A stretch of DNA of 64,000 bases from Trypanosoma brucei (Eukaryota), in NCBI GenBank assembly GCA_000002445.1, contig CM000207.1, positions 768,001 through 832,000 on the forward strand. Reading direction: 5' to 3'. How positions within the stretch are numbered: the first letter of the stretch is position 1; each line of letters starts with the position of its first letter. Below, in pieces: positions 1 through 64,000 of the stretch. The translations under genes were made by a program, and so were the position numbers. A model generated the notes under the pieces. The model was given only the letters and a program-made list of their open reading frames with translations, was not told where the DNA came from and made no database searches.

Positions 1-2
1 TA

Positions 3-179
3 GATAGTTTGGTGTTGAACACAACCCTTGCTTTTCGCAAGTTGCTAATCACCAATGTCTACTTCGAGTCTAAGCGGTTAGTGGAGCAAAAGTGGAAGGA
101 ACTCATGCAGGAAGAAGCAGCCGCGCAGTCAGAGGCTATTCCACCACTTTCACCCGCTGCCCCCACAAAGGGCGAATGA
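3..179 (+). CDS. 3' end (C-terminal ~58 codons) of an upstream protein-coding gene, partial
   Basis: Frame 3 is open from the window edge to TGA at 177-179. The translation (...VYFESKRLVEQKWKELMQEEAAAQSEAIPPLSPAAPTKGE) is protein-like and not low-complexity. It sits on the same strand as the downstream PTU. Confidence 0.3.
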   Translation, partial: DSLVLNTTLAFRKLLITNVYFESKRLVEQKWKELMQEEAAAQSEAIPPLSPAAPTKGE

Positions 180-687
180 TACTGCAAATTGTTCAATTCG
201 TGGTATCCTGCGAGCGCTCATATGCCTCCTTCCCTACTGCTTTTCAAGATGACGTCTACATCCTAATCATTGCGTGCGGTAGTGATTCACTACGCGTCAC
301 ACAAACACATCTTTTTTGCATAAGGGTAATAAAGCCTTTCACATCGGTTGCTTGGTACTTCCGAGTCCGGGGTTTCCCCAGACCAGTGGAGAAAAAGCAC
401 TTGTATACTTTTTTTTTGTTTTTGCTTCCACTAGTGTATTCTTCTGTGCAGTGTCATTGTTGATTACTACCCTTCATCCTCTGCGTGAAGTTGCTAGACC
501 GGTGATAAGCTGACTTGAAGAAGGCTTGATATCTGCACCCACCGGGAGGAAGAGGGGAAAAAATACATAAAAGAGAGAATAAGGAAAGAAACAATAGGAT
601 AGGGACGTACATAGTTCAGCTAATAACAAAACTGTTGCTACAACTCGCAACGGGGCTCCTCTGCTGTAGAGATCACCGCTTGAGGCG

Positions 688-3600
688 ATGCTGGTCGCCA
701 CAGCGTCCGTTACATCTCATGGCTGTGCCACCGATCTTTCGACGAAGACAAGATCAGCGTCCGTCACGATGGAAGGTGAAAGTGTTAGGAGTGACGAACG
801 GCATCACGTTAACGTGAGGGGAGATGAGAGCGAAGGTGTTAGTGTGTCTCTACTTTCCACACGTCACACGGTTCACGCTCTCAACAAGCAGTCATCCAGC
901 GCGTGGGTGACGACAAAGCTAGTAGAGCAATGTGTCACGGGCTACCGAGATGCACTCTTGGTCATTCGGGAATATGGACACCGGGTTGAGGGAGAAGGTC
1001 TGCATCTGCGGTTGCAACTTGGTGAGGCCCACCGCGAACTTCAAAGTAAAGGTGGGCTGGGGGCCTCTGTTACGCATATTGTCGAGAAGCAGCTCTCGGA
1101 ACATTTGATGCAGAACGGTAACGCGAACATCTCTCCCCGTTCCGAGTCCTTACGACACCGTCAGATTTTGCGCGACATGAAACACCTAGCACACGGGCTT
1201 TTAATACCTCTCGATATCTTCCGGCATCAGCACAACTGGCTGTTAGTGCAAGAGGATGTCCAACTAAGTCTGGCCGATCGACTCCGACACTACCGTGTGG
1301 TGGTGCGACAGGCTCCACCACCCGCTTTAGTGGAACGCCTCTGGTTTGACCTCTGGGCGCTTTTGGGCGCAGCGTGGCGGCAGCGCGGACGGCTTCTAGG
1401 AGTTTATGCGGAGGGTGTTCTTCCAGTTAACGTGGATGGTGGCACCGCAGTTGTTCCACCGTCAGTTTTGAGCCCCCCATCGCACCGTGAAGCCTATCGT
1501 GAGGGGCAACGTGAATACCGCTCCAAGCGGATGGAGGGATCGCCGGCCAGTGGGGTACCGGCGGATGCCGACGATTGTTACGCATTTGGCCCAATTACGC
1601 CACATCGAGTGGGAATCATGCCATCGCGCCACTACACCATCCGATGGCCACTCATGTCAATTTTACGTTCCCTGCGTGTGCGTGTGGCTGGCAAGAAACC
1701 GGGGTCGGAGTCCGGAATAAGGATTGCAATGTCAGCAGGGTCACTAGGGGAACCGAAGGATGACCACCAAGAGGAATCTGACAAATGTGCACAGACCTCT
1801 CGTGGGTCTGATTTCTTTTCTCCGAGGGTGTCTTGCGGGTCCGTTGGTGGTAGCTCACAGGAATATCCTGCTGCCTTTTTTGACCTATCGTCAGAAGATA
1901 TCGAAACGTGCCGTGTGCCATACTTGTCCCCAGAGTGCTTCACACAAAGGTTTCGTAGCGCTGGATGCCATTCGAGTGAACCAGTGGAAGTTTCTGTGTC
2001 TCATCGGTTCTCTGATGATGTCTGGAACATAGCCGTCCTCACCATAGAATTTATGTTGACTAACTTTCCCCTCGAACAAAGTTGCTGCCACCACGCGAGT
2101 TACCAAGGTTTCAGAACAAGTTTTATATTCGATGATATTATTGAGTTGCTCGTAGTATATCACAACATACCGCTTAGAGCCGCGCAAAACTTCGTTTACG
2201 CAGCATTGCACGAGCTTTCACTGCTCGTGTCGGGGGTTGAACAAGTTGGTGTAGATTCAGGTGAAGGTAGCGTACTGACTCCGCGCTGCCTGGCCCAGCA
2301 ATGGAAGGACTATTTAAGTGAAACGTGTAGTAACAGTACTGTGCTGCGGGAGGTGGTGACAAACGGTTTGCTATGGCTGCGCCGTGAGCGGTGGGAGGTT
2401 TTTCAAACTGTTCACTCTCTTGACGATTATAAGGAGGGAGAGTGTGGCAACGGGAGCAACGGGTGTATCGGGGGTGACGACAACGAGAAGAATACCAGCA
2501 GCCGGTACGGGGACGGTGCAGCGAAGAGGGTATTGGACACTTTGGTAAGCCCTTATCTGCCGCTGAATCCGGCTCTCTGTTCCGCTGTGTTACGGGAAGG
2601 CGGGGAGGCATCTCAAGGCTCACTTAGCATCACGGGTTCGATTCAGCAGTGGTGTGAAAAAGAGGATGCGTTTTGGCATACGCAATTTGATGATCTACAA
2701 TCGACGGTGCAGAAATGGAGGAAGTGTATTGAACGCTACACGGTGCTCGGTGGTATGAGCGGTAAAGGTAATGAGGCGAGGCAAACTGTTCTTTTCAAGC
2801 GTCTCGTTCGGGTCGTACGATCGGTGCTGCAGCTTCAACTCGAGAAGGTAAAGGCTGGTGATCAAACCAAGACCATTCTCCTAAGCAGTGACAGGGAATC
2901 CCGCCGTATGCAGCGGGGGGAGGTCCTGAGTCATGCTGTGCAACAGGAGCTTTTGCGTGGCTTAACGGAGCGTGGTGCTCTTTTTATGCACATTTTGGAT
3001 CTTGTGCCGAATCAATTCGTACCCACCAATTCCACCGTTGCAGGTGATGCCCTCACCAGGGTGGTTCCGTTTTGCGGTGTCTTTATGTCCATCTCGCACA
3101 CTCTTTCGCAGCTGGAGAAGGACATGGCTCAACTTACTGAGTTGTCACCAGCGTCGACGGCGCCCTTCCGTGCCCTTGACACCATTTTGGGAGTGGAGTA
3201 CAACGCTGCACGTGTGACACACTTATCGGCCTGTCAGTTGAATGAGGAGGCGGATGAGGGGAAATTGAGTATGTTAGAAAATGTTAGGTCTGTCATTCGT
3301 CAGTTAGACCTCGACCTGAAGATGCAGGTGAAACTGGTGAAAGATATGAGGTGTCTGATGTGCACCAGCGTTCCCGTGGAAACGCGTGCTTCGCTCGTGC
3401 GACAGTACTTACTTCGCACCCAGGCGGCACATGGGACTGTAGAGGTTCCTATTCCAGCTACTCTTCGTGGTGAGATATGGGCCGTCCTTCTGTTGGTGTC
3501 CCCGGAACCTGAGGAACGAGCGTCTAGATATTTTGCGCTGGACACGGCGCGACCAACGCCGTGCAACCGTCAGTTATCTGTCGACATCCCACGTTGTCAT

Positions 3601-4881
3601 CAGTATCACCCACTACTGGCATCATCAGATGGTCACGAACGAATGTGGCGTATCATCAAGGCGTGGTTATTGCTGAATCCCGAGCTGTCGTACTGGCAGG
3701 GGTTGGATAGCGTCTGTGCTGTTCTGCTTGCCGCGTCTTTCCACGATGAGCCTCTTGTTTTAGCTCAGTTGCAGGAACTGACGCACAACTACATACCGCA
3801 CGACTTGGCATCCAGAGAGACAGATCTGCCACAGAGTATGGCTGGAAAGTTCCAGTTGTTCGCTGTGCTTCTGCGTTACTGTGATCCGCAACTTGCCACT
3901 CACCTCCTCGACACAGTTGAGTGCGGTCCCGAACTATTTGCGGTTGGATGGTTTCTCGCGCTTTTTGCACACGGCTTACCAATGGCGAAAGTGTTTCTTT
4001 TGTGGGATTTCCTCTTCGTGTATGCTGCCGTTTTCCCACACTGCCTTGCTGTCCTTTGCCTTGCCGTTCTGTTGCAGCACCGCGAGCAGTTGATGTCGCA
4101 CGACTTCTCTGTATGTGTGGGCGCGCTCAGCCGTGCGAGGGATATTGAAGTGCGGATCGTGTTGTATAACGCCTCACTATTGCTGCGAAGCACACCGCCG
4201 CTAGTCGGGGGACCGTGCGCTCCCACAGGCCAGCCCCACAGTAGCAGCAACTCCGTGCCACGCATGAGGGTGCGGACACTTCTTCAGGCATTTCGCCGCG
4301 TCCCTTTCGATGAAACGCCGTATGGGGAAGAGTGGACCCGCAACGGATTATTCCTCGTGGATCTACGGGAAACGAGGGGTGGTACAGCAAGCCTTGAGCT
4401 GGAAGGAGAGGAGCAGATGTGGTCAACGCAGCGCGAAACGGAGGAGCGTGTTGTTGGAGCTCTGCTCTTTCCACTTGTGTCTTGCCAGCAGGACGGTGCG
4501 GAAATAGATGTGATGCAGCAGGAGCTTCAAGGGCGGTTGGCTGTGCAATTGGCTTCTGAACTCTTATCACAAACACGTAACATCGCTTTAGCAGCCGTTC
4601 CACCGGTACCGTCGTCGGGGTCGCGACCGAGCGCAGGGATGAGACAGTGTGAAGAAAATCCTGCCGCTGGAACACAGCCAGAGGTCATTGCGAAACACTC
4701 AGAATGTCCTCATATTGTACTTTTTACACATTCTTCGAACCTATGTGAGGTGGCCACTTCAGAGTTGCTTGCGAGGGAATTAATGCGTTGCGGTGCACCA
4801 CATGTTTCAATTTTGCTTGGCGGCTTTGTACAGTTGAAGCGGGAGGCAGCTGATCTCATTGTGGAAATGGTCCCTACTTGA
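688..4881 (+). CDS. TBCK-like protein: degenerate protein-kinase-like N-terminal region, then a TBC/RabGAP domain, then a C-terminal rhodanese-like domain without catalytic Cys
   Basis: 1397-aa ATG-initiated ORF; an alternative start is the in-frame ATG at 769. The TBC domain shows an IxxDxxR-like motif ('LSVDIPR') followed by 'NPELSYWQGLDSVCAVLL', which matches the TBC YxQ-finger block. An N-terminal stretch 'HRFSDDVWNIAVLTIEFM' resembles kinase subdomain IX in an otherwise degenerate kinase fold. The C-terminus 'CPHIVLFTHSSNLCEVA...ILLGGF' looks like rhodanese. A polypyrimidine tract at ~405-485 lies upstream. Confidence 0.7.
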   Translation: MLVATASVTSHGCATDLSTKTRSASVTMEGESVRSDERHHVNVRGDESEGVSVSLLSTRHTVHALNKQSSSAWVTTKLVEQCVTGYRDALLVIREYGHRVEGEGLHLRLQLGEAHRELQSKGGLGASVTHIVEKQLSEHLMQNGNANISPRSESLRHRQILRDMKHLAHGLLIPLDIFRHQHNWLLVQEDVQLSLADRLRHYRVVVRQAPPPALVERLWFDLWALLGAAWRQRGRLLGVYAEGVLPVNVDGGTAVVPPSVLSPPSHREAYREGQREYRSKRMEGSPASGVPADADDCYAFGPITPHRVGIMPSRHYTIRWPLMSILRSLRVRVAGKKPGSESGIRIAMSAGSLGEPKDDHQEESDKCAQTSRGSDFFSPRVSCGSVGGSSQEYPAAFFDLSSEDIETCRVPYLSPECFTQRFRSAGCHSSEPVEVSVSHRFSDDVWNIAVLTIEFMLTNFPLEQSCCHHASYQGFRTSFIFDDIIELLVVYHNIPLRAAQNFVYAALHELSLLVSGVEQVGVDSGEGSVLTPRCLAQQWKDYLSETCSNSTVLREVVTNGLLWLRRERWEVFQTVHSLDDYKEGECGNGSNGCIGGDDNEKNTSSRYGDGAAKRVLDTLVSPYLPLNPALCSAVLREGGEASQGSLSITGSIQQWCEKEDAFWHTQFDDLQSTVQKWRKCIERYTVLGGMSGKGNEARQTVLFKRLVRVVRSVLQLQLEKVKAGDQTKTILLSSDRESRRMQRGEVLSHAVQQELLRGLTERGALFMHILDLVPNQFVPTNSTVAGDALTRVVPFCGVFMSISHTLSQLEKDMAQLTELSPASTAPFRALDTILGVEYNAARVTHLSACQLNEEADEGKLSMLENVRSVIRQLDLDLKMQVKLVKDMRCLMCTSVPVETRASLVRQYLLRTQAAHGTVEVPIPATLRGEIWAVLLLVSPEPEERASRYFALDTARPTPCNRQLSVDIPRCHQYHPLLASSDGHERMWRIIKAWLLLNPELSYWQGLDSVCAVLLAASFHDEPLVLAQLQELTHNYIPHDLASRETDLPQSMAGKFQLFAVLLRYCDPQLATHLLDTVECGPELFAVGWFLALFAHGLPMAKVFLLWDFLFVYAAVFPHCLAVLCLAVLLQHREQLMSHDFSVCVGALSRARDIEVRIVLYNASLLLRSTPPLVGGPCAPTGQPHSSSNSVPRMRVRTLLQAFRRVPFDETPYGEEWTRNGLFLVDLRETRGGTASLELEGEEQMWSTQRETEERVVGALLFPLVSCQQDGAEIDVMQQELQGRLAVQLASELLSQTRNIALAAVPPVPSSGSRPSAGMRQCEENPAAGTQPEVIAKHSECPHIVLFTHSSNLCEVATSELLARELMRCGAPHVSILLGGFVQLKREAADLIVEMVPT

Positions 4882-5413
4882 GTGTGCCTGCGTTACCCTT
4901 TTCTGTTCCTTTTCTTTTTCTTTTCAAAGACTGCTTGTTTTGTTGCTCCGCTTGATTTTTAATTTCGAACGAAGAAGAGCGTGCACTGTTGACTGTTTCC
5001 GCCGATACGCCCCCCCCCTACTATATCTGTTTCTTCATTTGCATTTGTTGTACTCTGTTTCCACGCGTATCGCGCCACATTTAATCCTATGGTCGCAGGT
5101 GCCTCCTTGCTTTACTTTCTCACCTCTGTGCACGTTTAATTTCTTTGTGTTTGTAACCCCTATGTTGCCACTTTTACACCAAATGACGGGATCCCCCACG
5201 CCGATTCCGGCTCTTTCCCCACCCTCGGTTGGGGCGCCCTATCCATATTTCCGTTCCTACCTCTTCTCCCTTTCCAAACGACTGCGCCTGAGATGACATA
5301 CATCTGCAGCAAAAGTAAAGGACACCGCTTAGCTATTTGAACGAGGGAGGATACAGGGAACACGTTTCGTGGAGAGGGGGAGGCAAGAGTGTGCTCGTTT
5401 GGAGCATAAAGTG

Positions 5414-6550
5414 ATGAAAATTACCTGTACGGATGAAAGTGGCAATGTGTACTCAGCGGAATTGGATCCAACCGCGATGGTTGAGGACCTTTCCGTTCTT
5501 GTAGAGGTGGAGATTGGTATACCCGTGGAGGAACAGTTGCTTATGGCACCTACCGGTGCGATATTGCGTCTGGATGAAACGTTTGGGGCCCAGGGTATAA
5601 CAACTGACTGTTGTGTCACGGTGAGACGCCAGGTGTTGGGAGGAGGCTTGAAACGGCCAGCGGAAGAGCGACCAGACAGGATACCGGAAGTGCAGGCCAG
5701 TGAAGAACGATCTCACATACTGGAGCTGTACGCAACCGAACTGATGTCTGACCAGGATCAGTTGCAGCAGCTCGTGTCGCCGGAGTTTGACGAAACAGAC
5801 CCGGCCATACAGAGCAGGATATATGAGGAAATTAGTAAGCGCAACGTGGAAGAGAACTTAGCAAATGCGCTTGAGTTTGCACCAGAGGCGTTCACCCGTG
5901 TAAGCATGCTCCACGTCACGGTTGAGATTAATAAGGTAAAGGTGAAGGCCTTGGTTGATTGCGGCGCGCAAACGTCCGTCGTGAGTGCCGCCACCGCCGA
6001 GCGCTGCGGCATCAATTGGTTGGTTGACAAGAGGGCAGTGGGTACCGTTCACGGTGTTGGTGAGCAGCGTTCGCTGGGTCGAATTCATCTTACGCAGGCA
6101 AACCTAGGTGGGTTGTTTATTCCCATCTCTCTAGTTGTACTAGAAAGTGAAACTTTTGATCTCATTATTGGACTAGACCAGATGAAAAAGCACCGCATGA
6201 TCATTGACCTCAAGGACGATTGCCTGCGTGTGGGTGGTACCGCTATACCATTTCTCAGTGACTCAGAAGTATCGGAAGAACCGCATAGGGGGACACCATT
6301 TGTGCTTGGAGGTGGCGATGGCAACGAGGACAACAATGCCGCAGATGTTCCGACGGCTGGCGCAAATCAGGGCACGGCAGCGAAAAGAAGTACGGCACCT
6401 TCCGGCCCTAACATCAGCTCCGCTGAAAAGGAGCAGGCAATCGAGACATTCGTTTCTCTAACCCACCTCGAAAGACAGCAGGCCATTGCACTCCTCGAGG
6501 CTGTGAACTGGAACCCACATGCGGCCATGTCACTTCTGATGGAGGAGTGA
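5414..6550 (+). CDS. DDI1: DNA-damage-inducible protein 1 (DDI1)-like: ubiquitin-like domain, retropepsin-type aspartyl protease domain, C-terminal UBA domain
   Basis: Track ORF 5369 starts with GTG; the first ATG is at 5414 ('MKITCTDESGNVY...', a UBL-like N-terminus). The retropepsin core reads 'VKALVDCGAQTSVVS...LIIGLDQMKKHRMIIDL'. The C-terminal UBA reads 'EKEQAIETFVSLTHLERQQAIALLEAVNWNPHAAMSLLME'. Confidence 0.85.
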   Translation: MKITCTDESGNVYSAELDPTAMVEDLSVLVEVEIGIPVEEQLLMAPTGAILRLDETFGAQGITTDCCVTVRRQVLGGGLKRPAEERPDRIPEVQASEERSHILELYATELMSDQDQLQQLVSPEFDETDPAIQSRIYEEISKRNVEENLANALEFAPEAFTRVSMLHVTVEINKVKVKALVDCGAQTSVVSAATAERCGINWLVDKRAVGTVHGVGEQRSLGRIHLTQANLGGLFIPISLVVLESETFDLIIGLDQMKKHRMIIDLKDDCLRVGGTAIPFLSDSEVSEEPHRGTPFVLGGGDGNEDNNAADVPTAGANQGTAAKRSTAPSGPNISSAEKEQAIETFVSLTHLERQQAIALLEAVNWNPHAAMSLLMEE

Positions 6551-7167
6551 TATGTTTGAGTTTAATGTAAAAGAGGAGGAGGGAGGAAAGGCCCCCATTC
6601 ACGTGGGCGCGGGGAATGCGAAATAAAGGCGACATTAACCCCCTTTTTTATTGCTTGTGTGTGAGAGATTGGGGGATAAGTGGACTGCCTTATATACTTG
6701 GTGGTTCTTTCCCCTCCGCCCTTTCAACTCGCGAGCGTGTGCCACGTTATGCTTTGTGAAACTTTTCACCACAATTTTTCTTGCTTGGACATTTGTTGTA
6801 ACGTGTTGTCGGTGTTTTTGTAGGCGATGATATCGTTATTAATATTACCCTGTCTCACGGGGAAAGTACCATCTAAAAAAGTGGAGGGGAGGAAATGGAT
6901 GAGTTTGGGGGAAGGATGAGCGAATATTTTGTGTTTTGCCACAGCCGCGTCACTCTCCATATTCTTTACAACATTTTAATAAACAAAGAACCACATATAT
7001 TTGTGTACACACGTTCCAAGATACTTAGGTAAATGGTGGTACATTTTTTTTTCTGTTGCTTTCCCTGCATATGTGTGTGTATGTCGTTCATTTGCATATT
7101 TTGTTTTCCCCTTTCTTACATATTGAAGCAAATACCTTAGTGGTGGAACTTGTTGCAACAGTTTCTA

Positions 7168-8415
7168 ATGTCCAAGTCTAGTCGTAAAATCACTTGCCTA
7201 TTGCCCTCCGCTTCCAACCAAAGTGGCGATAAGAGGGGAGAGCTGCAGTTGAAGAAGCAAGGACCAGGGGAGCAAACGGCCAATGAGGCTATAACGGTGC
7301 CAGATCTGAAACTAGACGAAACAGTCCGCATAAGGGAAATGTTTACGGAGTATATTAATGGTGAGTATGTAACCACACTATTTGACCTTCGCGTGCTCCT
7401 TTCAGAGCTTGGAGTATATCCCTCCGACGATGAAATGACACTTGTTATGACCGCATTTGAGAACAAAGTGAGTTTTACTAATCTCTGTAGGTACATGCGG
7501 TTTTACAAGAAAGAATTTTTGGAATCGAACAAGCAACGTCACCGTTCCAATGCCGCGCAAGATGAATGCGAGGACACGCTTCGTGCCTTTGTTTCACTTG
7601 GTGGCAACGAAGATGGAAGTGGGAGCGTCTTAGTGGAGGACTTACGGCAGGTGTGCAGAAACTTCGGCCTCACTATTGATATAAACGAGGCACTCAATGG
7701 TTTGAATGAGTCAGAGAGCCCCTTAACGTTGCGCTATATGGAATTTTGCAACCTGTGGAAACATCAAAGCCGTGAGCGAGGTGGGGAATCGGGAACAATA
7801 CGCAGCCTTTCCTTAACCGATACCCTGTATACCTCTGGAGGCTTGGATGGGGAGGCTTCAAATTACATACACTTGCTTAATTTGTTGAAGCCCCACGTGA
7901 GCAACATAAGTTATGAACAAAGTACCCCCGCCATATGTACCCCACTGTTGGCCAGAGGTGATGAAAGTGATGCCAGACATTCACTTCCCAAGTCGGATGA
8001 AAAACACCTGCAGGAGCTAAAGCGGTTTTTATTACCATCTTTGGTTGGGAGTGCGGAGGATCCGGATGCCAATTCGTATGGAGCACAGAGGGACGACGGA
8101 TATCAACTCCCAAGTTTAGTCCAACACATGACACCGCGAGCAGATGCCGAGGAACGCCAACGACCGCTCCGACAGCGGAGGACCAAAGAGGCAGCGGCTC
8201 GACGCAGTGCTGGAAATGATGATAAATCTCATCCACCGACACAAGGCGGATTCCGGGCACCGAGTCCAATGATTCTCTCGCTGCGTAACCTTGCCGCGTA
8301 TCGCCAAAGACTTCAAGCATTTGCTAAAAAGAAGGAGAAGTCAAGGAACAGGGAACGTGGGAAGGGAGGGCACGGTGTATCATCGTACTACGATGATGAC
8401 GGAGCCCGCATTTAA
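7168..8415 (+). CDS. EF-hand domain protein with a basic C-terminal tail
   Basis: Track ORF 7150 starts with TTG; the first ATG is at 7168, just after a polypyrimidine tract plus AG at ~7100-7139. A paired EF-hand-like region reads 'DEMTLVMTAFENKVSFTNLCRYM' and 'LRAFVSLGGNEDGSGSVLVEDLRQVCRNFGLTIDINEALNGL'. Confidence 0.6.
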   Translation: MSKSSRKITCLLPSASNQSGDKRGELQLKKQGPGEQTANEAITVPDLKLDETVRIREMFTEYINGEYVTTLFDLRVLLSELGVYPSDDEMTLVMTAFENKVSFTNLCRYMRFYKKEFLESNKQRHRSNAAQDECEDTLRAFVSLGGNEDGSGSVLVEDLRQVCRNFGLTIDINEALNGLNESESPLTLRYMEFCNLWKHQSRERGGESGTIRSLSLTDTLYTSGGLDGEASNYIHLLNLLKPHVSNISYEQSTPAICTPLLARGDESDARHSLPKSDEKHLQELKRFLLPSLVGSAEDPDANSYGAQRDDGYQLPSLVQHMTPRADAEERQRPLRQRRTKEAAARRSAGNDDKSHPPTQGGFRAPSPMILSLRNLAAYRQRLQAFAKKKEKSRNRERGKGGHGVSSYYDDDGARI

Positions 8416-8565
8416 TTAACTGAGTACACAAATCTGGTGTTTTTTTCTGTATCATTTGATTTTGTACAACAAAAAGAGAAGAATGGAGAATTTCCCCCTA
8501 CTAAGGAAACAAGAAAGTGTAAAGAAAGAACACCAGGATGGAAGAGGAAAACTAGAAAAAAGGGG

Positions 8566-8608
<43 letters not shown>
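8566..8608. repeat. (TA)n then (TG)n composite microsatellite
   Basis: Direct reading: tatatatatatatatatatatatatat followed by gtgtgtgtgtgtgtgtg. Confidence 0.95.
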
Positions 8609-9125
8609 TTCAGTGCCCCTGCGGCGGGGTATACTCTTCCAGAGCACCATAACTAATGTGTGATGGGTAACCCATGTGTTGAGAAGGAGGGAAGCGCTGT
8701 TACTGATAACCCGATGTAAAGCTGAGCGGAAATTACTGCTGCGCGGCACGTCAACGATGCATGTGGATGACGTCCTCCGTTGATGTGGTGTCGATGATGG
8801 CTGCAGGAGTTTCCCATCGCACAAGCAACCGATTTGTTTGCGAACATACGTCATAATGTACTTTACACTTGCCAGAAGTAATGTGTCTTGCCGCATTACC
8901 AAACCGCTACTTTTTGTTTTTTTCGTTGTATGGTTGGGGTCCGAAATTTGTAAACTTGGGAGTATCTATTGCGAGTCTTTTTCAGCCCTTTTCATCTGTA
9001 TCCGCCTTCCCACAGCTATTCCTTCCTATATTATTCCTGTTTTTTTTTCATACGTGGCAGGTGCCTGTCTTCCCAGTCGAAAAAACTTGACATAGCCATA
9101 TTGTTCATGCGGTAGGACCCTCCAA

Positions 9126-10421
9126 ATGTCACTCAGGTCCACAATTCAGACGCATTTTACCGTACCCACGCGACATCATAGCACGCGGCAGCGCTCTTTT
9201 AGTGGCATGTTTTCTGCACCTGCTTCAACCACAGCAGGGGCTCCAACACCGATTCGGCGGTTTCCACTCAACAACACGCAAGCGGAACCTTCGCTTGGCT
9301 CACCATGTGAACTGGACTTCCAAAAGGGTGCTTTAACTGGCGATTGTGTGTGCGCCGACCGCCAACTGGAGTGGTTACGGCGAAATCTTGTGAAGTCGGA
9401 GAAGAGGGATTTTCACGGCATGAGCAAGGTGAAGATGCCGGAAGGGAACCCATCATGGCCACGTTACCATTTTCCGCTGCGTAGCTGCTCTTACATTTAT
9501 GATCCTCCCAACGAATCTAAGCTTGCGTTTATTACTCCAGAGAACTACTGCAAACTCTGCTGTGAGCCAGTTGAGTTGCCCATTCGCCATTGCGCATGGT
9601 GGGATCATGTGACACGAATGGCGGGCCTCCGCTTGACTGCTATTTATCCACGGCGTTGGGATCCATCTGCTCTGATGCAAGAGCTGTGGGCAGGGAAGTT
9701 TCCCGTGAGGTTTATGAATACCGAACGGCCACATCCTTACCTGCGCCCATCACATGACGGTCCGTCGTGGAGCGATTTACGTCAATGCTATGTTTTTGAA
9801 AGGGAAGCGGTTGTACGACGGGGCGAATTAAGAGCAATTTTGCACATACTATCCACAGATGTTAGTGGCGGTAGGCGGGTGCTGCGGGAATCTTTAGTGC
9901 TCTCACCCGACGGAAGCTACGCAGCAAACGTTGGTGAGCGCACTTTCCGGGCCTTCATCAGCAGACACATCACACCCTTGCTACCACCCATGGGCCCTGA
10001 GCCAACTACAAGGTTGCAACAGCGTTGCTGGGGCCGAAAAAACCTCGAGGCAATGTTTGATCTTTTGGGAGTAGAGGCGTTACAGAGACTTAGTGGTGTT
10101 GAGGAGGTGGCAGTAACCAAGAATGAGAAGGCTACTGTGATGCGCCAAATAGTTTATGAACTGACAACCGTGTTGTCCGAATGCGATGCTAGAGAGCTGT
10201 CGGCGAGCAACGAACATGCCAATGAAGGTGCGCATAGCGTAAAAATCGCGAAAGATGAAACTCACATGCAAGTCCGGCTGTTGGTGGAGTTGGCACTGCA
10301 GCGTTTGTCACATGAACTGATCCATCTTCACATGATGTTGCTCATAGAACGTGTGTGGAATGCGTATGCGAACCTGGGATACCCAGGTGAAGAAGCGTTT
10401 GAGGAAAGCACCTTTTGCTGA
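9126..10421 (+). CDS. conserved hypothetical protein, possible mitochondrial presequence
   Basis: ATG-initiated 431-aa ORF, same strand and spacing as its neighbours. The N-terminus 'MSLRSTIQTHFTVPTRHHSTRQRSF' is Arg/Ser/Thr-rich without acidic residues. No family recognised by eye. Confidence 0.5.
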   Translation: MSLRSTIQTHFTVPTRHHSTRQRSFSGMFSAPASTTAGAPTPIRRFPLNNTQAEPSLGSPCELDFQKGALTGDCVCADRQLEWLRRNLVKSEKRDFHGMSKVKMPEGNPSWPRYHFPLRSCSYIYDPPNESKLAFITPENYCKLCCEPVELPIRHCAWWDHVTRMAGLRLTAIYPRRWDPSALMQELWAGKFPVRFMNTERPHPYLRPSHDGPSWSDLRQCYVFEREAVVRRGELRAILHILSTDVSGGRRVLRESLVLSPDGSYAANVGERTFRAFISRHITPLLPPMGPEPTTRLQQRCWGRKNLEAMFDLLGVEALQRLSGVEEVAVTKNEKATVMRQIVYELTTVLSECDARELSASNEHANEGAHSVKIAKDETHMQVRLLVELALQRLSHELIHLHMMLLIERVWNAYANLGYPGEEAFEESTFC

Positions 10422-10955
10422 GGTTTATACTCGGAGGAACGAGTGTAGCGCGTCCGAGAATGTATTAATCGTTGTTTCACCTCGCATCAAGGGCTACTTT
10501 GTGGATACTGCTGCGAAAGCAGCGCCTGTTTTAAAAGTTAAGGTGCGGACCAAGGTGCCGTCCAATCGTTGTGCTGCCAAGGTTTGATAGTTTATGTCAA
10601 TTTCTTTCCTCAACAAGAGCTTCAAAGAAGAAGTCGCTTTGTTTTCAAAGGCCGTGACACCCGACAACGAAAGTTGGGTGGTGGACGGTTTGTTGCAGAG
10701 GTGTTAAACGAAGCATGCTTGTTCTCTGCTGTTTCTCTCTCTCTCTCATGTCATTACTGCAGTCCCCATCCGTGGCGCGTGCAGAAAAAAAGGATCTGTG
10801 GAAAAATGAATGACCAGGACCGTTTTCACTCTCCCCTCTGGTGTGTGAATTACCCAATCGAGTTATGCTATTCTTCTAGCTGTCTAACACATCCCCTCTC
10901 ATCTAATTATTGCTGTTGTTTTCAATGCACATATCTTTCCCTCAAATTGTGTGGC

Positions 10956-12971
10956 ATGAACGAAGATACAGTTGTTTCTTGGAGAAACTCCTTTTGTACG
11001 ATGGAAAACGCAAGGAATCTGGAGCAAACGATCCCACCAGTTAGTGTCCCTTGTCAAGCTGAAGACTCTGCTCATCCCTCGCTGCAGCAGGGCTCATTGT
11101 TCCCCTCTCGATTTTCTCGGTGCGTGAGTCCAGGCTCCATGCCGCTCCAACCAGATGCAGTTGTAGACGACCAGGCGGAGCCCACTTCGCCGCCGATATC
11201 ACACAACCAAAATGATGCCACATCGAACCCGAATGCTCCTGACGCATCCGTAGCACCGCGACCGGTGGAAGCCTGTGCCATAAGCACATTGGTTAATGAC
11301 GATTCCTCTACCTTCCATCGGTCGCTGGATGCGCCTGAAGTTGTAAAGTCACCCGCGCTAACAGTAAGGAGACGTAAGATTGTCGCGGGAAGTAATTCCT
11401 TCCGCGGCTCAACTCAACTTGCCCAGAACTCTGTCAGTGATTTTAGCCTATCCAGGCAACACGTCGACGATTTTTCACTTACCGATGCGGAGAGCAAACA
11501 TACTAATGGAATGTCCTTCAGCTCTCATGTTGCTGCGATCCCCATGCATGCGGTTGCGAGCTTGCTGTTCACAACACAGAGGAGGTCATTGATGGGACAT
11601 TACTTCCACACGTGGTGGAGGTGCGCCTTGCTCGCTCGCCAAATTGGGGCTAATTTCAGAAGTCCCGAATCATCAAGAGAGGCTGCATCGACAGATTTGA
11701 GGAAGGCAGTGAGTGTCGCGCAAGCGAACCAGTTGTTAGGCAGGACGGAGATCCCTCACTTGAACCGGCCCGCGCTAATGTCATGCGACAGTTCCGTAAA
11801 CGCCTCGCCATTCACTTCGCCCGTAAAAAGAGGGATCTCAACGGGAAAGTGTGTACCCAGCTGCTGCGCCCCGTCGTCGAGAGCTTCGTCTGCTCACCGG
11901 AGCCCTGGAATGCTGCTGGTCCCATTTGGCCCCACGAGAGGCCAGTCCCCAGCCGTGCGGGGGCTTCAAAGGTTGAGCATAGGAAATTTGCAATGTTCAA
12001 GAGATTTCTGCACGGGTATGACAAGGGAGACCCGATCCGACAGTGGAAGTAGCGGCACCGACCAACGCCCACCAGCGATTTCAGTAGATATGCTCCACGT
12101 TTATACGAGCATATTAACGGAAGAGGAGTGGGGGGCTCGCACCACAGTTATGCGAGAAGAGGCTTCCGAACGCTACAAAATTCAAACGCTCACAAGTGAG
12201 GTATTAGATCGAGATTTTAAGGAAGCTTTGTGTAGGAGGAGGGCTGTCATGCTTCGTGGATGCCCGCAATCGGATGGTTTGCGAAGAGCAAAAGGTGGCG
12301 GTAAAAGGGAAGCTTGTGTTGACCGCCACCACTTACCGGGGCGGCCGGAGGGTTCGAGTGAGCGTCAAGGGTGTGCTCCGTTACCAAACTCAGCGGCCGC
12401 GATATGCGTGCTGCCGGAAGCTGCAAATGCTCCGAAAAGCGAAAGTAAAGATGACCCCTTAAACGGCCTCATGGCGTGTACTTCTCCTCCATCGTCTCAC
12501 GGCTGCAACCCACTAACAGCCGGGCCCGTAGGCAATACAGCGGGTGTGTCTCATGGAATACTACCCAACTCGTGCGCTTCTTTAGCAAGCAGTGGCGCTC
12601 ACGCAGAGAACAGCATCTCCATTTGCATATCCAACTGTTCCGAAAACACGGTGGAATCAGGTCGACCTCACAATCCCTCCGAAGCCCCAAAAGGGGACAC
12701 AACAGAGCCGATCAGGGAGCCGTTGGGATCGTCCAAACCCCAAAAAGATGATACGACCGCTGCAGACTGCACGGAAGCCAAAAAATTATTGGACGACTCA
12801 TTGGAGCTTGACCTTCAGAGGTATTTGCAGCTGGATTTAGTGGATAGGGAACGTGAGGATAGGCTTCGCATCGTAAAGAAGTACCGCAATGGTCTACAGC
12901 AACTGTTAAACATTTTCTTTGGGAAGAAGCACTGTCGAACACGTCCTAATGATACTAGTAATCAAAATTAA
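10956..12971 (+). CDS. hypothetical Ser/Pro-rich protein
   Basis: Track ORF 10569 begins with TTG and its first ~390 nt translate through pyrimidine tracts (CTCTCTCTC at ~10735, polyY at ~10880-10950), so they are probably UTR or splice-signal sequence. Candidate starts are the ATG at 10956 ('MNEDTVV...') or 10806. The remainder is a long open frame with S/P/A-rich low-complexity segments. Confidence 0.5.
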   Translation: MNEDTVVSWRNSFCTMENARNLEQTIPPVSVPCQAEDSAHPSLQQGSLFPSRFSRCVSPGSMPLQPDAVVDDQAEPTSPPISHNQNDATSNPNAPDASVAPRPVEACAISTLVNDDSSTFHRSLDAPEVVKSPALTVRRRKIVAGSNSFRGSTQLAQNSVSDFSLSRQHVDDFSLTDAESKHTNGMSFSSHVAAIPMHAVASLLFTTQRRSLMGHYFHTWWRCALLARQIGANFRSPESSREAASTDLRKAVSVAQANQLLGRTEIPHLNRPALMSCDSSVNASPFTSPVKRGISTGKCVPSCCAPSSRASSAHRSPGMLLVPFGPTRGQSPAVRGLQRLSIGNLQCSRDFCTGMTRETRSDSGSSGTDQRPPAISVDMLHVYTSILTEEEWGARTTVMREEASERYKIQTLTSEVLDRDFKEALCRRRAVMLRGCPQSDGLRRAKGGGKREACVDRHHLPGRPEGSSERQGCAPLPNSAAAICVLPEAANAPKSESKDDPLNGLMACTSPPSSHGCNPLTAGPVGNTAGVSHGILPNSCASLASSGAHAENSISICISNCSENTVESGRPHNPSEAPKGDTTEPIREPLGSSKPQKDDTTAADCTEAKKLLDDSLELDLQRYLQLDLVDREREDRLRIVKKYRNGLQQLLNIFFGKKHCRTRPNDTSNQN

Positions 12972-13105
12972 GTGAACGAAGAGATCGGTAACACATTGAC
13001 CCTTGTAATATTTGTGCGTCTACGTTTGTGCCCACTTGTTCAGTGTATCAGTGGGGCGGCGTGTATTTCTTGCCGTTGGCAGGTGCGCGCAGAGCTTACC
13101 GCGTC

Positions 13106-13125
13106 TATATATATATATATATATA
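13106..13125. repeat. (TA)10 microsatellite
   Basis: Direct reading. Confidence 0.9.
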
Positions 13126-14061
13126 ACATACATATGTGTGAAGTTGTACCTTTTGTTTTCCCCCTTTCATCCCGTCTCATTATGAGCTATTTTGTCTCTC
13201 TCTTGTTTTAGTTCTCCCCCCTTTTGCGCTTACATGTTTTTTTTCTCGTGCCGCTTATGCATGACCACCGCAACGGATCGGGCAAAGGGAGAAAATAGGA
13301 GAGGGGGCTGTTCCTCCCCTTCCTTTCGGATTTTCTTTGTTTTTACACGTCTATTTCTGACCGATTTCTTTTTGTATCTGCTTTTCGGTGCGGCCTCGTT
13401 CCGTACCATTACTTCCCCTCTGTTTCTGCCGTCACGACATTTGTCTTGTGTTTTATCTTTCCCTTGAGCCTTTTGTTTTGTACCCGTGCCTGTATTACCT
13501 GCTTTGTTTATTGCCTCCTTTCTCAGTAAAGGCTACCACCACGCAGTTCCTCCCTTTGATTTTCGTTCTCTCCTCTTCTTTTCCCCCATTTTTTCTTCAT
13601 TTTTGTTACTTCTCACTACTATTAATTTTCTTCCGATGTTTTTTTTGTGGTTGATATAATTAAAGGAATATTATGTGCGTGCGGCAGCGCTCCATCTCAC
13701 GTTCCATCATTTATGCTTGATATTCCTATCTCTGCTCTCAATTTTCCTCATTTACCTTTTCCATTTGAGGATGTTGTGAAACAGACATGTTTAAAAAATC
13801 GATTCATTGAAGGAATGGTGAGTTGGGGAATAGAACGAGTTAAGGCAGCAAAACGAAACAAAAAAAGTGAAAGGAGGAAATACAAATGAAAATGGGGGAA
13901 AAGGAAAATGTGAGGTGCTTAAAATAAGATGAGAGAGCGCAACCACATATTCGGGTTGGATTGGATAAGAGCTTAAGAAACATCTGAAACTTACCACCTG
14001 AAGGAGAATCCTCCAGTACACATATTCATCACATGTCTTGATATATTTATTTATTAATATT

Positions 14062-14110
14062 TGTGTGTGTGTGTGATTTTGTATTTGTGTGCATTTTTGT
14101 GTGTGTATGT
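14062..14110. repeat. imperfect (TG)n microsatellite
   Basis: Direct reading: tgtgtgtgtgtgtgattttgtatttgtgtgcatttttgtgtgtgtatgtg. Confidence 0.85.
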
Positions 14111-14659
14111 GCCAAAAACCTTTTAGCTGTGCTTACATTTAATGCTCCCACACCATATGGTTTACGCCCGTTAACGCCTTCCAACATGCAAGTGCCAGTT
14201 TTTACTCAAACATCAAGGCCTTCGCATATTCATATTGAATTACGAGTGCTTGTACGTTCATCAACACGGGTCATATTAGCAGATGAGAGTAATATTGTGC
14301 ATATTTTATGTATATATGCATGTACATATGCTTTAATATTTACATGTTTTTCTTTCCTCTTTTTAGCTCTGTTAAACCCTTTGACCCGATTTCTGTTTCT
14401 CCTTTTACTTTCTCCCTTCTTCCCCGTCACTCATATCTTATCTCATAAAGTGGTGCCGAACCTCCTTTTTTTTAAAAAAAAAGTACAATACCCACCGCAG
14501 CGCTCATCATTATCAGGCGCGACTTCCAAGCCTAGCGAGGACTGCCTTGGTCGGCCAACTCCGTGCTTTTTGTTCTTTTAAGTTACTTTTCACTTCCCGT
14601 TAGGGTGGAATGTTCAAAACGAAAATAGCAGGAAAAACTGAAAAGAATATTGTTGTTAG

Positions 14660-14663
<4 letters not shown>

Positions 14664-14700
<37 letters not shown>

Positions 14701-14720
14701 TATATGTTATATGCATATAT
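14664..14720. repeat. (AT)n microsatellite, ~17 perfect units then imperfect
   Basis: Direct reading. Confidence 0.95.
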
Positions 14721-15198
14721 AACGTAATAGTAGAGGTACCCCAGTTTAGTTCCTTTTGACTCTCTCAATGGTTAACGACGAAGTTTCTCTGCTTGTTTTC
14801 CTCCCTCTGTCTTTTTTTTTTTGAAAATTCTTTCTTCGTATCTCCAACCCTTTCACGAAGTCGTGATAACCATATCTATGGGGCAAAACTACATCCAAAA
14901 AGTATAGTTCTTCTTCAACTTACGTGGAGAAATGAGAGTGTAGACAAAGATGTAAGGTAACCCTTCTTTCATACATTTCTTTATTTATGTTATTCTACCC
15001 CCTTTTTTTCACTTCTTATCACTCTTCTCCTGCGCTGTCACGCCCACACGAGGGTGGTTGTTTTCCAGTAACCAAGGGACAAGTTGGGTTCGCTTTCATT
15101 AAAAGACCGGTTAAGCATTTCCTTTCTGTGGAAAAGAATCTATCGCGCAGAGAGGGCAGCTGCAGGCGTTTGAGCGCCCTAACGCACACGTTGCCGTC

Positions 15199-17706
15199 AT
15201 GTCCATGCTCTGTTTGGCACAGTGGGCACTACTGTTGGTGTTGTGTCTGGTTGGTTGTTGCTGCACCGTGAGTGGAGGATCAGAAGTTTTGGCCGTAGAC
15301 ATTGGAGCTGACTGGGCGAAGGGTGCCACACGTGTGATTGGAGGCAGCACCGCCCCGCGGGCCAGCATAGTACTCAATGATCAGACAAACCGTAAGAGCC
15401 CACAATGTATCGCCTTTCGTATTGTGCCCAACGCCGGAAACGACACGTTGCGCAGCGTCGAGCGCTTATTTGCAGAGGAGGCTCGTTCTTTGGAACCACG
15501 CTTCCCCCAGCAGTCCATTTGCGGCCCTTCGCTACTCGCAGGACTGATCGTTTCGAAGGAAATCTCTGCGGGACAGAAACATCACGAACAAACAGGTAAT
15601 CAAAGGTCGGAACGTGAAGGTGTCATCTCTTTTAGTGATACCGATAGGTTTACGTATGTGGTTGTGCCGCAAATTCGCCGCAAGTCTGCGGTGGTTCGTA
15701 TCACTCCGGGTGGTAGCAGCGAAGGTACAACCACCGCACCAATAGAGTTCACTGTGGAGGAGTTGATTGGAATGATTTTGGGACACATGAAACGGTCTGC
15801 GGAACGTTCGCTGGATGGTGCGCCGGTGCGACACCTTGTGTTGGTTGTGCCGACCTCCTCCAGTTTGGCGTACCGTCAAGCCATGGTTGACGCTGCTGCC
15901 GTGGTGGGTTTGCGAACTATCCGCCTCGTGCATGGTTCTGCAGCAGCGGCAACGCAGCTTGCACACCTCAATACAGAGACTTTATTTCGTGGTCATCCCT
16001 CCAACACAACTGAGAGAAAATATGCAATGATATACGACATGGGTAGTTCCAAAACCGAGGTGGCCGTGTTTCGTTTTACCCCTGCTACCGCACGTGACGA
16101 CTTTGGGACAGTTACTCTGGTGGCTTCCGCTACAAACCATACGCTAGGAGGCAGGTCGTTCGACCGCTGTCTTGCACGTTATGTGGAGAGAAATTTGTTC
16201 CCCGCCGCGAAGCCAACACCGGTCACGCCAGTACTAGACAGAAAACCGGTTACAGCCACCACTCGGCGCGCAGTGGTTAGCCTGCTACGCGCCGTCAACG
16301 CGGCGAGGGAGCGGTTGTCGGTAAATCAAAATGTTCCTTTTGTTGTGCCCGGCGTTCGTGAAGACGGGGGCGACTTCATCGCAAATATTTCTCGTGCGCA
16401 GTTCGAAGAAGCCTGTGGTGAATTGTTTAACGAGGCAGTACGGCTTCGTGACCACGCCATTACGCAGACGAATGGTACGGTGCGGTCACTCAATGAGTTG
16501 GTGCGCCTTGAACTAATTGGTGGTGCCACACGTATGCCAAAACTGCAGGAACGGTTGAGTGAAGGTTACGGTAAACCGGCGGATAGAACTCTTAACAGTG
16601 ATGAGGCAGTTGTCTCAGGAGCGGCACTGATGATCCACGACACCCTCAGCCGAATTCGCGTTATGGAGTCCTTGACAAATGATATCTACTTCACTGCTTC
16701 ACCCCCGATTAAGGAATCAAATGAAACCAAGCCTCATCGTAACCTTCTGTTCGCCAAGCGGAACACCACCGTTCCGGCAGCCCGGTCGCTAATATTTCCA
16801 AACCGCACAGCCGACTTCACACTAACGCTTCATGACGGTAACGGACGCTACTCGCGTTCTGTGCTAGTGAGTGGTGTGAGTGGGAGCATGAATGCTGCGC
16901 GCGAGAAGGAAAAGGAAATGAGTACCGAAAGAGCGAACAAAGTTACCAAAACTTCTGTGGTCCTCCGCCAGGTAGAGGTGGTGGTGGAGGTGGTGCTCAG
17001 TAGAAGCGGGCTGCCCTATGTGGCCGGTTCGTACGTCCACGCTAGATACGCGGAGCAGGTGACTGTGCTACCTTCGGTGAAAAAGACTGGGGATAACGAA
17101 ACTACGGCACAAAAGGACGAGAACAACAATCCGTCTCAAAACGAAACTGACACGACGAGTACCATTAGCCCCGGGAGGGAAAAGAGAAGTGGGGGTTCTC
17201 CGTCTGCAGCAAACTCTAATAGCGCGAAAATGCAAAACTCCAGAGCAGATGAAGCAAAAGAGAATGAGACCCCAACCGGTGACGAAATCCTGGAAGTCAA
17301 TGAGAGGGATGCAGGAACTGGTGGGAAGAATAACAATGCAAAAGTGAGGCATTTTGCACTTCGCTTTCCGTTGAACAACACTCCAGCACCTTCCTCAACT
17401 TCGCAAGGCGGTGTGAACATGAACAAAGAGGAGGCCCTTGCAGCGCGGAACCGCCTTCGTGCACTTCAGCGCCTTGACGACGAGCGGTTGCGGCGTAGTG
17501 GTCTGCTTAATGACGTCGAGTCCCTGCTCCTTCATTACAAGTCCCTTGATGCCTGGTCTGCGCAGCAAAGCGATGATAACTCGAATGACTGGCGGTCCGT
17601 TGTGAAGGACGTATCACGGTGGTTTGAAGAAGTTGGGGGCGACGTTAACGTGACAGAGTTGCAGAAGCAATATCAACGTCTGAAGGACCTAAAGCTCGGT
17701 GAGTGA
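15199..17706 (+). CDS. ER-lumenal large Hsp70-family chaperone (GRP170/Lhs1/HYOU1-like)
   Basis: ATG start. The N-terminal 'MSMLCLAQWALLLVLCLVGCCC' is hydrophobic and signal-peptide-like. Hsp70 ATPase signatures: 'VLAVDIGADWAKGAT' (phosphate-1), 'YDMGSSKTEVAVFRF' (phosphate-2) and 'ELIGGATRMPKLQERL...NSDEAVVSGAALM' (adenosine motif). The extended charged C-terminal half is typical of Hsp110/GRP170. Length is 835 aa. Confidence 0.85.
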   Translation: MSMLCLAQWALLLVLCLVGCCCTVSGGSEVLAVDIGADWAKGATRVIGGSTAPRASIVLNDQTNRKSPQCIAFRIVPNAGNDTLRSVERLFAEEARSLEPRFPQQSICGPSLLAGLIVSKEISAGQKHHEQTGNQRSEREGVISFSDTDRFTYVVVPQIRRKSAVVRITPGGSSEGTTTAPIEFTVEELIGMILGHMKRSAERSLDGAPVRHLVLVVPTSSSLAYRQAMVDAAAVVGLRTIRLVHGSAAAATQLAHLNTETLFRGHPSNTTERKYAMIYDMGSSKTEVAVFRFTPATARDDFGTVTLVASATNHTLGGRSFDRCLARYVERNLFPAAKPTPVTPVLDRKPVTATTRRAVVSLLRAVNAARERLSVNQNVPFVVPGVREDGGDFIANISRAQFEEACGELFNEAVRLRDHAITQTNGTVRSLNELVRLELIGGATRMPKLQERLSEGYGKPADRTLNSDEAVVSGAALMIHDTLSRIRVMESLTNDIYFTASPPIKESNETKPHRNLLFAKRNTTVPAARSLIFPNRTADFTLTLHDGNGRYSRSVLVSGVSGSMNAAREKEKEMSTERANKVTKTSVVLRQVEVVVEVVLSRSGLPYVAGSYVHARYAEQVTVLPSVKKTGDNETTAQKDENNNPSQNETDTTSTISPGREKRSGGSPSAANSNSAKMQNSRADEAKENETPTGDEILEVNERDAGTGGKNNNAKVRHFALRFPLNNTPAPSSTSQGGVNMNKEEALAARNRLRALQRLDDERLRRSGLLNDVESLLLHYKSLDAWSAQQSDDNSNDWRSVVKDVSRWFEEVGGDVNVTELQKQYQRLKDLKLGE

Positions 17707-18574
17707 GCCCCCTACACACACACACTCACTCACTCTGTTCACTTTTCAGGGACCTTTCGTGTGCCAGCCTCAGTGACGTACTTACGAAAGAAGGGAAGTG
17801 TCGGACTTCATGCTGATATTATTGGTAGAGCTTGCTAGCATGGTACATGACAGGACGGCATATGTCCCTTGCGATCGTTAGGTGAGGGGAGGAAAAAAAA
17901 AAAATGGAGTAACAAAGGTTTTTACTATGTGGGAATCTCGGGCTCTAGCATTTGCTTGGTTCCTACATTTGTATTATGCGTGTTGGCTCCGTTGCTTCTC
18001 CCCGCTTGCACTTTAATTCTCAAGTATCCTCCCTGAGTTTGGGTCATGCTTAAGTGTTTTTTAAGCAGCAGTTTGCCATAGAAGCTGGTTATGTTGTGCG
18101 TTTTTTTCTTTTCATTCAATTAACCAGCTCCCATGGACCCATAACTTCTACTGTGTCTTACTGTTTCACATACTTTAAAAACACCCTATATTCCACCCAC
18201 GCTGCCCAACGCCAGTTACAATGTTTCTTTTTTGCGTCTTTTGATTTCATTACTGCTAAACTGTCATTGTTGAAACCCTCTCTCTTTTCGCTTTTTTTTT
18301 GTGTGTGTGTATGTTTGCAGATTACCGGAAATAGGTGGGAAGAAGCAGGCACAAACAGGAGGTGGCCAAAGAAAAGATTAGGAAACATCTCCTCATCGCA
18401 GCTCTTTATTACTGTCTTTTCTTTTGAGCCGCAGTTTACACCTGTATTCCTCTGTTTTTGTTTAACTCCGGAGGTAACACAGGCGTGTCATTAGATTCGG
18501 AAAGAGGCAAAACTAGTACGTGTCCGTAGCGGCAATTTTTTTTTTGTGTGTGTGCGAGGGCCTAACAACAACAA

Positions 18575-20008
18575 ATGCTTCGTCCATCCTTTTGCAGATG
18601 TCTTCCCGTGCTGAACTGCACGCTGAGCGCTCCTCAATGTGCTGCTGCGATTGACCGTTGCACACCGGTTGTTTACTCTTCACTTCCCAACGGATGTCGT
18701 GTGGCCACCGAATATTTGCCAAATTGTCAGTTTGCCACCGTTGGGGTGTGGATTGACGCAGGCAGTCGCTTCGAGGATATTAACAACAACGGCGTTGCGC
18801 ACTTTCTTGAACACATGAACTTCAAAGGCACTGCAAAGTACTCCAAGCGTGCCGTGGAAGATCTCTTCGAGCATAGGGGGGCCCACTTCAATGCATACAC
18901 TTCGCGTGACCGAACAGCATATTACGTGAAGGCGTTCAAATATGATGTGGAGAAAATGATTGATGTTGTCTCGGATTTACTGCAAAACGGCAGATACGAC
19001 CCAAGCGATGTCGAGTTGGAGAGGCCGACAATCCTAGCCGAGATGCGGGAGGTGGAGGAGCTGGTGGATGAAGTGCTCATGGATAACCTCCATCAGGCAG
19101 CTTATGACCCGGCACACTGCGGGCTTCCGCTCACTATTCTAGGCCCTGTGGAAAACATTTCCTCCCGCATAAACCGTGACATGATACAGGAGTTTGTTCG
19201 GGTGCACTACACCGGCCCGCGCATGTCTTTCATTAGTTCCGGTGGCATCCATCCAGAAGAAGCACATAGGCTTGCCGAGAAGTTCTTTGGAAACCTCCCT
19301 GCAGCGAACAACTCCCCACTGCTGCAGTCACAATACCGGGGTGGTTACACCGTGATGTGGAACGAACAAATGGCCACGGCAAATACCGCTTTCGCGTATC
19401 CTATATGCGGGGCCATACACGACGACAGCTACGCACTACAGTTAGTTCATAACGTTATTGGGCAAGTGCGTGAAGGACAACATGACCAATTTGCTCATCA
19501 GCGACTGAACCCGCGGCTCCCGTGGGAAAAGTTGTCAAACCTGGTCCAGCTGCGACCTTTCTATACTCCATACAAAGAGACTAGTCTCCTTGGGTATCAG
19601 TTAGTTACTATGCGCACGGCAGTCGCTGACGCCAACGGCGGTGTTCAGCGAGATGAGAGCCAGACTGTGTTGCTGGATCACATGCTAAAGTTGTTTAATG
19701 AGCTGTCTACCAAAGCTGTTGACGCTGCACTCCTCGAGGAGGCAAAAAGTGAGTATAAGTCATCGGTTATGATGATGCGAGACAGCACAACAAATAGCGC
19801 GGAGGACTTGGGTCGGCAGATGATTCACCTTGGCCGACGCGTGCCTCTGCGGGAGGTGTTCGAGCGAGTGGATGCCGTCACTCCAGCAGTGTTTCGTGAC
19901 ACATTAGCGAAGTACGTACAAGCGGTTCAACCTACAGTTTCGTACATTGGTTCGGCCTCCGCTGTCCCTCGATTTGACGCCCTCACACAAGTAAAGCACA
20001 TACTTTGA
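18575..20008 (+). CDS. M16 metallopeptidase, mitochondrial processing peptidase beta-subunit-like
   Basis: ATG start, 477 aa. The inverted zinc-binding motif HxxEH is present as 'HFLEHMNFKGT' in an M16-like context ('NGVAHFLEHMNFKGTAKYSKRAVEDLFEHRGAHFNAYTSRDRTAYY'). The N-terminus 'MLRPSFCRCLPVLN' is presequence-like. Confidence 0.85.
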   Translation: MLRPSFCRCLPVLNCTLSAPQCAAAIDRCTPVVYSSLPNGCRVATEYLPNCQFATVGVWIDAGSRFEDINNNGVAHFLEHMNFKGTAKYSKRAVEDLFEHRGAHFNAYTSRDRTAYYVKAFKYDVEKMIDVVSDLLQNGRYDPSDVELERPTILAEMREVEELVDEVLMDNLHQAAYDPAHCGLPLTILGPVENISSRINRDMIQEFVRVHYTGPRMSFISSGGIHPEEAHRLAEKFFGNLPAANNSPLLQSQYRGGYTVMWNEQMATANTAFAYPICGAIHDDSYALQLVHNVIGQVREGQHDQFAHQRLNPRLPWEKLSNLVQLRPFYTPYKETSLLGYQLVTMRTAVADANGGVQRDESQTVLLDHMLKLFNELSTKAVDAALLEEAKSEYKSSVMMMRDSTTNSAEDLGRQMIHLGRRVPLREVFERVDAVTPAVFRDTLAKYVQAVQPTVSYIGSASAVPRFDALTQVKHIL

Positions 20009-20839
20009 TGGAATCGGCGCCGCTGAATGAGGCGGTATGAGCCTGACTTCGAGGTGGAAAAGGTGAGGGAAAGGAAAATGATGAAATAAGGTGCGGAAGA
20101 ACGAATAATAGCAACTGTGGTGTTGTAAAGGATGGTGGAAGAAAGCCGCACACGTGGACAAGTACGTGGGTTTGCCTTGTGACGTGGCAGAACAACTACG
20201 AAGGCTGATAATTAGGTATTTTGGTGTCTGTGAAGAAGTGAGACGGCAACGGTGGCAAAACTGCGGCTGAAGGAAGGGGAATGAGTTGAATATCAGTGGA
20301 GGTGGAGGAGAAAGAGGAGCCCCGGTCCGGTTGCGCACAGTTTTCTTTTGAAGGAACACTAACATATGTTGAACCACCTTGTCTGGTTACTAACGTCATC
20401 TCTTGGTGGTTCCTCGTTACTGCGTTAAAGCGGCACCCCGTCTGCCAGACCCTGTACCTCTTGTTTTCGTTCGAACTGAATTTATAGCGGCCTACAGCTC
20501 AGTTTTATTTACTAGTAGGCTACCGTGCGATTTCCATAACTTTTCTTTTTTTTTTAAAAAAAAGTTCTTTCAGTCATATTGATACACTCGTTGCATCTCC
20601 TTCCACATTCTGGCCATTCTGTGTGCTCGTGTGGGGAAGTTGGGTTACATGTTGAGTTAGCTGGATCAGCTCTCACAGACTAGCACTTTTTTCATCGACA
20701 AAAAGAGCAGTGTAGGCTCCACATTGTGTAAAAATATAGCAGAAAGGTGCTTACACCAAGGAGAAAGGACGGGATAGGCGAGACACCGTAAAAGCTGGGA
20801 AGTGTAAGGAGATAAGGAAAGCCTAGCCGCCGTGCATGT

Positions 20840-23800
20840 ATGAAGCGGGATGAACTGTTTGCTGCTTTGCAGGAAATACCGTGGGTTCCATGCCCGGAAA
20901 GTGAGGGTCGTCCATGCTACCGAGCAGCAGAAGCATTTCACTGCACATTTTGTGCATACACTGTTTGCGCTCGGTGTTATGACGCCATTCCGTCGTCCCT
21001 TCTCTCATTGGCAACCACAACAACTAGTGGCGGCACCGGCGGTGAAGGTGGCGCTGCGACAAACTCAGAAAAGAGTCTTGCCGACAGGACACCCACCCAA
21101 GCGTTTACTCCAAACTCACGCGGGAGTGACACACCTAACAGTGCCGACGACTTCATGAAACCCCGCTGTTTTTTGTGTCGCTCGGGGGTTCTCGAGAAGG
21201 AATCTGTGCCCGTGTTCGAATGGACATGTGAGGGTCCACGTCCTCCACGTCGACTCACTCGAGGTCAAGGGGCATCGTATGATGTGGATGTGGTTCAGCG
21301 TTACTACACCATGAAGGAGCAACGTGAGAAGAGAGCCCAATCGCAAGCACCGCTAACGGCTCAGTTTCTCGGCACAGAACCGTCGCCCACCGAGTTTGGT
21401 GGCAACATCGGTGTGCCTCCGGAGGCATCTCGCACTGGAGTGTTGGGTCGGCGGCCGTTCTGTGAGGAGGGTTGTAGTTTTTCGTGTGTTGTGCAGAACC
21501 CAAGGTTGGAGCAATCGCTAGTATGGTGTGGCGTGAATCGGCAGCTGCGGGAGTCCCACCCCTCCATCACAGGGGAAGAGACCATTACACCGTTGCACAC
21601 GATTCGCTGTCCACCTACTCTCCCAGGGTTACCTCCGCATAGGCTCCGGGTGCACATTCCATATGGCTCGTATGGCATTCATAAGATCCATGCAGTGGCG
21701 CTGTACGTCACCGAGGACATCTACCGGAGAGCTACGGCGAGGTCGGGGTCGCCTCGACCTGTTGTCAAATCACCAGGAGGTCGACGGATGGAACAGGGAC
21801 ACCCACAGCGAGATGGGCAGTTGATGGCGGTTAAGGAGCTGCCACGCAACACCGTACGCCCGTTGCTCGTTGTCGACGTACTGCATCGTACCGCCACCAG
21901 CGATCCGGTGAGGAATCTTTTGCCAACGCAATGGCTTCCGGAGCATATGCGACGTCCACCTAGCAGAATCTGCTCGCCTAGAAGAGAAAATAGTATCACG
22001 GAGACGGCGGGGTGTGTTGGCTCAGGTGTGACAAAGGGGAACGAAGGTGAGGGTCAGAATAATGGAACTGAAACTAAAGGCAACGCAGAGCCTCCTGTTA
22101 TGGGGGAAGGTGAACCCCACTTGACGTGGCCAGAGGGGATCCGATGCGAGGAACTGTTGCTAGCGGTTGACTATCTGCTACAGGGCCGTTCCGTAGCTGT
22201 GTACGGAATTGCATCAAAATACTTTTTTCTTCACCACGTTGCGCAATCCGCCGAGTTAAGAAATTTGGGAGTAGCCTTTGTGGATGGCTACCGCTCTTCT
22301 GCAAACCGTGTGACTCGGCAGCTGCGGGAAATTAGCAAGCAATTGCAGGAACAGCGTCATATCGTAGAAAAGGAGGTGCTGCGCAACCTCGTTTTTCGTG
22401 GAGGGGACTGTGATCCGTTTCTGCGTATCAGTCGTTCGCAAGCACCGTCGCGGGATGAATGCGGAAACCCGTCTGATCAATGTTATTTGGTGGTTTCCTC
22501 CTCAACATCCTCGGAGTCGTCGCGAAGTCGCTCTTACCGCTCCCCTGTGAGAGACGTTTCGGTCGCGATGATGGGCGGTTCCACCGAAAAAAGGCGAGAA
22601 AATATGGGACTAAAAGTGGGAGATCCTGGTTGTTGTGACTTAACTGCAGCCAAAACATTAAAGGCGACTACCCCACAGCGCAAGGAGAGCATGACTGTGT
22701 GTTCCCCCGCACCCATTACTATGAAGCGAGAACGGTCCGTGATGCTTGTGCAGGATGGTGGGCACTCTGATATTAAGAGAACTACTCAGCAAACTGCGCA
22801 GGGTTCGAAAAGACGGTGCGGAGAAAAAGTGTGTGACGCTGCCGGAACGGGTGGGTGGCGCCAAACTCATCCTGAGGCTATGGAAACCAGCAGAAAAGTG
22901 CGGTTGTGGCTGCGACGGTATTACCTGAGCGAGGTATCAGACTGGAATTACAGCGTACCTTTATATGAAACTCCTTGTGAGCGGCGATGCCGGGAAACGG
23001 AAACGGCCGTAACGTCGGTTCCGCTATCGGAGAGTGAAAACACTTGCCTGCAACCACGGTATACGGTTTCATCTCCAGACATCATGCGCCGGCTTCGTGT
23101 CGAATGCGGCGCTCCCCTCCGTTCGTGCGTGCAGTGGAAGTCGCTTCCATCCTACACAGCTCAGATGCTCACGGGGGGACTTGCTGCACAATCTGCCAAT
23201 CCTCCAGTTCATTATAGCGACTATGTTCCGAGGTTGATCCTAGTAGTGCATGGTATAGACGAACTCGACCCACCACTTCTGGTAGAGCTTCAGAACATTG
23301 CACGTGACCATCCCAATCGTGTAATGTTGCTATGCTCATTCGACGACCCAAACTGGGCCATGTCAAACAGTGCGGCGCAGTTGGAGCCGTTTCGATTGGC
23401 GTATGTACACCTCCGCTCGATGTTGCTCCCACGGGTGCATGAAATGGCATGTGTTAAAAGTCTCACGTTGCTCACAGACCTTGAGGCAGCAGCAGCAGGG
23501 GGGAAAAGGTTTGGTCATCACGGGTTAAGAGGAAGTCTTGGCCCTGGGACCTCTTTACCACTTCAAGACACCATTAGACGTATACTTTTTAGTCTTCCCG
23601 CCACGTTTACTGATGTCTTACGATGCATGATTGAGCGACAGGAAGCGTCGGGCGAAAATGTCTTCGTTCCCATGAGTCTCCACCAGCAACACTTCGACGA
23701 TCGAGGAATGATGATTTCAGTGGGCCGCCTCAGAGCGATTGAACGGGAACTAACATCCAATCGGCTGGCTGTGTTTGATGCAGCAGAAAATAAATTGATG

Positions 23801-23896
23801 ATTCCTCAACACAAAAAACTGCTGCGGGTGTTGGAGGAAGTCGCGGGACAGAGACAAAACACTCGGTCAAACGGTGGAGCTCCAGTGGAGGCATAG
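20840..23896 (+). CDS. conserved hypothetical protein with N-terminal Cys-rich region and an ORC2-like signature
   Basis: ATG start, 1018 aa. 'CTFCAYTVCARCYD...PRCFLCRSG' is Cys-rich and putatively zinc-binding. 'RSVAVYGIASKYFFLHHV...VAFVDGYRSSANRVTRQLREI' resembles the ORC2 hallmark block (LYG[YL]GSK...NGFFP.ISVK..L). The domain call is tentative. Confidence 0.55.
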   Translation: MKRDELFAALQEIPWVPCPESEGRPCYRAAEAFHCTFCAYTVCARCYDAIPSSLLSLATTTTSGGTGGEGGAATNSEKSLADRTPTQAFTPNSRGSDTPNSADDFMKPRCFLCRSGVLEKESVPVFEWTCEGPRPPRRLTRGQGASYDVDVVQRYYTMKEQREKRAQSQAPLTAQFLGTEPSPTEFGGNIGVPPEASRTGVLGRRPFCEEGCSFSCVVQNPRLEQSLVWCGVNRQLRESHPSITGEETITPLHTIRCPPTLPGLPPHRLRVHIPYGSYGIHKIHAVALYVTEDIYRRATARSGSPRPVVKSPGGRRMEQGHPQRDGQLMAVKELPRNTVRPLLVVDVLHRTATSDPVRNLLPTQWLPEHMRRPPSRICSPRRENSITETAGCVGSGVTKGNEGEGQNNGTETKGNAEPPVMGEGEPHLTWPEGIRCEELLLAVDYLLQGRSVAVYGIASKYFFLHHVAQSAELRNLGVAFVDGYRSSANRVTRQLREISKQLQEQRHIVEKEVLRNLVFRGGDCDPFLRISRSQAPSRDECGNPSDQCYLVVSSSTSSESSRSRSYRSPVRDVSVAMMGGSTEKRRENMGLKVGDPGCCDLTAAKTLKATTPQRKESMTVCSPAPITMKRERSVMLVQDGGHSDIKRTTQQTAQGSKRRCGEKVCDAAGTGGWRQTHPEAMETSRKVRLWLRRYYLSEVSDWNYSVPLYETPCERRCRETETAVTSVPLSESENTCLQPRYTVSSPDIMRRLRVECGAPLRSCVQWKSLPSYTAQMLTGGLAAQSANPPVHYSDYVPRLILVVHGIDELDPPLLVELQNIARDHPNRVMLLCSFDDPNWAMSNSAAQLEPFRLAYVHLRSMLLPRVHEMACVKSLTLLTDLEAAAAGGKRFGHHGLRGSLGPGTSLPLQDTIRRILFSLPATFTDVLRCMIERQEASGENVFVPMSLHQQHFDDRGMMISVGRLRAIERELTSNRLAVFDAAENKLMIPQHKKLLRVLEEVAGQRQNTRSNGGAPVEA

Positions 23897-24383
23897 GTTG
23901 ATCATTTGTTGTACCGTCCCCAATGGTTCCCAACAGCTTTACCAACATACGTTTTCCATATGAATAACCAAAAGCACCCACAGATACATGTTCATCTATA
24001 TATCCATATATACACATATGTGCATATATAGGTGTTTGTATCCATCACGCCTATCACTGAGTCGTCACGTACCCCTCAGCGTATCGCAATTTATTTTTAT
24101 TTTTTTTGCTCCCTGGTGGGGCATTTGTTCGCAGCGAGCTGTTTTCCGTCACCATTTACTCCTCTTTTTGTTCTCGTCTTTTCTTTTTCCCCCTACACGA
24201 AACTTTGTCTTTCATGTGTAAACGTACAAACGTGAGGAGTTGATTAAATAAAAGGTTCACTACCCTGAACAAAGTGAGAAAGCACCCGTATAAGGAAGAC
24301 CGCAACGGGGGGAAACGGGGTACATTTCTGGTGAGAGGGATATTATATATATATATATTTTTTTTTTTTAATTTATTTTTTGA

Positions 24384-24765
24384 AATGTTTGTAATGAAGT
24401 TACTGGATGCACTAGCAGACGCAGCCGTTCTGCTAATGTTCAACGTTAGCCCAACCAACTCAGGAAGTGATAACGACGAAGAAGAGGAAACCGTCGAACA
24501 CCACTTTGTTGAACCAAACAATATAAGTCATATGGAGCGTCACACGGCATATGCAACGGGACCATTGGATATCGACGGCGGCAGCAGCGATAGCAATTGC
24601 GTTTTAACAGCACCAAGTATGACAGTGACGACGTCAGCAGATGGCAGTAGCTTCGTCCAACTGACGGAAGAGGATATGCAACTTATGCCCGAGGAGCAGT
24701 CAATCAGTGGCGGGAGCTATGACGAGACACGCACCCCCGAATCGGTCAATGTGGTAAACTCTTGA
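24384..24765 (+). CDS. candidate small acidic protein (about 127 aa)
   Basis: Track ORF 24274 runs through (TA)n/T-runs. The first clean ATG is at 24384, after a T-rich tract. The remainder is non-repetitive, acidic and Ser-rich, and lies in a 1.8 kb gap between larger genes. Confidence 0.3.
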
Positions 24766-24888
24766 TTCTTGAAGCTCCGACGAGTCACGTTCCTCCTAAA
24801 ATTTACTGTTTCGTTTTTTAAATCTATTTTATTTATTTATTTTTGTAGGTGCCAATTTTTATTCAATTGCCTATCGTTGTGACGAATG

Positions 24889-24890
<2 letters not shown>

Positions 24891-24927
<37 letters not shown>
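24891..24927. repeat. (AT)18 microsatellite
   Basis: Direct reading. Confidence 0.95.
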
Positions 24928-24930
<3 letters not shown>

Positions 24931-25682
24931 CTCTTTCTCCCCTGTAAAAGACCGGCATGACATGACCGCAAGTAACGAGATGACAGTTGTGGTGTCATCA
25001 TTTGTTACAACGAACGAGGGGAGCCACATATAAGTCTTTTTCCCATTGAACCTTCTCCGTGATGTAAAGTGTTGATGTGCAACACAGTAAAGGAGGACTG
25101 GTGTTGGGGTTGAGGGTACCGAGGCAGTTATTTTTTTCTTTTATATATATATTTTTTACTTTTCTTCCGTTGTTTACCTAATGCGTTTATGGGGTGTACA
25201 CTCTGTCTCCAACAACATTACTAATATTATCACCGTCATTATTATCTCGCTTTCAATATTTCCTCTGTATTTTATTTGCTTTCCAGTAACTTACCTCAGT
25301 TGCATGTGGGCTCCATCACGTAGCCGAGGATAGTCACAAGGAGGCGTGCCTTCCTTCCTTTTTCCTTTTTTCCTTTTTTTTTTCGTAATGTGCGCGTGTG
25401 TGTCTCTCTATGTTCCCTTTCCCTTTCGCCTTCAGGCTGTGAATATATGATAACGCGCTCCAAGCTGTCTTGGGATTGGAGAGGAGCAGTGGTGTCGTGT
25501 GTGACTGTATTGGCGGTAGAGAAGTGTTAAGAGCGGTATTCTCTGAACCTCTTCAGGCGCCATAGTGTAGACATGAAGACATCTAATTCCTTTCTTCTGG
25601 ACTACACCTGAGGTAGCCGCTTCCATTATAAGCGTATGCCTGCAACCATGTAGTACCACTTCGCCGTCTCCTTCGTTCTTAC

Positions 25683-25723
25683 CTTTTTTTTCTCTCTCTA
25701 ATTTGCCACTATACATTTAACAG
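25683..25723 (+). promoter_or_regulatory. polypyrimidine tract plus AG: probable trans-splice acceptor for the CCHC/RRM gene
   Basis: 'ccttttttttctctctcta' followed by 'acag', ~20 nt upstream of the ATG at 25742. Confidence 0.4.
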
Positions 25724-25741
25724 ATAACCCCATTAAACAAT

Positions 25742-28700
25742 ATGTATTTCCCGCGTCACCAACATGAAAAAGAGCCCCGGGGTAGGTTCAATCCACAGGC
25801 ATTGGATTGGCTTCCGGGTATGGTACAAATGGCCACATTACCCCCTGCGCCCGTTGCCACGTACCCGCAACATTTCCCTTCCGTGCATTATAACAATATG
25901 ACTGACGGCCCTGCAACTCTTCCTTGTTTCCCAGACTTATTTCGAGATTGGTTGCATGGTGGTGTGATGTTCCCTCCATTTCCTTTCGCTGGTGGGCCTT
26001 CTGATGGAGCATATTACCCGACGGGACCCCAGCACCCTCAATTATGTCCACAGAGTGCAGAAGGCTGGATGGAAGCTGAACAACGTTACTACAAATACTT
26101 TCATCCGTTTTGGTGTGCATATCAACGGTTTTTGAGGGATTGTTATACACGACCTGTGACGAACGATTTATACTCTGCAGTTCCCACGAGTCACCAAACC
26201 CAACCACCAGCGGTGGCAACAGCAGATATCGCCACGTTTACCCGTGAAGGGACCCCATGGACGCAAAATTGGGGGTGTGACGCCCAGCACAAAGAGAATA
26301 CGGTTTCCAACAAGTGTGACAGCTGCGTGAAGTTAGCAGCCCCCACACATGCCGGAGGTGAGGTGTTACCTGGGGATTGCGAGACCACTGCAGGCGAGTG
26401 GAGGGAAATTTCGTCTCTTGCACTCTCCTCGTGCTTGTTGTGTGGCGACACGGGCCATCGTTACACCGCATGCCGCTTTTTTGACGGGAAGACATTATGC
26501 TTGGTACACATCGCCGACTCATACATCTACGCGATGCACCACAAGAACTGGGTTGAGAAGGCAACGTTGCTAGACGTGTGTTCCTTTGTCCACGTGGCCG
26601 TAGGCATCTTGCCAAAGAACTTGTTGTTGTACATTGGCGATCACGTACTTGACGTTACGTCTTACGAGACTGACGCTCGTTGCTGTGACTTGGATCTTCT
26701 TCCCGGTGCGGTGGTTGGTGTTGCCACTCGGCATGAGGCTGTCCCGGAGATGGAAAGCAAGGGACCTGCAGAACAATTCTCTGAGCCACGTGTTGAAGAT
26801 CAATGTTTGAAGGTCTCGCCTATATCAAAGGCCTCGGCATCGTCTACCTCACTCCACACATCGGAAACGCAGGAAGGGCTCCTTGGGCGCAACGAGAGCC
26901 GAGAGGGAGACAACAATGAGTCACCAGGTGTTGACGATATTGAAGCAGACAGAAGGAAGGCGGATGCAGTGAGGCAGCGGCAGAGTCCTGTTGCTGCGCC
27001 ATATTTAGGCACTACAGATGGTGATTTAAACTCCACTCAAACACGGGCACAACAGCAAACTGCGAGCATCCCCACTTGTGACCGGCCAGAACCGCAAGGA
27101 GGGTTGGAAGGAAAGGCATGTGACGAAATAGAGAGTCACAATGACATTGTAGACTCCGCGCAAGGAGAAGAGGTAAGTGACGCTCCCGTGGAGAGTAACG
27201 GCAAGACAGAGAGCGATGGACGCCGTCGCCGAACGGTTCACGTGAGGTTCATACCAGTGTCCATGGCATTTTCTGACATCCGGGCTCTTCTCTGGTCATG
27301 TGGAGAGGTCTACAAGGTCCGACTTGTGAAGCCAAAAACGACCCCGAACCCTGATAAGATGTTTTATGTTTGTTTCGTTGAGTACGCTGAGGAGCAGGCA
27401 GCCCTGAAAATGTTGGAGATGCATGGTCACCGTATCGCCGCATCTTTTCACCTCGCGGTAGAAATCAGCAAACACGCCATTCTTGGGGGCTATGTGACAG
27501 ACCGTGACGTGGGTACTGGTAAACCCTGCACATTTGGGCTAACTGACACTGAGCGCTGGGCTATAGAGCAGCGCCACAAACGTCCCGGAGCTGGTTCTGC
27601 TGGTAGCGGTAACGGTGAATGTGCTGAGGAAGGGGGCTATGAAGGCGAAGGAAAAGGAGGAAGGCGGTGTCGTCGCGGTGGCCGAAAACATCGAGGTAGA
27701 GCTCGCCAATCTACCCCTACTTCAGGGGAAACTCCCAATGGTTTGGGTGAGGCGGGGAAACAATGTACCGGCGGACCCTATTCACTGCAAATCGTTGCTG
27801 AAGACTCGAAACGGAAGAGCTGTCGCGGCAGCCACCGCATTACCGATGCGAAAAGTGGAAATGGAACTACCGGTGCGGTGGGTGAGTTACCACAAACCAC
27901 GCTGGCAAACTCTGATTTAAGCACTAAACCAATACAGTCTACGGTGTCAACGCCTCGTGAGGTGGTGGGGCATATCTCAGTGACTGCGGAGGAAAGTAAG
28001 CTTCTCGAGCATCTCCGCAACGCTACCATATCGTACCTCCGGTGCCCTTCCAAACGAAGCTTTTACGAGGTACTCACTGTGCTTGAAGACGTTAAGTTGT
28101 GTTCCCCTTCCCCTCTGTGCTGCCTCCACCTCACCAAAGCTGAGGTGGCGCTGCTTTTCCTTCACAGGTCTTCGGGGTTTGTGGAAGCGGCCGCAACGGC
28201 TGCCAATGGAGCGGTGCGCGCAGGGGAGGAACTGTCGCATCTGATGGCGAGAGATGCGAGCAGCCAAGACCACATCGGTGCTTCGTGGAGTTCCTTCTTC
28301 ACCGCATCTCATCCATCCCTCTGTGGCCACTGGAAAAATTGGCGAGACATGGTGTACGGTGATGAAGAGGAAAGTGGTGAGGGATCGCGAAATACCAAGT
28401 CAGATGGAGGCACAGCAACCGCATCATATCCGCGAGTCGGCAGAGTGTTGTGTTTCGTTGAGAGCCTCCTCCACATTGCGTTGTTGTGTGACAGCCTCTT
28501 AATGCATGAGCTGGAGAAGGACTGCGAAGGGAAATTTGTCATGCGAAACATTGATGCAGATTCACCAGGGGTCGGAAAAGTTATGTGGAAACTTGTTTGT
28601 TGTATCCGTCGCCTCCTCCAGAGGCTCCGAGCATTTGCTACAGAAAGTGATGGAAGCGGGCGGGAGGATCGGACAGTTTTGTCACCGCGGTGGCTCACCA

Positions 28701-28837
28701 CTGTTGCCCGCGTTTTGGTGCTTCTTCCTTCAGAAGCTGAGTGGCACGTGGGAAACCTACTTGACGCATTTGTTCCTTGCGCGTCGGACTTGCCGGTCGC
28801 AATTTTGGAAGATTTAGCGGGTATTCGGTTGTTCTAA
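25742..28837 (+). CDS. putative RNA-binding protein with CCHC zinc knuckle and RRM-like domain
   Basis: ATG start, preceded by a polypyrimidine tract at 25683-25700 and an AG at ~25722. The zinc knuckle is 'CLLCGDTGHRYTAC' (Cx2Cx4Hx4C). The RRM-like stretch is 'RRTVHVRFIPVSMAFSDIRALLWSCGEVYKVRLVK...FYVCFVEYAEEQAALKML'. A basic RG-rich segment reads 'GRRCRRGGRKHRGRARQ'. Confidence 0.6.
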   Translation: MYFPRHQHEKEPRGRFNPQALDWLPGMVQMATLPPAPVATYPQHFPSVHYNNMTDGPATLPCFPDLFRDWLHGGVMFPPFPFAGGPSDGAYYPTGPQHPQLCPQSAEGWMEAEQRYYKYFHPFWCAYQRFLRDCYTRPVTNDLYSAVPTSHQTQPPAVATADIATFTREGTPWTQNWGCDAQHKENTVSNKCDSCVKLAAPTHAGGEVLPGDCETTAGEWREISSLALSSCLLCGDTGHRYTACRFFDGKTLCLVHIADSYIYAMHHKNWVEKATLLDVCSFVHVAVGILPKNLLLYIGDHVLDVTSYETDARCCDLDLLPGAVVGVATRHEAVPEMESKGPAEQFSEPRVEDQCLKVSPISKASASSTSLHTSETQEGLLGRNESREGDNNESPGVDDIEADRRKADAVRQRQSPVAAPYLGTTDGDLNSTQTRAQQQTASIPTCDRPEPQGGLEGKACDEIESHNDIVDSAQGEEVSDAPVESNGKTESDGRRRRTVHVRFIPVSMAFSDIRALLWSCGEVYKVRLVKPKTTPNPDKMFYVCFVEYAEEQAALKMLEMHGHRIAASFHLAVEISKHAILGGYVTDRDVGTGKPCTFGLTDTERWAIEQRHKRPGAGSAGSGNGECAEEGGYEGEGKGGRRCRRGGRKHRGRARQSTPTSGETPNGLGEAGKQCTGGPYSLQIVAEDSKRKSCRGSHRITDAKSGNGTTGAVGELPQTTLANSDLSTKPIQSTVSTPREVVGHISVTAEESKLLEHLRNATISYLRCPSKRSFYEVLTVLEDVKLCSPSPLCCLHLTKAEVALLFLHRSSGFVEAAATAANGAVRAGEELSHLMARDASSQDHIGASWSSFFTASHPSLCGHWKNWRDMVYGDEEESGEGSRNTKSDGGTATASYPRVGRVLCFVESLLHIALLCDSLLMHELEKDCEGKFVMRNIDADSPGVGKVMWKLVCCIRRLLQRLRAFATESDGSGREDRTVLSPRWLTTVARVLVLLPSEAEWHVGNLLDAFVPCASDLPVAILEDLAGIRLF

Positions 28838-30000
28838 CCTGGCACGTCTCTTCTATGCTCCCCCCTCATCTGTTATTCATTCACGCGCTAATGATCAATT
28901 GCGCATCTCACCTTCTTATCACTTTATGACTACCAGTGACACACGACTTTTGACTTTTTTGCAGGAATCGGGTAAACGCTTTGGTCGGATTGCGTAGTCT
29001 CCGTTCCGCTTGGCAGAGCCTTAGATGAGGAGCGGGACAGAAAACAGAAATGGAAGATAAGACAGATAAAGCTTCTCAAGTTGAAGCACGGGATTATTTT
29101 ATTTTATTATTTTTTTTTTAATCCACTTATTATGATTGTTATTTATTTTTGTTTTTCGCTTTGACTTTCACCCTGCACCAATTTCCCCCTTCCGTTGTTT
29201 ATCCGAACGATGGGTTTCATGGGACTATTTTGCATCTATTTATTTTTTGATTCCCTCTCTCGTTTATGACACATTTTTTTCTTTATTTAGCCCCTACCCC
29301 GAGCATTCTCTCTATTTAATTTCTGCTTTTAAACTTTTGGTTTCAGTAAACGTAACACCATTATGGTGGACGCTATTTGATTTGTTTCAACTGCGTCCTA
29401 TCCTCTCCTCTCCCAATTTTTATTTTTTATATGTTTTAAAGATATTACGCCCTTACTTATTTTTGTTTCTTTTATTTGTTTCTTTGCTTTAACCCGAAGC
29501 ACAAACAGCTCTGCGTAAATGACGCTTTGACTGTTGTCACTTGCAGAAAGCAGTAACGACGTCAAACGTGCGGGTTGGCAAGCAGAAAAGGATTTTTCGA
29601 CCTCCAGAAGGCGAAGTGCCCGCAACAATACGAAGCTGTCTCATTCATTTTTTCTTTGGGTTTTATTAATTGGGTGCCTCACCTGGTATCCCCTTTCTGC
29701 AACATATACAGATGAATATAAAGATAAATAAATAAATATATATATTACATGTCCGATTATTACCTGTCACTAAACGCTATTTGGGGTTTCGTGTGCGCTT
29801 CGACACCCTTACCGTCGTCGTTCTCATCTTTGTTATCTTCCTATCCCCCTCTCTCTGGCGCTAACAAAGTTGTAGTGCGCAGGAATTGTTGGCGTTGCCT
29901 ATTTGCCTTTGTATATCCCTGTGGGAGCATCCGTCCCCCCAGGGTGCTTTAAAGGGACTTCCATAGGCCTCCTCCATTTCCCTCAGCAGCCCACAGACCG

Positions 30001-30660
30001 ATGACGGATTATGAGGAATTGCGGCAGAGGTTGTGGAGGGACATTGGGAAGAGTGCAAGAAGAAGGTCGAGGCGGAGGTCTCGGAGCTGTGGCCCCAGTT
30101 CCACAGTCACATCTCGTCAACCGCAGTCTACTGAAATGTCCCTCCGGTCTCTATGCAAAGGGGCCAGCCCTCGTCGATGTGCCTCCGGGAGAATTTCTTC
30201 AGCGTATGATCCACTCAGTGGGTCGCGAGGCAGAGAAGTGGAATATGACAGCTGCTTAGTGCATGCCTTACTGAGCTTGGTGGAGGAAATGGATGAAAAG
30301 AGTTCCTGTAGGTCGTCAAGTAGCCCCAAACGGAGGGCATCCCCTCTTCGGTCAGGAGCTAGAGACAGACAGGCTACGAGAACGGGAATATTGCCATCAG
30401 GCATCAACGCTCCCCCACGCACGAGGTTGGGAAGCACGTATGGTAGAGGCAGGAGATCACGTACTCGGGAAATGACATCACGTCACAGGACTCATGTTGA
30501 TTGTGAACACGGAATGGATCCAAGGAAGCTAGCGGAAGCCTTTTACGTCAACAACACCAGTTGGAAACTAGCAGAAGCAGTGTACTTGCACTTCGTGGCT
30601 GAAACAAACAAACAACAACTTCCAGGCATCTGTCATGAGCAACGCGGACGGCGGGGGTAG
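30001..30660 (+). CDS. candidate small Arg/Ser-rich protein (219 aa)
   Basis: ATG at 30001 sits directly behind a long polypyrimidine tract with AGs (29760-29995). The N-terminus 'RRRSRRRSRS' is RS-like and the ORF is non-repetitive. It is located in a 3.2 kb gap between larger genes. Confidence 0.35.
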   Translation: MTDYEELRQRLWRDIGKSARRRSRRRSRSCGPSSTVTSRQPQSTEMSLRSLCKGASPRRCASGRISSAYDPLSGSRGREVEYDSCLVHALLSLVEEMDEKSSCRSSSSPKRRASPLRSGARDRQATRTGILPSGINAPPRTRLGSTYGRGRRSRTREMTSRHRTHVDCEHGMDPRKLAEAFYVNNTSWKLAEAVYLHFVAETNKQQLPGICHEQRGRRG

Positions 30661-31306
30661 TGAACCGGTGGCATTACGCCAAGTACGTTTTACTTATGTG
30701 TGTGTGTATGTGTGGGACAAAATCTCACTTCTCTCTTCTTTCAAATGCTGTATGTATGTAACAAATGTTTGTACAGTGTCTGTCCGCATTATCATGCGTT
30801 GTTCTCAGCGTGTTTCCCTTTGTTTTCTTTATCTTGAACATGTTTATTTTTCCTTTTCAACGTTTGAGACCTGTGAGAGCCGCAAATGGTTGGAGGGGCA
30901 TGTTTGTGTGTATTTACACTTTTGGTTGTCTTGTTTATGCTTACCGAGAGGTTTATGAGTCCTTCTGTAAGTTGATGATTGGTGTTTCTGCTTTTCCCCA
31001 TAATATCGTTTGCAGTGGATTCTTTAATCAAAACTGATCGGTGGGTTTCTTGTCTTAGTCAACTAATTCAATGTCCTTTTTTTGTTATTTTTACTGTATG
31101 TGCGTTATTATGTTTTTTCTTCGACTTGTGTACATTTACGAGTTCAGTATTGTTGTTACCATCATTTATTTTGTCTTAATTGCCTTGCTGGTGTTTTACT
31201 TATTTCTCCGGAGGAAGGGGAGTGGGACGGGAGGTGTTCGTAGGCTTCTCAGCGCAAACGGAAACGCAATTTGTGGGGTTTGAAGGGAGGTGTGTGTGTG
31301 GGGAGA

Positions 31307-31344
31307 GTATATATATGTAGATATATATATATATATATATATAG
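31307..31344. repeat. (TA)n microsatellite, imperfect
   Basis: Direct reading. Confidence 0.9.
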
Positions 31345-32060
31345 AAAACAAACTTCTCTCTTCTGTTAGAGGCAGTGCCCCTTCTTCGTCCCTTCGGGAT
31401 AAGAGCAGCGTGTGCAATAATGACATCTTGTTGTATCCGCGTGTGTCGAGGTGTGTGTGTTGAGGTGACGAAGGGTGAAGAAGAAAAGGAGGGGAAGTTT
31501 AGTTTGGTCGATGAAGTGTTGTGCGAGCACTCCTGATCCAAGTCAGTTGTGGGAAAGGAGTGAAGGGGCGGGGGGGGGAGTTGTTTGAGATTTTACTTCT
31601 CCGTTGCCTTAAACGATATTCATAGTAGTAGTAGCGTGCAGAGGAAGCTTCGCTGAGAGGAGCGACATCGCCACGCGTATACTGCGTTCATATTGCCGTA
31701 GTGAAACCGTGAAAGAGTCGACCGGAAGGTGTAAGAGAAGGATAGGGTGCCGGTCGTATTCGGATCTTGTATGGGGCCCCACATATCTTTTTTTGGTTGT
31801 GGTGGCTATGTCAAAAATTTGGGAAAGCTCTTTTTATTCTACGAGTTTTTCATTTCTACTCCTTTTTTTGTTCCTAACGTCAAGGTTGTATCGAAGTGGA
31901 AGTGGTTGAGCGGTCGATGCGTTGCCATAATCGTTGGGTTTGGTGCTAATTGGATTTACAAAGGGTAGTGAGGAAATAAGGCGTGCCGGTGCAGTGCGTT
32001 AAGGTAAGAAAATACACACCGAGTTTGGGTGCGGGTGTGTAGGGAAGTAAGAGGGTGGTG

Positions 32061-33464
32061 ATGTCATGCAATCCGCTGCGGACCGCATTTACATTGCAAA
32101 ATCCCGGACTACAGCGGGTTGTGCAGCGCGCGCCCCCAATCTTTGCCAACGGTTACAGCTCCGATAGCATCACATGGGATAGTGTGCGTGTGTTGCTCGT
32201 AGGGGCTGGTGGTATCGGTTGCGAGGTTTTGCATTCCCTGGCGCTCAGTGGATTTGCCGATATTACAGTTATTGACATGGATACCGTCGAGCTTTCCAAC
32301 CTTAGTCGGCAGTTCCTCTTCCGGGAGGCAGACATCGGGCGCAGTAAAGCCGAAGTTGCTGCCGCTGCTGTGGAGTGCCGTTGCCCTGGTGTACGAGTGC
32401 GGGCACTTTTCGGGCGTATCGAAGATCAAAGTGATGAGTTTTACCGCCAGTTTCACGCTGTCATTCTGGCGGTAGACTCTGTCGCGGCTCGCCGATGGGT
32501 GAATCAAAAAGTAGCTGAAGTTGCCGAATGGGAAACTTTTGATATGGTTGACGGTGGTTGTTACGAAAATATAGCAGCTCGTCCTATCGCCCGGAGAATG
32601 CGGCGAATTGCGTATGCTATGCCTCTAATCGATACTGGTACAGAGGGTTATGAAGGCTGCTGTCGGGTAGTACTGCTGCGGTCCGTCAACCCCACGCCAT
32701 GTATAGAGTGTGACCTTTCCTTGTATCCGAGCCGCCGTACTGTACCGCTTTGCACTCTAGAGAATATCCCTCGACTCCCTGAACACTGCGTCTTGTACGT
32801 CAAGTTCAAACTGTGGGAGGAACTGAGGCCACATGAATCCCCTGATGCTGACAATCCAGAGCACATTGCTTGGATGACCGTTATGGCACAGAGGAGAAAA
32901 GAAGCATTCGGAATTGAAGGACCAGATATCGATGATGCCTTTACCCTGGGGGTGGTGAAAAATGTCGTGCCCGCCGTTGGATTCACCAACGCGCTCGTTG
33001 CGGCGCAAGCGGTGTTAGAGCTCGTGAAGCTTCTGACTGGTGTAGCCTTCCCGGTTCAATGCTTTTCATACTACAATGGTTCGACAAAATGTGGCCTCAC
33101 GTCGTACGTAACCGACCTTATCCCTAATCCTACTTGCTCTGTTTGTGGGCCTCGACCTTTGCTCATTTTAAGTGCTGAAATGACACCGCTGAACGTCCTG
33201 CTCGCCATCAAAACGCAAGTTGGGATGCCCCCGTCTGTTGAAGATATCAGTCACCTCGACGTAACCCTCCGTGTGCGATTCGCAGCTGGCGAGGTTTACC
33301 TCATGTACAAATCCAATAACCCATTGAGGACTAATGTGGTGGCTACTACGATTGAGGAAGCGTTTGCCACATCAGGGTACGCGGCCGCATTTGTGGAATG
33401 GTGCAACTCAGACGCAGTGGTGTTTACCCTTGAGTGTAGTGGGGCTGATATACACATCTCGTGA
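32061..33464 (+). CDS. UBA3: NEDD8-activating enzyme E1 catalytic subunit (UBA3-like, ThiF/MoeB fold)
   Basis: Track ORF 32055 starts with GTG; the ATG is at 32061. Nucleotide-binding motif: 'VLLVGAGGIGCEVLHSLALSGFADITVIDMDTVELSNLSRQFLF'. The catalytic-Cys block 'CIECDLSLYPSRRTVPLCTLENIPRLPEHCVLYVK' closely parallels UBA3 '[35 protein letters not shown]'. Confidence 0.85.
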   Translation: MSCNPLRTAFTLQNPGLQRVVQRAPPIFANGYSSDSITWDSVRVLLVGAGGIGCEVLHSLALSGFADITVIDMDTVELSNLSRQFLFREADIGRSKAEVAAAAVECRCPGVRVRALFGRIEDQSDEFYRQFHAVILAVDSVAARRWVNQKVAEVAEWETFDMVDGGCYENIAARPIARRMRRIAYAMPLIDTGTEGYEGCCRVVLLRSVNPTPCIECDLSLYPSRRTVPLCTLENIPRLPEHCVLYVKFKLWEELRPHESPDADNPEHIAWMTVMAQRRKEAFGIEGPDIDDAFTLGVVKNVVPAVGFTNALVAAQAVLELVKLLTGVAFPVQCFSYYNGSTKCGLTSYVTDLIPNPTCSVCGPRPLLILSAEMTPLNVLLAIKTQVGMPPSVEDISHLDVTLRVRFAAGEVYLMYKSNNPLRTNVVATTIEEAFATSGYAAAFVEWCNSDAVVFTLECSGADIHIS

Positions 33465-33881
33465 GACGCAACGATGTCGAAGAGAACTTTTTAATTTGAG
33501 CATGCACTTGTGTGCAAACGCCAAAGTCGTTCGCCTTCAGGAAGAAAATGACTGAATTGCGGATGAGTTCCCTTCGCGGATGTCAGCTGCCCGATGCGAG
33601 GCACGCAGAGGCTCACGTCCGTCGTAGACGTAGAACCTCACGGTGTTATTTTGCTCCGCCAAGTTGCGCCAGCAAACGTTTTTTTCTTTTTTTTCGAGGG
33701 GGGGGTGGTGGTGTTTATCTCCTGTTTTGCGTCCTTTTTCCCGTTGGGCGAAGTTGTGTTTCACTGATATATGTGTAGTGTGTATCCCCCTAAACTTTTA
33801 TTTTCTGCCTACGCCTCAACCGTGGCTGTGCACAGGGACGCGGGCCGGAGAACGACCATTTAGGGAAAAGTGAAGGTAAAA

Positions 33882-36800
33882 ATGCAGAGTTTGGTCTCTT
33901 TGCGAACCAGGGTGCAGTCGGTTGCAGTCAGTGATGCCTTCAGTTCCCTCCAATCATGTCACCGTCCCATAACAACTCCCGCAGCAAAACCGGCGGCGGG
34001 TGCCCATTTGCGTGAGCAGACAAAAGCTACTGACACGGTTGTGGACTCAACAAAGGACCAGCGGCATCATTCGAAGGGACGCGGTGTAGCTGGAGTGAGG
34101 AATCGCGGCGGCCCATATCGTAGGCAGGCACAAGCATGGAACACTAGTGGAAAAAGTGGACTGAATTTGCCAGAATCCTCTGCACCAGTTCTCTTTCCAC
34201 TGGGGAACGGCCTAGAGGTAACGCTTCCCCACGACACTTTCGCGTGGAAAACACGAGGTGCACCAGCCGGTATAGCGGAGCGAAACCAATCAGCGGGCGA
34301 ACACGGAGGAAAATTCGTGGGGGATGGTGGTAAATCGCTTCACGTGTGCGATTCAAATGGATGTGGAACTGATCGGCAAGCAGAGGTGGCAATCATGCAT
34401 CTGAATGAATCGGGGGAGCTCATCTCCGCTATCTTCGCTGTACCCTCCTTGAAGGGCAGTGAGAAACTGCAGAAGGCGCTTGAGGAGTGGCCAGAGCTAC
34501 TTCACCGACTGCGAGCTGATTCCTTGCCCGTGATATTGGGGTCCAGCGGCGAATCACCGCCAACCGCACGATCCATCATCCGAGCTTTTCAAATTCTGAC
34601 GGAAGCACTCGGGTCACTGGACAGTATTTCACAAAATTCGGGACTGCGTGCGGAGCAGCTCTTCCCGGCCGATTTAGTAGCTGCACTCTGGAGAGCGCTT
34701 CCTCCCATACACGAGTACATCAAGCGTACAGCTGTGGACTCCCCACAACCATCTGGTGGGACAGATAGTGATAACGGTGTCAATGAAAGCCTGAGAGATG
34801 ACGAGGTAGCGTTACCCGCAACCCCAGAGTTGCCGAGTTCTCCCATGAAAGCATTTAAAGTGGCCAGACGCGCCCTGGCACTACGGGCTCGTGAAGTCGG
34901 TGATGTACTGCCACCGTCTCTGTTGGTTCAAGTGTTATTGTCCATAGAGAAATGTGGCGCGCTCTCCGATGATATCATTGGACCCATGGGAACGCGTCTA
35001 CTTGAAAGGTATGACAGAGCTCTAGTCGCGCACGGGGGACCGCAACGCGTTGCTTCGAATCACCAGCTCTCCACACGGTTTGTTTCCAGAACTATGAACT
35101 CGTACGACTTGCCTTTTAGTGATGAGGATTCAGTGAGCTTTGCTCGGCTTCTAGGGAGGGCACAGGTGGTAGATCACTTTCAACTCCATCGACTGGTACA
35201 CACAATTCTCCTTCCTTCAGTAGTACGGGCTCTGCGAAGCAATGCGCTCAGCCTAACAGAATTGTTTGAGTTGACAGCATGTTATGCTCGGTACGCCGTG
35301 TGCGGGCGGCCTGTCGTACAAGTGACGGAACTCTGGATGTCGCACGTACCTCAAATGAGCTTGGAGCAGTGTGTCAAATTACTGAACATTGTGAGTCCGA
35401 ACAGGCAGCGCATCAACGGCAAGAAGCGATTCACATCAGGAAAGACACGTCAAACCCTAGCGACTGGTGCGGAGGAAGATTACTTTCCCTTGGTAGGCGC
35501 TGTTCTCGAACGTGCTGTGTGGCTATGCGTTCGTGAAACACAAATCGTTAATAATACTGATACCACTGAACAGATTATTGCTGTCGCTGATGAGGACTGC
35601 GGCGTGCTGTCTCCAACCTGTCTAACGAAGTTCATGTGTGCACTAACTAGGGTCAATGCTGAACGCTGGGCTGAGGTTTACATGGTTGTGGCATCTGTGA
35701 TCGAGAAAAAACTGGAACTGTTTTCAATCACTGATGTTATGTCCATGGCAAAATCCATTATACAGCGAGGATCCAACATACCGTACCACACGTTCCATGC
35801 TCAATTAGCGCGCTTCCTGCTGCAGGCTGAAGCGGCGTTAAGCGATGTGAAGGTTGCTAGCGTTGCTCTCGTCTCTGCCGCCTTGATGCTACCGGCACCG
35901 CCACTCTCGCTATCGAAGGTGAAGGAGGCACATTTTCTTCAACCACCAACAAACTCAGTGCCAGCTCCAACGTGTGCGGGCGAGGATAAGCCCCTACGTG
36001 AGATGGGTAGCTGCACACTGGAACACTCATCAGCATTGGCTATTTTTCGCAAGCATGGCACACGACTTGGTTTGCACAGTTTCGTTGCAGGAATGTGTGC
36101 CACTCCACTGGAGGAACTCCCGCGACGCTCGCAGGAGCGCGTAATTGTTCACTTTACCGCTATAGCTTCAGCGATCGGGGTGGCGTGGCTTGCTAGGGGT
36201 ATTGCGGCGTTGACTTCGAGAATTCCAGATTCTGTGGATCCACTCTCAGTGCAGCGGTGGTTTTCTCGTTTCACGGTTGTGGATGTTACACGACAGCTAG
36301 ACTTGGAGCACGCAGCGATGCTTTTGAATGTTTTGTCACATGAAAACTACAGCCGGGAGAGTGCACTAGCAAAGAGAGCCATAACCAATCGTGTCGCCCG
36401 TTTGCTGCTTCAAGATGACGTTTCTCTGCACTCTATAGTGCTAATTGCGCCTGCACTTCAGCGCGCAGACGTTTTCTTTCCACATCTATATTCGCGCCTT
36501 TGTCGCGTGCTGCTGTCGACCGTGCAGAAGGCCCCGTTCGATGCTCTACTTCCGGCGTTTTACGTGGCGGCAGATGAGTTCACGCGGTGCAAACATCACA
36601 ATGGCGGCACGTTTAGGGATGTGTGGGAACTTTTGCGCACCCGAGTGATTGATGATGCTGCGGTATCCCTCACTACAGAAGACGTTATCGTAGCATTAAA
36701 TGGATTCGCCGCGCTGGACGTTGGGGACTACCCCGTATTCTCTGTCCTTCTTCACAGGTTGTGGGTGTCGTATAAGGAAGTCGCCTCCCAATGTGGTGGT

Positions 36801-37919
36801 GAGGAGGGAGGGACATCGGCAGTGAGTGGGTCCTTGACCCCAACGCGATGGGTAGATAAGGTTCTTTCGGGTTGCACCCCGAGTGCAGTTGCGGTCCTAG
36901 CTTGCTCACTCACCCATTTGGGTGATGGTGAAGTCGTGGACACTTTCATGCCATGGGTGCTTCTCCGCCTTCGGCAAGTCGTTAGGGACATCTTCCCCAT
37001 TGACGTACTCCACCTCATGCCGGCGTTACTTGCAAATTTCGCTAAGGCTGCATCGAGGGCAGAGAACTCGCTGAACCCCACTCACTGGTTAAACATTGAT
37101 GCCAATTGCAGCCTCCTCCATGCGGTCTATGACGCGTGCCGCGAGTTGTTCCTCCAGATGTATGGAGAGGCGCGAAAGGACAGCGGGGAAGGAGTTGATG
37201 GAGTGCGTCGAGAGGACTGGATCCCAAAGGTGCATGTGTCAGTGTCGAGCGTGCCGCACCGCCACTTTGCAGAGCTCCTTATAGCCCTGTGCCGCGCTGG
37301 TGTGCAGGATGAAACGGTTGTCATGGCCTGTGCGCCGCGAACAACCCAACGTTGCTGCGCGGTACTACCCATGGCCGAACTTGTTGACTTGACTATGGCG
37401 TTATGTTTTCATCTGCATTTGCACCCACAAGAAACAGATCAATGTGACACTTCAAAAGAACAAAGCATCAAGCATACAGATGGCACAGACGGGGACGTCG
37501 TTGGTAATCCTCCGTTTGCAGAGAGTGAGGGTACCGGAAACGGAGGTACCGATGCGGTTAAAAGTGCTTCACTGCAAGCAATTACCCCAAACCAACAGCT
37601 CTTACTCCCAGCACTGAACGCACTGTGGGAGCGTGTGGAAGAACTAAGTTTACCTCAAGTGGATGCACTGGTACGTTGCTTGAGGCATTACTACGGCGAA
37701 AAAGTTGACACTGATTTTCTGTTTCGCCTGCAAAACCACCGAGCTGCGGTCGAGGAAATGAGGCGCAGTCGTCAGCAGAGGCGGGGCGAAAAAGTGATGA
37801 AGGGTGAGGCAACTTTGACCGTTGATGCTGCAAAGCCGCGGAATTCTGCTGAAGAACAGGGCCGACGGGAGGAGGGTACGCAATTACAGCTGACAGCGGA
37901 AGATCTTTTTGTTTGCTGA
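33882..37919 (+). CDS. large conserved hypothetical protein, Leu/Ala-rich helical, presequence-like N-terminus (possibly a mitochondrial FASTK/PPR-like helical-repeat protein)
   Basis: Track ORF 33870 starts with GTG; the ATG is at 33882 ('MQSLVSLRTRVQSVAVS...'). 1345 aa without low-complexity repeats, with amphipathic Leu/Ala/Arg-rich segments throughout. No catalytic motif recognised. Confidence 0.55.
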   Translation: MQSLVSLRTRVQSVAVSDAFSSLQSCHRPITTPAAKPAAGAHLREQTKATDTVVDSTKDQRHHSKGRGVAGVRNRGGPYRRQAQAWNTSGKSGLNLPESSAPVLFPLGNGLEVTLPHDTFAWKTRGAPAGIAERNQSAGEHGGKFVGDGGKSLHVCDSNGCGTDRQAEVAIMHLNESGELISAIFAVPSLKGSEKLQKALEEWPELLHRLRADSLPVILGSSGESPPTARSIIRAFQILTEALGSLDSISQNSGLRAEQLFPADLVAALWRALPPIHEYIKRTAVDSPQPSGGTDSDNGVNESLRDDEVALPATPELPSSPMKAFKVARRALALRAREVGDVLPPSLLVQVLLSIEKCGALSDDIIGPMGTRLLERYDRALVAHGGPQRVASNHQLSTRFVSRTMNSYDLPFSDEDSVSFARLLGRAQVVDHFQLHRLVHTILLPSVVRALRSNALSLTELFELTACYARYAVCGRPVVQVTELWMSHVPQMSLEQCVKLLNIVSPNRQRINGKKRFTSGKTRQTLATGAEEDYFPLVGAVLERAVWLCVRETQIVNNTDTTEQIIAVADEDCGVLSPTCLTKFMCALTRVNAERWAEVYMVVASVIEKKLELFSITDVMSMAKSIIQRGSNIPYHTFHAQLARFLLQAEAALSDVKVASVALVSAALMLPAPPLSLSKVKEAHFLQPPTNSVPAPTCAGEDKPLREMGSCTLEHSSALAIFRKHGTRLGLHSFVAGMCATPLEELPRRSQERVIVHFTAIASAIGVAWLARGIAALTSRIPDSVDPLSVQRWFSRFTVVDVTRQLDLEHAAMLLNVLSHENYSRESALAKRAITNRVARLLLQDDVSLHSIVLIAPALQRADVFFPHLYSRLCRVLLSTVQKAPFDALLPAFYVAADEFTRCKHHNGGTFRDVWELLRTRVIDDAAVSLTTEDVIVALNGFAALDVGDYPVFSVLLHRLWVSYKEVASQCGGEEGGTSAVSGSLTPTRWVDKVLSGCTPSAVAVLACSLTHLGDGEVVDTFMPWVLLRLRQVVRDIFPIDVLHLMPALLANFAKAASRAENSLNPTHWLNIDANCSLLHAVYDACRELFLQMYGEARKDSGEGVDGVRREDWIPKVHVSVSSVPHRHFAELLIALCRAGVQDETVVMACAPRTTQRCCAVLPMAELVDLTMALCFHLHLHPQETDQCDTSKEQSIKHTDGTDGDVVGNPPFAESEGTGNGGTDAVKSASLQAITPNQQLLLPALNALWERVEELSLPQVDALVRCLRHYYGEKVDTDFLFRLQNHRAAVEEMRRSRQQRRGEKVMKGEATLTVDAAKPRNSAEEQGRREEGTQLQLTAEDLFVC

Positions 37920-38267
37920 GTCACAAGCTTTCAACTCCATCATAATTCGATGGTGGTGCTCATGGGGCGGCACGCACCACTTACGCACGCGCTTTTCAAA
38001 ACGGTTCCGCTGTCATTTTCTCTTCTGTTTTCCCGTTTGATACCTCTTGTAACTGTGAATCAAATGCTCTCCGCGGTTCCCTTCACAACTTTACAAGAGG
38101 ACGCAAGGTGTCGTGTCCACCATAGCATACAAGCAATTAGCTTACAACGAAACAGGGGCAGTAAGCTTGGTGGTGGTGGTGTGTGGAACTGTTGGGGGAA
38201 GTATTGCAGTGGGAGTGCTTTCCCATTATTAGAATTCTAGGTTCGTCCGGTATTTTTGGTATGTTGA

Positions 38268-41200
38268 ATGCAGAAGCAGACTAACGCCGAACCACCGTTA
38301 TCGCCAACGACAGGTAGCGGTTTTGGTACGCCTCTGCCGCTGCAGGACGAGACCCCTGAAGACCACGCGCATGTGGAGGGAAATGACGCTGCTCAACACT
38401 TTCTTGAACTCCTGTCACCTAGTTCGCGCGGTGGCAATGCATCGGCATTGAAGAAAGGTAAGAAGAACACGAACCGTAGGTTACGCTTTGATCCAACTTT
38501 GCGTGTGGTAGAGGCGGCAGAAGCTCCGGTGCAAGCCAACACCGAGGACGGCTCTTCAAGTGAGGAAGACAGCGACTCGTGGCGCGGTAAGAGTTTGACC
38601 GCAACCGAAGAGGGAGGGTTGTCAGATGTTCCCGAACCTGAATTAACAGAGTTGTCTAACCGCCAGGTAACAAGAAGGCCGCCGTGGTGGGTGCATCGGT
38701 GGTCTGAGCTCTCGCTATTTCTTAACAGCACGCGTAGTGGCGGTAAACGGGGGAGTACACCGGTCGATGCTGTCAGAGATCAACTTTCAGCTGACCTCGT
38801 TGCTGCACAGTCGCTTCAGCAATTTGTGGGGCGTGACGAGTACGAACAAGTAGCGGAGGTGATTTCTGAGCAAAATCAACTCTTGCCTGGTGGAGCGGAG
38901 CGTAATACCAGTAGAATGGTAGCTGGGCTATTGCCACCGTGGCGACGTGAGGGTATGGGGAGGGAGATGATAGAACATCTCGTAGGAAAAATTCAAGGGT
39001 GGCTCCGAAATCTCTGCGATAGTGTAAAAGGGACCTCGGGTGGTGATGTGCAAAAAGTCTTTGGAGGCGAAGAACATGATGGATCTGATGGTATTGTAGC
39101 GGCTCCCTTTTGTCCGGCAGTGAAGAGGGCGCATCGGTCTATGGTACAAAAGTCTCTCTTTCATGATCTTGTTGTACCATCAACAGATATTTGGAGTGGA
39201 AGGGCATATCAGGTTTGTGAGGGGCTTCGAACTCAAACGCCGACGATCCATTTTGAGTACGTCACAGACGAAAGCGTCAGACCGGTTTTTCACTTGTCAT
39301 GCTTGCATTATATTGACGGAGGGGAAATGCCGATGTCCGCTGTGGTGCAGGAGGCGCAAAAACGCCGTTCCCTTGTGATTCATATCGACTACGTGCGTTT
39401 TCGGCCGTCCTCTCCACCACATTCCGATAAAACCACTGATCATCAAATGCGGGCACGTGGTGGAAATCCCACACGTGATGCAGTGGTAGGCGTTCCAACC
39501 GCTTCCGTTTCATCGGGGGCGAACGCCGGCGGTGGCGAAGGTCGTGCAGCTGCGGCGCCGGTAAACTTTAGTCCGCATGATGAGCTGGTCTCTAGCATTC
39601 TGGATAATTATGAACCGTATCGCATGATGGAATTGAACCTGTTGCCACATCTGAAGAACCGTACTTTCTACGAGGACCAACTGCGGAGTCTCCGCTCGCA
39701 TCGTAGTCTCACAGAGGAACAGAGAAGGTTGATGATCACACTGGAAAAGTTGCACAAACTTACATGTAAGCTACAACACTCGTACCTCTCTGGGATGGTG
39801 ACGTCATGGAGGCAACTCTTGCAATTAGGTAGGGGGAATTTTGGAGGAATATCCACCTCATCGGAGCAACCTGACACTGAGGGAAGACGACGCGAATTTT
39901 TCGCGGCCCACGTGTCGCCGTTTCAAGTTTCAATGAATGGCACAACCAACAGCTTTGGGTCGCCGTCCGGATTTATTATTGGGAATGGGGAATCTGCTTC
40001 CATGTTAGTTGATCCTTCAGTTACAGCTGAAGTGCAGCGAAATGCATGTTTTCATTTGTATTTAAAGCGTGAAGGCTCCAAGGTGGACGCCCATACTGTT
40101 AAAGATGACCGCTTGCTCGACTATTCACCTGTTATTGAGGGTCTCACGTTACCGGTGGGAACGCAAGATGAACCAGCACAACATTTCCAGGTTCTTCTCT
40201 TTGCTCGTACGAACGCCTTCACCCAGCCCCAGTTTGTAGGGGCTACCGAGCCACGGGTAATTAACGCCGTGAAGGTTGTATTCTTCAACGAAACATTTGA
40301 ACTGCATACACTTTCGGATCCAGAGGAGATACTACTGCATGTTATCGCTGTGGGTGGTGTGAACAACAGACGTGTTGTCACCACCATACGTATGGAACCC
40401 TCTCTCACACAGGCGTGCCTTCTGCTTCCAATGCAAAGACCCATACCATTCACACACTCAGGACATAGCCACAAAAAATACGAGGGAAGCGTCATATCGG
40501 GGACAGCTTGTATTTCAACAAACTGGACCACACATCACGGGATGGCCATGCATGAAATAGAGGACCTATTTCTAAATGGGGATGCCGACCCAATGGACCC
40601 CAAATATAGACCATTGTTGAATACTCTAAAGGATCACTACGCGGTGTCAAAGACGCAAACGGCTGTATCGGTGAATGGCGTGAGCAAAACAGGAGCGAAC
40701 GCAGGGGATAATGTTGTACCGCAGGTGGGACGTGTAGTGGGACCGGAGCCAGCTCTGTACAAAGGGTTACCGACGAGACATCCCAAGGAGAGTAAACGGC
40801 TACAACAGTTACGTCATCGCTGGGCCATTCGCTTAAATCGTGAGGAGCCGCGCGATGCAGCGGAGGCACACCTTTTTTCCCAGCCAATCCCTTTGGACGA
40901 CTCAGACAGCTCCGATTTTGCTGCGGCATGCAAACATTGCGTAGAGAATAGGGAATTCATGCAGACGGCGCCTGATGAGCTGCACGAGGGGTTTGTGCAG
41001 GGTTCATCGCCGTCGTGTCTTTCACTGAGTCTACTCTCACGGCGAGAAAAACTGAAGCTGTGGCAGCAACGTCTCCGTTTTCAGAAGAGTAAATACACCA
41101 ACTCACGTAAGGTGGAGGACCATGAGATTCAGGAGCGACACGTCATTATCCCAAAACTTTTACCAGCCAAACCAATACACTGGACGGCTGAAAGTCAACT

Positions 41201-43094
41201 GAATCCGCGCCGAGGGAAGCGCCCTAAAATAAGAGACATCAGCCCTGACTCACTTGCAGTGCTGAGGGATTCCCGCATAGTGGTACATATCATGAGGGCA
41301 TCTACGCTACCAGTGAGGTCAGATGGCACACCTCTCGAGCCCTTTATTGAGGTCAGCTTTGTGTATGAAACGGTGCACTCACGGAGCGAAGTAGGGTCAA
41401 CGCCATCGTGGTTTGAAACACTTAATATTCCCTTTAGCCCACCTGACTTTGATGACGACACACTCTCCCTGATTGACGACGATATTGTGATATCTGTATA
41501 CGATAAGGTGGAGATCCCAATGCCCCCAACAACTATAACAGCGGGAGTCATCTCCCACGAAACGCACTACCGAACCGAGCGCCGGTTGCTGGGAGTGTTA
41601 CGTGTTCCCTTCTACTCACTTTACACGGCGGAGCAGGCTCGAATGGAGGGTCTGTACGTTCTTACCACACCCCGTTGGTCTCTTGGGTATCATCAAAGTC
41701 CGCGGGAGGTCAGCCACGGCGACTCCGGACGAGTGAAACTGAGGCGCCGCGGGTTGCCTTCTCTTCTTCCCACGATCCAGCTATACCTGGCCCTTTGGCC
41801 ACAACCTGACAGGGGGTCACGGGAAGCAGGGGATGAGTTGGAGATGCAAAGACTTGTCAAGCAGTTCAATGTATCACCACAACTCCGGTATCTGCATGAG
41901 ACTGCCATGAGGTGGCGACCAAGTGCCCTCAGTAAAATACGGAAGCTCTCTTCTGTCAACCCTGTGGCGCGCAACCGTAGCATTAGCCCATTTGTGCTGT
42001 GTACTACAGGAGATTTAACGTTAGTATGTCGGTTCCTTCTTGCCGGAGGCGGACCACCTCCGATTACTGTCACCACTGTGAGTCAAGCCATTCGCTTTGT
42101 GTCGCTGCTTCCTCTTCGCTTAGACATGCTCCCGGTTCAAAGTAACCGTGCTTGGAACACCAATGTTGAAGTGCTGAAGGCGCGCGAGTGCAAGTATGAG
42201 GAACTTTCCCTTCTGCTGGCACATTTTCTCCGATTCATTGAACCAAGTGAAGCGACTTACGTGGTAACAGGGCGGGGTCCCATATACCAGCGTGTAACAA
42301 TGGTGTTGCACTCGTTTGACGGTGAGCTGCGGCTCATCGATCCACACGGTGGGGTTGTGGCTCCAGTGCACGACCCCAACTTCAACTTTTTCACTGATGT
42401 TGACATGGTTGTGTCGCACGACCAGTTGTGGGCCAACATACAAATCAGTGGGACACCACACAGGATGGACTGGAATTTGCATGATGAACGCTTTTGGTTT
42501 CCTTGTTTTAACCACGAAGATGAGAATGTGAGGGCATGTTTGCCCTTTATCGCAGCCATACAACGAGAAACACTGCAGTTTTCACTACGGGATACGGGGA
42601 AGGAGCGTGAAATAGAGCACGAGCTTCAAATAAACGTTCGTCGTGCTCTGGTCCGCTGGCGCAACGGCAAGAAGCCCGCTTTTCATCATGGTGTGGCTGC
42701 AGCACTGCAAAAATTGCTTGAAGAGGCTGAAAGTGAGCGACTCGTGTGGGCAAATATGTCCCAAGAAAGGGTTAACAGACGAGCTGCCAGACATCTTAAC
42801 GAGTACCTCGGTGAGGAGGTCATGCATGATTCACGACGGCCCGGTCATACCCCATGCGCGTCGCATTCGCTTGCAGTCGGTAACCCGTGCCTGCGTATGG
42901 CAGGAAGTCCCATTAATTGCGCTTACATGCCGAACGACACCGGACACCGACTTATCCTGCAGCGTGTGTTCGAAACGGCTGTACACGAGGCGGCAGCAAA
43001 TGACGTAAGCTTCGCTGTAGCCACATACGTGAGGGGATATACACGTGAAGTTTTCTCGATGTGGGTGTTCCTTGCAGCATTGTACCGGGTGTAA
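38268..43094 (+). CDS. CC2D2A: CC2D2A (MKS6)-like coiled-coil and C2-domain protein of the ciliary/flagellar transition zone
   Basis: ATG start, 1608 aa; human CC2D2A is ~1620 aa. The C2-like domain reads 'IVVHIMRASTLPVRSDGTPLEPFIEVSFVYE...IVISVYDKVE'. The C-terminal block 'LLLAHFLRF...TYVVTGRG...DQLWANIQ...WNLHDERFWFP' parallels CC2D2A 'LLLCNYFL...TAYVLT...DNIWFNIQ...FDVTRPKLWKSFF'. Confidence 0.5.
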   Translation: MQKQTNAEPPLSPTTGSGFGTPLPLQDETPEDHAHVEGNDAAQHFLELLSPSSRGGNASALKKGKKNTNRRLRFDPTLRVVEAAEAPVQANTEDGSSSEEDSDSWRGKSLTATEEGGLSDVPEPELTELSNRQVTRRPPWWVHRWSELSLFLNSTRSGGKRGSTPVDAVRDQLSADLVAAQSLQQFVGRDEYEQVAEVISEQNQLLPGGAERNTSRMVAGLLPPWRREGMGREMIEHLVGKIQGWLRNLCDSVKGTSGGDVQKVFGGEEHDGSDGIVAAPFCPAVKRAHRSMVQKSLFHDLVVPSTDIWSGRAYQVCEGLRTQTPTIHFEYVTDESVRPVFHLSCLHYIDGGEMPMSAVVQEAQKRRSLVIHIDYVRFRPSSPPHSDKTTDHQMRARGGNPTRDAVVGVPTASVSSGANAGGGEGRAAAAPVNFSPHDELVSSILDNYEPYRMMELNLLPHLKNRTFYEDQLRSLRSHRSLTEEQRRLMITLEKLHKLTCKLQHSYLSGMVTSWRQLLQLGRGNFGGISTSSEQPDTEGRRREFFAAHVSPFQVSMNGTTNSFGSPSGFIIGNGESASMLVDPSVTAEVQRNACFHLYLKREGSKVDAHTVKDDRLLDYSPVIEGLTLPVGTQDEPAQHFQVLLFARTNAFTQPQFVGATEPRVINAVKVVFFNETFELHTLSDPEEILLHVIAVGGVNNRRVVTTIRMEPSLTQACLLLPMQRPIPFTHSGHSHKKYEGSVISGTACISTNWTTHHGMAMHEIEDLFLNGDADPMDPKYRPLLNTLKDHYAVSKTQTAVSVNGVSKTGANAGDNVVPQVGRVVGPEPALYKGLPTRHPKESKRLQQLRHRWAIRLNREEPRDAAEAHLFSQPIPLDDSDSSDFAAACKHCVENREFMQTAPDELHEGFVQGSSPSCLSLSLLSRREKLKLWQQRLRFQKSKYTNSRKVEDHEIQERHVIIPKLLPAKPIHWTAESQLNPRRGKRPKIRDISPDSLAVLRDSRIVVHIMRASTLPVRSDGTPLEPFIEVSFVYETVHSRSEVGSTPSWFETLNIPFSPPDFDDDTLSLIDDDIVISVYDKVEIPMPPTTITAGVISHETHYRTERRLLGVLRVPFYSLYTAEQARMEGLYVLTTPRWSLGYHQSPREVSHGDSGRVKLRRRGLPSLLPTIQLYLALWPQPDRGSREAGDELEMQRLVKQFNVSPQLRYLHETAMRWRPSALSKIRKLSSVNPVARNRSISPFVLCTTGDLTLVCRFLLAGGGPPPITVTTVSQAIRFVSLLPLRLDMLPVQSNRAWNTNVEVLKARECKYEELSLLLAHFLRFIEPSEATYVVTGRGPIYQRVTMVLHSFDGELRLIDPHGGVVAPVHDPNFNFFTDVDMVVSHDQLWANIQISGTPHRMDWNLHDERFWFPCFNHEDENVRACLPFIAAIQRETLQFSLRDTGKEREIEHELQINVRRALVRWRNGKKPAFHHGVAAALQKLLEEAESERLVWANMSQERVNRRAARHLNEYLGEEVMHDSRRPGHTPCASHSLAVGNPCLRMAGSPINCAYMPNDTGHRLILQRVFETAVHEAAANDVSFAVATYVRGYTREVFSMWVFLAALYRV

Positions 43095-43674
43095 ACAATC
43101 CCGGTTAACCGGCAATGGGATGGGTGTTGTCGCTAAAGTTGGCGGGGAATAGGGCAATTTGTTCCTCTGAAGGCTACGCCACTAATGAAAAATTTGTTTG
43201 TCTGATTAAGTGGAAAGGCTTCTATTACTATCGTTCTTATCGTCACTGTATACCGTATAGGTTTTTTTTAGTTGGGTTGGATATACTTCCAGGACCTCGT
43301 TGTGGCATTCGTGCATGTGTGTTTAGCTCGGACGCTTATAGTTTGCGTATATAAGTGGCGAAAAGATAGATCTATGTATGAGCACGAACTATGCACGTCA
43401 CCGCAGCCGTCGTTTTTGTTGTTAAGAGCGACGGTGATGTCCATCGCCCCTTGCAGATGCTCGCGAGGCGAGAATTGGTTGGGTAACCTGCCGTTTGGGT
43501 GCACCTCCGAAATAGTTTCGCATAACGGTTCGCGAAGTAAGGCACAACAATATATGTTTTATTTGACTCATCAGTATTCCATTTGTTTCTTCAGTGCTTG
43601 AAGTACTCGTTGGTCGTGAACGTCGTCGCTTTTGTTCTTTTGTACACAGCTGCACTGTTCACATTATAGGAAAG

Positions 43675-45162
43675 ATGATGTCAAAAGCGTCGTATATGAT
43701 GCAGGATCACCTGCGGCGCAACTTTGCGCTCATTACCGACATACACAACCCCAATGTTTTCCTAGTGCGTGGTACGCTCCCTTTTCCTCAGGGGCTAGCA
43801 GTGTTGACGGCTCTATTCCGTGGCAAACTGGCCGCGGATGTGTACAGTCATCCCTACTTCATCGAGAAGCAAAGTGACCCCTCGCAGCCGTCACCACAAC
43901 TGCACCTCACGGAGGAGTGCCAGAGTGTAATGAAAATCATCAAGGGTATGCATTTCATGAACGATACCACGAGTAGGCTTGATAACACCGTTGTGTTCGT
44001 GTCAGACTACGACGTTCAGGTGAAGGCCACTGTGCTCACGTATGCCAGCGAGGAAGATGAAGATGCGCTGTTGAGAGAACAGAAGCGGCTGGAGGGTGAG
44101 AGTGATGAGGAGTGGCAAGGGCGGCTACTACGACAGCGCTGGCAAAGGAGTGCAGCGGGTCGGCGGAAGAGCGGAGGAAACACCGGGTCTTCTTCTTTTG
44201 AGGCTTCCCTTCGACCCTTCACACGACAGAGTCACCATAGTAACGATGGACCAGATGAATTGGGGAAGGCCAAGCGGCTCGTAGAGCGGGAAGGCGCCCA
44301 TACCGTTCTGTACAACCCCATCGATGTCGATCCCAAAACATTTGTAGCAACAATTAACAAACTTAACGACGAAAACCGGGTGGTGAAGACGATAGTCGTA
44401 CCAACCCGACAGGCGTGGGGAAGCGTTCATGCGTGGGCCGAGGCTTTCCCCGACGCAGAAATATTGTGCAGTGGCGAGAAGCCCATTCCCAGCGGTGCTC
44501 AGAACAGGCAGCAGGAGGTCGTTCGCCCGACCGGGGGATGTATGAACATGGGGAACGGCCTGACGGGGCTTTCATTTCCAGAGGTGGACGAGGCGGAGGT
44601 TGCAGTGGGAAGTGCTGTCGATAATGACACTGAGGTGGCCATGGTCGCGGACGATATTAACAACATCTGCCGCCTGTGCTCCAGTCAGCCCGACAGTGTG
44701 AGTTGGCGAGTCGCGGATGAAGAAGTACGGTGCTCATCTCGCGTACAACCACTTGGTACATTAATTCAGAAGCAAATAACTCCCAATATCGAGCTGCTGC
44801 GTGTGGCTGGCGATGACCTGACGAACGAGTATGTTATGTATGACCGCAATAGTGCCAGCCTTGCGTGCACTGACTTATTTCATGGAGAGTACGGTGACCT
44901 GGACCCAGTTAACTCGTGGCTGTGTCGTGTATGGTTTAAATTCATGAAGCAGGGGAATTATAAACGTGTGGACCGCGTACCAGAGTTTAAGTGGCTGCAG
45001 GTGAAGAATCATGGTGATTTGAAAGCAGTCCGTGAGTCAGTGGATATAATCACGAGTATGTTTCCTATGAAGTTTCTATTGTATGCGCACGGTACACCAC
45101 CGCTTGCTGAGAACCCTGCGAATGCCCTGCGTCTCCAGTGGGGTATGCCTCCACTATCTTAG
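43675..45162 (+). CDS. conserved hypothetical protein
   Basis: Track ORF 43594 begins with GTG; the first ATG is at 43675 ('MMSKASYMMQDHL...'). A 495-aa non-repetitive open frame on the PTU strand. No family recognised. Confidence 0.5.
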   Translation: MMSKASYMMQDHLRRNFALITDIHNPNVFLVRGTLPFPQGLAVLTALFRGKLAADVYSHPYFIEKQSDPSQPSPQLHLTEECQSVMKIIKGMHFMNDTTSRLDNTVVFVSDYDVQVKATVLTYASEEDEDALLREQKRLEGESDEEWQGRLLRQRWQRSAAGRRKSGGNTGSSSFEASLRPFTRQSHHSNDGPDELGKAKRLVEREGAHTVLYNPIDVDPKTFVATINKLNDENRVVKTIVVPTRQAWGSVHAWAEAFPDAEILCSGEKPIPSGAQNRQQEVVRPTGGCMNMGNGLTGLSFPEVDEAEVAVGSAVDNDTEVAMVADDINNICRLCSSQPDSVSWRVADEEVRCSSRVQPLGTLIQKQITPNIELLRVAGDDLTNEYVMYDRNSASLACTDLFHGEYGDLDPVNSWLCRVWFKFMKQGNYKRVDRVPEFKWLQVKNHGDLKAVRESVDIITSMFPMKFLLYAHGTPPLAENPANALRLQWGMPPLS

Positions 45163-45595
45163 GCTCAACCACACGAAGAGAAAAGGAAGTTGTACACAGC
45201 AAAGTAAAGGAAGGGTTGGTGACGGCATATCGGAATATACTTACGGACCCATTTTCTTGCACTCACTCACAGATTAACGGGAACATTTCCTTCCAAATCA
45301 TTGTTTTCATTACCGGGTGGTGGGCACACTACGGGGAGGCCAAGTTCACTTGCTTGCGACGTCGCCCTTCTGTGAAGGGGGCAGACAACCGAGGAACCTA
45401 GAGTTCAAGATGGGAAGCAATTAGCATCAATGCATCCTGTAGTTGTTGCTTACGTGGCGTCTGTGTTGTGCAATATACGCTGGTGTCGGTAAATAATTAC
45501 ATAGGAACGATTTTGTGTGCTTTTTCTTTGTGCGCGTGTCACCTTATATTTACTTGCGTGCGTATAGTTGCCTGACTCATTGTCGTCGAATACGC

Positions 45596-45692
45596 CCTGC
45601 TGTATCTTCACGGGCTTCTCATCTCACATCTTCTTTTCTTCTTGTTGTTTCCCTTTTGCTGTGTTTGTTGCAGATTTTTCTCCGCTTTCAAG
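45596..45692 (+). promoter_or_regulatory. polypyrimidine tract plus AG dinucleotides: probable trans-splicing acceptor region for eIF4A
   Basis: ~95 nt of almost pure C/T ('cttctcatctcacatcttcttttcttcttgttgtttcccttttgctgtgtttgttgcag...') ending in AGs, 30-50 nt before the eIF4A ATG. Confidence 0.5.
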
Positions 45693-45719
45693 GCAATCCA
45701 CTCTTAATCGGCGTCAATC

Positions 45720-46934
45720 ATGGCCCAACAAGGAAAGGTCGAGCCCCAGGATCAGGATTCCTTCCTGGATGACCAGCCCGGAATTCGCCCCATCCCGTCG
45801 TTCGATGACATGCCGCTCCATCAGAATCTCTTGCGCGGTATTTACTCGCATGGTTTTGAGAAGCCGAGCAGCATCCAGCAGCGTGCCATCGTTCCCTTCA
45901 CCCGCGGTGGTGACATCATTGCCCAGGCGCAGTCGGGAACGGGTAAAACTGGTGCATTCTCCATTGGTTTGTTACAGCGCCTTGACTTCCGCCACAACGT
46001 CCTTCAGGGCCTTGTGCTCTCCCCCACTAGGGAACTTGCAATGCAGACGGCTGAGGTCATCACACGCATTGGTGAGTTCCTCGCTGAAGGCAGCTCATCA
46101 TTTTGTGCAACCTTTGTCGGGGGCACTCGTGTGCAAGACGACTACCGTAAGCTGCAGAGTGGCACCATCGTCGCTGTGGGAACACCCGGTCGTGTGGTGG
46201 ATGTGACGAAACGCGGTGCGATGCGAACGGAGTCACTCCGTGTGCTTGTTCTTGACGAGGCCGATGAGATGCTCTCTCAGGGTTTTGCCGAACAGATTTA
46301 CGATATCTTTCGTTTCCTACCTAAGGAGATTCAGGTAGCCCTGTTCTCTGCTACCATGCCCGATGACGTGCTCGAGCTCACAAAGAAGTTCATGCGCGAC
46401 CCCACTCGTATTCTTGTAAAGCGGGAGAGCCTCACCCTTGAGGGTATCAAGCAGTTCTTCATCGCTGTGGAGGAGGAGCACAAGCTTGATACTCTTATGG
46501 ATTTGTACGAAACCGTGAGCATTGCGCAGAGTGTGATATTCGCTAACACCCGCCGCAAGGTGGACTGGCTCGCCTCTCAGTTGAACAGCAGCAACCACAC
46601 GGTCAGCTGCATGCACTCCGAGATGTCGAAGCAAGAGCGTGAAAAAGTCATGGGTACCTTCCGCAACGGAAGCTCCCGCGTGTTAGTGACGACGGACCTT
46701 GTGGCCCGTGGTATCGATGTGCACCACGTGAACATCGTCATCAACTTCGACCTCCCCACGAACAAAGAAAACTACCTTCACCGTATTGGTCGTGGTGGTC
46801 GGTACGGACGTAAGGGTGTGGCAATCAACTTCGTCACTCAGAAGGATGTGGAGGTCCTGCGGGAGATTGAATCGCATTATCACACGCAAATTGAAGAGCT
46901 TCCAGTTGACTTTGCTGCCTACCTTGGTGAGTAA
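45720..46934 (+). CDS. eIF4A: eukaryotic initiation factor 4A (DEAD-box ATP-dependent RNA helicase)
   Basis: ATG start, 404 aa. Near-identity in motif blocks to kinetoplastid eIF4A/LeIF: Q-motif '[12 protein letters not shown]', motif I 'AQSGTGKTG', Ia 'PTRELA', II 'VLDEADEM', III 'SAT', V '[14 protein letters not shown]', VI '[13 protein letters not shown]'. A long polypyrimidine tract at 45596-45690 ends in AGs upstream. Confidence 0.95.
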
Positions 46935-47224
46935 CGGGAGGTGTCTGTGCAATGCGGGCATGAAGGGAATCAGCCCTTTATCCCCATTACATCCCTGTCT
47001 TCCTTCTATCCCCACTGCTGTCGCCGTAGACAAGTGGGTGGCGGGACGAGGCGGGGGGCGAGTGAAGGCACAAAAGAGAAGAGGAAGGACCGAAAGAAGG
47101 AAGGAAGGATACAGCAGAGTATGAGGGTACGTAAATAAGTAAATATGGTATGGTTATGTATTTGTGAACAAAAGAAAACAAAAAGAAATGAAGAGGGAGA
47201 AACGAAAAAAAAACCAAGAAAAAA

Positions 47225-47252
47225 CAACAACAACAACAACACACACACACAC
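47225..47252. repeat. (CAA)n then (CA)n microsatellite
   Basis: Direct reading: caacaacaacaacaacacacacacacac. Confidence 0.9.
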
Positions 47253-48815
47253 GAAGGAATACATATGAAGGGGTATGTTGATAAAAGTAAAAGTTGAGTG
47301 AGGGGAAAACAAAGGTAGCTACTGTAAGGAAATAAAATGAGGAAAGGAATAGCAAGAAAACAGGTAAAGAGAAAAAGAGAAAAAGGAATTACTCACTAAT
47401 TTTTTCTACCTATGACATAAAGGGAAGAATGTCCGGTGAAGTGGGTGAGTGGCGCCGAAAAAGAAAAAAAAATCAGCGAAAGCAAAAGAAAAAAGATGAA
47501 GAAGAAAAACGTGAAATTAACAAAAAGGATACAAGTAATAATAATGTAATACGTCTCTTCTTCAAAAAAAAAAACAACTAATTATATGTGGCCGCCAAAC
47601 GAACGGTAATAAACAAGAATAGAAAAAAGGAAAATATTTGAATAACTAAACAATGAAAATAAATTAAGGAACGGGGAGTGTCAAACCGACCTGACAAACC
47701 GTCTGGTGAGGGCTAGGTATATGCAATCACCACCGTCATCGCTGATTCTCAAGTGCATATTCCCAATAGGGCCACACATGCGCTCATGTACGGTCTCCTA
47801 AGGTGTATGTATGTGTGCGTTAGGTGTGTATGAAGCGAGCAAAGAAGAGAGGGGGGTCGAAATGGATGGCTCGGCAAACGGGTCTGCCAACTATTTTCTT
47901 CCCTCTCCCTTGGTTCTATTGCCTTGGTCGTTTTGCCATTTGAAAGACCTCTTCTTTGTTTTTTCTTCCATTGCACCGCGCCCGTCCCCGACGCCACCGG
48001 GTTCCCATTTTTTTTGTAACTGAAAAGAGGGACGGTACTGACACTTGGGGCGAATAACGGACACTAAGCGAACCTCACCCCTGAGTCTTCCCCACAAGGT
48101 GTTGGTTGCCGCGTGTGCGTGTGCGTGTGATTTGTGTGATACAGACATACGGCGCCGAAGTTGGGGGAAAAAAAGAGAAGAAAAGAACTGAGTTTGAAAA
48201 ATGGGTGTTGGGTGCAGCGAATGGGAAAAGGAAAAGAATGAGAGGAGGTGTAACCAATGCCTTTCGTGCGGCAGCGCGGTTGAAGCGTTCATTGCAGCTT
48301 TACGAAATGTTGCCAGCGCAGGGAAATAATTACCCCGAGAAGTGTCGGAAGGTGCATCTTATTGCAGATGTCCCTGAATGAGAAGTGATGAACGGAAATA
48401 AGGCATTGGAGGAGAGGAATAAAATACAAATAAAATCAAAAAAGGCTGAAAAGAAAAAAAAATAAAAGAGACCTAGCGGTATGCAGCTACCACAAATCGG
48501 CGGACACATGCCTCACTCCCGTGGCGAAGCAGAGGGTACGGCACCCAAACTGTAGGAGCTGCGATGTGTCACACTGCTGTGAGTGTCGCGGCGGCAAACG
48601 GCGTGTGCAGACATCACCGTTTCAATGACGTCAAAAAGGCAGTAGCGTTGAACGTGTCTGTGGAATAGAAAATAAAGTAGGCAAATAACTGCTCATACAC
48701 ATGAGGTCAGCCTCGCATCGCACCCCAATTATTCACCCTTTTCCTTTTCTGATTAACCGGTGGACTGAATAGGGCTCGGCCATGTTTGCTGCTTTTGGTG
48801 TTCTTATCTGCAGCG

Positions 48816-48842
48816 CCCCCCCCCCCCCCCACACACACACAC
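48816..48842. repeat. C15 homopolymer followed by (AC)6
   Basis: Direct reading. Confidence 0.9.
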
Positions 48843-50043
48843 CCGTAGCTCACGCCCTTGTCATTGTTGTCATTTCTTCCATACTCCCGTTTCTTATTTT
48901 CCCTTTACACCGCTGCGCAGTCCGAAAAAGGGAATTAAGGGAAAATATGGTGCCACGCCGAGAGCATAAAGAAGTCACCTCGGCGTTACTCTACTACTTA
49001 ACCCGGCGTGGCCCGCAAATGGTGATGCCCTTCCATCATTTGCCGCAGTAACTTTTTTCCAGTGCAAACTCACAAGACATGCATTTGGAACATATTGGCG
49101 CTGGGGATGTCAGGTGCCAACAGGGGTACTCTGTTTAATTGACGGTCAATAGCAGACAGCGTTTGTGTGATCTCCCTTTACCAGGCTGCAGATCCGTAGG
49201 GGTTGCCGAGTGGGAAGCCATCCGTTACGTTCCTGTCCCATTCCTCTCTTCCTCACACATGATGGTCGCAGCTGCCTGTAGGTATAATGTATTACCTATG
49301 GGTACAGTGAGCATTTGTTTGGAATAAAATGCCTTTTGCGACCATACAACAACCTACGCGTAATCGGCTACACTTATGCCTGAGCTGGTCGTGCGTAGGT
49401 CGCGTGTCTTGAAGGATGGTGCTGCAGGCGCTTTCATGAATGCGGGGCGTTTAAGTTTTCACACTCCCGAAGGGCGGGATTATCGATACGAAGCGTAACA
49501 TCTAGCTCTGAAAATGCGACCTAATCCCTATGCTCAGTCCGACAAACTCCCGAAAAAGTCTATCGTGCACGAGAAAGTCGAAAGGCCACCTATAATGGCT
49601 ACCAACCGTCACTCCCCTCACGGGGCGGGGGCTCAGATTATGATAAACATCTCGAGGAGGGGCCGGAAGCGGTGAACTTTGCACGTGGCTAGGTGCGAGA
49701 ACACGTTTGAATTCTTCACGAGGTCACTAGTTTGTAATATGGGGGAACGAATCACTCATATGGTTGTTACAACGCTATGCAGCTTGAGTGCTCATTTCTT
49801 CGTTTGTATGTACCAGATGTTATGTGAGAGACCAGCTTTTCAACTGTTTCTCAAATAATTGACGGACCTTCGTGAGCGATTGTACTTTTTTTTTTTCCAC
49901 CGTTTCGATGCTATTTTTTGTCCTTTCCCCCTTTTTGAACGCCAACTTTTAGTGAAATTAGTTGTACTTACTGTTGCATCAGGCGGCAGCAACCTAGATT
50001 GGATCGGACGAATCACATTGGCACCGAGTACTACCCCCCACTG

Positions 50044-51096
50044 ATGCTCTCCGGTGTGTATGGTCCGCAAGCCGAAGGGGCACGCCAAATGTTAGCGACT
50101 TTGGGATACGATAATCCCTCATCCGAGGACATCGCACTCACGCTACAGCAAATGGGTGAGGCTCGGGCTCTTAGAACGCAACATGTCTCAACACAGCGGG
50201 GCACTCCCGATCAAACTGGCGTCTCACCCCCGCGCGGGGCATACGACACCACGATGAGCCCGCGGAACAGCGGTCAATCACCGGTAGGACGTGGTGGTGT
50301 ACTGAAGGGCACCACCGCAACACCAGATGATGTGCGGCACGTGCGGGCAAAACCGCCACCGGTGGATTTCCGCGACTGCTTCGATTATCGCATGCACGAA
50401 CGAGCACCTGGGCGAGTGTCCGTGGGAGGTATCCTGAAACGTGGCGGTGGTGAGAGGTCTAACAGGCGGTACGTTGACCCCGTCGACGGGCCGATTGCCG
50501 GTACCGTAGGGAAGGACCCATGGGGTCGTCTTCGCTTTGTGTCGACGGGAGATCGTATAACTCCTGAAGACCGCATAGAGCAGCACCTCCGACAACACGA
50601 AAAGGGACTCAGCGCCCCACTCGGGGGGAGACGCACCAGTGAAACTAGGGAATACCCCGCTAGAAAGGGGAGGAGGAACAACGTCAGTAGGGGGCAAGAC
50701 GAAGAGGACGAGTATTCTGACTACGTAGATGACTACTATGATGACGAGGGTTTCGGAGGAAATCTGGAGATGTTCTACGGTGGCCGTCCGCCCACTGCAG
50801 TAACACCCTCCATGACACTACGGCTCGGTAACAAGTTTGCACTTGATCAACGAAGCGCAAACACGATGTACAACTTTACTGGCGATAGTCGGTACAAGTA
50901 CCGTAGTGGGCCCGGGGCACCTTTGTCCACTGTGTTGGGACCAAATGGGTCAACACTACGGAACCGTGCGGATCCGGTGCGACGGGGGCAGGAAATGCGT
51001 GAATTGTGGAAAAAGGATAGCTTCCTCGCCCAGCATGGCAGGAAAGAGGATCGCTGGAGGGTAAGGCAGACCATGCTAAGCCGCAGCCTCCAATGA
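50044..51096 (+). CDS. hypothetical Gly/Arg-rich protein
   Basis: Track ORF 49999 starts with TTG; the first ATG is at 50044 ('MLSGVYGPQAEG...'). A polypyrimidine tract lies at ~49870-49940 upstream. Non-repetitive open frame; function unknown. Confidence 0.45.
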   Translation: MLSGVYGPQAEGARQMLATLGYDNPSSEDIALTLQQMGEARALRTQHVSTQRGTPDQTGVSPPRGAYDTTMSPRNSGQSPVGRGGVLKGTTATPDDVRHVRAKPPPVDFRDCFDYRMHERAPGRVSVGGILKRGGGERSNRRYVDPVDGPIAGTVGKDPWGRLRFVSTGDRITPEDRIEQHLRQHEKGLSAPLGGRRTSETREYPARKGRRNNVSRGQDEEDEYSDYVDDYYDDEGFGGNLEMFYGGRPPTAVTPSMTLRLGNKFALDQRSANTMYNFTGDSRYKYRSGPGAPLSTVLGPNGSTLRNRADPVRRGQEMRELWKKDSFLAQHGRKEDRWRVRQTMLSRSLQ

Positions 51097-52040
51097 GGCC
51101 GTATCGTTCTTTATTCTTGGAGTGGCTTGGTTCTTTTCCTTGTTAGTAAGATCAAAGGTGGGAACCACATCCCTCAGATGAAAAGCGGCGGAGGGAGGGA
51201 GAAAGGTGAACGAGTGGAGGGGAAACTTGGGGAGGAGTGGGCGTCCGTTCTAATTGCTGCTATGTAATAGAAGTATCCGGTACGTATTATTCATGTGTTC
51301 TTGTTTGTGGGTATCCACATTTTTCTTTGGTGCAGATACTTTTCCATCATGATTCCCTGTTTAAAAAGGAGAAACTGCAGGTTCGTTTATGATGTCCACG
51401 CCTGTTAGGCCTGGGAAATTCGACCTCACTGCTTTCCCTTATCACCACTTTGCTCGTTTTCCCGTGCATCTCCCCGTTCCCACGGTGATGGGGGAAAATG
51501 AGTGTACACAAGACGACTGTCAGTAAAGTTTAACAACAGACAAAGCCGAAGTGGGCTTACCTTAGGGAAATCAAGGGACAGCGTTCGACCCAGTAATGGC
51601 ATGCCCCTTTACAACTGCAGTGCGGGTGGTACTTTGCGTCGCTGTACTCAAAATTCTGTGCGACGCCATTAATTTCCGCCGCTTCATTCGGGCACGGGTC
51701 ACGTACGGTGGGGAAGGTGAAAGGGCTTCGAACTTCAACTAATGCCACCTAACATACTCGCGACGCATGCATAAGTACTAAAAGACAAACGAACGGCCGC
51801 CCCCGCAGGTTTGTCATTAGTGTTGCAATTATCGATTCTCCACCCCCACGGAAGCGCACAGATGCACACAAGCAGGCAGAGATACACAAGTACAAACGCG
51901 GTTGTATGTGTGTGCAGGTGATGAACTTCCCCTTTGCGTGCGCCGGCTCCACGAGGGCTATGAGCAACTGACTAGCGGAATGTGATTTCCGCTTTTTTTT
52001 TTCCAAGATGTTGGAGTGCCACCTCCACATCAGTAGAGGC

Positions 52041-52063
52041 AATGTATATATATATATATATAC
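52041..52063. repeat. (TA)n microsatellite
   Basis: Direct reading. Confidence 0.85.
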
Positions 52064-53135
52064 ATTGGCAGCATCCCGTTCATTCACATCCTTATTAACG
52101 TGCGCGCTAGATACGCGGTGGAGGGGAGGCAAGAAAGTGTTTATGGGAGTTATGCACTGAGGGGCAACTATCTTATCAAACCTGCCGCCTCCCTCCCCCC
52201 CCCCACGGCAAAACCGCACATAGCATTAGGTTATTATTATGTCCTTTTGGGGCATTATTATCGTTTTTTTTCTTTTACTTGTCTTCCAGCGTTTGTTATA
52301 ACTGATGGCATCGTGCACAATAAAATGTTTCACCTTTCTTGTGTTGTTGCGCGCGCACGTGTGCATGCGATCACCTCTTTCCCAGTAATGACAGTAGTGC
52401 CCCTTATTCATCAATTAATGAGTTGTTGTGCCGCAATGTGGAACTGTGTGAATCCATGAACGACTCTTCATGCTTGCAGACCGCATTATCGGGAGGGTTC
52501 TATCAGTTGTCCTTTTTCTCATGGTTACACATATCTTTTCTATATCTTCTTCCCCATTCGATGAAAGTACGAAAAGGAACCCCTCGGCACGGGATCTCGG
52601 AGGGGTATGTGGTGTGCACACGTTACGCATACATATATACTTGTATGTATGTATTTATTTGTTTTGCGTTTACCCCTTCCCCACTGCATTGACTTCTAGT
52701 ATATGTTTTCCTTGAGAGGGGGGGGGGGTTGATATATATATATATTTTTTTTCTTTTCCTTTCTATGAGGCAAGTGGCCCTTATTTGTTGGAGGGTGATG
52801 AAACCTTGAGGTAAAGGGGGAAGTGACCACTTGGGGCTAACAACTGACGACAGGAGGAGCGGTGGTAATCACCATGGCGTGAGCGAAGTTATTGGAAATA
52901 CCCTTTTATTAACACGGTGACTACATTAATTCTCTGCAGTGTTTTGTTGCCACGCAGATCAACCATGTTGCAATGGGCATGGTCCCGTCAGTCCCTGGAT
53001 ATGTGCAAAAAAAAACAAATGCGTATACATACGTATATCTATGTGTATGCGTGTGCAATTACACGTCCCCTTCGTTTCTTCACACCAAACTCTTAATGTT
53101 TCACAAGTGGTGAAAGCGGACCTCACGTGGAGGGA

Positions 53136-54032
53136 ATGAGACACGTGGGCTTTGCTCATCACACGCGGTTGAACCGCATTGGTAGGTGTGCTTTTCCTTT
53201 GATATTCCAGCACATACATCACTTCCCCATGGTGTTGATGGCGCCGTCAGCCGCTTTGCGATCCTATGTCACTAGTGAAATACCGCAACACGTAGCGGGT
53301 CTTGAGGAGATGCTGCCGAATTCGCTTCGTTGTCCAGAGTGTGGAAAACATTTTATGAGCGCCACAAACCTACTCTACCACCGTCGCACTCGTCACATGA
53401 TCACCATAATCTCCTCCGCGCAGGAGCAGCTGGATCGCTTAAGAGAAGAGAATGCGAGACTGCGAGCAGAGCTTCAGCAGGCGCACATGCAACATCGGCA
53501 AACGACCCCCAATCAGCAGCCCATGAGTGGGACAACCGCTGGAGAACTTGACAAAACTCAACGCATTTTCCCGGCCGCCGTTCCAGAAGGGAAGGCACTG
53601 GGAATTAGTATGGCGGAGGTTCACAATCTTCGGGAGCATCCTTTCAGGGTGGGAACGGGATGTTCAGGGGTTCGCTGCGTTGGCGTCGTTTCGGACGACG
53701 TTGAAGTGGGTCACTTGGGAAGACATGAGGGCGGGACTGAGAGCGGGTTGGAGGTTTTACAGTTTACCCTCAAGTTGGAGGGATACCGCCAGCGGCGTAC
53801 TGGCCGCTTAATGATGTACAATAACCTTGTCACAGTGCGCCTGATGTCACCACAGTACAGGGTTGAGAAGGGTGATGTTGTGCTTGTTATAGGGAACTAT
53901 GGTTTGCATAGGTCGTTTGACCTGATATCTAAGCAATCAATGGAGAATTGTGTCTTGGAGGCGGGGTACATCGGGCTGTTGAAACGAGGCAGCCAGGCGG
54001 GTAATTCGGAGTACACGCGGGAGGACGTTTAG
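53136..54032 (+). CDS. C2H2 zinc-finger and coiled-coil protein
   Basis: Track ORF 53127 starts with GTG; the ATG is at 53136. The zinc finger reads 'LRCPECGKHFMSATNLLYHRRTRH' (C2H2), followed by a heptad-like coiled coil 'EQLDRLREENARLRAELQQAH'. Confidence 0.5.
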   Translation: MRHVGFAHHTRLNRIGRCAFPLIFQHIHHFPMVLMAPSAALRSYVTSEIPQHVAGLEEMLPNSLRCPECGKHFMSATNLLYHRRTRHMITIISSAQEQLDRLREENARLRAELQQAHMQHRQTTPNQQPMSGTTAGELDKTQRIFPAAVPEGKALGISMAEVHNLREHPFRVGTGCSGVRCVGVVSDDVEVGHLGRHEGGTESGLEVLQFTLKLEGYRQRRTGRLMMYNNLVTVRLMSPQYRVEKGDVVLVIGNYGLHRSFDLISKQSMENCVLEAGYIGLLKRGSQAGNSEYTREDV

Positions 54033-54418
54033 GCATTCTAGCCATGACCTTCACAAAGCATTTTTTTTTGACTTGTATTATTCCCCACATGATGCTACGG
54101 TAATGTTGTGAGAACAATGTTTCGGGTGGGAGACGGGGGAGCCAAATTACATTTACAGCAACCGTGACACCAGATATTATTGTTATTACTATCCCCAGCG
54201 GTGCGTTGACTCTCTGCTGTTGTAAACGACGCGCGTGACACTCCCTATTCGCGAATCAAGCAAGTCATGTTCTCTTTTCCTTTTCCCTTTTTTACACATT
54301 GTTGTTTAATTATCCATTTACTCCTTCTCTCTCCCCGTATATTCCCTTTTACCGCCGCCGTAAGCGGTAAACCGCAAGCGAACTGTAGGTATTCACCGCA
54401 GCGTGAAAGGGGAATCAG

Positions 54419-57055
54419 ATGTCGAAATCACGCGCGGTGGTGAAGTTTGGTGGCGACCAATCGAAGGAGAGGGTTTCCTTCCGAAATTTCTTTGATGTGC
54501 TGAATCAACGGCACAGCAACGTGTCCGTCTCAGGCCTGGCGGTGACCCTCTTGTTCGAGTTGCTCTCCATATCCATTTATGTGGAGGCATCTTTCTACGC
54601 CCATCCAACGTCGATATACGATTTCAACTGGAAAACCGGCCGGTTCATTACCGTAGCGATCATCAACGCTATATTCTTTTCGGAGTGGATCGTAATGCTC
54701 TGGGTAGAGGAGCAGAAGGTGAGGTATTGCCTTTCTTTGTTGTCAATCGTAAATGCCCTGACGTGCTTGCCAATGGTTATTGTGGGTATTGGTGCAATTG
54801 TCAAGCCCACATGGCAAAGCGTATGGGTGCCCCTGTTTCTCCGCGTGTGGTGGCTGCGCAAATGCATTTTAGTCCTGCTCGACTATCCGCAGGTTGCGAA
54901 GTGGATGATGGACATAAGACGCGATATCTGTCGTTTCTTGATTACCATGCTTGCCGTCCTCTCCACGTGTGTTGGTATACAGCAGTTTGTGGAGACCTTG
55001 GCTGGGAATTACATGGATCCGTTTTCGTCTCTCTACTGCATGGTCACCACTTTTGGGACGATTGGGTACGGTGACGTATCGCCGCAAACGGCACCGGGTC
55101 GGTTCCTTATGATTGGCTTTCTTGTCGTGGCCCTCAGTTATTTCCTGCCCCTGTTCCAGCGGTTGGCACAAATTGGTCGAGACCACCTGAACTATAATGA
55201 ATGTCACTCGTGTTGGGGAAGGAGGCCGCACGTCATATTCTCCGGTATTTTCACGGGGCTTGGGGCAGAAATCATATTGATGAATTTCTACGCCGGTTGG
55301 AGGAAGTACCTTGGTGTTAGAGTGGTACTTCTTTCTCCTGTCGACTTTCCTCCGGAGGTGAGGCTGTTGGCCGACATCCCTTGGCTCAGGAACCGCGTTG
55401 TACTCATGATTGGAGATTCAGCTAAGCAGGTGGATCTCATACGGGCTGACGCCGCGAACGCCGAGGCTATTTTCTTGTTCGGTGACACGGGTTCGGCAGC
55501 TTATCATGCCGATTACCAGGTGATACAACAATCACTTGCCATACGCCAGTTCGATCCCGAACTCCCTCAACATCTGTACCTTCGAAGCGAGCGACATACC
55601 CGACACGTGGCGTCCTATGCTGCCAGTGTAGTGGAGGTTGAGAGACTGTTGCATCACTTGTTGGGGCTCGGTGCTGCGGTCCCCGGGGCTGTACCCTTAA
55701 TAATGAACCTTCTCCGAACGTACGAACCACTCAAAGTGAAGGGTACAGCTTCACGTCCGTGGATAGAGGAATATGAGTGGTCGCTGCAAAATGATATCCA
55801 CTGTTTGGAGATGCAGCAAACGTTCAGAGGTTATAGTTTCCACAGTTTGGCAAGGCTGCTCCTCCAGCACAACGTCACGCCCATAGGCATTATCGATGAA
55901 AACGGCGAGGTGCAACTCAACCCGCATAGGATATCCTCTTCTGCAGTCAAACTTGTTGTAGTTGCCAAAGCCCTTCGGTCCGCCAGGAGTGCACTGGAGG
56001 CTGCGGAGGAAGCGCACTCTCAGACCTCATTTGGAGAACATACGGGTGAGGTGGAGGGAAAAGAACCATGCATCTACGGAATGGACCGCGAGGCGGCTGC
56101 CGGCGCATACTACACCTCCGATTTTCCCGGTCGGGAGGCCAAAAGTGGAGTTGAGGCGCTGCAGCTTGTGGATGATGCCTACGACTTCGAGAATCATTTT
56201 GTGGTTATCGACCTCTCGATGGCAAAAGCGAAGGCACCAGAAACAGAGGGGGCGCGAGAGGGATCCCTCAGCTCAGCTGCCATGGATGTCTTCCATGTGA
56301 TGCGTTCCATCCGGCAGTCGTATCCACAAAACGATATTGTCTTGCTAACGAAAGACACCTCCTTCTCCGCCTACTTTGGGCGCTATTGGAATTCGGTCCC
56401 GGGTGCCATTCCAGTGAAATATATCGATGGCTGCGGATTGAACGCAAACGACCTCAGACGTTGTAACCTCAAGCGCAGCGCAGGTATCATCATTTTTTTT
56501 TCTGGGGACATTGGGGGTGCCTCTACTGGTGGACTCTCCCTTTTGGTCTTTCTTTCGGTTGCGTCCATTCTTCCTTCGTCGCATAACATACCCGTTGTGG
56601 TGGAACTGGACAGCACGCAGTATCTCTCCCTCTTTCCACCATATGCCGACGACCCGTATCTGTGCAGCAGGGCCGAATCTGATTTTGTATTTGAACCCAA
56701 CTATGTTATCGGCAACGCCTTAAGTAGGCATATGTTTTTCCCATCTGTACACCGTACTTATTTTATGGACGAATTCGTTGACATTATTGACATGATGGTT
56801 AGTGGTGTGGATGAAAGGACGCCGTCACTCGGTCGGCTCCCGTTGCTCTTCACCACTGACTCGTTACACATTTATCAGGACGTAGTTGAATACTGCCTCA
56901 AACTCTGTTATCTACCGATTGGTTTGCACCGTTGCATCTCGGACCCGGAAACCCCGTATATCAACGGCCAACGTTTTGTGCTCACAAACCCACCGGGGGA
57001 TTTGATTGTTGATCAGAAATGCGATGCCGTTTTCTACCTTCTACCGGCTAGTTGA
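54419..57055 (+). CDS. K+ channel subunit of Slo/BK type with RCK domains (kinetoplastid Ca2+-activated K+ channel family)
   Basis: ATG start, 878 aa. The pore helix and selectivity filter read 'MVTTFGTIGYGDVSPQTAPGRFLMIGF'. Multiple hydrophobic TM segments lie N-terminal to the filter. The RCK/TrkA-N-like region begins 'HVIFSGIFTGLGAEIILMNF...VVLMIGDSAKQVDLIRA'. Confidence 0.85.
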   Translation: MSKSRAVVKFGGDQSKERVSFRNFFDVLNQRHSNVSVSGLAVTLLFELLSISIYVEASFYAHPTSIYDFNWKTGRFITVAIINAIFFSEWIVMLWVEEQKVRYCLSLLSIVNALTCLPMVIVGIGAIVKPTWQSVWVPLFLRVWWLRKCILVLLDYPQVAKWMMDIRRDICRFLITMLAVLSTCVGIQQFVETLAGNYMDPFSSLYCMVTTFGTIGYGDVSPQTAPGRFLMIGFLVVALSYFLPLFQRLAQIGRDHLNYNECHSCWGRRPHVIFSGIFTGLGAEIILMNFYAGWRKYLGVRVVLLSPVDFPPEVRLLADIPWLRNRVVLMIGDSAKQVDLIRADAANAEAIFLFGDTGSAAYHADYQVIQQSLAIRQFDPELPQHLYLRSERHTRHVASYAASVVEVERLLHHLLGLGAAVPGAVPLIMNLLRTYEPLKVKGTASRPWIEEYEWSLQNDIHCLEMQQTFRGYSFHSLARLLLQHNVTPIGIIDENGEVQLNPHRISSSAVKLVVVAKALRSARSALEAAEEAHSQTSFGEHTGEVEGKEPCIYGMDREAAAGAYYTSDFPGREAKSGVEALQLVDDAYDFENHFVVIDLSMAKAKAPETEGAREGSLSSAAMDVFHVMRSIRQSYPQNDIVLLTKDTSFSAYFGRYWNSVPGAIPVKYIDGCGLNANDLRRCNLKRSAGIIIFFSGDIGGASTGGLSLLVFLSVASILPSSHNIPVVVELDSTQYLSLFPPYADDPYLCSRAESDFVFEPNYVIGNALSRHMFFPSVHRTYFMDEFVDIIDMMVSGVDERTPSLGRLPLLFTTDSLHIYQDVVEYCLKLCYLPIGLHRCISDPETPYINGQRFVLTNPPGDLIVDQKCDAVFYLLPAS

Positions 57056-59894
57056 TGCTGCCATGATGTTGTCTTCTTTTTTTTTTCCTTCTGGCTGACA
57101 CCGACGATGTGCAAGTGGGCACTTTGACGGTTGTGGTCGCTCGACTCGCCCTTGTGCGCCGCACACTAAAGATAACAATAATAACAATAACGTTAAAAAT
57201 AAATCCTAGGAAGCTTTACCACATCTATCACCACCACCACCCTCCCCGGTGGGCCTTTTTTCCCCCTTTTCTGGTGCCCCTCCCCCCCCCCCCTCCACAC
57301 ACACACACACACACACACATTAGGTCTTTTGAAAATAAGGGAACGGCATGTGCGGTTTTGACCCCTTTGGAGCAGCGGTGAATGGAGCAAACGAGCAACC
57401 CCACGCCATGCGGAGCAACAAAGAGAGACGTATCGCCTACACATGAAGCGGCTAGCGGGGATGAGGGTTGGAAAACGAATCGGGAGGAAACGGCCTTTTT
57501 GCCGGCGAAATAAAAATGGTGTCGGCGAGCGAGTAGGTACGGCAACGCGGGCCTTCAAGGCGGACACTTTCTTGATGAAGCGGATCGGCAACTTCCTTTC
57601 GGGGATGTAAGGCGTAACGCGGTTGTGCGAAACCCCGCGGGGGCCAATGTCAAGCACCATTTTTTTTTTTTTTTTTGCAACGACGGTAAACGGGTAGAGA
57701 AAGAAAAATAGTAACAGACAGGGCCTCAAGCACTATTTTCCCCCCTTTTACATATGGCAAGTCTATTTATATATGATGGGGGCCACAACGTAACCGTGAC
57801 AACGGGGAAGAAATCATCGTGAAGCTGAGCACCCCACTGCAACGGGTGCCGGATCGTGCAACGAAGTGGTTAAAGAGACATTTTATGGAAATCTGAACAA
57901 AAAAGGTGGAGCGCCACATTGTTGTTTAGTGATTGCATTTCGGGCCCGCTGCACCCAGCTGCTGCTGGAAGGGAAATGGGTTCGGGCCACGGCCCAAGCA
58001 CCGCGCAGACGCTCATTGTTTGGATGGAAAGGACGTTTTCATGAAGGAAATAGGGGTTAGGCACTGGAATTTGAGAGAGGTTGTAGGAGAAAGAGAGAAC
58101 TGGTTGGGTGAAAGCGGTTATAAGACGGGGAGAGGCGGTATACTTATTGAGACGTGCGGATGTTGAAGGGGGAAAAAAAGAAGGGGATATGCTTCAGGAA
58201 ATCTATGTGGTTTACGCGTCAATCTCTACACGAACGTGTGGGAGATGACGGGGGTCCGTATGGCTAGACGCCACAGAAAGGGGGACCGGACCCTCACAGA
58301 AACCGAAATCCAGTAGTCAAAAGCGCTGCGACATCTGAGCGGCAGTAGTTAGAGGGAACCGCGTCGCACAATAGCACCGGCTCGCACCGCATTTGAATCC
58401 ACAGCTCCCCCCTCCACTCCCTCCCCATGCTTTCCAGGAACCGTGGGTACGTGGTAATTCCCGAAAAATAATCGGTCAACCGCCCCATATTATGAAGTAG
58501 GCCCAGCTAAGGCATGGGGAATCCCCATGCACGCACAGAGGCGAAGGTTTTTTTCCTTTTTTATGAAGCATATTAGGTCAAACTCTCCACCGTCGCTTGC
58601 CGCCTGCGCCATGACGCTTTAACAGTGTGCAGTAGCAGGTGACGGCAAAAATGCGAACCTCGCACCTATACCAAAGTTCCAGAAGACGATTAAAAAAAGA
58701 AAAACAATATGTGAAATCCTTTTCCCGGATCAACACCCCAAACAGGGACCATCCGCCTACATCAGCAAAAGAATAAGTAATCCCTCTCTCTTTTTGGAAA
58801 TGCGCCTTCCCCGAGTGTCGACACCTGTGGTGTTGCCGTGTCACTTGGAGGGGGTTTCAAGTACAGACTGGGTTCGATACGTCGCGGATCGCAATGGAAT
58901 AATAGATGTTGTTCCCCTTAGTGTTTTGTGAGATGCAATGCGACCCGCAACCCAATAGCGGCATAAGCAATGGAATCAAAACAAATAAAACAAATGCCAA
59001 TACTAACAAAGACTCTTCTTTCCACGATGTTTCCACGGAGTGGTAAAGGAGGCTCTCCTCCGCGTGCCGATGGACGATGGAATGGGCGGACAAAGGGTGT
59101 AACAAGTAATAGCCCCAGTATGTCTAACCAACGCCCTGAACCGTCAGAGGCCCACACTTCGTCAACCTGTTCCCCAGCCTTTCTTCAGGCGCCTGCCGTG
59201 TTCGTACTTGAAATGGCGGGCTTTCGGTGTACTTCTCCTGAGGTCAAATTCACGGCCCATTCCACGGGAATATCGGAAAGGAAAGAGAGGCTTCAGTGTC
59301 CTAACCTCCGCCAAAAAACCGCCAACTACGTGCGGTAAAATCGACGCGGCGGGGGTATCACGGTATCCAGTGATTACGGATCGTCGCGTCATCCATCCAG
59401 AGAGAACCATCCCAAACAGGTTGCCGACCGCAGCTGCCCTTTATTTCCTTCGTCTGCTGCTGGCAGTAGTGCGCAATGAAATCGAGCTCAAGAAGCCAAC
59501 GCGTACCCTAAGAAGAAGGGTGAGGTGCCTTAGCGGTTTCCATCCTTCAGGGGCCGCACAAATACGCAGCCTCTTGGCGGAGCTGTTGAACGAAGCAGCG
59601 GAGGGCGGTGCCCGAAATAGACAAATTGGGACACCCGGTGTGTGCAGCCCAATAAGTGCGTTTATCGGTCGCATAGCGGGTACCTCAGCTACGACTAACT
59701 CCGCATACAAGATCTTTTCCGCGTCTGTGTATAAGAAAGAAAAGAAAGAAAAACCGCATCAAGGGCCAACGGAGGGGAAACACACACATCCATCCGAAGA
59801 GACGGTGAACAACAACGGTGGATCACATATTTTCCCTATGTGACAAGTGGTGCACTCAGCGCTCCTAACCGAAAAAGCATCAGAAGAATAGCTA
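57056..59894. promoter_or_regulatory. convergent strand-switch region (end of + strand PTU meets − strand gene; putative Pol II termination zone)
   Basis: The last + strand gene ends at 57055 and the − strand LRR gene ends at 59895. No convincing ORF lies in between. Composition is GC-rich and strand-balanced, unlike the flanking UTR-type sequence. Confidence 0.6.
57277..57319. repeat. C-run (cccctccccccccccccc) followed by (CA)12
   Basis: Direct reading; lies inside the strand-switch region. Confidence 0.9.
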
Positions 59895-61367
59895 TCATCG
59901 AAGCAGATTCACTCCCCTCGCCTGGAGCTCCGATAAGACTTCACTGTCAATTTTGACACCCCTCAAGTTCACGGAACGCAACCGTGGCAAAGTCGTAAGC
60001 GCTTCCACACCCTTTTCCACTGACAGGCAAGAGTTGAGGCTAATTTCCTCCAAGGTCTTCACTGCAGCGAGGCAAGATACATCGGTAATGTCCATGCACG
60101 TATCGAGGCAAAGCACCACCAAACTGCGGCTTGCGCTCAAATCCCGCAGAGAGTCGTCTGTGATGGGCAAACACGTTCCATCTAGTCTACGGAGTTCAGG
60201 AAGCTGAGAAATATTGCCAATACCCTGTTTCACCTCTGTGCACGCGTCAAGATTTAACTCCCCTAGCGTTTTGAGGCTTACGAGTGCTGATAAATCCGTT
60301 AGATTATCGCAGGAAGAAATATCAAGTCTTACAAGACTCCGACTTGAGCACAAGTCTCGCAGAGCACAATCGGTAATGGGTGTGCAGCTCAAATCAAGTT
60401 CGTAGAGTCCTGGCAACTTACCCAGGTCACCAATACCTGCCACCACAGCCTCGCACGACTGGAGATTAAGGTACTTCAAGGTCTTCAGCTCCGCGAGGGG
60501 CGAGACGTCAGTTAGCTGGTCGCACCAGGAAAGGTTAAGTTTTACCAAACTCCGGCTTGAAGAAAGACCCTGCAAAAAAACGTCCACAATGGAGGAATAA
60601 CTTAGATCAAGTTCATATAGCGCTGGCAAACCACCCAGCTTCCCAACACCTTCCTCCAGAGATGTGCATGACTCAAGAGTAAGCTGTCTCAGAACCTGAA
60701 CATCAGCGATGTGCAGCACATCCGTTAGACAACCACACGAAACTATACAGAGATTCAAAAGACTGGTGGTGGCGCCTAGGCCACGAAGAGAGTTGCCCCT
60801 CATCGACGTGCCTATCAAATACAGCTCGCGAAGTGCCGGCAACTTTCCAAGACTACCGATACCCGTCTCAATACCCACACACTTACATATTGCCAGATGC
60901 TCCAATGCTGTCATCTCAGCAAGAGGTGAAACATCCTTCAAATAGGGACACGAATCAAGGCAGAGTTTTACGAGGTTGCACCCAGCGGTTAGGGTCTGCA
61001 AGCATCCTCCCCTAATTGGGGCCTCAGCAACTTCCAGTGCTTTCAGTTGGGGAAGATTTTTAATGCCAACGAAGTTTTCCAGCTTCGGTGCTTCTTCAAT
61101 AGACAACTCGCCTAGCGACCTCAGTTCGGGAATAGGGCTTAAGTCAGCGAAAGGGTATTCGCCCTCGAAGCGCAGTGTCTGAATGGAAGTGCACAAGCGG
61201 AGAGAACGCAAAGATTCCCTTTCAACTTTTTCCGTGAGGATGAGGTGATGGCAGCTACGCAGCTCATCACTCCCAGTGGCTCGTAGACTGCCAACACGCA
61301 ACCGGTTCGTTTCTCCACAACAAGGGCGAACATCTCCCCCAACACTCGCATCACTTCCTTCAAGCAT
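59895..61367 (-). CDS. leucine-rich repeat protein (kinetoplastid LRRP/ESAG8-like LRR family)
   Basis: The only long ORF on the − strand, 490 aa, ATG start. Built from repeated ~24-residue LRR units, for example 'LDLSCTPITDCALRDLCSSRSLVRLDISSCDNLTDLSALVSLKTL'. The − strand is GT-rich upstream of the gene (61.4-64 kb), consistent with − strand transcription. Confidence 0.85.
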   Translation of the reverse strand: MLEGSDASVGGDVRPCCGETNRLRVGSLRATGSDELRSCHHLILTEKVERESLRSLRLCTSIQTLRFEGEYPFADLSPIPELRSLGELSIEEAPKLENFVGIKNLPQLKALEVAEAPIRGGCLQTLTAGCNLVKLCLDSCPYLKDVSPLAEMTALEHLAICKCVGIETGIGSLGKLPALRELYLIGTSMRGNSLRGLGATTSLLNLCIVSCGCLTDVLHIADVQVLRQLTLESCTSLEEGVGKLGGLPALYELDLSYSSIVDVFLQGLSSSRSLVKLNLSWCDQLTDVSPLAELKTLKYLNLQSCEAVVAGIGDLGKLPGLYELDLSCTPITDCALRDLCSSRSLVRLDISSCDNLTDLSALVSLKTLGELNLDACTEVKQGIGNISQLPELRRLDGTCLPITDDSLRDLSASRSLVVLCLDTCMDITDVSCLAAVKTLEEISLNSCLSVEKGVEALTTLPRLRSVNLRGVKIDSEVLSELQARGVNLLR

Positions 61368-64000
61368 TGCAGACTCCCTACCACTGATGTAGACAACTTT
61401 ACTAGAGATAACTACGGAACAGATACAAGTTACGAACCTTTGGTGCCTCCTCCTCCGCTGTCGCGGTGTCTACTGAAGCAACAAGCTTCCTCTAAGGGTG
61501 GTAACGACCTCCCCAATAAATTTGCGATTAATCAGAAGTAGTCTTCCAACGTGCGCAGGTGAAAATGCATAGATACATAAATAAATACCAGGATCATTAT
61601 TATTATTTTTTTAAATGAAAGAAGGTGGCAACCAAAAGGGAAAGCGCGCTTTTGAACTCATTCATCCGACGTGACGGAAAAAGTTTTCGCACCACGTGCA
61701 AGGTTTCAACAAACACCGGTATACACCAACGCTCTTCCGGAGAAAATGTTGCTGGAGGCTGACGAAAAAGGCCCCCAAATAATGAAGATCACGGTTCATA
61801 AGCCGCACAAACTAACTGACAGGACAATGAAAATGCTCCCAAAGTATTTGTGAAAGTAAGGCAATCCCCACGCGCTACAGCAACTGTCCTCCGCACATTT
61901 CACTCGGTGTTTCACCGAAACGAGGACGACACACACATACACACACACACACGTCTACCCAGCCACTAAAAGCACATCAATCCTCAAAGGAGGAAAAAAA
62001 AAAACGGACAGAAGCTTGGCTGTAGTGTTTCGTTTAGCCCCTCATGTCAAAACAAAAGCTCTTTAAATACTTTAGTTACCTTTCCACTGGAATAACAGAG
62101 TTCCTTCTTCCACACTCAAATACACCAACGAGCTCCTTCACGCACCCTCGGGGTTACCGCGGCTCACCTCTTCTGCATTATGTTCGGCTCATATTGATCA
62201 TTCATTTAACCGGTCATACAATTTAAAATTTTCCCACAACGTAAATTAATCGAAAAAAAAATGAATACACACGAAAATACCAAACGCTCAACCAATAAAA
62301 GCTTGGAACCACCTGTACCACCAAGTCATGGGATACACGTGTCAGGAAAAAAATAATTCGGTAGGTGCAGATTGTACGTATGGATGCAACCAACAAACCA
62401 ACACACTGCAACCGCAACTGCCCGTGGGCCAGTATGAAAGCAACGGTATTTTGAACAGCCCTGCTTTCGTATTAATCAAATCTAAGTGAAGAGAACAACA
62501 ACAAAATATAAACGTGAATATACATTTCCACGAAGGGGTGCGTGCCCTTCCTGGCAGCGCCTGGGGTAAACCAGATATAACGTACTGAGTCGTCGATCAA
62601 AAGATTCCCAGGCGGCTGAATGTAGGCGGTGACAATGCTACAGCATACGCTAACCAGACCCCAGCTTTCTGTAGTGCCAACTGCAGTGCGTTGGGACATC
62701 TTCAATCCTCCTGTTACATGAAAAATGAAGGCAAGCTCGTTAAAACGTTGTTAATTACAACGAAAGGTGATGCCATAAAATACACACGAAACAAAAATGC
62801 ATTGATTTCAATACAATCGGCGCTGATAAAATTAGAAAACCTTAAGCTGCAACCGCACTACACTTCTTCATGGAAGCATAACGACGCACGCAAACGCATC
62901 CGATGATGCCCATTGGCGGTTTTCTCGACTGGGTAAAATCAGATGTGAACAATCGTTGCTACAATACTAGTGCCTTTTTACTTTCCATCTTACTCGTGCG
63001 CCAAGTTCATCACCAGGGCGGCAACAACGCTTCAAAAACCCACACATAGCGACCATATCGCAGTGATATATACTAAATTAATGTGGATACTCAAGGCTCA
63101 ACAAAGCGCAGGAAAGATACTGTGCGTTAACATTATTTTTTCTCACACACAAACAGATTTAACACTCTACATGGATACCCGGTCACGGAATAGAAGCTCT
63201 GCTATGTAGAACGACCCTCTACCCCAAGAAGTCTGGTGGTCCTGTTGAGGCATCACCGTCAACGAGGACGTACCTGCTAGGGCTGGGTAAAACTTCCGTA
63301 AGGCTCCAAACATGGCATTTACATATGAATGCACAGCAATGCATGCACAATATGTATGAGCCAAGGAAAAAACAACACGAAATAAAAGCGCCTGCTCAAC
63401 CTCACAACTGCAAGGGCTTAAATCACTCTTCTGGGGCAACGAACTTAACTGAACAACCCAACAAGTTGGTATTCAATTACCCAAAACGGGGGTCCGCCAA
63501 TGACTCAGAAGGAAAGGGATACGATGGTACGGAGCTGCTGTACGTTACATGGTTTCATTCTGGCACAGACCATGCAGATACCCTTAAGCACTTAGGAAAA
63601 AAAGATGTTTTTCATGTATCGTATCGGTATAGCACTTTAAAACGACGCACAAGTAATACGCCTTCATCAAGTCGGTCCACGCAGCTTAAAAGCCCAAGGG
63701 CTGAGTAGACGTAGCGCGCGCTAACTTCAACTTTAGTCCTCGTATACGGACGTGGGCGTCACTAAACGCAAGCACCCCCAACTTTCCCCTTTACACAAGA
63801 GATGTGGCACGACCACAGCGACACCCCCCAGTTATCTCCCCCTTTTTTCTTTGAATGGAGGTCCAAAAAGGCAACCCCCCGACTTCCTGCCCCATTTTCC
63901 CGTTCTGCAGAAGGCAGCAAGGATGAAGTGAAACATCAGGGAAGAACGCTCAGCCCCAGACTCTATCAGAAAACGAAACGGAAAGCCGCCCAACGACGAC

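What the first reader, a model, noticed from the sequence alone, without database searches (positions are those of the whole stretch)
688..4881. TBCK-type tri-domain protein (pseudokinase, TBC RabGAP, inactive rhodanese) in a kinetoplastid
The 1397-aa ORF combines three things in one polypeptide. The first is a clear TBC/RabGAP core: an IxxDxxR-like 'LSVDIPR' and a YxQ block 'NPELSYWQGLDSVCAVLL'. The second is an N-terminal region with kinase-like remnants but degenerate catalytic motifs. The third is a C-terminal rhodanese-like fold that lacks the active-site Cys. This is the architecture of metazoan TBCK. Its presence in an excavate would argue that the fusion is ancient. The protein is ~500 aa longer than human TBCK, so it carries lineage-specific insertions.
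Basis: partly seen in the sequence, partly recalled or inferred. Interest (0 to 1): 0.5.

Follow-up and report, generated by a model that had tools for sequence, protein, structure and literature searches.

The report
Trypanosome orthologue of the TBCK RabGAP

Summary
The 1397-aa ORF at 688..4881 (+) is real. It is identical to T. b. brucei TREU927 XP_803741.1 / UniProt Q38FA4, annotated 'GTPase activating protein, putative'.

Pfam finds only the TBC domain (925-1136, E 6e-32), in this protein and in all orthologues. HMMER profiles of the N-terminus find no kinase anywhere. More sensitive tests support all three domains:
- **TBC domain:** a kinetoplastid-only profile hits annotated metazoan TBCKs at E 1e-57 to 7e-63. 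Other TBC families score about 1e-13. The motif VDIPRCHQY is shared, and both catalytic fingers (R969, Q1004) are invariant.

The kinetoplastid TBCK clade ('TBC-G', not 'TBC-K') was already reported in 2013 and 2017. What is new is only that the accessory domains persist cryptically. Interest is low to moderate.

The parts
688..4881 (+). Complete ORF of 1397 aa plus stop codon. It is the T. brucei TBCK (TBC-G clade) orthologue.
   Evidence: The ORF is listed. It exactly matches XP_803741.1 / Q38FA4, 'GTPase activating protein, putative'. Orthologues occur across trypanosomatids.
688..1134 (+). N-terminal extension, residues 1 to about 149. It is mostly helical or low-confidence and only patchily conserved. 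Metazoan TBCK has about 37 residues before the Pfam Pkinase match begins.
   Evidence: Alignments. The AF2 model has pLDDT below 50 here. The Pfam Pkinase match in Amphiura TBCK starts at residue 42.
1135..2427 (+). Degenerate protein-kinase-like (pseudokinase) region, about residues 150-580. It carries large insertions, at roughly 250-295 and 335-395. The boundaries are approximate.
1582..1590 (+). 'AFG' (residues 299-301), proposed to occupy the position of the kinase DFG motif. The metal-binding Asp is missing.
   Evidence: F300, G301 and P302 are invariant or nearly so. The motif scan finds no DFG, HRD, VAIK or N-lobe GxGxxG, and no Lys conserved at 90% or more in 26 sequences. The positional equivalence was made by eye and is an inference.
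1918..2058 (+). Best-conserved kinase C-lobe remnant: 'PYLSPE' (APE equivalent, 411-416) through helix F 'SDDVWNIAVLTIEFML' (442-457).
   Evidence: hhalign aligns it to TBCK 'RYMAPE...SDVWSLGIIVLE'. AF2 pLDDT is 80-90 here.
2428..3399 (+). Helical linker, residues 581-904. It is about 150 aa longer than in metazoan TBCK. Its end ('VIRQLDLDLKMQVKLV') aligns with the TBCK pre-TBC helix 'IIREKDIEYQFHRVVL'.
   Evidence: The BLASTP alignment extends upstream of the TBC domain. There is only a weak DUF7032 hit, E 0.012.
3400..4215 (+). TBC RabGAP domain. The profile envelope is 905-1176 and the Pfam match is 925-1136.
3592..3594 (+). Arg finger R969, in 'VDIPR' (the IxxDxxR motif).
   Evidence: Invariant in 16 orthologues and in TBCKs. 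It aligns with the R of TBC1D1 'IDLGR'.
3697..3699 (+). Gln finger Q1004, in 'YWQG' (the YxQ motif).
   Evidence: Invariant. It aligns with the Q of TBC1D1 'YCQG'.
4255..4878 (+). Rhodanese-like domain, about residues 1190-1397, predicted to be catalytically inactive.
4486..4692 (+). Lineage-specific insertion inside the rhodanese domain, about residues 1267-1335. It contains a long conserved helix ('ELLxQxxNxAMAAxPP').
   Evidence: This stretch is unaligned to TBCK in the extended hhalign. The model places a helix at residues 1275-1296. Conservation is shown.
4726..4746 (+). Loop at the position of the rhodanese active site ('THSSNLC', 1347-1353). It has no conserved Cys and no CX4-5R motif.
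   Evidence: The orthologue alignment shows this loop is variable, and C1353 occurs in only a few species.

Best explanation
The ORF encodes the T. brucei orthologue of TBCK, which is clade TBC-G of the TBC RabGAP family. [quoted passage not shown] About 500 extra residues are spread over an N-terminal extension, insertions in the pseudokinase, a longer linker and an insertion in the rhodanese domain. The likely mechanism is that the TBC domain is the only catalytic module. It would accelerate GTP hydrolysis on one or more Rab GTPases by inserting Arg969 and Gln1004 into the Rab active site (the dual-finger mechanism). The dead kinase and dead rhodanese folds would serve as protein-interaction or regulatory scaffolds. 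The shown steps are the domain folds, the homology to TBCK, the conservation of the two fingers and the loss of kinase and rhodanese catalytic motifs. The inferred steps are actual GAP activity, the identity of the Rab substrate, the scaffold role of the dead domains, and independence from the FERRY complex. By the account of the FERRY paper, the other FERRY subunits arose within animals.
For: TBC domain:
- Pfam gives E 5.8e-32.
- A kinetoplastid-only profile finds annotated TBCKs, which have Pkinase+TBC+Rhodanese architecture, at E 7e-63 and 1e-57. The best non-TBCK TBC domains in PDB score about 50 bits, E about 1e-13.
- BLASTP to Amphiura TBCK gives E 4e-45, with the shared motifs VDIPRCHQY and SYWQGLDS.
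- A rooted NJ tree groups kinetoplastids with TBCKs at 93% bootstrap.
- R969 and Q1004 are invariant.

Pseudokinase:
- hhalign to the TBCK N-terminus gives 83-85% probability, with controls at 20.6 or below against 51.9 for the real comparison.
- The metagenomic relative P0020 keeps 'APYLSPE' and 'DLWSIGAILLE', and it aligns to the trypanosome N-terminus at 97.4% probability over 226 columns.
- There is no GxGxxG, VAIK, HRD or DFG and no conserved Lys. This parallels human TBCK, a class I pseudokinase.

Rhodanese:
- hhalign to the TBCK rhodanese gives 95.5%, collinear.

Literature:
- TBC-G is present in kinetoplastids.
- TBC-G homologues in excavates share the kinase domain.
Against: - No sequence-to-HMM method detects the kinase or rhodanese domain. 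This holds for Pfam on 16 orthologues, on distant relatives and on a consensus, for the profile against PDB, and for the exhaustive profile search, which returned only 21 hits, none of them a TBCK or a recognisable kinase.
- The N-terminal model has low overall confidence (pLDDT 50.7). Foldseek against PDB gave no significant hit, although about 30 of the 46 weak hits were kinases.
- The hhalign N-terminal match is confident over only 41-62 columns, and the N-lobe is not convincingly aligned.
- The TBCK N-terminal profile rests on only five sequences, two of them full length.
- My tree uses NJ with only four outgroups from three TBC families.
- No TBCK structure could be compared directly, because AFDB50 was unavailable.
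- I could not confirm from the supplements that this exact gene is the published TbTBC-G.
- GAP activity and the Rab substrate are untested.
Confidence: 0.85

Rival explanations
1. Only the TBC domain is homologous to TBCK. The long N- and C-terminal regions are kinetoplastid-specific sequence with no evolutionary relation to kinase or rhodanese domains, and the motif resemblances are chance.
For: Pfam, HMMER profile and consensus searches find nothing but the TBC domain. Pairwise BLASTP to TBCK finds no match in the N- or C-terminus. The 2013 paper remarks that trypanosome TBCs lack many accessory domains.
Confidence: 0.04
2. It is a TBC1D23-type (TBC-I) protein, the other family with a TBC domain followed by a rhodanese domain, and not a TBCK.
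Confidence: 0.03
3. The three folds are present, but the architecture arose by independent fusion in Euglenozoa. A kinase-like and a rhodanese-like domain would have been joined to a TBCK-like TBC separately from the animal lineage, so it says nothing about an ancient fusion.
For: N-terminal homology specifically to TBCK, rather than to kinases in general, rests on an 83-85% hhalign match over 41-62 columns. The kinase N-lobe cannot be aligned.
Against: The domain order is identical. The post-kinase motif and the pre-TBC helix also align in order: 'EWxxYL...EVAxxGL' with 'EVYYLW..GGDL..EL..GL', and 'VIRQLDLDL' with 'IIREKDIEY'. The C-terminal domain matches the TBCK rhodanese profile at 95.5% with five collinear motifs. 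Both lineages have lost the same catalytic motifs. The literature reports kinase-bearing TBC-G in Amoebozoa and excavates.
Confidence: 0.06

Closest known systems
Metazoan TBCK (TBC1 domain-containing kinase; FERRY subunit Fy-1; clade TBC-G of Gabernet-Castello et al. 2013)
   Same: Both have the same collinear order: pseudokinase, helical linker, TBC, rhodanese-like. The TBC domain is 30-38% identical and shares the extended motifs VDIPRCHQY and SYWQGLDS. The R and Q fingers are retained in both. [quoted passage not shown]
   Different: The trypanosome protein is about 500 aa longer. The extra residues are an N-terminal extension of about 110, insertions in the pseudokinase of about 195, a linker longer by about 150, and a rhodanese insertion of about 40-70. 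Its kinase and rhodanese domains are so degenerate that Pfam and HMMER cannot see them, whereas metazoan TBCKs hit Pkinase at 1e-31 to 1e-35 and Rhodanese at 1e-5 to 1e-11. The FERRY partners are reported as animal innovations, so it probably acts outside a FERRY complex. That point was not tested here.
TBC1D23 (clade TBC-I), TBC + rhodanese, PDB 6JL7
   Different: Sequence similarity is weak, about 22 bits. TBC1D23 lacks the catalytic fingers and has no N-terminal kinase-like domain.
Canonical dual-finger TBC RabGAPs (Gyp1, TBC1D20, TBC1D1/4, RabGAP1)
   Different: The Arg-finger motif reads DIPRCHQY, whereas TBC1D1, RabGAP1 and RabGAP1L read RTFPxHxYF. The accessory domains also differ.
[not shown]
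   Same: Both have a kinase fold without nucleotide-binding or catalytic motifs.
   Different: Degeneration is far more extreme here, with large insertions in the catalytic-loop and activation-segment region. Nucleotide binding is untested.

Membership tests
TBCK / TBC-G clade | The TBC domain is phylogenetically closest to TBCK rather than to other TBC subfamilies. | tested here: met
   A kinetoplastid-only profile scores TBCKs at 214-231 bits, against about 50 bits for the best other TBCs in PDB. The NJ tree gives 93% bootstrap with four outgroups. The signature VDIPRCHQY is shared. The caveat is limited outgroup sampling. Published phylogenies place a kinetoplastid TBC in TBC-G.
TBCK / TBC-G clade | A protein-kinase-like domain lies N-terminal to the TBC domain. 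| tested here: met
   [not shown]
TBCK / TBC-G clade | A rhodanese-like domain lies C-terminal to the TBC domain. | tested here: met
   [not shown]
TBCK / TBC-G clade | The kinase domain is catalytically dead (no G-loop, VAIK, HRD or DFG). | tested here: met
   The motif scan and the conservation analysis over 26 sequences find none of these motifs, find AFG at the inferred DFG position, and find no conserved Lys. Human TBCK has the same status. The mapping of positions is by eye, and biochemistry is untested.
TBCK / TBC-G clade | The TBC Arg and Gln fingers are retained. | tested here: met
   R969 and Q1004 are invariant in all orthologues and align with the TBCK and TBC1D1 fingers.
TBCK / TBC-G clade | The rhodanese domain lacks the catalytic Cys (CX4-5R). 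| tested here: met
   The loop at 1347-1353 is variable and has no conserved Cys or Arg. Human TBCK is the same.
FERRY complex subunit (Fy-1) | Assembles with PPP1R21, C12orf4, CRYZL1 and GATD1 as a Rab5 effector. | not testable with these tools
   The FERRY paper reports the partners only in animals.
TBC1D23 / TBC-I | The TBC domain lacks the catalytic R and/or Q, and the sequence is closest to TBC1D23. | tested here: not met
   Both fingers are present. TBC1D23 scores only about 22 bits despite the structural similarity.
Active eukaryotic protein kinase (Pfam Pkinase) | Matches the Pkinase profile and has the VAIK Lys, HRD Asp and DFG Asp. | tested here: not met
   There is no Pfam hit at E of 10 or below, even for the consensus. 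The motifs are absent.

The most novel reading that the evidence does not exclude
The full TBCK architecture was already assembled, with the kinase and rhodanese domains already dead, before Euglenozoa and opisthokonts diverged. It has been kept for over a billion years in a lineage that lacks the other FERRY subunits. TBCK's core job would then be FERRY-independent: a RabGAP controlled by two dead-enzyme scaffolds. T. brucei could serve as a tractable system for working out the ancestral function of a human neurodevelopmental disease gene.
Probability: 0.4. Interest if true: 0.4.

Novelty: already known. Interest (0 to 1): 0.25.

Why it matters
TBCK is a human disease gene whose biochemical role is still unclear. 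[quoted passage not shown] This work shows that trypanosomes keep all three folds while nearly all sequence signal has eroded from two of them. That argues the dead domains are structurally required partners of the GAP domain and not relics. It also argues the architecture predates the FERRY complex. The FERRY literature traces TBCK only to 'some fungi', whereas the TBC-evolution literature and this analysis place it much deeper. For trypanosome biology the result refines the annotation of Q38FA4 from a generic 'GTPase activating protein' to a TBCK orthologue. It also corrects the impression that trypanosome TBCs lack accessory domains. The result is incremental, because the clade assignment itself was already published.

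Tried and rejected
- **Pfam scans** found only TBC domains. I scanned the protein, 16 orthologues, six more distant relatives, a profile consensus and an insert-trimmed consensus.
- **HMMER profiles against PDB** found only TBC domains with the full-length profile. The N-terminal profile found nothing even at E of 10 or below.
- **Exhaustive HMMER search** of the N-terminal profile against 1.84 billion representatives gave 21 hits. None is a TBCK, and none of those scanned carries a Pfam kinase domain.
- **Foldseek against AFDB50**, which would have allowed direct comparison with the human TBCK model, was not available on the machine.
- **Extended hhalign upstream of the APE motif** did not give a believable alignment of the kinase N-lobe. 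My by-eye mapping of the αC/β4/β5 region and the catalytic loop is therefore only an inference.
- **Supplementary tables** of the two TBC-evolution papers were not held. I could not confirm the gene identifier of the published TbTBC-G.
- **Literature search** found no paper citing this gene's accessions.
- **Antisense ORF 4127..4675** (182 aa) was considered and rejected as a real gene. It lies wholly inside the conserved coding region.
Full report
**Observation.** The window is Trypanosoma brucei. The ORF at 688..4881 (+) exists as described: 1397 aa with an ATG start. Its product is identical to T. b. brucei TREU927 XP_803741.1 / EAN76516.1 / UniProt Q38FA4, annotated 'GTPase activating protein, putative'. 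It lies first in a long run of same-strand ORFs typical of a trypanosome polycistronic unit. Full-length orthologues occur in T. congolense, T. vivax, T. cruzi, T. rangeli, T. grayi, T. theileri, Leishmania and Porcisia, at 1330-2165 aa.

Pfam finds RabGAP-TBC (925-1136, E 5.8e-32) and nothing else of significance. The same holds for all 16 aligned orthologues and for six more distant relatives. It also holds for a profile consensus, with or without the insertions. A profile of the whole family against PDB sequences hits only TBC domains. A profile of the N-terminal 586 residues hits nothing in PDB at E of 10 or below. Against 1.84 billion representative proteins that N-terminal profile finds only 21 proteins. 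None is a TBCK, and none of those scanned carries a Pfam kinase domain. By the stated criterion ('Pfam finds only the TBC domain') the interpretation would be refuted. Kinetoplastid proteins are notoriously divergent, so I went further.

**TBC domain.**
- A profile built only from kinetoplastid TBC + C-terminal sequences found its best non-kinetoplastid hits in annotated 'TBC domain-containing protein kinase-like protein' from a ctenophore (E 7e-63) and a brittle star (E 1e-57).
- Both of those proteins have Pfam Pkinase + RabGAP-TBC + Rhodanese.
- The best other TBC families with solved structures reach only about 50 bits, E about 1e-13. TBC1D23 reaches about 22 bits.
- BLASTP of the trypanosome protein against Amphiura TBCK gives 30% identity over 334 residues, E 4e-45.
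- The alignment starts upstream of the TBC domain in a shared pre-TBC helix. It includes the extended motifs VDIPRCHQY and SYWQGLDS. TBC1D1, RabGAP1 and RabGAP1L instead read RTFPxHxYF after the Arg finger.
- A neighbour-joining tree rooted with TBC1D1, RabGAP1, RabGAP1L and TBC1D8B groups the kinetoplastid sequences with TBCKs at 93% bootstrap. A euglenozoan clade (73%) is sister to the opisthokont-type TBCKs (96%). Outgroup sampling is thin.
- The catalytic Arg (R969) and Gln (Q1004) are invariant in every orthologue.

**C-terminal domain.**
- hhalign of the kinetoplastid C-terminus (1190-1397) against 27 TBCK C-termini gives 95.5% probability, E 1.4e-8.
- The relaxed alignment is collinear through all rhodanese elements: VPRMRVRTL with PRISAxDL, LFLVDLR with VVDIR, GALLFPL with GSINIP, HIVLF with the active-site strand, and HVSILLGG with RVCxLxGG.
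- There is an insertion of about 70 residues in between.
- Reversed and column-shuffled controls score at most 14.9, against 57.2 for the real comparison.
- A template-free AlphaFold model of residues 900-1397 is good, with pLDDT 77 and pTM 0.80.
- The loop at the active-site position (1347-1353) is variable and has no conserved Cys or CX4-5R motif. Human TBCK is the same.

**N-terminal domain.**
- The conserved motifs PYLSPE (411-416) and SDDVWNIAVLTIEFML (442-457) look like the kinase APE motif and helix F.
- hhalign of the kinetoplastid N-terminal profile against a small TBCK N-terminal alignment gives 85% (E 6e-6, 41 columns). With a 26-sequence profile it gives 83% over 62 columns.
- 22 shuffled or reversed controls score at most 20.6, against 51.9 for the real comparison. 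N-versus-C cross comparisons are at noise level.
- A metagenomic relative, P0020, acts as a bridge. It lies on a 37-kb contig of same-strand genes next to an RNA-ligase gene, and I take it to be euglenozoan. It keeps the more canonical 'APYLSPE' and 'DLWSIGAILLE'. It aligns to the trypanosome N-terminus at 97.4% over 226 columns.
- The AlphaFold model of residues 55-640, built from kinetoplastid sequences only and without templates, has low overall confidence (pLDDT 50.7). Its confident blocks fall at about residues 194-234 and 439-574.
- Foldseek gave no significant hit, although about 30 of the 46 weak hits were kinases.
- The region has no GxGxxG in the N-lobe, no VAIK, no HRD in a catalytic-loop position, and AFG where I infer DFG would be. 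No lysine is conserved at 90% or more across 26 sequences.
- It is therefore best described as a highly degenerate pseudokinase. This matches human TBCK, which a 2026 preprint shows to be a class I pseudokinase that binds no nucleotide.
- The N-lobe could not be aligned convincingly. My mapping of αC/β4/β5 and the catalytic loop is by eye.

**Where the extra 500 residues lie (approximate, compared with the 895-aa Amphiura TBCK).**

| Region | Extra residues |
|---|---|
| N-terminal extension | about 110 |
| Insertions in the pseudokinase (catalytic-loop and activation-segment region) | about 195 |
| Linker between pseudokinase and TBC | about 150 |
| Insertion in the rhodanese domain, including a conserved helix | about 40-70 |

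The TBC domain itself is essentially the same length.

**Mechanism.**
- The only module with intact catalytic residues is the TBC domain.
- The most likely function is dual-finger RabGAP activity, with R969 and Q1004 inserted into the Rab active site, on an unidentified Rab.
- The dead kinase and dead rhodanese folds would act as interaction or regulatory scaffolds.
- Their folds and a handful of core motifs persist while almost all other sequence has diverged. This argues for selection on structure.
- In animals TBCK is subunit Fy-1 of the Rab5-effector FERRY complex. The FERRY paper reports the other subunits only in animals and traces Fy-1 only to 'some fungi'. The trypanosome protein therefore presumably works outside such a complex. 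I did not test this.

**Comparison with the literature, and novelty.**
- Gabernet-Castello et al. (2013, PMC3655817) name the TBCK clade TBC-G; TBC-K is TBC1D24. They report TBC-G in Opisthokonta, Amoebozoa and Excavata with a shared N-terminal kinase domain, and consider it possibly ancestral to eukaryotes.
- Venkatesh et al. (2017, PMC5399786) assign a kinetoplastid TBC to TBC-G by phylogeny and note its loss in some Phytomonas.
- The family assignment and the 'ancient' inference are therefore already published. I could not read the supplementary tables to confirm the gene identifier. No paper cites this gene's accessions.
- The 2013 paper also states that trypanosome TBCs lack many accessory domains. 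The demonstration here that both accessory folds persist cryptically is a modest refinement.

**Verdict.** The feature is a divergent but recognisable member of a known, previously reported clade. I rate novelty as 'already known' and interest as low to moderate (0.25).

Noticed in passing
window 4127-4675 (- strand): A 182-aa antisense ORF (GTG start) lies entirely inside the TBC/rhodanese coding region of the main gene. It is almost certainly a by-product of the composition of the sense strand and not a gene.
   Followed up: no
window 5369-6550 (+): The next gene downstream is a DDI1-like protein, with a retroviral-type aspartyl protease domain (PF09668, E 7e-40) and a C-terminal UBA domain. 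The listed GTG start is probably upstream of the true ATG ('MKITCTDESG...').
   Followed up: partly
window 20840-23896 (+): A 1018-aa ORF has a Pfam hit to the ORC2 RecA-like domain (PF04084, E 1.6e-7, 31.3 bits against a cutoff of 25.1). Kinetoplastid ORC subunits are highly divergent, so this could be worth a separate look.
   Followed up: no
window 57000-60000: All large ORFs from 688 to 57055 are on the + strand. The last one (59895-61367, an LRR protein) is on the - strand, and cumulative GC skew turns over at about 58-60 kb. This looks like a convergent strand-switch region between two polycistronic units. ARAGORN finds no tRNA genes anywhere in the window.
   Followed up: partly
window 54419-57055 (+) and 38268-43094 (+): Other recognisable genes include a Slo/BK-type calcium-activated potassium channel (Ion_trans_2 + RCK + BK_channel_a) and a 1608-aa protein with a CEP76 peptidase-like domain. 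Further along are a ThiF-family E1-like enzyme (32055-33464), a DEAD-box helicase (45720-46934), an HSP70-like protein (15199-17706) and an M16 peptidase (18575-20008). Several large ORFs have no Pfam hit: 9126-10421, 10569-12971, 25742-28837 and 33870-37919.
   Followed up: no
[not shown]
   Followed up: no
L001 3001-6546 (ENA ERZ21831265 ctg75120l): P0020, a 1181-aa metagenomic relative, has more canonical kinase C-lobe motifs than any trypanosomatid sequence. Its neighbours are same-strand, apparently intronless genes, including an RNA ligase with a faint T4_Rnl2_C hit, histone-deacetylase fragments and an Ariadne-type RBR ligase. I take it to be a deep-branching euglenozoan, which would make it useful as a bridge sequence.
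   Followed up: partly

What the first reader, a model, noticed from the sequence alone, without database searches (positions are those of the whole stretch)
57056..59894. Convergent strand-switch region closing a 19-gene PTU
Every convincing gene from 0.7 to 57.06 kb is on the + strand, and the next gene (the LRR protein, 59895-61367) is on the − strand. To the right of that gene the − strand shows the GT-rich sense-strand character of kinetoplastid UTRs. In kinetoplastids, convergent strand-switch regions are Pol II termination sites marked by base J and histone variants H3.V/H4.V, and they often host Pol III genes. This 2.8 kb interval is GC-rich and strand-balanced. I could not find a tRNA in it, which makes a plain termination region more likely than a tRNA cluster.
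Basis: partly seen in the sequence, partly recalled or inferred. Interest (0 to 1): 0.55.

Follow-up and report, generated by a model that had tools for sequence, protein, structure and literature searches.

The report
Trypanosome convergent transcription-termination region
This 2.8 kb gene-free gap on Trypanosoma brucei chromosome 9 is an ordinary, already catalogued place where two opposing gene arrays meet and RNA polymerase II stops; the opposing "array" turns out to be a single gene.

Summary
The window is T. brucei-group chromosome 9. Every credible ORF up to 57055 is on the + strand. The last is the Ca-activated K+ channel TbK2/Tb927.9.4820. The next gene, an LRR protein at 59895-61367, is on the - strand.

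The 2839 bp between them holds no tRNA, no Rfam RNA, no Pfam domain in any frame and no repeat. Nothing in it resembles the orthologous loci of other species.

Published stranded RNA-seq (Schulz 2016, S6 Table) names this locus. Antisense RNA over Tb927.9.4820 and Tb927.9.4840 rises more than 4-fold when base J and H3.V are removed. That is the readthrough expected of a J/H3.V-dependent termination site.

Three corrections:
- The reference annotation places a + strand "glucose transporter pseudogene" (Tb927.9.4840) inside the interval. It appears to trace to a 1999 entry, PTGT-4. PTGT-4 matches the genome only by hopping frames 15 times and has no sugar-transporter similarity, so it is not a supported gene.
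- The - strand unit is one gene long. Composition flips again about 0.4 kb beyond the window end, and the next large gene is on the + strand.
- The site is a synteny breakpoint. In T. vivax an LRR gene follows the channel on the same strand.

Verdict: already known, low interest.

The parts
54419..57055 (+). Last + strand gene of the long transcription unit: Ca-activated K+ channel (CAKC; TbK2 / Tb927.9.4820)
   Evidence: Pfam BK_channel_a, Slo-like_RCK and Ion_trans_2. 100% identical to the T. equiperdum CAKC protein, with orthologues across trypanosomatids. The gene ID comes from PMC9799330. Chromosome 9 placement comes from T. b. gambiense FN554972.1.
57056..59894 (.). Convergent strand-switch interval (stop codon to stop codon): 3' UTRs of both flanking genes plus the Pol II termination zone
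   Evidence: No tRNA, Rfam or Pfam hit in any frame. Codon-usage score is at non-coding level except for a weak + frame signal at 59.3-59.6 kb. 51.0% GC. J/H3.V-dependent antisense readthrough is reported for this locus.
57072..57092 (+). First polypyrimidine tract after the channel's stop codon. Candidate guide for its polyadenylation (inferred)
   Evidence: Tract scan; read directly in the sequence.
57254..57319 (+). C-rich tract followed by (CA)12. G-rich/(GT)n on the - strand
   Evidence: The same poly(C)+(CA)n motif occurs in ordinary + strand intergenic gaps at 48809 and 52183 (family D4), so it is not specific to the switch.
57660..57676 (+). T17 run
   Evidence: Function unknown; thymine runs are possible substrate for base J (inference only).
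57976..59476 (+). Footprint of the legacy 'PTGT-4' conceptual protein (CAB41998.1 / Q9U919). It is most likely what the reference calls Tb927.9.4840, 'glucose transporter (pseudogene), putative'. Not a supported gene
   Evidence: It was the only hit among 1.84 billion representatives for the 211-aa ORF. It maps here only with 15 frame changes, in this window and in the gambiense and equiperdum assemblies, and each frame carries 10-24 stops. It has no Pfam family. hhalign against a hexose-transporter profile gives probability 0.1%. The S6 Table geometry (start 3611 bp after the channel's start, length 1505 bp) fits within about 55 nt.
59733..59753 (-). Polypyrimidine tract on the - strand, 142-162 nt downstream of the LRR gene's stop codon. 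Candidate guide for its polyadenylation (inferred)
59895..61367 (-). Leucine-rich repeat protein (LRRP), the only gene of the - strand unit
   Evidence: Pfam LRR families. One residue different from the T. b. gambiense LRRP; 53% identical to a T. congolense protein.
61368..64000 (-). ORF-poor upstream flank of the LRR gene with - strand sense composition. It runs to a divergent switch at about 64.3-64.6 kb, just outside the window
   Evidence: Composition. Skew flip and a 57-60% GC zone in the gambiense and equiperdum extensions. The next large gene, 1258 aa and Cnd1/HEAT-like, is on the + strand at about 68.9 kb.

Best explanation
The interval is a plain convergent strand-switch region of T. 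brucei chromosome 9, that is, a Pol II transcription termination zone. Pol II on the long + strand unit passes the K+ channel gene and runs into the interval. Pol II on a one-gene - strand unit starts at a divergent switch about 0.4 kb beyond the window end, transcribes the LRR gene and enters the interval from the other side. Both are stopped there by termination chromatin (base J and histone H3.V; by analogy with other such sites also H4.V and the J-binding PJW/PP1 complex). As a result little antisense RNA reaches the neighbouring gene. The interval carries the two 3' UTRs and no further gene, tRNA or other recognisable RNA gene. What is shown: the gene layout, the absence of genes, and J/H3.V-dependent readthrough at this locus (from the literature). 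What is inferred: the exact stop points, the poly(A) sites, and the physical presence of J, H3.V and H4.V here.
For: Convergent orientation and gene identities. No tRNA, Rfam or Pfam hit, and no repeat. No similarity to neighbouring genes of other species or to their DNA. The AT-skew flip at about 57.3 kb, and polypyrimidine tracts of both strands interleaved over 58.1-58.8 kb, suggest that the two transcribed zones meet or overlap inside the interval. Schulz et al. 2016 S6 Table reports antisense RNA over Tb927.9.4820 rising 0.018 to 0.539 (Q=0.038) and over Tb927.9.4840 rising 0.124 to 0.635 (Q=0.010) in the J/H3.V double null. The genes start 5116 and 1505 bp from the cSSR edge. The paper's general finding is that loss of both marks causes readthrough at cSSRs. 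The layout is the same in T. b. gambiense and T. equiperdum.
Against: I saw no direct J, H3.V or H4.V occupancy data for this locus. The locus is absent from the supplementary files of three related studies as held by the tool. The reference annotation has a + strand pseudogene in the interval, which would shrink the formal cSSR to about 0.4 kb. The interval's CDS-like GC content and a weak coding-like signal at 59.3-59.6 kb remain unexplained. That the window is the Tb927.9.4820 locus is inferred from chromosome 9 placement, the product name and gene order, not from coordinates.
Confidence: 0.85

Rival explanations
1. The interval holds a real, decayed + strand gene (Tb927.9.4840 / PTGT-4, 'glucose transporter pseudogene'). 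On this view the + strand unit truly ends at about 59.5 kb and the switch region is only about 0.4 kb.
For: The annotation is cited in Schulz S6. GC content is like that of coding sequence. There is a weak + frame codon signal at 59.3-59.6 kb. A 1999 database protein maps here.
Against: No sugar-transporter similarity by six-frame Pfam, by tblastn with THT2 (probe confirmed 99% identical to THT2A), or by an unfiltered profile search with 15 kinetoplastid hexose transporters. PTGT-4 has no Pfam family and an hhalign probability of 0.1%. It needs 15 frame changes in three independent assemblies while staying near-identical within each frame: exact 5-mers cover 475 of 508 residues. That pattern fits an error-laden old sequence better than neutral decay, where substitutions should outnumber indels. 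No homologue exists in any other organism among 1.84 billion representatives.
Confidence: 0.07
2. The convergent switch, and its partner divergent switch at about 64.4 kb, are the two breakpoints of a lineage-specific inversion or inverted insertion of a single LRR gene into a formerly co-directional array. This concerns origin and is compatible with the best explanation.
For: In two T. vivax assemblies an LRR gene sits directly after the channel gene on the same strand, followed by RING-LRR and RHS genes. It is the best T. vivax match to the T. brucei LRRP in my set, at 244 bits against 142 or less, with matching C-terminal ends. The genes on both sides of the LRR unit in T. brucei are on the + strand. 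Every other species has a different insertion after the channel gene.
Against: The best-hit relation is not reciprocal. The T. vivax gene scores higher with a chromosome 7 LRRP (318 against 244 bits), and that gene sits inside a co-directional array. No inverted repeats flank the LRR segment. No DNA similarity to the T. vivax locus remains. The T. congolense context could not be retrieved.
Confidence: 0.3
3. The interval hides a Pol III or other small or long non-coding RNA gene that the available libraries do not cover, for example a trypanosome-specific snoRNA or lncRNA.
For: Several + strand polypyrimidine tracts followed by AG (57660-57676, 58405-58426, 58548-58562, 58781-58795) could act as trans-splice acceptors. 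Rfam coverage of trypanosome snoRNAs is incomplete (my own knowledge).
Against: No ARAGORN or Rfam match even at E<=1. B-box motifs are at chance level. No tandem or dispersed repeats of the kind snoRNA clusters form.
Confidence: 0.06

Closest known systems
T. brucei convergent strand-switch regions (cSSRs), the Pol II transcription termination sites marked by H3.V and base J (Schulz et al. 2016, PMC4721952; Reynolds et al. 2016, PMC4721609)
   Same: Convergent gene arrays and a gene-free gap of 1-5 kb. Antisense readthrough into the neighbouring unit when J and H3.V are removed, reported for the genes at this very locus.
   Different: Nothing essential. One of the two converging units is only one gene long.
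cSSRs that carry tRNA, snRNA or other Pol III genes (surveyed for the TriTryps in PMC2695483)
   Same: Position between converging arrays.
   Different: No tRNA or other recognisable RNA gene here.
Synteny-breakpoint strand-switch regions of trypanosomatids (for example the L. major chromosome 1 switch region, PMC1805754)
   Same: Conserved gene order ends exactly at the switch. Lineage-specific genes (LRR, RHS, trans-sialidase/DGF-1) occupy the break in different species.
   Different: That example is a divergent switch in Leishmania. Here it is a convergent/divergent pair bracketing one LRR gene.

Membership tests
Kinetoplastid convergent strand-switch region (Pol II termination site) | The last genes of two arrays face each other, 3' end to 3' end | tested here: met
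   Channel gene ends at 57055 (+); LRR gene ends at 59895 (-). Same layout in gambiense and equiperdum.
Kinetoplastid convergent strand-switch region (Pol II termination site) | No protein-coding gene between the converging genes | tested here: met
   No Pfam hit in six frames. Non-coding codon-usage scores. The one annotated pseudogene model is unsupported.
Kinetoplastid convergent strand-switch region (Pol II termination site) | Transcription from each side decays in the interval, and readthrough appears when termination marks are removed | not testable with these tools
   Literature only. In wild type, antisense RNA is 0.12 over Tb927.9.4840 and 0.018 over Tb927.9.4820. In the J/H3.V double null it is 0.63 and 0.54 (Schulz 2016 S6).
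Kinetoplastid convergent strand-switch region (Pol II termination site) | Enrichment of base J, H3.V and H4.V | not testable with these tools
   I could not reach occupancy tracks for this locus. A general statement that H3.V and J mark termination sites is in PMC4721952.
tRNA/Pol III gene cluster at a strand switch | At least one tRNA, snRNA, 5S or 7SL gene | tested here: not met
   ARAGORN found 0 genes. Rfam gave 0 matches at gathering score and at E<=1. B-box motifs are at chance level.
Sugar porter / MFS hexose transporter (the label carried by Tb927.9.4840) | Detectable similarity to Sugar_tr (PF00083) or to kinetoplastid THT/LmGT proteins | tested here: not met
   Six-frame Pfam at E<=1 found none. 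Best tblastn hit with THT2 had E=0.28 and lay outside the interval. Best fragment in the unfiltered profile search had E=0.42. PTGT-4 against the transporter profile gave probability 0.1%.
Single-gene (monocistronic) Pol II unit between a divergent and a convergent switch | One gene only between the two switches, with opposite-strand genes on both sides | tested here: met
   No ORF of at least 130 aa with family support between 61368 and the skew flip at about 64.4 kb. The next large gene is on the + strand. The skew flip is seen. The start site itself is inferred from composition, not mapped.

The most novel reading that the evidence does not exclude
The lone, inverted LRR gene may be a lineage-specific insertion or inversion that created a convergent/divergent switch pair. 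Its readthrough, normally blocked by base J and H3.V, would then act as a tunable antisense brake on the essential K+ channel gene TbK2. The CDS-like GC content of the interval would be the remains of whatever gene was disrupted when this happened.
Probability: 0.08. Interest if true: 0.45.

Novelty: already known. Interest (0 to 1): 0.12.

Why it matters
It matters little in itself. This is one of the many annotated convergent termination sites of T. brucei, and it is already included in genome-wide studies.

Three small points have practical value:
- The 'glucose transporter pseudogene' label on Tb927.9.4840 appears to be an inherited artefact. It changes where analyses place the edge of this switch region.
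- The locus is a clean example of a one-gene Pol II unit. It could serve as a compact test bed for initiation and termination, with about 7 kb between the switches.
- It illustrates that the end of the block syntenic with Leishmania chromosome 1 is a hot spot for lineage-specific insertions.

Tried and rejected
- **tRNA and RNA-family scans.** ARAGORN, Rfam at gathering score and Rfam at E<=1 found nothing. B-box motifs were at chance level.
- **Repeats.** Direct, inverted and tandem repeat searches found only low-complexity tracts. No inverted repeats flank the LRR gene.
- **Six-frame Pfam of the interval.** A first attempt failed on stop codons. The rerun with X in place of stops found nothing.
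- **Sugar-transporter relic.** I probed with a THT sequence recalled from memory, later confirmed 99% identical to THT2A. I also used a profile of 15 hexose transporters. Neither found anything.
- **Relics of the genes that follow the channel in other species.** I tested the L. major second K+ channel and M3 peptidase, the T. vivax LRR, RING and RHS genes, and the T. cruzi trans-sialidase and DGF-1 genes. None matched.
- **DNA similarity** to the other species' loci or to the rest of the window: none.
- **T. congolense context and the THT locus** could not be retrieved.
- **Supplements of Reynolds 2016, Kieft 2020 and Kieft 2024**, as held by the tool, do not list these genes.
- **A literature search for 'PTGT'** found nothing relevant.
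- **Orthology of the T. vivax neighbour LRR** with the T. brucei LRRP is not reciprocal, so the inversion scenario stays open.

Full report
**Identity of the window.** The last + strand ORF (54419-57055) encodes a BK/Slo-type K+ channel (Pfam BK_channel_a, Slo-like_RCK, Ion_trans_2). It is 100% identical to the T. equiperdum 'calcium/potassium channel (CAKC)' and has orthologues in all trypanosomatids. The LRR protein (59895-61367, - strand) differs by one residue from the T. b. gambiense DAL972 LRRP. Both genes lie on gambiense chromosome 9 (FN554972.1, about 570-591 kb). The window is 99.7% identical to T. equiperdum OVI and 98.5% to gambiense over 50-64 kb, so it is T. b. brucei-like. A review lists the chromosome 9 channel as TbK2 = Tb927.9.4820.

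**The observation.**
- All non-nested ORFs of at least 150 aa from 688 to 57055 are on the + strand, and the next real gene is on the - strand.
- The 2839 bp between the stop codons has no tRNA, no Rfam match at gathering score or at E<=1, and no Pfam domain in any of the six frames at E<=1.
- It has only low-complexity repeats: (CA)12, a T17 run and poly-C.
- tRNA B-box motifs are at chance level.
- Its GC content, 51.0%, is the highest of the window's 21 intergenic gaps (38-50%) and close to the CDS value of 52.3%.
- GC skew is about 0, but AT skew changes sign about 150-300 nt after the channel's stop codon. Compositionally most of the interval resembles the - strand unit.
- Polypyrimidine tracts followed by AG occur on the + strand as far right as 58795, and on the - strand as far left as 58085. 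Processing signals of the two directions therefore interleave. This is consistent with transcripts that meet or overlap inside the interval (inference).

The T. equiperdum and gambiense contigs extend beyond the window.
- The next large gene, 1258 aa and Cnd1/HEAT-like, is on the + strand at window-equivalent about 68.9 kb.
- Base skews flip at about 64.3-64.6 kb, inside a 57-60% GC zone.
- No credible ORF lies between the LRR gene and that flip.
- The - strand 'array' is therefore one gene, bracketed by this convergent switch and a divergent switch about 0.4 kb beyond the window end.
- Conversely, the + strand unit is much longer than 19 genes. The nearest upstream head-to-tail site is 123 kb from the channel gene's start.

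**Published experimental evidence for this locus.** Schulz et al. 2016 (PMC4721952) carried out stranded poly(A)+ RNA-seq on cells lacking base J, H3.V or both. Their S6 Table lists genes that change more than 4-fold. In the double null:
- Antisense RNA of Tb927.9.4820 rises from 0.018 to 0.539 (Q=0.038). The gene start is 5116 bp from the cSSR edge.
- Antisense RNA of Tb927.9.4840 rises from 0.124 to 0.635 (Q=0.010). The gene start is 1505 bp from the edge.

Antisense to + strand genes means - strand RNA, that is, readthrough from the LRR unit across the interval into the channel gene. In wild type the signal falls about 7-fold between the two features. In the mutant it does not fall. This is the behaviour the paper describes for cSSRs in general. 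Three related studies do not list these genes in the supplementary files as held by the tool.

**The annotated 'gene' in the interval.** The S6 geometry implies a + strand feature of about 1505 bp starting 3611 bp after the channel's start codon. This is Tb927.9.4840, 'glucose transporter (pseudogene), putative'. I found no transporter similarity:
- Six-frame Pfam found nothing.
- tblastn with T. brucei THT2 gave a best hit of E=0.28, outside the interval. The probe was later confirmed 99% identical to THT2A.
- An unfiltered profile search with 15 kinetoplastid hexose transporters gave a best fragment of E=0.42.

A full HMMER scan of 1.84 billion representatives, using the only ORF with a faint coding-like signal (59208-59840 +), returned one hit. 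This was 'PTGT-4 protein [Trypanosoma brucei]', CAB41998.1 / Q9U919, 508 aa.
- PTGT-4 maps to 57976-59476 on the + strand, but only by switching among all three frames 15 times.
- The same holds in the gambiense and equiperdum assemblies, and each frame has 10-24 stops.
- Within frames it is almost identical to the genome: exact 5-mers cover 475 of 508 residues.
- It has no Pfam family, and hhalign against the transporter profile gives probability 0.1%.

Many frameshifts combined with few substitutions is the signature of an error-laden old sequence rather than of neutral decay. My inference is that the pseudogene label was inherited from that entry. The position fits within about 55 nt, and the gap varies in length between strains (2886 against 2839 bp). 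Because of this model, analyses based on the reference annotation place the cSSR at only about 59.5-59.9 kb.

**Comparative context.** Conserved gene order (protein kinase, DEAD-box helicase, two further genes, channel) runs up to the channel gene in every species examined. It ends there.

| Species | What follows the channel gene |
|---|---|
| L. major | A second K+ channel and an M3 peptidase, within about 10 kb of the end of the 269 kb chromosome 1 record |
| T. cruzi | Trans-sialidase and DGF-1 fragments |
| T. theileri | An RHS gene, then unrelated + strand genes |
| T. melophagium | The contig ends |
| T. vivax (two assemblies) | A 731-aa LRR gene on the same strand, 0.8 kb after the channel, then a RING-LRR gene and an RHS gene |

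The T. vivax LRR gene is the best T. vivax match to the T. brucei LRRP in my set, and the two share the same C-terminal end. In reverse, however, it scores higher with a chromosome 7 LRRP, which sits inside a co-directional array. An inversion of an ancestral co-directional LRR gene is therefore plausible but not shown. No flanking inverted repeats remain, no DNA similarity remains, and no relics of neighbouring genes remain.

**Mechanism.** The best-supported reading is an ordinary Pol II termination zone.
- Shown: convergent layout, absence of genes, and J/H3.V-dependent containment of - strand transcription at this locus.
- Inferred from established knowledge of T. brucei termination sites: physical enrichment of J, H3.V and H4.V, action of the J-binding PJW/PP1 complex, and poly(A) site choice guided by the polypyrimidine tracts at 57072-57092 (+) and 59753-59733 (-).

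**Verdict.** The feature is already known and already catalogued, so interest is low. The useful by-products are the unsupported pseudogene label, the one-gene opposing unit and the synteny-breakpoint context.

Noticed in passing
window 57976-59476 (+): A 1999 database protein, 'PTGT-4' (CAB41998.1), is a frame-hopping collage of this non-coding stretch (15 frame changes). It seems to be the source of the 'glucose transporter pseudogene' label of Tb927.9.4840. Neither shows any sugar-transporter similarity.
   Followed up: yes
beyond the window end: L009 about 6700-7100 and L002 about 6500-7500 (window-equivalent about 64.3-65.2 kb): A divergent strand-switch signature (GC and AT skew flip, 57-60% GC) lies just outside the window. 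This makes the LRR gene a one-gene unit. About 4.5 kb of ORF-poor sequence then precedes the next + strand gene (Cnd1/HEAT-like, 1258 aa).
   Followed up: partly
L003 13444-22640 (T. vivax); L005 12923-20666 (T. cruzi); L015 14496-16349 (T. theileri); L006 14855-23054 (L. major): The channel gene marks the end of a conserved synteny block, and each lineage has something different after it. T. vivax has same-strand LRR, RING-LRR and RHS genes. T. cruzi has trans-sialidase and DGF-1 fragments. T. theileri has an RHS gene. L. major has a second K+ channel and an M3 peptidase within about 10 kb of the end of the chromosome 1 record.
   Followed up: partly
window 46935-49998: A 3.06 kb ORF-free gap follows the 404-aa DEAD-box helicase gene (eIF4A-like, by my reading). 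It has positive AT skew (+0.12 overall, +0.32 at 47-48 kb), opposite to every other + strand intergenic gap but one. A 2-2.5 kb gap follows the orthologous helicase gene in T. vivax, T. cruzi, L. major and T. theileri, so it may be a long conserved 3' UTR or an unannotated RNA.
   Followed up: no
window 48809-48842, 52183-52216, 57275-57316: A recurring poly(C) tract followed by (CA)n occurs on the + strand in three gaps (repeat family D4). A (AC)12 tract also lies at 61929-61952.
   Followed up: no
window 51097-53126: A 2 kb gap inside the + strand array holds a 156-aa - strand ORF (51749-52219). I did not examine it.
   Followed up: no
L010-L013 (Logan contigs from runs ERR7929156-64): Four 1.66-1.71 kb contigs carry exactly the LRR coding sequence, with 129-202 nt upstream and about 20-61 nt downstream. 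They have one SNP relative to the window. No spliced-leader sequence was found, and no poly(A) tail was visible in the printed ends. If they are RNA-seq assemblies they hint at a compact mRNA, but the run type could not be checked.
   Followed up: partly
L014 10001-11614 (T. brucei-group chromosome-scale record CM010678.1): The closest T. brucei paralogue of the LRR gene (537 aa, named as a TREU927 LRRP) sits inside an ordinary co-directional array. LRRP genes are therefore not generally lone or switch-associated.
   Followed up: partly
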